Assembly: GCF_001194135.2 (NCBI RefSeq)
Contig: NC_069006.1
Location: 13,714,124 to 13,747,653 of the forward strand
Origin: Octopus bimaculoides
Taxonomy: Eukaryota
Direction: 5' to 3'
DNA: 33,530 bases
Shown: positions 1 to 33,530 of the stretch, in pieces
Layout: every line of letters starts with the position of its first letter
Position numbering within the stretch: the stretch's first letter is position 1
The notes under the pieces: generated by a model
What the model was told of the DNA's origin: nothing
What the model saw: the letters and a program-made list of their open reading frames with translations, nothing else
Databases searched by the model: none
Translations under genes and position numbers: made by a program

Positions 1-873
1 ATTTCAATCATTAAACAAAACTTCAGAAGTTTTTTTTTTTCTTTTTTATTTTCAGAAATAGGTATCCTTTTTTTTCTTCTAAAAAGCTGTAATTATAATA
101 AATCCTTCAACGAAACCCCAGATATTAGGATTCAGAATATACATATTTATAGTGAGTGAATGGTAGAATTGTGGCATTTTGTTACGACTCTTCATGTTCT
201 AAGTTCAAATCCTGCCCAGGTCACTTTGTCTTACATCAGTCGTGGGCAACCTTTTATTTTATTTTTTTTTTTTTTCCCAGAAGTGGGGCCACATGAGACA
301 TGGTTTATTAGGTGGGCTGCAAGAACAAGGTCATTTTACTTAGGTGTGCTGTTCAGAAAGTCTTGAAGATTGCAGTTTGCCTATGACTTGATGGTTGAAA
401 AATTTACATGTTTATTTATCATATATGATGCGTGGATACCAGAGAAAAGAAGGGTTGAAATTAACAAAAGCCGACAAATGTATGTGTGAGTGTGGGATAG
501 AATATACTCAATTAGAATCGCACCCCTCAGTAGATTACTGGTTCTTTATTTTATCAACACTGCTAAAGTCAACCTCAACAGGTTTCAAACTCAAAAGTTA
601 AAAAAGTCCTAATTTAATACCACAAGGCATTTTGTCCACTGCTCCAACAATTCTACCAACACACCATTCTTCATAAATATAAATTAAATGATAATTAACA
701 GTTTATAATTAACTATTCTTCATTGTTTTCACCATTTTTTATCAGTCGTAGAATCTGAAGATGAAATAGAAATCCACATGTCAGATATTTTGCCACTTGG
801 TACCAGCTTTGGTTTCTTATAAAAGAAACCTGTTACTGTTCTAAATAGATTTTGGTGGAATGGTGCTGATGTT

Positions 874-974
874 TTATGCCACTTGCCATTTCTGGAAGAA
901 GTCATTCCCTTTGTTGTCAACAACGATGAAAGCAGGAAAATTTTCTACTTCGACTTTCCAGATAGCTTCCATGC
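874..974 (-). CDS. Class I fumarase exon 12 (stop)
   Basis: tctcag|GC ATG..; [33 protein letters not shown]. Confidence 0.95.
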
Positions 975-3900
975 CTGAGAGGAGAAGATGAGATGATGAA
1001 TAGAGAAATACAGATATTTTTAAGAGTCACAAAAACAGATATTTAAAGATGAGAGAGACAGACAAACAAACAGAAACTGTGATTGTGTGTGTATGCTTGA
1101 ATGTGGGGATACAGTATGTCTTTTAGGTGTCTGGGGGAGAGAGAAATAGAAAAGAGAGATATTTAGTTATTTACAACTGAATTCACTCAGGAAGCTTTGA
1201 TCAGCCTGGGGCTAATATAGAAGGTATTGCCCAAGGCGCCGTGCAGTGGGACTGAACCAGGGCCTATGTGGCTGGGAAGCAAATGTCATACCACACAGCC
1301 ATGCCTGTACTAACTTAATTGGACAGACATACAGGTTAGCAGACTGATAGACACACAAACAAAAAATGGAGGTGGAAGAAGAAAGAGGAATGATGTAGGA
1401 AAGTGGTGGGAACAGACAAGCTGGACTTACCTAATTCTGGGTATTCTAATACTTCGACTTTCTTAATACAGTTCTCAGCCAAGATGGCAGCTGGTCCTCC
1501 AATGGAACCAAGGTAGAAGCCACCATGTTGTTTACAGGATCTGGTTACCTGACAGGAGAGAAGAAAAAGGGAAGAAGTTAAAAATGATAGTGGGGAGTGA
1601 TTGAGAGAGAGAGAGTATCATTATAAATAAAGAGGGAGGGGGGTTGATGTGGGGATGGTAATGAGATAGCTACCTGACAGAGATGAGAGCGATGGAAAGG
1701 AATGATATGAAATAGAGAGAGTGTATCATTATATATGGAGAGAGGGAAGTTAATGTGGGTGGAGCAGTGAGATGGTCATCTGACAGGAGGCGGAGAGAGA
1801 TTGAGAGAGTATTATTATATATAAATAGAGAGGGAGGGAGGTTGATAGGGGCAGGGCAATAAGATGTTAACCTGAGAAGAGAGTGATTGAGAGAGAGAGA
1901 GAGAGAGAGAATCATTGCATATATGAAAATACAACGCATACAAAAGTACACATATTCACTTACATTCACCAACTTATACACACACATGCATACAGACAAA
2001 TACACATATGGACTGACCTGTTTGCTTCTGTTTCCTTTAGCTAACATCACCATACTTCCGCCATTTGACTGTAACAGATCGACATAAGAATCCATACGTC
2101 CAGCAGTTGTAGGGCCGAAAGATCCACTGGCGTAACCCTGATGAGATAAAGTACAATACATGGGTACAGAATTTACAACAAATACAAAACAAACAATTTC
2201 ATCATCATCATTGCTGCCACCAGCACCAGCATCGTCAAAGTAGTGAGACTATGGATTTGGTTCCCGCAATGAAGAGGGAACCAGGCTGCTGGAGTTCTGC
2301 GATGCAAATGATCTTATGGTTTGCAATATTAACTTCAGAAAACCTGCCAGTCACCTAGACACCTACCGTTCTGGCAGACACACTAGCCAAATTGACTACA
2401 TCCTCGCCAGGAAAAGGGAAAGATGGCTGCTTATAAATGCCAAAACCTTCCCAGGCGAAGAATGTATCCCACAACATAGACTAGTAGTAAGCGACTTCAG
2501 GATCAGGGCTAAATGGATGCCCGGAAGATGACCGGAATGGAGGAGAAGGATCTGGAAGCTTAAAGATCCTGTGAATGGACAGATTTAGAGACGTATTAGT
2601 CAAATCCTTTGACGAAATAGAAGGGGATATAGCATCACATGATGTGGAAGACAACTGGAGGTTTCTATGGGACAACCTGCTGAGGGCCACTGACCAGATC
2701 TGTGAATGGTGCAAAGTCCCTTCTCGACCCAAGGTAACGTGAAAGGTGCTTTTTATGTGCCACTGACATGGGTGGCAGCTGCGTGACACCGGTATCTGCC
2801 ATGACTACGATTTCACTTGGCTTGATGGGTCTTCTACTCAAGCATGGCATAACGCCAGAAAGAAAAAAATCGAAGAAAAAAGACTAAAGGAAAAAAAAAG
2901 AGGTTACAAAGGTGTGCTTTTCACCTCAGGGGTTTTGGCAGGTCCTGCATAATAGACAGGATGGTCTCTCATATACTGGGGGAGGCCTTCTCCGCTGTCA
3001 ATTCTCTCCTTTAACTTGGCATGAGCAATATCTCTGGCAACAATCAGCGTTCCGCTGAGAGACAGTCTAGTCTTGATAGGGTAAGAATCCAGGACTGAAA
3101 GCATATCCTTCATTGGTTGGTTCATGTCAATCTAATTAAGAAAAATTAAAACTATTAGAACTAATTATTGTTTTTTTTTTTTTAATGAAATGTGAAAAAA
3201 CAGAATGAAACTAAATTGATAATATAAATGATTATGGTGGTAGTGATGGTGATGATGATAGCCAACTCCCCTTCCATCTAGCATTTTAAAATAGTATATA
3301 AAAACTAATACCCCATCAGTTAAGAGGATGAGTGTGCCCCAGTTGATCCAATCAATGGAACAGCCTGCTCATGAAATTAAAATGCAAGTGGCTGAGTACC
3401 CCACAGACATGCATACTCTTAATGTAGTTCTCAGGGAGATTTAGCATGACAGAATGTGACAAGGCTGGTGCTTTTGAAACACATGTAATACTCATTTTTG
3501 CCAGCTGAGTGGACTGGAGCAAGGACACAATGTGCCACCAGGAATTGAACTGATGACCTTGTGATTGTGAAATGAGTACCCTAACCACTAAACCATGTAC
3601 CTTCACCCATAGTATTCAATAAACAAAGTGAAGTAACAAAAACTCAAAGGAAATCACACACACATACATATGTCGTCGTCACCACCACCACCACTGCTAC
3701 CATCGTCATCATCATCATCAAACATCTGTTTTCCATGCTGTCATGAGTTGGACAGTTTGACCAAAGCTGGCAAGCTACACTAGATTCCAGTCTGATTTCA
3801 CTTGGTTTCTATGGTTGGATGCCCTTCCCAAACACCAACCACTTTACAGTGTGTGCTAGGTGCATTTAACATGGTACCGTCACATCCTCTTCACTAGGAG

Positions 3901-6900
3901 AAGTGGCCTTAACGCTTCTGCTATGGAGGACAGGTCTTCTTGAGTACAGCCAGGGGCTATCTCAGTCATTTGTCATCTCGTCTGACAGTTTCATACATTA
4001 CACACAAAGACAAACACACACATAACACACCTGTACTACATCTCCGCCCAAACTTAAATCAGTGACCTCAGGTAGGTATTTGTGTGGGTTGGTTTCCAGT
4101 TGTTCCAGAAAGATTCCATCTTCGTTGATCCGTGCATTAACCTTGGAAAAATCGAAATAGATAAATAGATAAATAAATAAACACAAATTTTAGTAAATTC
4201 TTTCAGTTAATTACTCAATTAATCAACAAGAAGCAGACATCAAAGATCCATAGAACAAAGAGATAATAATTATTTCTTTATTGCCCACAGAGGGCTAAAA
4301 CATGGAAGGGACAAACAAGAAGACAAGGGGATTAAGTCAATTACATCTGCTTACTTGTCTGTCAGCAGAACAAGAAACACCAATGCCTACAGGACAGGAG
4401 GCTCCGTGGCGGGGTAACCGAATAACCCTCACGTCATGACAGAAGTACTTGCCGCCAAACTGTGCCCCAATGCCCATCTGTTGCGTTAACTTGTGCAGTT
4501 CTTTCTCTAGTTCAACATCACGAAATGCACGGCCAAATTCATTACCTGCAGAAGATAAAAATGAGATGATGATAATAATAATAATCATCATCATCGTTTA
4601 ACGTCCACTTTCCATGCTAGCATGGGTTGGACGATTTGACTGAGGACTGGTGAACCAGATGGCTACACCAGGCTCCAATCTGATTTGGCAGAGTTTCTAC
4701 AGCTGGATGCCCTTCCTAACGCCAACCACTCAGAGTGTTGTTAAATAATAATAATAAATACCAGGTAGTGGCTCTCATGGCTGCTGATCTTAATTGATTT
4801 GAAGTTAAGATGATGATGATGATGATGATGACAATGAGAGATAATGATTATGAGAGGTGATGATGATGATGAAGAAAGAGATGATGATGAGAGAAGTGAT
4901 GATAGAGATGATGATGGTGAGAGGGATGACAATGATAATCGTCACTATCATTGTCATCTTCACCATAATTATCATAGTGATGACACTGATGGTGGTTATG
5001 GTGATGACAATCATCTTGATGATGATTATGATAATGATGACAATGATAATGGCGATGATCATCATCACTATGATAGTGACAGATAGCAATTATGACCATG
5101 ATGATGAGGATGATAGTGATGATCATTATTGTCATCATGATGACGGCAGTAGTGATGCTGATGAAGAGGAGGATATTGATGATGAGGATGATGACGACAA
5201 CGCAGCCAATGACAACAATGATGAAGGTCTTGATTATGATAAAAATGATGATGATGACGACACTGTTCATGACAATGATGACGACGATGCTGATTGTGAT
5301 GGTCACAAAAGAAGGCATCCAGAGTACCAACCTGATGTATGTAGTGTATCTAAATACCGACAGGATGCCAGCTTCACGGTCTTCAGATTATACTCGGCAG
5401 ATGTCCCACCAATGACAACAGCTAAATGGTACGGAGGGCAGGCAGCAGTGCCAAGGGTCTTTGAAAAATAAAAATAGACACTATAAAAATATTACAAAAA
5501 AAAAAAAAAGACGAAACCAACAAGATTGTCTTAAAAATATCGCAACATCTGGTTAAAGATGAGTCATGGTGTCAATGTGTTAATCCTGTAGCATTTAAAT
5601 GACCATATCCGGCCAAAATATTCTGCCCGTTTTATCATCAAACCAGCAAGATATAACCTCTCACATCTACTCTACAATATGGTTCTAAAAATAAACAATC
5701 AGTAGTTCTTGAAGTTTGCATTTTTCACTCCACCTTACTGTACAAAGATGTTACACATGTTATGATTCATTATTTGGCATGTTCTCAGCACAAGAAAATA
5801 TTAGCAGCACATAACATGTACCATGTCTATTAAATAATATTCATCTCTCACTAGATGGAGTACTTTTTTTGTTAATCTTACCATCACAGAACGGTACGTT
5901 ATATACACACACACATACGACGGGTTCCTTTGGATTCTGCCTATCTATTCTGCTAAATATTTCATAAACAAAATATTGTAAGATAACAAATTTTACCTTA
6001 ATCTTTTCGTCAAAGAATTGGAGAAGTTTTTCAGGATTAAGGAGGGCTTTGGTTTGTTGGAAAAGAAATGTCTTGTTGGCAGAACCACCACCTTTAGCTA
6101 AGAAGAGAAAGTCATAATGATTGCTGTTGGTGGAATAGATTTCAATCTGAGCAGGTAGGTTGGTACCAGTGTTGACTTCTTTGTACATGTCTAATGGCGC
6201 CACCTGGAAGTATACAAAGAAATAATAACAACAATGATAATGATAATAATAATATTCCTTTCTACTATAGGTTCAAGGCTTGAAGTTTTGGGCAGGAGAG
6301 TAGTCATCATCATAATCATTATCATCATCGTTTAACGTCCGCTTTCCATGCTAGCATGGGTTGGACGATTTGACTGAGGACTGGTGAAACCAGATGGCTA
6401 CACCAGGCCCCAATCTGATCTGGCAAGGTTTCTACAGCTGGATGCCCTTCCTAACGCCAACCACNNNNNNNNNNNNNNNNNNNNNNNNNNNNNNNNNNNN
6501 NNNNNNNNNNNNNNNNNNNNNNNNNNNNNNNNNNNNNNNNNNNNNNNNNNNNNNNNNNNNNNNNNNNNNNNNNNNNNNNNNNNNNNNNNNNNNNNNNNNN
6601 NNNNNNNNNNNNNNNNNNNNNNNNNNNNNNNNNNNNNNNNNNNNNNNNNNNNNNNNNNNNNNNNNNNNNNNNNNNNNNNNNNNNNNNNNNNNNNNNNNNN
6701 NNNNNNNNNNNNNNNNNNNNNNNNNNNNNNNNNNNNNNNNNNNNNNNNNNNNNNNNNNNNNNNNNNNNNNNNNNACTTCATCCGGTTCCCCAGTTGTCCA
6801 CACATATTGTCCTTTCTTGCCTAAATAGGAGAAGCAAAAACAAAAAAAAATAAATAAGGAAAACATGCATATCGTAAATTGTTCCGTGTGAAAGCATTGT

Positions 6901-9900
6901 AGTAAGAAGCTTGTTTTCCAACCACACGGTTCCAGGTTGTATGTATGTATGAATGGTAAAAAGCTTGCTTTCCAACCACATGGCTCTGGGTTCAGTCCCA
7001 CTGTGTGGCACATTGGGGAAGTGTCTTCTACTATAGCCTCAGGTTGACCGAAACCTTGGGAGTGGATTTGGTGGATGGAAACTGAAAAATGCCCATCATG
7101 TGTGTGTGTGTGTGTGTGAGTTTTTGTGTCTGTATTTGTTGTCCCCCTCACCCACCACCACCACCACTTGACAACTGTTGTTGTTGTTGTTGTTAGTGTG
7201 TTTATGTCCTTGTAACTTATCGTTTCAGCAAAAGAGACCGATAGAATAAGTTGCCAATGCTGCTGGACTGGCTCCTGTGCAGGTGGCATGTAAAAAACAC
7301 CATTTGGACGTGGCCATTGCCAGTACCGCCTGACCGGCCCTCGTGCCGGTGGCACGTAAAAGCAGCCACTACACTCTCGGAGTGGTTGGCGTTAGGAAGA
7401 GCAACCCATGCCAGCATGGAAAGCGGATGTTAAATGACACTGACGATATATGATGCATCTCATATTGGCACTTACCCATACAGATAGCCGTTCCTGTATC
7501 CTGACAGCCTGGCAGTACCATATTGGCAGCAATGTTGGCATTCTTTAGCAACTCCAGGGCTACAAATTTGTCGTTTTTCGAAGCTTCTGGATCCTTGAGA
7601 ATATTTGATAATTGCTGAAAAATTAGACAAAAAGAGACCAATAAATACGTAATACATATGCACAAACCATACATTTCCACATACATATATACATATATGA
7701 GAAGCTTACTTTCAAAACTGGTATAAGTGCATATTTGGTTGATTTCATGATAACTCTTAAAACACAACCTGAAAGCTGCTGGCTTCCTGCACGCGAAATT
7801 CTTTTGAGTCAAACTGGGATAGATGCCATATAGAGATTAGGTAAATCTTTAGACTTTCAATCAAAATCAGATATATTGAAGTTGTTGTTTTAAACAATCA
7901 CTCGAAAGTCATTCTGATGCATATATCCGATTTTGAAAGTAAGTTCATATGTATGTATATGTGTGTGTGTGTATTTACAAACACACACACACACATATGA
8001 TGGTGGTGATGATGATGACGACAAACACACATATGTATATACTTACATATATATGTATACAGGGCACCACCTTGGAGGATTTTAGTTGAATGAATTGAAC
8101 CCCAGCACTGTTTTTTATTAAGTCAGGTACTTCTTATTCTATCTGTCAGTATAACTGGCTTTGAAGTCAGGTACTTATTCTGTCTCTATAACTGGTTTTG
8201 AAAGTAAGTTCATATGTATGTGTGTGTATATACATACACACACATACATACATCACATACAAGCATACATACAAACATACATACATTGTGCATTGTCTCC
8301 TTGAGCAAGAACACTTTATTTCCTATAGTAAAGATTGTTTGCCAACATAACATGGCAGTCCCGGTCTAGGACGAATGTTGCTGTAATTTAGCCCCAGCAG
8401 ACATTGTCTCCAGCTGGCTATATGACACGATCTGTATCCTTACATTTTCGAACGACCACCACACTTGAATGGTGCTTTTTTATTTCTGTATTTCTTGTTG
8501 CACCAGTTTATTCAGCTGGCAAAAGTGAGTTGTACCAGTAATTCATAAGGGTCATGCTGAATCTCTCTAAGAACTATAGTAAAGCTACATGTGTCTGCAC
8601 TTGCACATTAATTCCACGACCAGGCTGTTCCGTTGATTGGATATCAACTACAACACTCATTCCAATTCACTATTTTGCTTGTGTGAACCTCAAAAATCTG
8701 ATAAGGACCCTGGTTGAAATCTACTACAGTAGAAAAAATAAAAGAACAAGAGACTGTAAGAATAGTTACCTGTAGATGACCTGGCCTCAGTAGGTGTTCA
8801 ATGTCCACGATGGCCTTCTCTGCCAAAAGAGTCAGTGCTTGTGAATCAATTTGCAGCACCTTCTTACCATTGACGTTGACTGTTTCTACATAATCACCTG
8901 TACAGGTGAGAGTGGAAAAAAACAGGAATATAATGACCTGGTCACACCATGCCAGCATGGAAAGCAGACATGTCTAGTTAAAAAAGAAGCTATATCCAAC
9001 TACTTCGAACAAAGTCTGAGAGTAAATAAAAAATATTCAATCCATAAATGTCAGTCCAACAAAATATATATTTGGTAGTTTCTTATTTCTTTACTGCCCA
9101 CAAGGGGCTACACACAGAGGGGACAAACAAGGACAGACAAACGGATTAAGTTGATTATATCAACCCCAATGCGTAACTAGTTTTAAGGGTATCGTGTACC
9201 GTCCACCAAATCCACTCACAAGGCTTTGGTCGGCCCGAAGCTATAGTAGAAGACACTTGCACAAGGTGCCATGCAGTGGGGACTGAACCCAGAACCATGT
9301 GGTTGGTAAGCAAGCTACTTACTACACAGCCACTCCTGGTCAGTCACAAAGACTACCGCATAAACTTGCACTTATGTTTAGTGGCTTGCTGTATTCTTTT
9401 TCAGTTCAATCTACCATTCCTTTTTACCCATAACCAAAATGAGCTCTTTTCCGTTCTCTCAATACATATGAAAACATGAAGAAGCACCAAAATCTTTTAA
9501 GTGCTTAGGGCCTCTATCGGTCTTAATCTAGCCTAGTATCCAGGGGTTGACGATGATGATGATTAACATTCATAAATATCACATTCATTTAAGTCCAGGA
9601 TGACCTAATGAGTTGGATAAAATAAACACTAGAGAAAGTACTGAGGTCAATAGAATTAATAACTAAACCCCTCCTTGAAGACAGTGCTCCAGCATGGTCA
9701 GCGCCCAAAGAATGAAATTGGTAAAAGAAATACAAAGATAAAATGCTACAAACCTGAAATTTTCTTCCATGGAATCTCTGGTTTTGATTCAAAGTCCATT
9801 ATGTCTTGGAAGATGAAGGGTTTTGCAGTGGCAGCTTTTGCCAATGTCCGTTTTAAGTGTAGAAAGTGGCGGGCGGCAACAGATCTTCGGCCAAAGTGTG

Positions 9901-9925
9901 ATAGCCATCGGGAACAGCACAACAT
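874..9925 (-). CDS. fumA: Class I (Fe-S) fumarate hydratase, FumA/FumB-type, single chain, probably mitochondrial; 12 coding exons, about 573 aa predicted
   Basis: GT-AG exons join in phase: 9925-9754, 8897-8770, 7614-7476, 6820-(gap), 6203-5997, 5458-5332, 4545-4355, 4141-4031, 3131-2925, 2137-2018, 1548-1431, 974-874. Family motifs: [127 protein letters not shown]. The symbol is the bacterial family name. Confidence 0.95.
1185..1310 (-). mobile_element. tRNA-derived SINE family B
   Basis: GCCCAAGG.GCC..GCAGTGGGACTGAACC..ACCACACAGCC, the reverse complement of the SINE head. Confidence 0.75.
1431..1548 (-). CDS. Class I fumarase exon 11
   Basis: tgtcag|..G|gtaagt; [39 protein letters not shown]. 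Confidence 0.95.
2018..2137 (-). CDS. Class I fumarase exon 10
   Basis: catcag|..CAG|gtcagt; [40 protein letters not shown]. Confidence 0.95.
2247..2742 (+). mobile_element. RTE-clade LINE fragment (end of AP endonuclease plus linker), inactive, in the fumarase exon 9-10 intron
   Basis: [55 protein letters not shown], followed by a frameshifted WKLKD..EDNWRFL segment ending in a stop. Confidence 0.85.
2925..3131 (-). CDS. Class I fumarase exon 9
   Basis: aattag|..GAG|gtgaaa; [41 protein letters not shown]. Confidence 0.95.
3700..3870 (-). mobile_element. Diverged SINE family A copy
   Basis: TTTTCCATGCTGTCATGAGTTGGACAG..GGATGCCCTTCCCAAACACCAACCAC. Confidence 0.7.
4031..4141 (-). CDS. Class I fumarase exon 8
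   Basis: tccaag|..CAG|gtgtgt; [37 protein letters not shown]. Confidence 0.93.
4355..4545 (-). CDS. Class I fumarase exon 7 (third cluster Cys)
   Basis: ctgcag|..CAA|gtaagc; [50 protein letters not shown]. Confidence 0.95.
4585..4738 (-). mobile_element. SINE family A ((GAT)n tail)
   Basis: (CAT)n-CGTTTAACGTCC.CTTTCCATGCTAGCATGGGTTGGACG..GATGCCCTTCCTAACGCCAACCAC; near-identical copies at 6322, 14400 and 30566. Confidence 0.85.
4800..5300. repeat. Degenerate (GAT)n trinucleotide tract
   Basis: About 500 bp of GAT/GAC/CAT variants in the fumarase exon 6-7 intron. Confidence 0.9.
5332..5458 (-). CDS. Class I fumarase exon 6 (second cluster Cys)
   Basis: tcaaag|..G|gttggt; [42 protein letters not shown] (absent from the ORF track). 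Confidence 0.95.
5997..6203 (-). CDS. Class I fumarase exon 5
   Basis: ttccag|..AAG|gtaaaa; [57 protein letters not shown]. Confidence 0.95.
6322..6464 (-). mobile_element. SINE family A copy, cut by gap
   Basis: Near-identical to 4585-4738. Confidence 0.85.
6775..6820 (-). CDS. Class I fumarase exon 4, visible part (rest in gap 6465-6774)
   Basis: atttag|GC AAG AAA GGA..; [15 protein letters not shown], phase 1 matches exon 3. Confidence 0.85.
6890..7255 (+). mobile_element. tRNA-derived SINE family B (duplicated head)
   Basis: TGGTAAAAAGCTTGC (A-box-like) ..GGGTTCAGTCCC (B-box-like) ..GGGGAAGTGTCTTCTACTATAGC, internal (TG)n; the head is partly repeated at 6895-6940. Confidence 0.8.
7255..7440 (+). 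mobile_element. SINE family A copy with internal deletion
   Basis: GGAGTGGTTGGCGTTAGGAAG joined directly to ACCCATGCCAGCATGGAAAGCGGATGTTAAATGA. Confidence 0.7.
7476..7614 (-). CDS. Class I fumarase exon 3 (first cluster Cys)
   Basis: tttcag|..G|gtaagt; [46 protein letters not shown]. Confidence 0.95.
8770..8897 (-). CDS. Class I fumarase exon 2
   Basis: tacag|GT..CAG|gtaact; [43 protein letters not shown]. Confidence 0.92.
9190..9335 (-). mobile_element. tRNA-derived SINE family B
   Basis: CTATAGTAGAAGACACTTGC..GGGACTGAACCCAGAACCATGTGGTTGG..ACACAGCC. Confidence 0.8.
9754..9925 (-). CDS. Class I fumarase coding exon 1 (start codon and presequence)
   Basis: ttttag|ATG...TCA G|gtttgt; [57 protein letters not shown]; phase 1 joins exon 2. 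Confidence 0.85.
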
Positions 9926-9927
9926 CT

Positions 9928-10140
9928 AAAGAGAGAGAGTGAGAGAGTGAAACAGATAGATAGATAGATAGACAGACAGACATGACAGAGAGATAGATAG
10001 ATAGACAGACAAAAGGAGATAGATAATAGATAGATAGATAGATGGATACACAAAAGGATAAATAGATAGATAGATAGATGGATAGACAGAGGGACAGATA
10101 AATAATTTAGATAGACAGACAGAAGAACAGATAGATAGAT
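9928..10140. repeat. (GA)n/(GATA)n/(GACA)n microsatellite just upstream of the fumarase ATG exon
   Basis: Direct sequence. Confidence 0.9.
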
Positions 10141-12418
10141 ATGTTTCTTTATTGGCAATAGGGCTGAACAGAGAGGGGACAAAATACAAAGTAGAGCTTT
10201 TCTTTTTGGGAAGAGAAGAAAAAAGGGTGTAGAATTTCGATCAAAAAGGATCATGGAAGGGGGGGGGGCACGTGCGTCAGTATATATGTTGTGAGTGCTC
10301 ACCAGTTTTCTTTCTTTCTTTTTTTTTTTTTAACATTAGATTCCGATAGAATCGTAATCTATACTATCTGAAAGGTATTTGTAGAACATTTCAATAAAAA
10401 AAATATTCATTTTTGTTAAAGTTATGAGGAAACAAAGTCAGAGGGTGGTGGCACTTGTGAAAGTATGTCGAGATTCTTTGCATCGTAATTATATTACAAT
10501 CTAAAATATAAATTATGTAAACAAACAAAACGAACGGATGAAATATTCCTTAAAAAAAAAAAATCAATTATTACTTTTCTTAATCGTCTTTTACAATGTA
10601 ATACGACTAGAAATATTCAACCTTAAATACCAAGATGACCTTTAGGAGGTTTTTCACCTGGGTGGTTGATTAACAGATAAGTAGACACAGTTAACTCTCT
10701 TTCTCTCTATCACAGAGTTTAATGGCATACCCTCTCACTCTGTGGTGCATGCATTAGTGTAATGTAATAGTCGTAATAGTTATTACACAATACTTGCAGG
10801 TAACAACTCTATATACATAATAATATTACATAATAATTCCATTAATATCTTGAATGCCTTTCACAGGATTATAGGTTACCATATTCATTAGATCCCCTCC
10901 TTCTTCTCTCCACTACTCGGAATAACTCCCAAGACGGCCAAATTGCCCTCGAATTACAGCCACATCGACTTAAGAAAAAAATATTGCATTAATAAAATGT
11001 AATCCTAGATATACCCCAAATAAGGCAGGACAGTCGTAACTGGAAATGCTTTTGATCATAAACAGGCCTGCATGACCAGAGTTGACCTGGGGCTAAATAC
11101 TATCGCCATCTCCAACAACAACAGTGACCCTTCGATTGCCAGTGTCTGCATCAAAGGTCGCACCACGTCCTTAGTTCAAGAGTTTGCAGATTCTGCTTGA
11201 CTTACACTTTGCCTTTGTTGTTTTTTAAAGATTTTTGCGGACAGATAGAAAAAAAAAACAAGAATAAACAAATAATAACAAATAAACATCACTTGCCTTC
11301 TTAATGTGTGTACTGGAAGTAGGCCGTCCACGACTTGAAACCCAAATCACGCAGTTCCCTGCTGAGTTGTGGTGAGAGGAAACATGTGGAGGATAAGCAC
11401 TAAATAATAAGATTTATCTGCAGAGGCAAATTTTTCTACCACTACACCAAGAGATTAAATTTACGAATTGNNNNNNNNNNNNNNNNNNNNNNNNNNNNNN
11501 NNNNNNNNNNNNNNNNNNNNNNNNNNNNNNNNNNNNNNNNNNNNNNNNNNNNNNNNNNNNNNNNNNNNNNNNNNNNNNNNNNNNNNNNNNNNNNNNNNNN
11601 NNNNNNNNNNNNNNNNNNNNNNNNNNNNNNNNNNNNNNNNNNNNNNNNNNNNNNNNNNNNNNNNNNNNNNNNNNNNNNNNNNNNNNNNNNNNNNNNNNNN
11701 NNNNNNNNNNNNNNNNNNNNNNNNNNNNNNNNNNNNNNNNNNNNNNNNNNNNNNNNNNNNNNNNNNNNNNNNNNNNNNNNNNNNNNNNNNNNNNNNNNNN
11801 NNNNNNNNNNNNNNNNNNNNNNNNNNNNNNNNNNNNNNNNNNNNNNNNNNNNNNNNNNNNNNNNNNNNNNNNNNNNNNNNNNNNNNNNNNNNNNNNNNNN
11901 NNNNNNNNNNNNNNNNNNNNNNNNNNNNNNNNNNNNNNNNNNNNNNNNNNNNNNNNNNNNNNNNNNNNNNNNNNNNNNNNNNNNNNNNNNNNNNNNNNNN
12001 NNNNNNNNNNNNNNNNNNNNNNNNNNNNNNNNNNNNNNNNNNNNNNNNNNNNNNNNNNNNNNNNNNNNNNNNNNNNNNNNNNNNNNNNNNNNNNNNNNNN
12101 NNNNNNNNNNNNNNNNNNNNNNNNNNNNNNNNNNNNNNNNNNNNNNNNNNNNNNNNNNNNNNNNNNNNNNNNNNNNNNNNNNNNNNNNNNNNNNNNNNNN
12201 NNNNNNNNNNNNNNNNNNNNNNNNNNNNNNNNNNNNNNNNNNNNNNNNNNNNNNNNNNNNNNNNNNNNNNNNNNNGTTTCTCCGTCTTTATTATTTACGT
12301 GGTCCAGATCGACTTTGCCTTTCATCCTTTCTTGGTCGATAAATTAAGTACCAGTTACGTACTGTGGGTCGATGTAATCGACTCGTCCCCCTCCCCCGTT
12401 CGCCAGAGCGCATTTTTT

Positions 12419-12557
12419 GGTAAATTTTCAGATTAACACCCGCACGATTTTCACTAGGGTGTTAGGGTCAGGGTTTTAGGGTTTGGGGTTAGGGACGGAA
12501 TTCCCTAACCCTAACACCCTGGTGAAAATCGTGTGGGTGTTAATCCGAAAATTTACC
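12419..12557. mobile_element. Fold-back MITE with telomere-like repeats and 8-bp target-site duplication
   Basis: 49-bp inverted arms 12419-12467 and 12509-12557 (46/49), flanked by direct CATTTTTT at 12411-18 and 12558-65; TTAGGG/CCCTAA variants inside. Confidence 0.8.
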
Positions 12558-13129
12558 CATTTTTTTTCCATATTCGTTTACATGTTACATATGGATTTAT
12601 TGGCATAATTACAGATTTCTGCCCCCTCCCCACCAAGTTTGGATGATAAAATGGATATTTTTTAATGAAATTGTCTACGAGTATGTTGTTATATCATGTA
12701 GACTTCGGAGGAGTGGGGAATTTCGGAAAATTCATCGGCGTCCACTTCAATTCGTCTTAACTTTCAAGAAAATGGATATTTTTTTTTTTTTTACGAAATT
12801 CTCTACAAATATACTTCGGACTATGGTAGATTCCGTGAACATAGGAATTTTGGGGTAAAACAACAGGGGATTATTTTTGAGAACCGTTCCCCACTCGAGG
12901 GTGTTTCAGAACAAGTCCATATTTTTCTCCGTTTTATGCGTTTGTTTATCCTCTCTCTCTCTCTCACACACACACACACGTAATTAAAAAAGTTCAAACG
13001 GGGAATTATTCCATTCAATATCATGTTTACTATAGAGATTATGGGCGATCTTTCAATACTAGGCCGGAATATCGGCCTTTTCCGTAAAAAGTGTCTTCGG
13101 CGATCTTTACCAAAGATCGGCCTTTTCCG

Positions 13130-13286
13130 TAACACCCGCACGATCTTCACTAGGGTGTTAGGATTAGGGTTTTAGTGTTAGGGGTTAGGGTTAGGGTTAA
13201 GAGAGGTAGAGAAGGTATGTTTTTTTTTGTTTTTGCTTGTTGTTTGCTGCTTACCACTATCTATCTCTCTTCACCCTAACCCTAAC
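13130..13286. mobile_element. Partial second copy of the TTAGGG-containing element
   Basis: TAACACCCGCACGATCTTCACTAGGGTGTTAGG matches the arm at 12434-12466, then TTAGGG variants and CCCTAACCCTAA near 13274. Confidence 0.7.
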
Positions 13287-14399
13287 AGATTATACTTTAC
13301 ACTTCTATATTTAACTGTACGTGTACATTATTTTTGCTTCTGGTGTCTTCTGCCTTTCTAATATAAACGTTTATCTGGGAATTTACTTAAAGTGAGAAAA
13401 AGATCGTATGCAACAAATAAGTCGTCTTAACATATTTCGTAAAGACTTCCTCCCCCCCATTTTCTCGCAAATTATTGTTGTTTTAAAAATTTTTTGGGNN
13501 NNNNNNNNNNNNNNNNNNNNNNNNNNNNNNNNNNNNNNNNNNNNNNNNNNNNNNNNNNNNNNNNNNNNNNNNNNNNNNNNNNNNNNNNNNNNNNNNNNNN
13601 NNNNNNNNNNNNNNNNNNNNNNNNNNNNNNNNNNNNNNNNNNNNNNNNNNNNNNNNNNNNNNNNNNNNNNNNNNNNNNNNNNNNNNNNNNNNNNNNNNNN
13701 NNNNNNNNNNNNNNNNNNNNNNNNNNNNNNNNNNNNNNNNNNNNNNNNNNNNNNNNNNNNNNNNNNNNNNNNNNNNNNNNNNNNNNNNNNNNNNNNNNNN
13801 NNNNNNNNNNNNNNNNNNNNNNNNNNNNNNNNNNNNNNNNNNNNNNNNNNNNNNNNNNNNNNNNNNNNNNNNNNNNNNNNNNNNNNNNNNNNNNNNNNNN
13901 NNNNNNNNNNNNNNNNNNNNNNNNNNNNNNNNNNNNNNNNNNNNNNNNNNNNNNNNNNNNNNNNNNNNNNNNNNNNNNNNNNNNNNNNNNNNNNNNNNNN
14001 NNNNNNNNNNNNNNNNNNNNNNNNNNNNNNNNNNNNNNNNNNNNNNNNNNNNNNNNNNNNNNNNNNNNNNNNNNNNNNNNNNNNNNNNNNNNNNNNNNNN
14101 NNNNNNNNNNNNNNNNNNNNNNNNNNNNNNNNNNNNNNNNNNNNNNNNNNNNNNNNNNNNNNNNNNNNNNNNNNNNNNNNNNNNNNNNNNNNNNNNNNNN
14201 NNNNNNNNNNNNNNNNNNNNNNNNNNNNNNNNNNNNNNNNNNNNNNNNNNNNNNNNNNNNNNNNNNNNNNNNNNNNNNNNNNNNNNNNNNNNNNNNNNNN
14301 NNNNNNNNNNNNNNNNNNNNNNNNNNNNNNNNNNNNNNNNNNNNNNNNNNNNNNNNNNNNNNNNNNNNNNNNNNNNNNNNNNNNNNNNNNNNNNNNNNN

Positions 14400-14620
14400 A
14401 CACCATTTCGAGCGTGGCCGTTTTCGTGCGGGTGACACGTAAAAGCACCCACTACACTCTCTGAGTGGTTGGCGTTAGGAAGGGCATCCAGCTGTAGAAA
14501 CTCTGCCAAATTAGACTGGAGCCTGGTGTTGCCATCCGGTTTCACCAGTCCTCAGTCAAATCGTCCAACCCATGCCAGCATGGAAAGCGGACGTTAAACG
14601 ATGATGATGATGATGATGAT
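14400..14620 (+). mobile_element. SINE family A copy
   Basis: Reverse complement of the 4585 copy, ends in (GAT)n. Confidence 0.85.
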
Positions 14621-14774
14621 GTAATTTAGTCTCCATTAATGTCATTTGTTGCGGGTTTGTGATGGGTCAGTCACTGCTCACCGCCTCATTGGATCCTGCT
14701 GAGCTGTCTCAAACATGCCAGCACCGAAGATGAACAGATGTTATATGATGATGATGATGATGATGATGGTAGTT

Positions 14775-14975
14775 ATTGTTGGTGTGGATGTGGCTGTGTG
14801 TCAAGAAATTTGCTTCCCAACCACTTGGTTCCAGGTTCAGTCCCACTGTGTGGCATCTTGGGCAAGTGTCTTCTGCTTTAGCCCCAGGGTGACCAATAGC
14901 TTGTGAGCGAATGTGGCAAATGGAAACTGTGTTTGTGTGTATGTGCCTCCCATTGCTTGACAACTAGTGTTGGTA
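14775..14975 (+). mobile_element. tRNA-derived SINE family B
   Basis: GGCTGTGTGTCAAG..GGTTCAGTCCCACTG..TTGGGCAAGTGTCTTC. Confidence 0.75.
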
Positions 14976-15214
14976 TGCATTGAGCAAACTTGGACACACA
15001 CACGTATGTATGAATGTGTGCGTGTGTATATGAAGGATATGTTCTCTATATGGCCTGCTTGTTTGTTGTACCTTGTTTATCATTTTGTCCATGTTCTTTT
15101 GCAACGTCATGTACCCAGATGTGTATCTATATGTACATGTAGATGAAGGTATGTACATAAATGTATATATATATGCATATACTCATATATTGTTTATATA
15201 TATATATAAAGTGC

Positions 15215-15397
15215 TCATGCTGGTGCCACATAAAAAGCTCCCAGTGTACTGTGTGGAGCGGTTGGCATTAGGAAGTGCATCCAGCCCATAGAAGCCATAC
15301 CTGAACAGACTATGGAGTCTGGTGTGGCCCATGGCCTTATCAGCTCTGGTCAAACCATCCAACCCATGCCAGCATGGAAAATGGATGTTAAATGATG

Positions 15398-15400
<3 letters not shown>
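15215..15400 (+). mobile_element. Diverged SINE family A copy
   Basis: GGTTGGCATTAGGAAGTGCATCCAGC..TCCAACCCATGCCAGCATGGAAAATGGATGTTAAATGATGAT. Confidence 0.7.
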
Positions 15401-15435
<35 letters not shown>

Positions 15436-15944
15436 GGGGAATTTGACAAGACAGTCAGTCGGAAGCTGACACTCGTTGATGCTGCATCGAAGAGGCCAGG
15501 GAATAGAAGAAAGAAGACATGCACCCAACACCAGAGCTGAAGACACCTCCGAAAGGGGGGGCCCCACCACGTCAAAACGGTAGAGGAGTAGGGGCCGAAA
15601 CCGGACGTGGTTCCTCCTGAGGATGTCTTGAGCTAACTGGATCCTATAAAGGAGCTGTTGTGGTAGCAGACCATGAAACATTACTATATATATATTTATA
15701 CACACATATCAACAAGAATGGAATGAGCAGTTTGTTGTTTTGCAGCTGCAAATTAGGGGTAGTTTATATATATATATATATATATTGTAATCATGTATGG
15801 AGTTATCTTCCTTTGTAAGAGAATATATGTAATGCACAACTGCATTTTTTACAAGAGTGGTTGTATTGTTGGCTTTATATGTATCCATTTAATTTTTCTC
15901 GATATTTTTATTCATTTTTTTGTTTTTCTACTTTTTTTTGGCAG

Positions 15945-16065
15945 AAAAACTTAATGTAAAATTTATTGACCGCACAAAAGACAGTGGTTTGCCAAGTGCT
16001 GAGGAACTGAAGCTTGTCAAAGCTGTCCAAGACAAAAATAAAGAATTGCTACGAATTCCTCGAAG
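15945..16065 (+). CDS. LSG1: LSG1 exon (first visible)
   Basis: ggcag|AA..AG|gtttgt; EKLNVKFIDRTKDSGLPSAEELKLVKAVQDKNKELLRIPR. Confidence 0.88.
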
Positions 16066-16333
16066 GTTTGTTTGTATTGATTGATTTTATGTCACATTTG
16101 GTAAACTATAACATTGTTGATTGCAGATTTTCATTAGGCGAATGAAAAGCTTATTGCCTTCCTGGTGGTGAGAGAGAAACAAGGGAGTGTTTGCTGCACA
16201 TTGGCAAACAAATATCACAAAAGACTTTTCTGAAAGAGCCCCAACTTATTGCTATTCTTGCCAGTGTTTATATCCTTTGCTGAAATATATAAACATGTAC
16301 ACATAGAGCTATACACGCACACACATATGTGTA

Positions 16334-16391
<58 letters not shown>

Positions 16392-19300
16392 CATGTGTAA
16401 ATTTATTCATTTAAAATTTTTATTTTTTAATCCTCACTTTGTCTTTCTCTGTATTCTTTCTCTGCAGGCCTCACTGGGATTCCAACACAACACCTGAAGA
16501 ACTTGCTGCCAAGGAACGAGAACTCTTTCTTCTGTGGAGGAAGAGTTTGTCTTTGTAAGTATTTATCTGTATTTTATAAATATTGTTGCTATTTCTCTTT
16601 ACCTTACTTTGTTGACCCTTTTGTTATTATATTTCTGTTGGAATAAACTGCTGTTCTTTTAGTTACTTTTGAATTTATTGAAGAATTGAGTAAACTAACT
16701 TAGGCATTATTAATCCTTTAACATTAAAAACTGGCCATATCTGGCCAAAATATTTTCCCTGTTTTATGTTCAAACTGGTCAGATGTGGCCTTTCACATCT
16801 AGGCCAGTGGAGTCAGAGTCGTGGAGTTGGAAACAATTAATGGGTAGCTGGAGTCGGAGTCTGTAAAACTATACCAACTCCAACATCTCTATTCTTTAAT
16901 ATAAACCATATATAGGCCTACTCAAAGAACAAGCGTATGCATATGCTTTATGAGATATACAGACCACCACAGTCACTTAATTACATAAAAAGGAGTTAGA
17001 GGTGCCACTAGTAGATGAGTCAGAGTTGAAGTCTTTTGTTTTGACTTCATAGCCCTGCTCACATCATTCTAAAAAACCTACAATATCATTCTAAAAATGT
17101 TGAAGTTACCTCTTCAAAATTCCAAAGCTACAAGATAATTCATGATCGATTCAAAACAATGTTTCCAACTCCACGACTCTTGACTCCACTGGCCTGGATG
17201 TGAAAGGCAAATAATGTGTTGCCTTTATTGAACCCATAAAGCAAAATATGCCAAATATGCCCCTTTGTCACTTCTGTTATAGCTGTGAACAAATAACTGT
17301 TAAAATCAAACTGCACTCTTCAAAACATTCACTAAGAATAAGTACAAGGTAAAATTACTACCTGCAATTACTATAGCAAGTTGATGCAGGTAGCTTATCC
17401 TGTCACCCTCCAACTTTTAGTTCATGCAATTGTAAAAACTGCATTATTTACGGGATGACCCAATATATTTATGTTTCCAAAAGGTTACAAGCAGAAGACC
17501 ATGTTACATTGACTCCATACGAAAAGAACCTGGACTTCTGGAGACAACTTTGGCGCGTTCTTGAACGAAGGTAAGTTTTCTATTTATTTACAGATTTTTG
17601 TTGTTAATGATGTTGTTTAGCCCTAGGCCAACCCTGATCCTACAGGCCTGTAATCAAAGACATTCCCACCATGACAATCCTGTGTGCAGCAGATCTAGGA
17701 CCCTTTGACGGGTTTTTTACCACTCAACTGTCATCCTTCATATGCTTCACATGTTAATACTAGCCTAGTCTTACAGTTCTATATTTAAGAGATGAGGAAT
17801 CCTGTACATTATTTACATTTGACGGATATTTGTCCTCATCTTGTTTGTTGTAAACACAATGTTTCAGCTGATATACCCTCCAGCCTTCTTCAGGTGTCTT
17901 GGGGGAAATTTCGAACCTGGGTTCTCATTCCTAAGGTATTCTTTGATGTTGTTATTATTATTGTTCAGGTCACTGCTTCGAATTGAACTCGGAATCTTGG
18001 GGTTAGTAGCACACAGAGAGAAACACACACACACACGCACACGCACACACACACANNNNNNNNNNNNNNNNNNNNNNNNNNNNNNNNNNNNNNNNNNNNN
18101 NNNNNNNNNNNNNNNNNNNNNNNNNNNNNNNNNNNNNNNNNNNNNNNNNNNNNNNNNNNNNNNNNNNNNNNNNNNNNNNNNNNNNNNNNNNNNNNNNNNN
18201 NNNNNNNNNNNNNNNNNNNNNNNNNNNNNNNNNNNNNNNNNNNNNNNNNNNNNNNNNNNNNNNNNNNNNNNNNNNNNNNNNNNNNNNNNNNNNNNNNNNN
18301 NNNNNNNNNNNNNNNNNNNNNNNNNNNNNNNNNNNNNNNNNNNNNNNNNNNNNNNNNNNNNNNNNNNNNNNNNNNNNNNNNNNNNNNNNNNNNNNNNNNN
18401 NNNNNNNNNNNNNNNNNNNNNNNNNNNNNNNNNNNNNNNNNNNNNNNNNNNNNNNNNNNNNNNNNNNNNNNNNNNNNNNNNNNNNNNNNNNNNNNNNNNN
18501 NNNNNNNNNNNNNNNNNNNNNNNNNNNNNNNNNNNNNNNNNNNNNNNNNNNNNNNNNNNNNNNNNNNNNNNNNNNNNNNNNNNNNNNNNNNNNNNNNNNN
18601 NNNNNNNNNNNNNNNNNNNNNNNNNNNNNNNNNNNNNNNNNNNNNNNNNNNNNNNNNNNNNNNNNNNNNNNNNNNNNNNNNNNNNNNNNNNNNNNNNNNN
18701 NNNNNNNNNNNNNNNNNNNNNNNNNNNNNNNNNNNNNNNNNNNNNNNNNNNNNNNNNNNNNNNNNNNNNNNNNNNNNNNNNNNNNNNNNNNNNNNNNNNN
18801 NNNNNNNNNNNNNNNNNNNNNNNNNNNNNNNNNNNNNNNNNNNNNNNNNNNNNNNNNNNNNNNNNNNNNNNNNNNNNNNNNNNNNNNNNNNNNNNNNNNN
18901 NNNNNNNNNNNNNNNNNNNNNNNNAAAAACGTTTCAGCATTTTTAGCTGCTATTTCTGAACTTCGGTATGTGGTGAAGCAACCTGTTGCTGATCCCTTAA
19001 TTTTGTTTATAAATGTTAAAGAACTTTTAAATAAGTTCCACACCGATAATGGTGCTTACATACCGAAGGGCTTGGTAAAAATTATTAATTATTAATTTAT
19101 TAATAAATTGATAATCCTTTACCCTTTTAATTGTAATAATATATATATATATATGTATATATAATGTGTGTATGTGTAATCTGATGTTTCTCTCTTCTTT
19201 TTCTCAATGCAGGCAATATTGGGCCAAGTACTTCTCCACTGAAGGTGTCCGGGTTGCATTTTGGTCAGCCATAGAAGAAACTAAGAAACATCAACAGGTA

Positions 19301-22300
19301 AAGGAAATGATATTTTACTCCGTCTAATTCAGCACGAGAATATAATTCCATGGAACATTCCAGATCACAGCAGTAAGTGCCTGTTACTTACACTGTGTGT
19401 TGCTTCCTCTGTCCTCGTTGCTGAGAAAATATATCCATAGTATCACACCATTAATAGTTAAAAACTATTTTATTGATAAAAAAGAAAACAGTGAATTGAT
19501 GATGATGATGAACTTAACGGGAGATACTGTGTTTGTGTGTTTCTCCCCTGTGTTCACTGATTTGTAAACAATGGCTTCCTAGCATGTCTTGCTTATTACC
19601 GGATCAATAGACTGGGAAATTATTTACTTCATTTGGAAACGGATCGGGCTTAGCTGAGTCATGCAAGCATGGAGATTTTAAAATAATGATGGTGGTGATG
19701 ATGATGATGATGATGATATCCAGCCCCATGTTTTGATAATCAGATGGACCACACAGATTTTTTTCCCCTACCTTCACAAAAATTATTGGGTTGTCCGGAA
19801 AGTTCATGCCGATTTTTAAAAGGAAAGAAAAAGGTCAATAAATACTTGCCATTACAGTTTTAATCAACCGAATATGAACCATTTTGTTGCACAATGTGTC
19901 TCCATTCTTCCTTTAACTTGAAAATACCCTCTTCCCAGAATTGAGGTGGTTTCATGGCAAATAAGTCGAAAGGTAAACTACTATAAATCGGCACGAATTT
20001 TCCGGACAACCCAATATATTTGAATATTTTTTTGTTATTTGTCTATTTACTTATTGTTCATTATTTTGTTTTTCATTTTATTTTCCAGACATCCAAGACA
20101 CAGGAACAAGAAAGGTCAGATATTCCTGAAGAGTTGAAAAAATTGGCAGAAAGTGTACAAGATGCTGCTGCTGTTGATGAAGATGCTGTTGCCACTCCTA
20201 ACAATTCTAAAGTTAAAGATGATGAGAAAGATGGTAATGATGTTGATAACCATGTGGGCGATTCAGTCAAAGATCTTGGCAGTTCCTCAACAGCCGAACC
20301 TGATCAAACTGTTGTGCCTGAGTCCACGACCGCTGACTCTATAGAATTGGCTCTGGAGAGTCACAGTTCATGCCACGATATGCAGTCAAAGACAAAAAGA
20401 GGTGTTGAAGAAATGATGAGCACTTTGTGCTTAGCTCCTCCCGATTCTAAAGAAGGCAGCTCAGTTGAGAAAGACAGTGAAGGAAATGAAAATGATGACA
20501 ATGACAAAGATGATGATGATGAAGAAGAAGAGGAGGAAGATGAGGAAGAAGATGGTCACCAGGTAATGACAGATGCACAGGATACAAAGACTGCTGCCCC
20601 ATCGCAAACCTGTGCCATAGAGAACTCAGCCGAGGTGCTGGACACGCACAAGCTGCTAGAATTTCTGAAATCACTTCATGTCGGTCCAACATATCAACCA
20701 GGTGTAACAACATTAGGAATGGTAAGTCTAAGTAAGAGTTCTTTATTGTCTTGTCATTGTTATTGTTTTACTTCTGTTTCTCGCCGTTGGCATCAGTTAG
20801 ATCAGTTGATCTTTCTCAACCGCCCTTTATTATGCCAAGGCATTGACACATTTTACGCGAAAAGTCAAAAGCAACTGGTATGCATTGATGGGAAATTGTG
20901 ACTGTGTGGTTAGGAAACTTTGCAACCTTATGGTTTTGGGTTCAATCCCACTGCATGTCATCTTGTATAACTTTCTTCTACTCAAGCATTGGGTTGACCA
21001 ATGCCTTGTGAGTGAATTTGTTAGACAGAAACTGTGTGGATGCCCATCATATATATATANNNNNNNNNNNNNNNNNNNNNNNNNNNNNNNNNNNNNNNNN
21101 NNNNNNNNNNNNNNNNNNNNNNNNNNNNNNNNNNNNNNNNNNNNNNNNNNNNNNNNNNNNNNNNNNNNNNNNNATATATATATTCTGACTGAAGTTCACC
21201 AGGGAATCATGAAATGACACATATTTGGATTGGTTGGAATGTTTTCTTTTAAAATGTTTAATTTGTGTATATATTCACCCAATGAAAAGGGTTTTTTTCA
21301 CATGATGTAATAACTCTATTCATCAATAAAAAGCACTCTTAGAGCAGCTGTAGTGAGTGAACCACTATCCATCTGTTATTATTTGTTTACACACACACAT
21401 ATGCAATGATTTGGAAAGTGGTGTCGATTTTACAATTATGAAATCGTGATGGCTCCTGTACCAGTTGAGCACAAAGAGCACCGTTAAGAACGCAACAGAC
21501 CACCTGCTTTCAAAGCCAGGACGTCGTTAGTGTGACACTCTGACTGCTAGGCCGTGCCCCTTTACATAAGTAGAAAGATAAATGGCGCTTTGATTATATA
21601 TTGCAGTTGTTGTTGCTGTTGCTTCTATTTCCCCAACATCATCATCATATATTCTATGTGTCTTCATCTTTCTTCAGGTTGGTTTCCCTAATGTTGGTAA
21701 AAGTTCCACCATCAACGCCATACTTCAAACTAAGAAGGTTCCAGTCTCTGCTACTCCAGGACGTACCAAACATTTTCAGGTAAAAGCCAATAACATCACT
21801 GTTATACATTGTATGGGTTGTACGTCCATGTGTGCGTTAGTGTATTGCTGTTTTGTACATTTATGTAACTTATATTAATATTAGGTTGTTTGGAAAAATG
21901 TCCGATTCTAAAAATAAGCCTATATTCTTGAAAAACTGAACTTATACAAAGATTTGATTATTCAAAGTATTATCCCTGAACAGCTATGCTGTTCGATAAA
22001 AATTATGCCTGTTCGATAAAAATTCAAAGGTTTCGATGCCAAGAAATCCTTGGGTTGAGTTTTCGACCTCAGTTTTGGAACGGAAGGTTTTTTTGCCTTA
22101 AAAAAATGTCTAGATGCTTGTAAAAGTGGTAGTCTGTGGGTGAAAGATCAGGAGAATATGGAGGGTGTGGTAAAGTCTTGTATCCCAAGTCTGTGAACTT
22201 CTGCAGTGTCATTCTGGAATGGAAATGTGTGGTTCAGCTTTGTCACGGGACAGAATTGGACCACGTCGATTGACAAGTGCAGGCCTCATTTTGCTCAAGT

Positions 22301-25300
22301 GAACATGCATTTCGCATTTCTTCAAGTTGCTCACAGAGACACCAAGCATATGAAACATTTCTCTGACACTTTGTCATGGGTTTTGTTCGACTGTTCTTTT
22401 CAAATGCTGGTCATCAGGGATGGATGGACGTCCTCTATCTTCTTGATCTTCAAGGGTCTCATCCTCACTATGGAATCTCTCAAATCACCGTTGTACCCTT
22501 CAGCCCATGCTCTGTTGATATTGGCGGTTGTCTGGGAAGCATTATGTCCAAGCTTGAATTCATACAAAAAAAGTAAATGCATTTCTTTTTTCATGTTTGA
22601 AATTAAGGATTTCTACATTTCAAAATTATATTCTGAAAGAAATGAAAATTTGTTAAAGAGTAAAACATCAATTATTGAAAGCATGTAAAATTTTCCTTTC
22701 AGACGCTGTTTGTTGATAAAAGTGTGATGCTCTGTGATTGTCCAGGGCTTGTCTTTCCTTCATTCGTTTCAACCAAAGCTGACTTGATTATCAATGGAAT
22801 ATTACCGATTGATCAGTTGCGAGATCATGTCCCACCTGTCTCTTTGGTAAATCTCCATCTAATTCCTGTTGTTCTCTTCCTCTCTCTCTCTCTCTCTCCC
22901 TTGTCCGCTTAAAAATATATTCTCTCTTTATTTCTCTTCCTATATGCTTCTCTCTTTCCCCTATCTTGTCTTTTCTCAGGTCTGCCAGCAAATTCCCAGG
23001 ACAATTCTTGAAGACATCTATGGTATTATGATACCTAAACCTGACGAATATGATGACCCAGATCGTCCACCCACAGCCTTAGAACTTCTCAATGCTTATG
23101 GCTGTAAGTATACACCTCACTTCATTCAACAGGTTAACGTCAGGTCTGGTTCTGATGGTCCAATTTGATCCCTGTTACTGATCTTCATGTTAACATGTTT
23201 AATCTGTATTTGGCATTATGTAGTCCTGTTGTTACTCCTTGTTTGCCTTTTTGTGATGTAATTGTTGGAGGAAGGGCGGTATACTTGATCTCTGTAAGAC
23301 ATCTGAGGATAATGGTGCCGGGTTCAGTCCCACAGCATGCCACCTTGGGCAAGTAACTTTTACTATAACCTCGGGCCGACCAAAGCTTGTGAATGGATTT
23401 GCTAGTCGGAAATTGAAAGAAGCCCGTCGTGTCTGTATGTATATATACATATGTGTGTGTGTGAGTGTGTGGCTGTATTAGTCTCCCTACAATCGGTGTT
23501 GGTGTGTTTATGTCTGTGACTTAGCAGTTCGACAAAGTCCGATAGAATAAGTATCATGCATAATAAAAAAAAAATGTTGATTCGTTCAACTAGAAGTATT
23601 TTAAGGTGGTGCCCCAGCATGGCCGCAGTCTAATGACTGAAGCAAGTAAAAGATAAAAGAAAATATGTCTCATGCGGCCCGCTTCTCGAAAAAGGTTTAG
23701 TCAGACCTGTTTTCATATAATGGTAACGGTAAAAAAAAAAAAAAGAATATGCATGGGAAGCGACTTTGTCAAGGGATATAAAACCATTTTATAATATTGT
23801 CATTAATAGCCGCAACTTTACACGTTCTGGAAATACGAAACGCAAGCAGAATCGTTAGCACGCCGGGCAAAATGCTTAGCGGCATTTCGTCTCGCTTTAC
23901 GTTCTGAGTTCAGATTCCGCCGAGGTCACTTTGCCTTTCATCCTATCGGATTGATCACTAGGATGGATGTAATCGAAGTTGCAGTGTCAACTTGAATTCA
24001 GACTAGCTATGTGACACACGAATCTGGGGAGGTCAGCCGCTTCCCCTTGCTAGTCTGGCATCTACAGACTAGTTTCGAGGTATTGCCTCTTATCAATGTA
24101 GAGCAGCCGAACCCAGCAGTAGGTGTCACTACTGACCGTCTGTACGAAGGATTATTTACCTAAATTCAGTGGAATACATCCACTGGTTTTCAAAAATAGA
24201 AATATTAATATTTCTAAGTCTCTCTAAAGGACTGCCGTGTCGGCTTGGCGATAACTGTTAACATCCAGTACCGCTGCCGTAGTCTCCTTTAGAGAGACCT
24301 AGAAATATTAATATTTCTATTTTTGTAAAACAAATGCTAAGAAAGCAAAGATGACGTCTGTCATGGTTAAGGTCAAAGGGACACAACTGTATCAGGGGGA
24401 GATAAACCAGGGCATGGGTCGCTGTTCCGTTCTTCCTCCTCTTCTAAATTGTCCTATTTGTTGTGTTGTTTCTATCATTTGTTTTAATGTTTTTCTTCTT
24501 TCTGTCTTTCAGACATGCGTGGCTTCATGACTCCAAGTAGTGTCCCAGATTGTCCACGATCTTCTCGTTATATTCTTAAGGATTACGTTAACGTATGTAT
24601 AATGAACAATGTATATACATTTTCATTTGACGGCCTCTGATTTTTGTGTAGTTTTACGTTTTCTTTCATTTATTATTTAAAAAAAAAAATTTTTTTTTAT
24701 TCTTTTACTTTTTTCAGTCATTTGACTGTGGCCATGCTGGATCACCGCCTTGACTCCAAGACTTATTTCTTAAGCCTAGTACTTATTCTATCTGTTTCTT
24801 TGCCGAACTGCTAAGTTACATAATCACACCATCATTGGCTGTCAAGTGGTGATGGGTGGGGACAAACAAAGACACACATGCACACACATTTACACAGCAG
24901 GCTTCTTCCAGTTTCCATCAACTAAATCCACTCATAAGGCTTTAGTTGGCTCAAGGTTATACTAGAAGACACTTGCCCAAGGTACCGCACAGTGGGATTG
25001 AATTCAGAACCATGTGGTTGGGAAGCAAGCTTCTTACTACACAGCCATGCTTGCACACACACAGTGGGCTTCTTTCAGTTTCCATCTAGCAAATCTACTC
25101 AAGGCTTTGGTCGGCTCAAGGCTGTAGTGGAAGAAACTTGCCCAAGGTGTGCCACGCAGTGAGACTGAACCCAGAACCATGTGGTTGGGAAGCAAACTTC
25201 TTACCGCACAGCCACACCTGCGCATATATGATTATTTTTTTTCTTTCGACAACCTGTGCATCCATTATCTTTTACTTTACTCTCCTATATTAGACTGCGG

Positions 25301-25627
25301 CCATGCTGTGGCACTGCCTTGAAAAGTTTTAGTCGAACGAATGCCCCCCCCCCACCCCAGTATTTGTTATTTTTTTCTAAACCTGGAACCCAGGTGGAGG
25401 CTTAACATTAGATAAAGGGGCCCAGGTCTGACATGGTTAAGGAACCATATAATGGCTGGCTCTCTCATTATTTATGTAGTAGTCGCAGTAGTAATTGCTG
25501 TAGTAATAGTTGTAGTAGTAGCTGCAGTACTAATAGTTGTAGTAGTAGTAGTAGGTGACAGTGTTGTTTTAAGTTTTCTGTAGAAAGCTTTGCTTACTAT
25601 GTCTCTTTGTATTTATATTTTTTCCAG

Positions 25628-25667
<40 letters not shown>

Positions 25668-26212
25668 TTTTTTTTTATTTTTTAATTTCATTAATATACC
25701 TTCTGGTCTTTGACAGGGAAAGCTGTTGTACTGTCATCCCCCTCCTGGGGTCTTAGCTGAAAATTTCAGCGATACTCTGAAGACATCTTCCAAAAAATCG
25801 AAGAAAGAAACTTCTGAAAACTCCCAGGTAATATTTGGGTAATTTATGAAATGTGTTTAATTCAAATTCTTCTGCCACCCTGGGTATGGAGGAGAAGGAG
25901 GAGGTTTGAGGCTGGAAGGGAGATGTTAACTAAAGTTGAGGTTGTGTCATTGAAGATGTTTATTATCCTCCATCTTCCCTCATTGTTTTGTTTCCCTTCT
26001 GGTCCTTTCACAATGTAACCTCGTGGACATCGGTGGCGATTTTTTTTCTTCCTCCGTTTTTCCCTTCTTTGGACTTTCTTTGTTTCCGACAAAGAGCTCC
26101 ACTCGAAACGTCATATTCTCTTTCTTTCCTTTCCCAAGCGTCCAGTAACACAATATCTATATCACGTCCTCACGTTGTTGTTTTTTTGTCTTTTTCCTTT
26201 TTTGAACTTATG

Positions 26213-26248
<36 letters not shown>

Positions 26249-27843
26249 TATATTTGTCTTATGTTTCAATTTTAACTTTTATTCAATTTCAGATGAAACA
26301 TTCTCGTCAAAAGGTGATCGATTCCTCTTTTTTCTCCAATGTAAGTTATTTGAATTTTAAATTTCCATTTTCATTTATATATATCTATCTATATCTGGAT
26401 CTTTTTTAAAACGGGGGGGCCACATTTTTCATTAACGAAACACTTTGAAACTTGGGACACTGGTAGAATGTGTCATATAAAACATCTTTTTCTCTTAGTC
26501 TTCTTAAAAAAAAAAGAAATCCATAAATTATTCCATGTTAAAGTTGTCGTATTTCTGTAATTTCAACCAATCACTGACGTCCATTCAGCCGATATACATT
26601 AAGTGCCGACTACATAAACNNNNNNNNNNNNNNNNNNNNNNNNNNNNNNNNNNNNNNNNNNNNNNNNNNNNNNNNNNNNNNNNNNNNNNNNNNNNNNNNN
26701 NNNNNNNNNNNNNNNNNNNNNNNNNNNNNNNNNNNNNNNNNNNNNNNNNNNNNNNNNNNNNNNNNNNNNNNNNNNNNNNNNNNNNNNNNNNNNNNNNNNN
26801 NNNNNNNNNNNNNNNNNNNNNNNNNNNNNNNNNNNNNNNNNNNNNNNNNNNNNNNNNNNNNNNNNNNNNNNNNNNNNNNNNNNNNNNNNNNNNNNNNNNN
26901 NNNNNNNNNNNNNNNNNNNNNNNNNNNNNNNNNNNNNNNNNNNNNNNNNNNNNNNNNNNNNNNNNNNNNNNNNNNNNNNNNNNNNNNNNNNNNNNNNNNN
27001 NNNNNNNNNNNNNNNNAACATACTGAAAATTTAGAAATAGCAGTCAAAGAACTACTGATTCTAAACTACAATTTTTTCTATCGCCATCCGTTAGAGAAAA
27101 AATTGTAGTTTAGAATCAGTAGTTCTTTGACTGCTATTTCTAAATTTTCAGTATGTTGGTGAAGCAACTTATGCTGACCCCTATATATTTATGATTATAA
27201 ATGTTTTTACCGATAAAGGTTTTTTTCATACTGATCTACTTGGCAAAATTGTTAATTATTAATTTTATTAACTAATTGGCAATTCCCTGCCCTATATCTA
27301 TATATATATGTATATATATCTGTGTGTGTGTACATGCAAGCATGCATGCTGAGCTGTTGGTGTGGATGTTGACATTCATTTTTTTGTGGTTGGACTGTAA
27401 CCAGTGAAGTTTGTTGATCTCTGACAGCATATTGGCCTCTAGCTATGTGGTTTTGAGCTCTTCAGGAAAGAAATACTCCTTCCTAATGCCAACCACTTTA
27501 TAGAGTGTCCTGGCAAAGCATCGATGCTTTTACACGGCGCCAAAACAATAATGAGCTGTACCACAGATAAACCTTGTGTGAAAGACGGTGCCTGTGTTCC
27601 CTATTTCAATATCTCCTTTATTAAATGACACTGACCATGTCTGATTTCTGTTCGTTGCAGAATACTGCAGGCTATGTCTATTCAAAGGGCAAGAGAGGGG
27701 TCAAAGGTTATGCGCGACTAGATGGATTGAAGCAGGTTGGATTGTCGGATGGTGACCCAAACAAGAAACCAGGTAAGAAGCACTACAACAAGAACAAGAA
27801 AGAGAAGCTGAGGCGAGTGTATCACCACCTGGATGAACACTGA
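15945..27843 (+). CDS. LSG1: Large subunit GTPase 1 homolog (circularly permuted GTPase, 60S export/NMD3 release); 5' end and G4 exon not visible
   Basis: Exons 15945-16065, 16468-16554, 17484-17570, [missing, probably in gap 18056-18925], 19213-19297, 20089-20721, 21678-21779, 22703-22846, 22980-23103, 24513-24592, 25717-25827, 26293-26340, 27661-27843. Motifs: IPRRPHW, TPYEKNLDFWRQLWRVLERS, FWSA (G5), GMVGFPNVGKSSTIN (G1), ATPGRTKHFQT (G2), LCDCPGLVFPSF (G3), RYILKDYVNGKLLYCHPPP, KKHYNKNKKEKLRR. Confidence 0.95.
16468..16554 (+). CDS. LSG1: LSG1 exon
   Basis: ctgcag|G..TT|gtaagt; RPHWDSNTTPEELAAKERELFLLWRKSLS. Confidence 0.92.
17484..17570 (+). CDS. LSG1: LSG1 exon
   Basis: caaaag|G..AG|gtaagt; LQAEDHVTLTPYEKNLDFWRQLWRVLER. 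Confidence 0.95.
17773..18012 (-). mobile_element. tRNA-headed repeat carrying a degenerate hammerhead motif
   Basis: B-box GTTCAATTC (17988-17980), (AAT)n spacer, then GACAC-CTGAAGA-A-GGCTG..CAGCT-GAAAC-ATT-GTGTT (17898-17853). Confidence 0.55.
18926..19130. repeat. Dispersed repeat homologous to 27110-27290
   Basis: Shared GCTATTTCT.AA..TTC.GTATGT.GGTGAAGCAAC..GCTGA.CCC and TTGG.AAAA.T.TTAATTATTAATTT. Confidence 0.65.
19213..19297 (+). CDS. LSG1: LSG1 exon (G5 region)
   Basis: atgcag|G..CAG|gtaaag; QYWAKYFSTEGVRVAFWSAIEETKKHQQ. Confidence 0.92.
19786..20014. mobile_element. Mariner-derived MITE (229 bp)
   Basis: 30-bp TIRs TTGGGTTGTCCGGAAA(G/A)TTC(A/G)TGCCGATTT (28/30 identical), TA duplications at 19784-85 and 20015-16. 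The internal minus strand reads FWEEGIFKLKEEWRHIVQQNGSY, like a mariner C-terminus. Confidence 0.9.
20089..20721 (+). CDS. LSG1: LSG1 large acidic exon
   Basis: ttccag|ACA..ATG|gtaagt; 211 codons open, D/E-rich, ends ..LLEFLKSLHVGPTYQPGVTTLGM leading into G1. Confidence 0.9.
20900..21050 (+). mobile_element. tRNA-derived SINE family B (diverged)
   Basis: CTGTGTGGTTAG..GGGTTCAATCCCACTG. Confidence 0.65.
21678..21779 (+). CDS. LSG1: LSG1 exon (G1/G2)
   Basis: cttcag|..CAG|gtaaaa; VGFPNVGKSSTINAILQTKKVPVSATPGRTKHFQ. Confidence 0.96.
21881..22640 (-). mobile_element. Decayed, internally deleted mariner (Tc1/mariner) transposon
   Basis: MKKEMHLLFLYEFKLGHNASQTTANINRAW matches the mariner transposase N-terminal HTH. 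Frameshifted remnants of the C-terminal part lie at about 22050-22210. One TIR-like end TA|TTAGGTTGTTTGGAAAAATGTCCGATT at 21879; the other end was not found. Confidence 0.8.
22703..22846 (+). CDS. LSG1: LSG1 exon (G3)
   Basis: tttcag|..TTG|gtaaat; TLFVDKSVMLCDCPGLVFPSFVSTKADLIINGILPIDQLRDHVPPVSL. Confidence 0.96.
22980..23103 (+). CDS. LSG1: LSG1 exon
   Basis: tctcag|..T|gtaagt; VCQQIPRTILEDIYGIMIPKPDEYDDPDRPPTALELLNAYG. Confidence 0.95.
23300..23660 (+). mobile_element. tRNA-derived SINE family B, long copy
   Basis: GGGTTCAGTCCCAC..ACCTTGGGCAAGT..GACCAAAGCTTGTGAATGGATTTG..GGCCGCAGTCTAATGACTGAA. Confidence 0.75.
23845..23990 (+). mobile_element. Third SINE-like family (GACTTTGCCTTTCATCC core)
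   Basis: GAGTTCAGATTCCGCCGAGGTCACTTTGCCTTTCATCC; related segments at about 150-250, 12300-12400 and 28170-28290. Confidence 0.6.
24186..24331. repeat. Imperfect inverted repeat (about 45-bp arms)
   Basis: AAAAATAGAAATATTAATATTTCTAAGTCTCTCTAAAGGACT versus AGTCTCCTTTAGAGAGACCTAGAAATATTAATATTTCTATTTTT. Confidence 0.75.
24513..24592 (+). CDS. LSG1: LSG1 exon
   Basis: tttcag|AC..AAC|gtatgt; YMRGFMTPSSVPDCPRSSRYILKDYVN. Confidence 0.95.
24715..25340 (-). mobile_element. Cluster of tandem or nested family B SINEs
   Basis: The head reverse complement (CTTGCCCAAGGT..CAGAACCATGTGGTTGGGAAGCAA) occurs twice, at about 24970-25045 and 25135-25215, with tail segments at 24715 and 25270. Confidence 0.75.
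25717..25827 (+). CDS. LSG1: LSG1 exon
   Basis: tgacag|..CAG|gtaata; GKLLYCHPPPGVLAENFSDTLKTSSKKSKKETSENSQ. Confidence 0.92.
26293..26340 (+). CDS. LSG1: LSG1 small exon
   Basis: tttcag|ATG..AAT|gtaagt; MKHSRQKVIDSSFFSN, phase 0/0, resembles the conserved xxVDxxFF segment. Confidence 0.8.
27017..27290. repeat. Dispersed repeat beginning with a perfect 63-bp inverted repeat
   Basis: 27017-27079 is the exact reverse complement of 27095-27157; the downstream part is homologous to 18926-19130. Confidence 0.75.
27661..27843 (+). CDS. LSG1: LSG1 last coding exon
   Basis: ttgcag|AAT..TGA; NTAGYVYSKG..KPGKKHYNKNKKEKLRRVYHHLDEH*. Confidence 0.92.
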   Translation, partial: NTAGYVYSKGKRGVKGYARLDGLKQVGLSDGDPNKKPGKKHYNKNKKEKLRRVYHHLDEH

Positions 27844-28002
27844 GGTCTTGTCAGAGAGGAAATGTTATTAGTGTGAGAAATATATGTATTATATGTACAA
27901 AAAAAAAAAAAAAAAAAATTATATAATGTCTATGTGCATTCTAACACACCCACACATATATATTATGTATACGCATGCTCCTATGCATTATATAATTATA
28001 TT

Positions 28003-28052
<50 letters not shown>

Positions 28053-28109
28053 TGTGTATTTATATTTATATACATATATAAATATTTTCATTTGCTATAT
28101 TTTTTTGAC

Positions 28110-28115
28110 AATAAA
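28110..28115 (+). promoter_or_regulatory. Candidate polyadenylation signal of LSG1
   Basis: AATAAA about 270 nt after the stop codon; AT-rich context makes a chance match plausible. Confidence 0.3.
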
Positions 28116-28339
28116 TCATTTAATTAAAAAGGATACAAAAGCGGACTTATTATTGTTATTATTATGAAATTGCCTTTCATTCTTTCAGTGTCGATAAATT
28201 AAGTACCAGTCAAGTACTGGGTCGATGTGATTGACTTACTCCCTCCCCCCAAAATTTCAGGCTTTGTGCTTATAGTAGAAAAGATGATTATTATTATTAT
28301 TGTTATATATATATATATATAAATATATATATAATGTAT

Positions 28340-28560
28340 TTATGTGTGTGTTTATACTTGACCCCACCCCACCGCTTGACAACCAGTTTTGATTCATCCA
28401 CATCTCCGTAATGTAGCAGTTCGTCCAGAAGTGGTCGATAGAATATGTAGCAGGTTTCGTAAATAAAAAGTCCTGGGTATCGATTTGTTTGACTAAATCC
28501 TTTAAGGCAGTGCTCCAGCACGGCCACAATCTAATGACTGAGAAACAAGTAAAAGATTAA
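28340..28560 (-). mobile_element. SINE 3' portion (family B-like)
   Basis: CCCCACCCCACCGCTTGACAACC..TTTAAGGCAGTGCTCCAGCACGGCCAC, shared with 24715-24900 and 9640-9720. Confidence 0.6.
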
Positions 28561-28809
28561 AAAAAAGAAATCAATATATAAATAAACCAATTAATAAAAA
28601 AAAAACAACCTCGAATAAAGATTTAAAAGAATAAATGATGCTCATCTCAGATATTTAATTTCGATTATTATTATTATTATTATTATTATTATAAATTGTA
28701 AGATTTGTTGTTGTAGCAGTTGTAGGAGTGAATGAAAAATGTGCTGGAAAGAATTTGAGGTGACTAAGTGATTCTGGTAAAATTCCTAAAGAGGTAACCC
28801 TGATGAGTT

Positions 28810-29057
28810 TTAGGACTCCGACCGTTTCATCTTCTTAGCTTTCTGTTTCTTATGTGCGGCTCTGGGGCCGATTGACTTGGCTGCTTTCTGTTGCTGCTTC
28901 AGTTGGGCCCAGTCATAGCCAAAGTTTACCATTGGGTGACTGCTTACACTTGGTAGATGATGTATATTGGATGAGTGGGGCGAGAGTTCAATATCCTGCG
29001 GAGACGGATCGTGAAACAATCTGTTGGTTTTCTCGCGAATATCCGGAAGATGTAATT
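28810..29057 (-). CDS. Possible terminal exon of the same unrecognised gene
   Basis: First AG after a distal pyrimidine tract, phase-1 compatible with 30902; LHLPDIREK..HKKQKAKKMKRSES*; weak acceptor. Confidence 0.25.
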
Positions 29058-30267
29058 CTTTTTGTTGTTGTTGTTGGTGTTGTAGCGTTCGTTTTATTTT
29101 CGAATAGGAATTAATAAAAACAAAAATGAAAACAGAAAAGAAAAGAATATAAATATATAGATTAAATATTTTCTTTAAAATCTCTCTCTCTCTCTCTCTC
29201 TCTCTTGCACACACACACATAGTAAATCCCCAAAAAGAAAAAACGAACAAACACAAGAAAAAACAAAATAACAACGTCAGGACATGGAACATGCAAAGTG
29301 TTAGCAGAAGCCCAGGGAAGGAAAGAAAGATGGTTTTATGTTTCAAGCAAGGCTCTTCTTCAGGAACAGGAGCCAGAGGAAAGTCCAATAGAAAAGGAAG
29401 ATGGAGGAAAAAAAAAAACCGCCAACGATTCACATGTGGTTACATTTTGAAATGACCGGATGGGAATGGGTGAAGGAAAAGTTCTATGTAAGAGAAGGAG
29501 GTATGTGTGTGTGTGTGGGTATGTGCATGCGCGCTAGTGTGTGTTGTGTGTGGTGTTGGCTGTTTATATGTGTATGTGTGAGTAAATTTTGTGCCTCTTA
29601 ATGTTGTAGGAAGAATTCAGCAGCATGGTAACAGGAGTGGTGGTCGTTTGTGTGGTTGTGTGTCTCTTCACATGTGCGTAGAGGAATGGTCAGTAGAAAG
29701 GTGTTTGACTGGCAGTTTGAAGTATGTGTGTGCGTGTATGTATGTGTAGGGTCGTTTTTTTTTTGTTGGTCAGTTATTTTTAGTGTTTTGACAGAAAAAA
29801 GTCATTCTAAAATTGTTTTTTAATGTAAGCGTGCCCAAACAAGTCGAATGCTTACACAGAGCAGGCTTTACAGCCACATCATTCAAACTGACCGGGTGAA
29901 ACCGGGCTTAGCTGCTAGTATATCTATCTTTTCATTTGTCTTGCTTACGTTCTGGCATTTGCTGAATTTTCTTGAGAACAATTTTTTCTTAGTGGTCAGA
30001 CCATATGGTGGGGGTGGGGGTCTACATTTAGCATATTAGATGTCCACCTAGTGGTCATCCCTCTTATATGAATGTAATATAATTTTTCTGAATCATCAGA
30101 TTTTCTTCAATATGCTAGGCCACTGGTTTAAATTGATAATAATCAAATGAATATCAATTTTTACCCTTATTATTTATATATATATATAAACCAGTGAATG
30201 TATTTCACTGAAATAGTATATCCTTACGAGAGTGAGACAGACTTCTTCATCTAGCCAGTCGTGCTAC

Positions 30268-30310
30268 TTCAAGCTGATGACGAGCAAAGACTCAGAAACA
30301 TGTCCCTGAA
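30268..30310 (+). ncRNA. Candidate minimal type I hammerhead ribozyme (Penelope/retrozyme-type)
   Basis: TTCAAG-CTGATGA-C-GAG-CAAAGA-CTC-A-GAAA-CAT-GTC-CCTGAA: stem I 5/6 pairs, complete core, palindromic stem III ACATGT, GUC cleavage triplet. Confidence 0.55.
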
Positions 30311-30565
30311 TGCAGGCTAGGCTGGGTGGAGGAGTTTGTCTCCCCCTCGATGGATAAGGGCACAGGAAATGTGTCAAGGCCTAATAGGAAGCGGTCTGAC
30401 TTCCTAGGGCTAAACAGCAGCAGTAGTATATTCCCTTATTGGGACTATCACGTTAAGTTGGCAGTATACAACTACTTTATATATATATATATATATATAT
30501 ATGTGTGGTGCACCAGCATGACCGCAGCCACTTGGCTGAAACACATAAATAAATAAATATATATA

Positions 30566-30722
30566 TCATCATCATCATCATCATCGTTTAACGTCCGCTT
30601 TCCATGCTAGCATGGGTTGGACGACTTGACTGAGGACTGGTGAAACCGGATGGCAACACCAGGCTCCAATCTAAATTTGGCAGAGTTTCTACAGCTGGAT
30701 GCCCTTCCTAACGCCAACCACA
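30566..30722 (-). mobile_element. SINE family A copy
   Basis: Near-identical to 4585-4738. Confidence 0.85.
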
Positions 30723-30901
30723 TACAGGGGTCATGATGAGGGTCGGCGCTTTTATGGAAGTGGCACTTTTGGGCCTACTGTATTAATCTGTAGGGGATTG
30801 TATGCTTCTGGGGGCATGGACTAAATTTTCAAGAGCTTCCCCAGGCAACGCACACAAACAACAACTACTACTACTACTACTAAAATTCTGTTTATAGTTA
30901 C

Positions 30902-31073
30902 CTGAATCTGTTCTGCTGGGAATAATCCTTTCCTCAGTGGAATATTGTTTTATTGGTGGGAAGCAGGTTTTTCGTTGTCTCACTTTCCTCTCTATTGAAG
31001 GGCTGCGTGCATCCGAATTATCCGTTGCCTTTGTCTTGCAACGACCATTACTATTTTTGTCCATTGGTGGGTT
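30902..31073 (-). CDS. Possible internal exon of an unrecognised gene
   Basis: gttttag|AAC..TCA G|gtaact, 172 nt open (NPPMDKNSNGRCKTK..IIPSRTDS); no homology recognised. Confidence 0.3.
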
Positions 31074-31844
31074 CTAAAACCACAATTGTAGCGGAAAGTT
31101 TATTGTCTTATACATACATACACACACACAGACATCATGTATAGGAACTCTTTTATTCTTTTATACGTTTCAGCTCTAAGGCTGTGGCCATGCTGGAGCA
31201 CCACCGGCGAAAATTTTAGTGAGAACCTCTAACATAAGACCTGGAAAGAATTGAACTTCCTCCGTCTAGGTTCATATCTCCCTTGTCTTTATCCACAAGA
31301 TTATCAAGACACCATCTCTCTCTCTCCTCTCCCTCTCCTCTCCCCCTCTCTCTCTCTATATGTATATATAGGAGCAAGCAGTACATCGTCAGAGTTACAG
31401 AGAANNNNNNNNNNCCTCTCTCTCTCTCCTCTCCCTCTCCTCTCCCCCTCTCTCTCTCTATATGTATATATAGGAGCAAGCAGTACATCGTCAGAGTTAC
31501 AGAGAAAATAGGAGCATGAGGCCAGCAGCAACCGAATTTAAAATCACCGGAGGCACTGGCCAGATGGGGATGGAGTGACACAGGAGGCAGGGTGGTTTGG
31601 TTATATTAGTCAATTTCCTCAAGCTACCTCCTCTATCTTTTCCTCCTGTATCTCTCGTGTGTTTAAATTTTGTTGTTGCTGGTCTCATTCCTGTGTGTCC
31701 TCTATAACTGTCTGATGATGTGTTTGCTTGCCGTGCTGGCCCTATAAGCCGAATCTACTGGCTACATTTATTGTGTGATATTCGTGTTGCCGAATACTGA
31801 AACATATGTAACAATTGAAATATATGAGTATCAAGTCAAAGTAT

Positions 31845-32135
31845 ACCTATCTATCTATCTATCTATCTGTCTGTCTGTCTGTCTGTATCTATCTATCTAT
31901 CTATCTACATACCAGCTGCCTGCCTGTCTGTCTGTCTGTGTCTATCTATCTGTCTACCTGTCTATCTATGTATGTATGTATCTATCTACATACCAGCTAC
32001 CTGCCTGCCTCTGTCTGTCTGTCTTTCTCTCTATCTGTCTACCTGACTATCTATGTATGTATGTATCTATCTACATACCAGCTACCTGCCTGCCTGCATA
32101 TCCGTCTGTCTGTCCGTCTGTCTCTCTCTATATAC
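31845..32135. repeat. Compound (TCTA)n/(TCTG)n satellite with three higher-order units
   Basis: TATCTATCTACATACCAGCT(G/A)CCTGCCTG recurs at about 31900, 31980 and 32065. Confidence 0.85.
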
Positions 32136-32290
32136 AGTTTCCCCTCTGTCTAATTCACTCACAAGGTATTGGCTGGCCCGTGGCTTTTAGTAAAAGACAC
32201 TTTCCCCAAGGTGCCACACAGTGAGACTGAACCCGAAACAATGTGGTTGCAAAGCTCAGCTTTGCAACCACACAACACAGCCATACATGT
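32130..32290 (-). mobile_element. tRNA-derived SINE family B
   Basis: CCCCAAGGTGCCACACAGTGAGACTGAACCCGAAAC..GTGGTTG..CACAGCC. Confidence 0.75.
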
Positions 32291-33114
32291 ACCAAATAAA
32301 TTTTTTTTTTGTTTTTTAAATTCAAAATATTGAAATAGAAAGTAAATATTTAAATCGTTCTTTTTTCTTTTTTCATGATTTTGCTGTCGTTTTCCCTCCT
32401 TTATTTCTAACTAGACTAGCGTCGTAGTATTTTTCTAAAGCACTTATAAAATACAAATAAAACAATTACATCGCGAAAAAAGCCACGATAAACCATTAAC
32501 AAACACAAAAAAAAACCGTTTTCTAGGTTTCATGTTTTTTCAATAAGTCATTATTATTGCTATTTTTTTTTGTTAAAAAAGCGATATCATCGAGAAAACG
32601 GATCCATGAAGGTCTAGCAATGTTGCTGATGATGGAAATAAGGTTCTTTGGCTCTTTCGAACAAACTGCAAGGGACTTATACGAATATATGGGAAAGAAA
32701 TTGAAAATGTACTTTTGTAGAGAGATAAAAACTAAAACACGATCGTACAGTTTGTGTATTTTAACTCATTTTTTCCGTATNNNNNNNNNNNNNNNNNNNN
32801 NNNNNNNNNNNNNNNNNNNNNNNNNNNNNNNNNNNNNNNNNNNNNNNNNNNNNNNNNNNNNNNNNNNNNNNNNNNNNNNNNNNNNNNNNNNNNNNNNNNN
32901 NNNNNNNNNNNNNNNNNNNNNNNNNNNNNNNNNNNNNNNNNNNNNNNNNNNNNNNNNNNNNNNNNNNNNNNNNNNNNNNNNNNNNNNNNNNNNNNNNNNN
33001 NNNNNNNNNNNNNNNNNNNNNNNNNNNNNNNNNNNNNNNNNNNNNNNNNNNNNNNNNNNNNNNNNNNNNNNNNNNNNNNNNNNNNNNNNNNNNNNNNNNN
33101 NNNNNNNNNNNNNN

Positions 33115-33390
33115 CATACATACATACATACATACATACATACTGCATTCATGCATGCATACATACATATACACATACGTACATAGATATAGATTCGTAC
33201 ATACATACATACATGCATACACACACATACATAATACATACTGCATTCATGCATACATACATATACACATACGTACATGCATACATATACAGATTCATAC
33301 GTACATACATACATACATACATACATTTGTAAACACCTATATACATACATATAAATGCATATACATACGTACAAACACACACACACACAC
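33115..33390. repeat. (CATA)n microsatellite
   Basis: Direct sequence, adjacent to gap 32781-33114. Confidence 0.9.
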
Positions 33391-33530
33391 AGACACGATC
33401 ATGATAAAAAGAAATATACGTCGAAAATTACAACACAAAACAAAACGAAATCACAGATCCAAGTGTATGCATCTTGGTACATATGTACGTACGTACGTAC
33501 GTACACACACACACACATATATATATATAT

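What the first reader, a model, noticed from the sequence alone, without database searches (positions are those of the whole stretch)
874..9925. Intron-rich class I (4Fe-4S) fumarate hydratase in an animal genome
Seen: 12 in-phase spliceosomal exons encode a full FumA/FumB-type enzyme. The cluster cysteines lie in CQDTG (C137), GTAAC and GVSCSADR, and the second-to-third spacing is exactly C-X93-C. Established: vertebrates, yeast and plants use class II fumarase (FumC/FH). Class I is typical of bacteria, archaea, trypanosomatids and apicomplexans, and to my knowledge has also been reported in the flatworm Schistosoma. Inference: this apparently molluscan host keeps an oxygen-labile Fe-S fumarase, possibly beside class II and possibly tied to hypoxia or malate dismutation. 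Eleven canonical introns full of host SINEs argue against contamination or recent transfer.
Basis: partly seen in the sequence, partly recalled or inferred. Interest (0 to 1): 0.72.

Follow-up and report, generated by a model that had tools for sequence, protein, structure and literature searches.

The report
Octopus iron-sulfur fumarase gene, already annotated
This is the genuine, already annotated Octopus bimaculoides nuclear gene for an iron-sulfur (class I) fumarase, an enzyme many invertebrate phyla keep; what is new here is that an assembly gap in exon 4 makes the public protein model 20 residues too short.

Summary
On the minus strand, 12 coding exons (9925 down to 874) encode a fused two-domain class I fumarate hydratase. 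The cluster cysteines are C137, C257 and C351, with C-X93-C between the last two, and 12 of 13 mapped cluster and active-site positions can be read and are conserved. It is a host gene, not contamination. It has GT-AG introns carrying the same SINEs as the neighbouring LSG1 gene, and it is syntenic with Octopus sinensis. All 11 intron positions are shared with cuttlefish and oyster, 10 with amphioxus and 5 with Trichoplax. dN/dS is 0.11, and the animal sequences form one clade.

The novelty does not hold. [quoted passage not shown] A 2017 paper already catalogued class I FH in multicellular eukaryotes.

What this check adds:
- The gap hides 58 nt of exon 4, and the deposited model splices at the GT next to the gap, losing 20 residues including the Arg173-equivalent.
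- 33 of those 58 nt sit displaced in intron 3, probably an assembly artefact.
- An upstream 5'-UTR exon with a GC donor extends the gene to about 11366.

The parts
11297..11366 (-). Non-coding 5'-UTR exon. Its 5' end is uncertain. It ends ...TTAAGAAG and is followed by a GC donor (GCAAGT at 11296-11291).
   Evidence: Octopod transcript L003 nt 1-69 align here at 81%. The sequence was read.
9926..11296 (-). 5'-UTR intron of GC-AG type. Its acceptor is tttag|ATG. It contains a (GATA)n microsatellite.
   Evidence: and the sequence. Inferred from a congener transcript, not from O. bimaculoides RNA.
9754..9925 (-). Coding exon 1 (172 nt). It carries the ATG and a basic, acid-free N-terminal extension that looks like a mitochondrial presequence.
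8770..8897 (-). Coding exon 2 (128 nt).
   Evidence: O. sinensis, cuttlefish and oyster have the same exon length.
7476..7614 (-). Coding exon 3 (139 nt). It holds the CQDTG motif: C137 (codon 7504-7506), Q138 and D139.
6775..6820 (-). Visible first 46 nt of coding exon 4 ([15 protein letters not shown] + GT). The last two letters, GT (6776-6775), are the start of a Val codon, but the deposited gene model used them as a splice donor.
6465..6774 (.). Assembly gap. It should hold the last 58 nt of exon 4, the intron-4 donor and roughly 300 nt of intron 4.
6869..6902 (-). Displaced copy of 33-34 nt of the hidden part of exon 4. It encodes [11 protein letters not shown], and the Arg codon CGA at 6872-6874 is the equivalent of LmFH Arg173. 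It lies inside intron 3, where O. sinensis has 15 nt of SINE tail.
   Evidence: Its differences from the congener transcript within those 11 codons are all synonymous.
5997..6203 (-). Coding exon 5 (207 nt). It holds the KGGGSANK motif (G221).
5332..5458 (-). Coding exon 6 (127 nt). It holds GTAAC, with C257 at codon 5438-5440.
4355..4545 (-). Coding exon 7 (191 nt). It holds H339 and GVSCSADR, with C351 at codon 4370-4372.
4031..4141 (-). Coding exon 8 (111 nt), the linker between the N- and C-terminal domains.
2925..3131 (-). Coding exon 9 (207 nt), the start of the Fumerase_C domain. It holds R426.
2018..2137 (-). Coding exon 10 (120 nt). It holds GPTTAGRMD (T472, T473, R476) and K496.
1431..1548 (-). 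Coding exon 11 (118 nt).
546..974 (-). Last exon. The coding part is 974-874 (stop TAA at 876-874). The 3' UTR runs to at least 611 by transcript homology, and there is an AATAAA at 551-546.

Best explanation
WHAT IT IS. The region is the Octopus bimaculoides nuclear gene for a single-polypeptide class I (FumA/FumB/LmFH-type) fumarate hydratase. It is the orthologue of O. sinensis XP_029651698.1 and is the locus behind UniProt A0A0L8IA73.

SHOWN.
- It has 12 coding exons plus one 5'-UTR exon.
- Both family domains are full length.
- All three [4Fe-4S] ligands are present: C137, C257 and C351.
- Every readable catalytic or substrate residue known from the Leishmania enzyme is present: Q138, D139, G221, H339, R426, T472, T473, R476 and K496.
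- The gene is under purifying selection.
- Its intron positions date back at least to the placozoan-bilaterian ancestor.

INFERRED MECHANISM (from the Leishmania and Methanocaldococcus enzymes). The three cysteines hold a cubane cluster. The fourth, non-cysteinyl iron binds the C2 hydroxyl or carboxylate of S-malate as a Lewis acid. T472, with R426 and R476, acts as the base at C3. D139, with H339, protonates the leaving hydroxyl. The result is reversible interconversion of malate and fumarate.

INFERRED LOCALISATION. The roughly 33-residue N-terminal extension has 7 Lys/Arg and no Asp/Glu. Similar extensions occur in all animal orthologues examined. This points to import into mitochondria, where Fe-S clusters are made.

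THE APPARENT DEFECT. The gap at 6465-6774 swallows the last 58 nt of exon 4. The public 554-aa model bridges the gap by using the GT next to it as a donor. It therefore lacks 20 residues (V + [19 protein letters not shown] in congeners), including the substrate-binding Arg. I read this as an assembly problem, not biology. The 33-nt exon-4 fragment at 6902-6869 is most likely a local assembly or gap-closure error.
For: IDENTITY.
- Pfam PF05681 plus PF05683, both full length.
- NCBIfam class I FH models score 727-833 bits, and TIGR00723 passes its cut-off.
- PDB 5l2r scores E=3e-221.
- Residue mapping: 12 of 12 visible cluster and catalytic residues are identical. The residue list comes from bioRxiv 10.1101/2022.09.03.506457.

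SAME LOCUS AS THE PUBLIC MODEL.
- P0001 equals the visible exons exactly.

HOST GENE.
- Ten visible GT-AG introns.
- An octopod transcript (L003) aligns exon by exon with borders at the predicted junctions.
- O. sinensis, cuttlefish and oyster have the same exon lengths.
- Intron position and phase are shared 11/11 with those three, 10/11 with amphioxus and 5/11 with Trichoplax.
- The neighbour is LSG1, as in O. sinensis.
- The same SINE families occur inside and outside the gene.
- Animals are monophyletic in a neighbour-joining (NJ) distance tree, bootstrap 0.915, against the 30 closest prokaryotic sequences and Leishmania.
- dN/dS is 0.11 over 554 codons against O. sinensis.

GAP.
- The required phase (1 mod 3) matches the 58 nt predicted from the 104-nt O. 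sinensis exon 4.
- 62 of 65 homologues have a spacing of 54 and two (including the octopod P0002) have 55, while only the deposited model has 35.

ARTEFACT READING.
- O. sinensis has no such insert.
- A 90-nt perfect duplication flanks another gap in the same window, so gap edges in this scaffold are unreliable.

PRESEQUENCE.
-.
- Published MitoFates predictions for class I FH in eukaryotes that carry both classes.

PROTEIN-LEVEL EVIDENCE IN A MOLLUSC.
- Biomphalaria hemocyte proteomics detected the orthologue (PMC6281880).
Against: - No O. bimaculoides transcript was available. Splicing is inferred from a congener transcript and from conserved gene structure.
- 25 of the 58 hidden nucleotides, and the intron-4 donor, were never seen, so an in-frame stop or frameshift there cannot be formally excluded.
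- The NCBIfam FumA equivalog cut-off (1105 bits) is not reached (833 bits). That threshold is tuned to enterobacterial FumA, and the query carried about 20 X.
- No animal class I FH was found to have been characterised biochemically in the literature searches run here. Activity, cluster content and oxygen lability are therefore all inferred by homology.
- Mitochondrial targeting rests on composition only.
Confidence: 0.93

Rival explanations
1. Bacterial contamination of the assembly, or a recent horizontal transfer from a bacterium into octopus.
For: Over the C-terminal 393 aa, the closest prokaryotic sequences (mostly Rhodospirillales and other Alphaproteobacteria) are 70-78% identical. That is numerically close to the identity with distant animal phyla.
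Against: - The gene has twelve spliceosomal introns carrying host SINEs.
- Its intron positions are identical in oyster and cuttlefish, and 10 of 11 are shared with amphioxus.
- It is syntenic with O. sinensis beside LSG1.
- No prokaryotic sequence falls inside the animal clade (bootstrap 0.915).
- The window's protein groups with O. sinensis and then cuttlefish, following species relationships.
Confidence: 0.01
2. The O. bimaculoides copy is really broken at exon 4. On this reading the displaced 33-nt fragment reflects a true rearrangement that destroyed the exon, making this a pseudogene or a null allele in the sequenced animal.
For: - Part of exon 4 sits in the wrong place, joined to a SINE tail at a 5-nt microhomology (CTACA). 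A k-mer assembler should not create such a join.
- The rest of the exon was never seen.
Against: - All other exons are intact, with canonical splice sites.
- dN/dS against O. sinensis is 0.11.
- The displaced fragment is open and encodes exactly the residues of its congeners.
- The gap size fits an intact exon plus intron.
- Another gap in the same window shows a clear assembly artefact.
Confidence: 0.04
3. Exon 4 is intact inside the gap, and the 33-nt copy in intron 3 is a real, harmless micro-duplication (a template-switch insertion) rather than an assembly error.
For: - The junction has only short microhomology, typical of replication template switching. Source and target would lie about 110-130 nt apart.
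- A 33-nt insert 48 nt upstream of the acceptor need not disturb splicing.
Against: - It is absent from O. sinensis.
- It sits within about 100 nt of a contig end in an assembly with demonstrable gap-edge artefacts.
- The copy differs from the O. sinensis exon at 1 of 34 positions.
- The true O. bimaculoides exon is unknown, so the age of the copy cannot be judged.
Confidence: 0.25
4. The enzyme's main role in the animal is not the oxidative TCA step. It may run malate to fumarate in anaerobic malate dismutation, or act on other substrates known for class I enzymes (mesaconate, D-tartrate), with class II FH serving the TCA cycle.
For: - Class I FHs also convert tartrate/oxaloacetate and mesaconate/citramalate.
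- Most multicellular eukaryotes with class I are reported to have class II as well.
- Retention in many marine invertebrate phyla suggests a non-redundant role.
Against: - Nothing in the sequence distinguishes direction or substrate, because all fumarase catalytic residues are conserved.
- The carriers include active aerobes such as cephalopods, echinoderms and amphioxus, not only facultative anaerobes.
- In organisms with both classes, class I is the one predicted to be mitochondrial. That fits an ordinary TCA role.
Confidence: 0.2

Closest known systems
UniProt A0A0L8IA73_OCTBM, 'fumarate hydratase', Octopus bimaculoides (P0001)
   Same: It is the same locus. The 554-aa sequence equals the visible exons of this window, residue for residue.
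   Different: The deposited model ends exon 4 at 6777 and treats the GT at 6776-6775, next to the gap, as a donor. It therefore lacks 20 residues that every homologue has, including the Arg173-equivalent. The true product is predicted to be 574 aa.
[quoted passage not shown]
   Same: They are orthologues. The C-terminal 391 aligned positions are 98.2% identical. All 12 coding-exon lengths match, counting the inferred 104-nt exon 4. The upstream neighbour is the same, LSG1.
   Different: O. sinensis exon 4 is contiguous (104 nt) and its intron 3 has no exon-4 insert. Its introns are longer: the CDS spans 25 kb, against about 9 kb here.
Leishmania major FH-2 (PDB 5l2r, 6uqm and others), the structurally characterised class I FH
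   Same: It has the same two-domain single-chain architecture. The alignment scores E=3e-221, with about 67% identity in the C-terminal region. All cluster ligands and catalytic residues are identical.
   Different: It does not group with the animal clade in the distance tree. The octopus protein has its own N-terminal presequence-like extension.
E. coli FumA/FumB (NCBIfam NF011919, NF011920)
   Same: The alignment runs end to end (protein 34-574 against profile 3-540) at 833 bits, with the same domain order.
   Different: The score is below the equivalog cut-off of 1105 bits. The bacterial proteins lack the 33-residue N-terminal extension, and their genes have no introns.
Class II fumarate hydratase (human FH, yeast Fum1, E. 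coli FumC)
   Same: It catalyses the same reaction.
   Different: It is an unrelated fold with no Fe-S cluster. The query matched only the two class I domains in Pfam and nothing else.

Membership tests
Class I fumarate hydratase, single-subunit type (FumA/FumB/LmFH) | N-terminal Fumerase domain (PF05681) and C-terminal Fumerase_C domain (PF05683) on one polypeptide | tested here: met
   Both domains are full length: residues 83-360 (profile 4-269 of 270) and 366-572 (profile 1-205 of 205). E-values are 1e-69 and 5e-85.
Class I fumarate hydratase, single-subunit type (FumA/FumB/LmFH) | Three conserved cysteines that ligate the [4Fe-4S] cluster (LmFH C133, C252, C346) | tested here: met
   C137, C257 and C351 align to them. 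The C2-to-C3 spacing is X93, as in LmFH.
Class I fumarate hydratase, single-subunit type (FumA/FumB/LmFH) | Catalytic acid/base and substrate-binding residues (LmFH Q134, D135, G216, H334, R421, T467, T468, R471, K491) | tested here: met
   All nine are identical in the window's protein.
Class I fumarate hydratase, single-subunit type (FumA/FumB/LmFH) | Substrate-binding Arg equivalent to LmFH Arg173 | tested here: inconclusive
   The position (R178) falls in the 58 nt hidden by the gap. A displaced fragment at 6902-6869 does encode ...NNLRY with this Arg, and O. sinensis has it. The in-place codon cannot be read.
Class I fumarate hydratase, single-subunit type (FumA/FumB/LmFH) | Curated score thresholds of the NCBIfam models | tested here: not met
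   - FumA equivalog NF011919: 833 bits against a cut-off of 1105.
- NF011920: 832 against 1094.
- TIGR00722 (N-terminal domain): 87 against 100.65.
- TIGR00723 (C-terminal domain): passes, 192 against 145.
These thresholds are set for prokaryotic proteins, and the query had about 20 X in the N-terminal domain. This argues against calling it 'FumA' in the strict sense, not against class I membership.
Class I fumarate hydratase, single-subunit type (FumA/FumB/LmFH) | Bound oxygen-labile [4Fe-4S] cluster and fumarate/malate hydro-lyase activity | not testable with these tools
   This needs anaerobic expression, spectroscopy and an activity assay.
Functional spliced nuclear gene of O. bimaculoides | Spliced transcripts from this locus | not tested
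   No O. bimaculoides transcript was retrievable. A congener transcript (L003) matches every exon border, and cuttlefish has an intronless transcript contig, L002.
Class II fumarate hydratase (aspartase/fumarase superfamily) | Lyase_1 and FumaraseC_C domains with the GSSxMPxKxN signature | tested here: not met
   No such Pfam hit was found; only PF05681 and PF05683 match.
L(+)-tartrate dehydratase TtdAB or two-subunit archaeal-type class I FH | Separate alpha and beta subunits, and a score above the equivalog cut-offs | tested here: not met
   The protein is a single fused polypeptide. The TtdA and TtdB models score 54 and 73 bits against cut-offs of 365 and 264.

The most novel reading that the evidence does not exclude
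Class I fumarase would be an ancestral metazoan, mitochondrially targeted enzyme. Its intron positions are shared from Placozoa to cephalochordates. It has been kept for over half a billion years in many marine invertebrate phyla, reportedly alongside class II FH in most multicellular carriers, because it has a non-redundant role, for example at low oxygen, in reverse (fumarate-producing) flux, or on alternative substrates. The lineages that lack it would then have lost it secondarily. The literature searches run here found no animal class I FH that has been characterised biochemically, so this remains open.
Probability: 0.25. Interest if true: 0.45.

Novelty: already known. Interest (0 to 1): 0.1.

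Why it matters
As a discovery it matters little. The gene is annotated in UniProt and RefSeq for this genus and for dozens of invertebrates, and its occurrence in multicellular eukaryotes has been published.

Two practical points follow.
- The public O. bimaculoides protein (A0A0L8IA73) is an artefactually shortened model that lacks an active-site arginine. It should not be used for structural or comparative work; the 574-aa congener sequences should be used instead.
- The conserved intron map (11/11 within molluscs, 10/11 with amphioxus, 5/11 with Trichoplax) is compact evidence that animal class I fumarase was inherited vertically from early metazoans and was not acquired piecemeal.

The physiological reason why so many invertebrates keep an oxygen-sensitive fumarase remains an open, testable question, though a modest one.

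Tried and rejected
- Looking up the deposited protein P0001 on a contig returned nothing on record. No independent O. bimaculoides assembly or transcript could be compared.
- I searched the window for the remaining hidden pieces of exon 4 (the first 20 nt, and the last 14 nt plus donor) allowing up to 4 mismatches. Neither was found.
- I tried to read Table 1 of Jayaraman et al., to see whether octopus and its class II FH are listed. The table is an image in the preprint, no supplements are held, and the journal version is not held.
- Literature searches for octopus plus fumarate hydratase, and for class I fumarase in animals, gave nothing specific.
- I ran no further search on class II FH in octopus. 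Only the best 120 hits are listed, and a vertebrate or bacterial query would not reach the cephalopod entry.
- ARAGORN found no tRNA-like gene, so I do not claim that SINE family B is tRNA-derived.
- The LINE-like ORF in intron 9 matches the endonuclease-reverse-transcriptase family only weakly (E=0.013, below the cut-off).
- An alphaproteobacterial (mitochondrial) origin is suggested by the identity ranking. The distance tree does not resolve the sister group of the animal clade, so I make no claim.
- Structure prediction was not run. 67% identity to a crystal structure makes it unnecessary.

Full report
OBSERVATION

The gene lies on the minus strand. Stop-free segments and splice-site anchoring give 12 coding exons: 9925-9754, 8897-8770, 7614-7476, 6820-6775 (runs into the N-run), 6203-5997, 5458-5332, 4545-4355, 4141-4031, 3131-2925, 2137-2018, 1548-1431 and 974-874. 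All ten fully visible introns are GT...AG.

The conceptual product matches Pfam Fumerase (PF05681) and Fumerase_C (PF05683) over their full lengths. It aligns end to end with the NCBIfam class I FH models at 727-833 bits. It also matches the Leishmania major FH-2 crystal-structure sequences at E=3e-221.

The spacing between the second and third is exactly X93.

THE GAP

The scan's program asked for this to be tested first.

Upstream of the gap the CDS has consumed 485 nt (phase 2). Exon 5 begins in phase 0. The hidden piece must therefore be 1 mod 3.

The orthologous exon 4 of Octopus sinensis is 104 nt. With 46 nt visible here, 58 nt are hidden, and 58 mod 3 is 1. The stated gap of 310 N is compatible with 58 nt of exon plus about 300 nt of missing intron, judged from the 562-nt O. 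sinensis intron 4.

The deposited O. bimaculoides protein (UniProt A0A0L8IA73, 554 aa) is identical to the visible exons. It reads GEPDE|VAPLD. This is possible only if the GT at 6776-6775, which is really the start of a Val codon, was taken as a splice donor next to the gap.

Other octopod sequences have 20 more residues there. In the octopod transcript product P0002 they are V + [19 protein letters not shown], and the O. sinensis and O. vulgaris proteins are also 574 aa. Among 65 homologues with both anchor motifs, 62 have a spacing of 54, two (including P0002) have 55, and only the deposited model has 35.

The missing stretch contains the Arg equivalent to LmFH Arg173. In the two top PDB sequences this position reads A versus R, consistent with one being a point variant there.

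AN UNEXPECTED DISPLACED FRAGMENT

I aligned an octopod transcript contig (L003, a Logan assembly of SRR3401912) to the window. Transcript nt 573-609, which belong to the 'hidden' part of exon 4, match window 6902-6866. That is on the coding strand but upstream of the exon-4 acceptor, inside intron 3.

The fragment encodes [11 protein letters not shown]. Within those 11 codons it differs from the transcript only at synonymous sites (AAT/AAC, CTC/TTA, AGA/CGA). It is therefore genuine O. bimaculoides coding sequence, not a chance match.

At this spot O. sinensis has 15 nt of SINE tail (cacatagctacagct) between '...cttcttac' and 'gcatgttttcc...'. The window has 33 nt of exon 4 instead. The other 25 hidden nucleotides are nowhere in the window.

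I favour a local assembly or gap-closure error. The fragment sits next to a contig end. In addition, the 10-N gap at 31405-31414 in the same window is flanked by a perfect 90-nt duplication, so gap edges in this scaffold are demonstrably unreliable.

A real micro-duplication is not excluded, because the junction has only 5 nt of microhomology. A truly broken exon is unlikely: dN/dS is 0.11 against O. sinensis over 554 codons and all other exons are intact.

EXTENT OF THE GENE

The same transcript shows a non-coding first exon at about 11366-11297. It ends AAG|GCAAGT, which is a GC donor, and it splices to the tttag|ATG acceptor at 9926/9925. The 3' UTR extends to at least 611, with an AATAAA at 551-546.

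The gene therefore spans about 546-11366, has 13 exons, and has 12 introns, one of them GC-AG. These UTR features are inferred from a congener transcript.

HOST GENE, NOT CONTAMINATION

- I mapped exact exon structures in four other genomes plus O. sinensis and projected the introns onto one alignment. All 11 coding-intron positions and phases are shared with O. sinensis, cuttlefish and oyster. Ten are shared with amphioxus and five with Trichoplax.
- The upstream neighbour on the opposite strand is LSG1, a eukaryotic ribosome-biogenesis GTPase. Its exons lie at about 15.95-27.84 kb, and it matches human LSG1 (PDB 6lsr) at E=3e-78.
- The same neighbour sits beside the O. sinensis gene, with 95-97% nucleotide identity in shared exons.
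- Two SINE-like families have seven copies in six FH introns and nine more copies elsewhere in the window, including LSG1 introns.
- The closest prokaryotic sequences (mainly Rhodospirillales) are 70-78% identical. In a bootstrapped neighbour-joining (NJ) distance tree, however, the 25 animal sequences form one clade (support 0.915). That clade excludes all 30 prokaryotes and Leishmania. Within it the window's protein sits next to O. sinensis and then cuttlefish.
- The sister group of the animal clade is unresolved, so I make no claim about ultimate origin.

HOW IT MOST LIKELY WORKS

This is by homology with the Leishmania and Methanocaldococcus enzymes; the residue roles were read.

C137, C257 and C351 would hold a [4Fe-4S] cluster whose unique iron binds the substrate. 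T472, with R426 and R476, would act as the base. D139, with H339, would act as the acid. Q138, G221, T473 and K496 are the aligned equivalents of further substrate-contacting residues. All of these are conserved.

The N-terminal 33 residues precede the start of homology to FumA. They contain 7 Lys/Arg and no Asp/Glu. Twenty-one other animal orthologues have comparable basic N-termini with at most 2 acidic residues. This fits a mitochondrial presequence, in line with published predictions for eukaryotes that carry both FH classes.

Activity, cluster content and localisation are inferred, not shown.

COMPARISON WITH WHAT IS KNOWN

The 120 best database hits include named class I FH from many animal groups:
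- molluscs (cephalopods, bivalves, gastropods, a chiton);
- annelids, nemerteans, a priapulid, rotifers and flatworms;
- echinoderms, hemichordates, three Branchiostoma species and two Trichoplax species.

[quoted passage not shown] O. sinensis and O. vulgaris entries exist.

Jayaraman et al. (bioRxiv 10.1101/158956) catalogued eukaryotes with class I FH. They stated that it occurs in uni- and multicellular eukaryotes, and that most multicellular carriers also have class II. They also noted that class I is often the one predicted to be mitochondrial.

The orthologue has been detected as a protein in Biomphalaria hemocytes (PMC6281880).

VERDICT

This is a real, correctly identified, ordinary host gene that is already known. 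The useful by-products are:
- the diagnosis of the truncated public model;
- the displaced exon fragment;
- the extra UTR exon;
- the cross-phylum intron map.

Interest is low. Whether octopus also has class II FH, and what the enzyme is for, remain untested here.

Noticed in passing
window 15950-27840 (+ strand): Exons of the ribosome-biogenesis GTPase LSG1 (large subunit GTPase 1) lie here, head-to-head with the fumarase gene. Human LSG1 (PDB 6lsr) matches at E=3e-78. O. sinensis has the same arrangement. The first LSG1 exon or exons were not located and may lie in the gaps at 11471-12275 or 13499-14399.
   Followed up: partly
window 31315-31404 and 31417-31506 (either side of the 10-N gap at 31405-31414): A perfect 90-nt duplication flanks this short gap. 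It is an unclosed-overlap assembly artefact, and it shows that gap edges in this scaffold cannot be trusted.
   Followed up: yes
window 2247-2528 (+ strand), inside FH intron 9: A 94-aa open frame resembles the endonuclease domain of a LINE (non-LTR retrotransposon). The Pfam Exo_endo_phos_2 match is only E=0.013, below the cut-off, so this is probably a decayed fragment.
   Followed up: partly
window 4600-4745, 6334-6464, 14456-14595, 30590-30721 (family A); 9195-9345, 6956-7078, 24915-25220 and others (family B): Two SINE-like repeat families have 16 copies or fragments across the window, inside FH introns, in LSG1 introns and in intergenic DNA. Many copies also occur in the O. sinensis locus. 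ARAGORN reports no tRNA-like structure in them.
   Followed up: partly
window 4800-5300 (FH intron 6): A long GAT/GAC-rich low-complexity tract produces spurious stop-free frames of up to 179 aa on the minus strand (poly-His/Asp/Ile-like). It is not coding.
   Followed up: no
window 9950-10140: A (GATA)n-type microsatellite lies immediately upstream of the ATG exon, within the 5'-UTR intron.
   Followed up: no
window 25992-26192 versus 29255-29466: A diverged inverted repeat (70% identity over 212 nt) flanks the last LSG1 exon. It is probably two copies of a dispersed element.
   Followed up: partly
L008 (MAG contig JANQKO010000471.1, 4.5 kb) and L009 (2.6 kb): The two 'alphaproteobacterial' MAG contigs most similar to the animal enzyme (75-78%) are very short. 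Their binning, and so their taxonomic label, is uncertain. They were not used for any conclusion.
   Followed up: no
whole window: Eight N-runs totalling about 3.7 kb lie in 33.5 kb (6465-6774, 11471-12275, 13499-14399, 18056-18924, 21060-21173, 26620-27016, 31405-31414, 32781-33114). This is a fragmented short-read scaffold, so gene models here need checking against congeners.
   Followed up: yes
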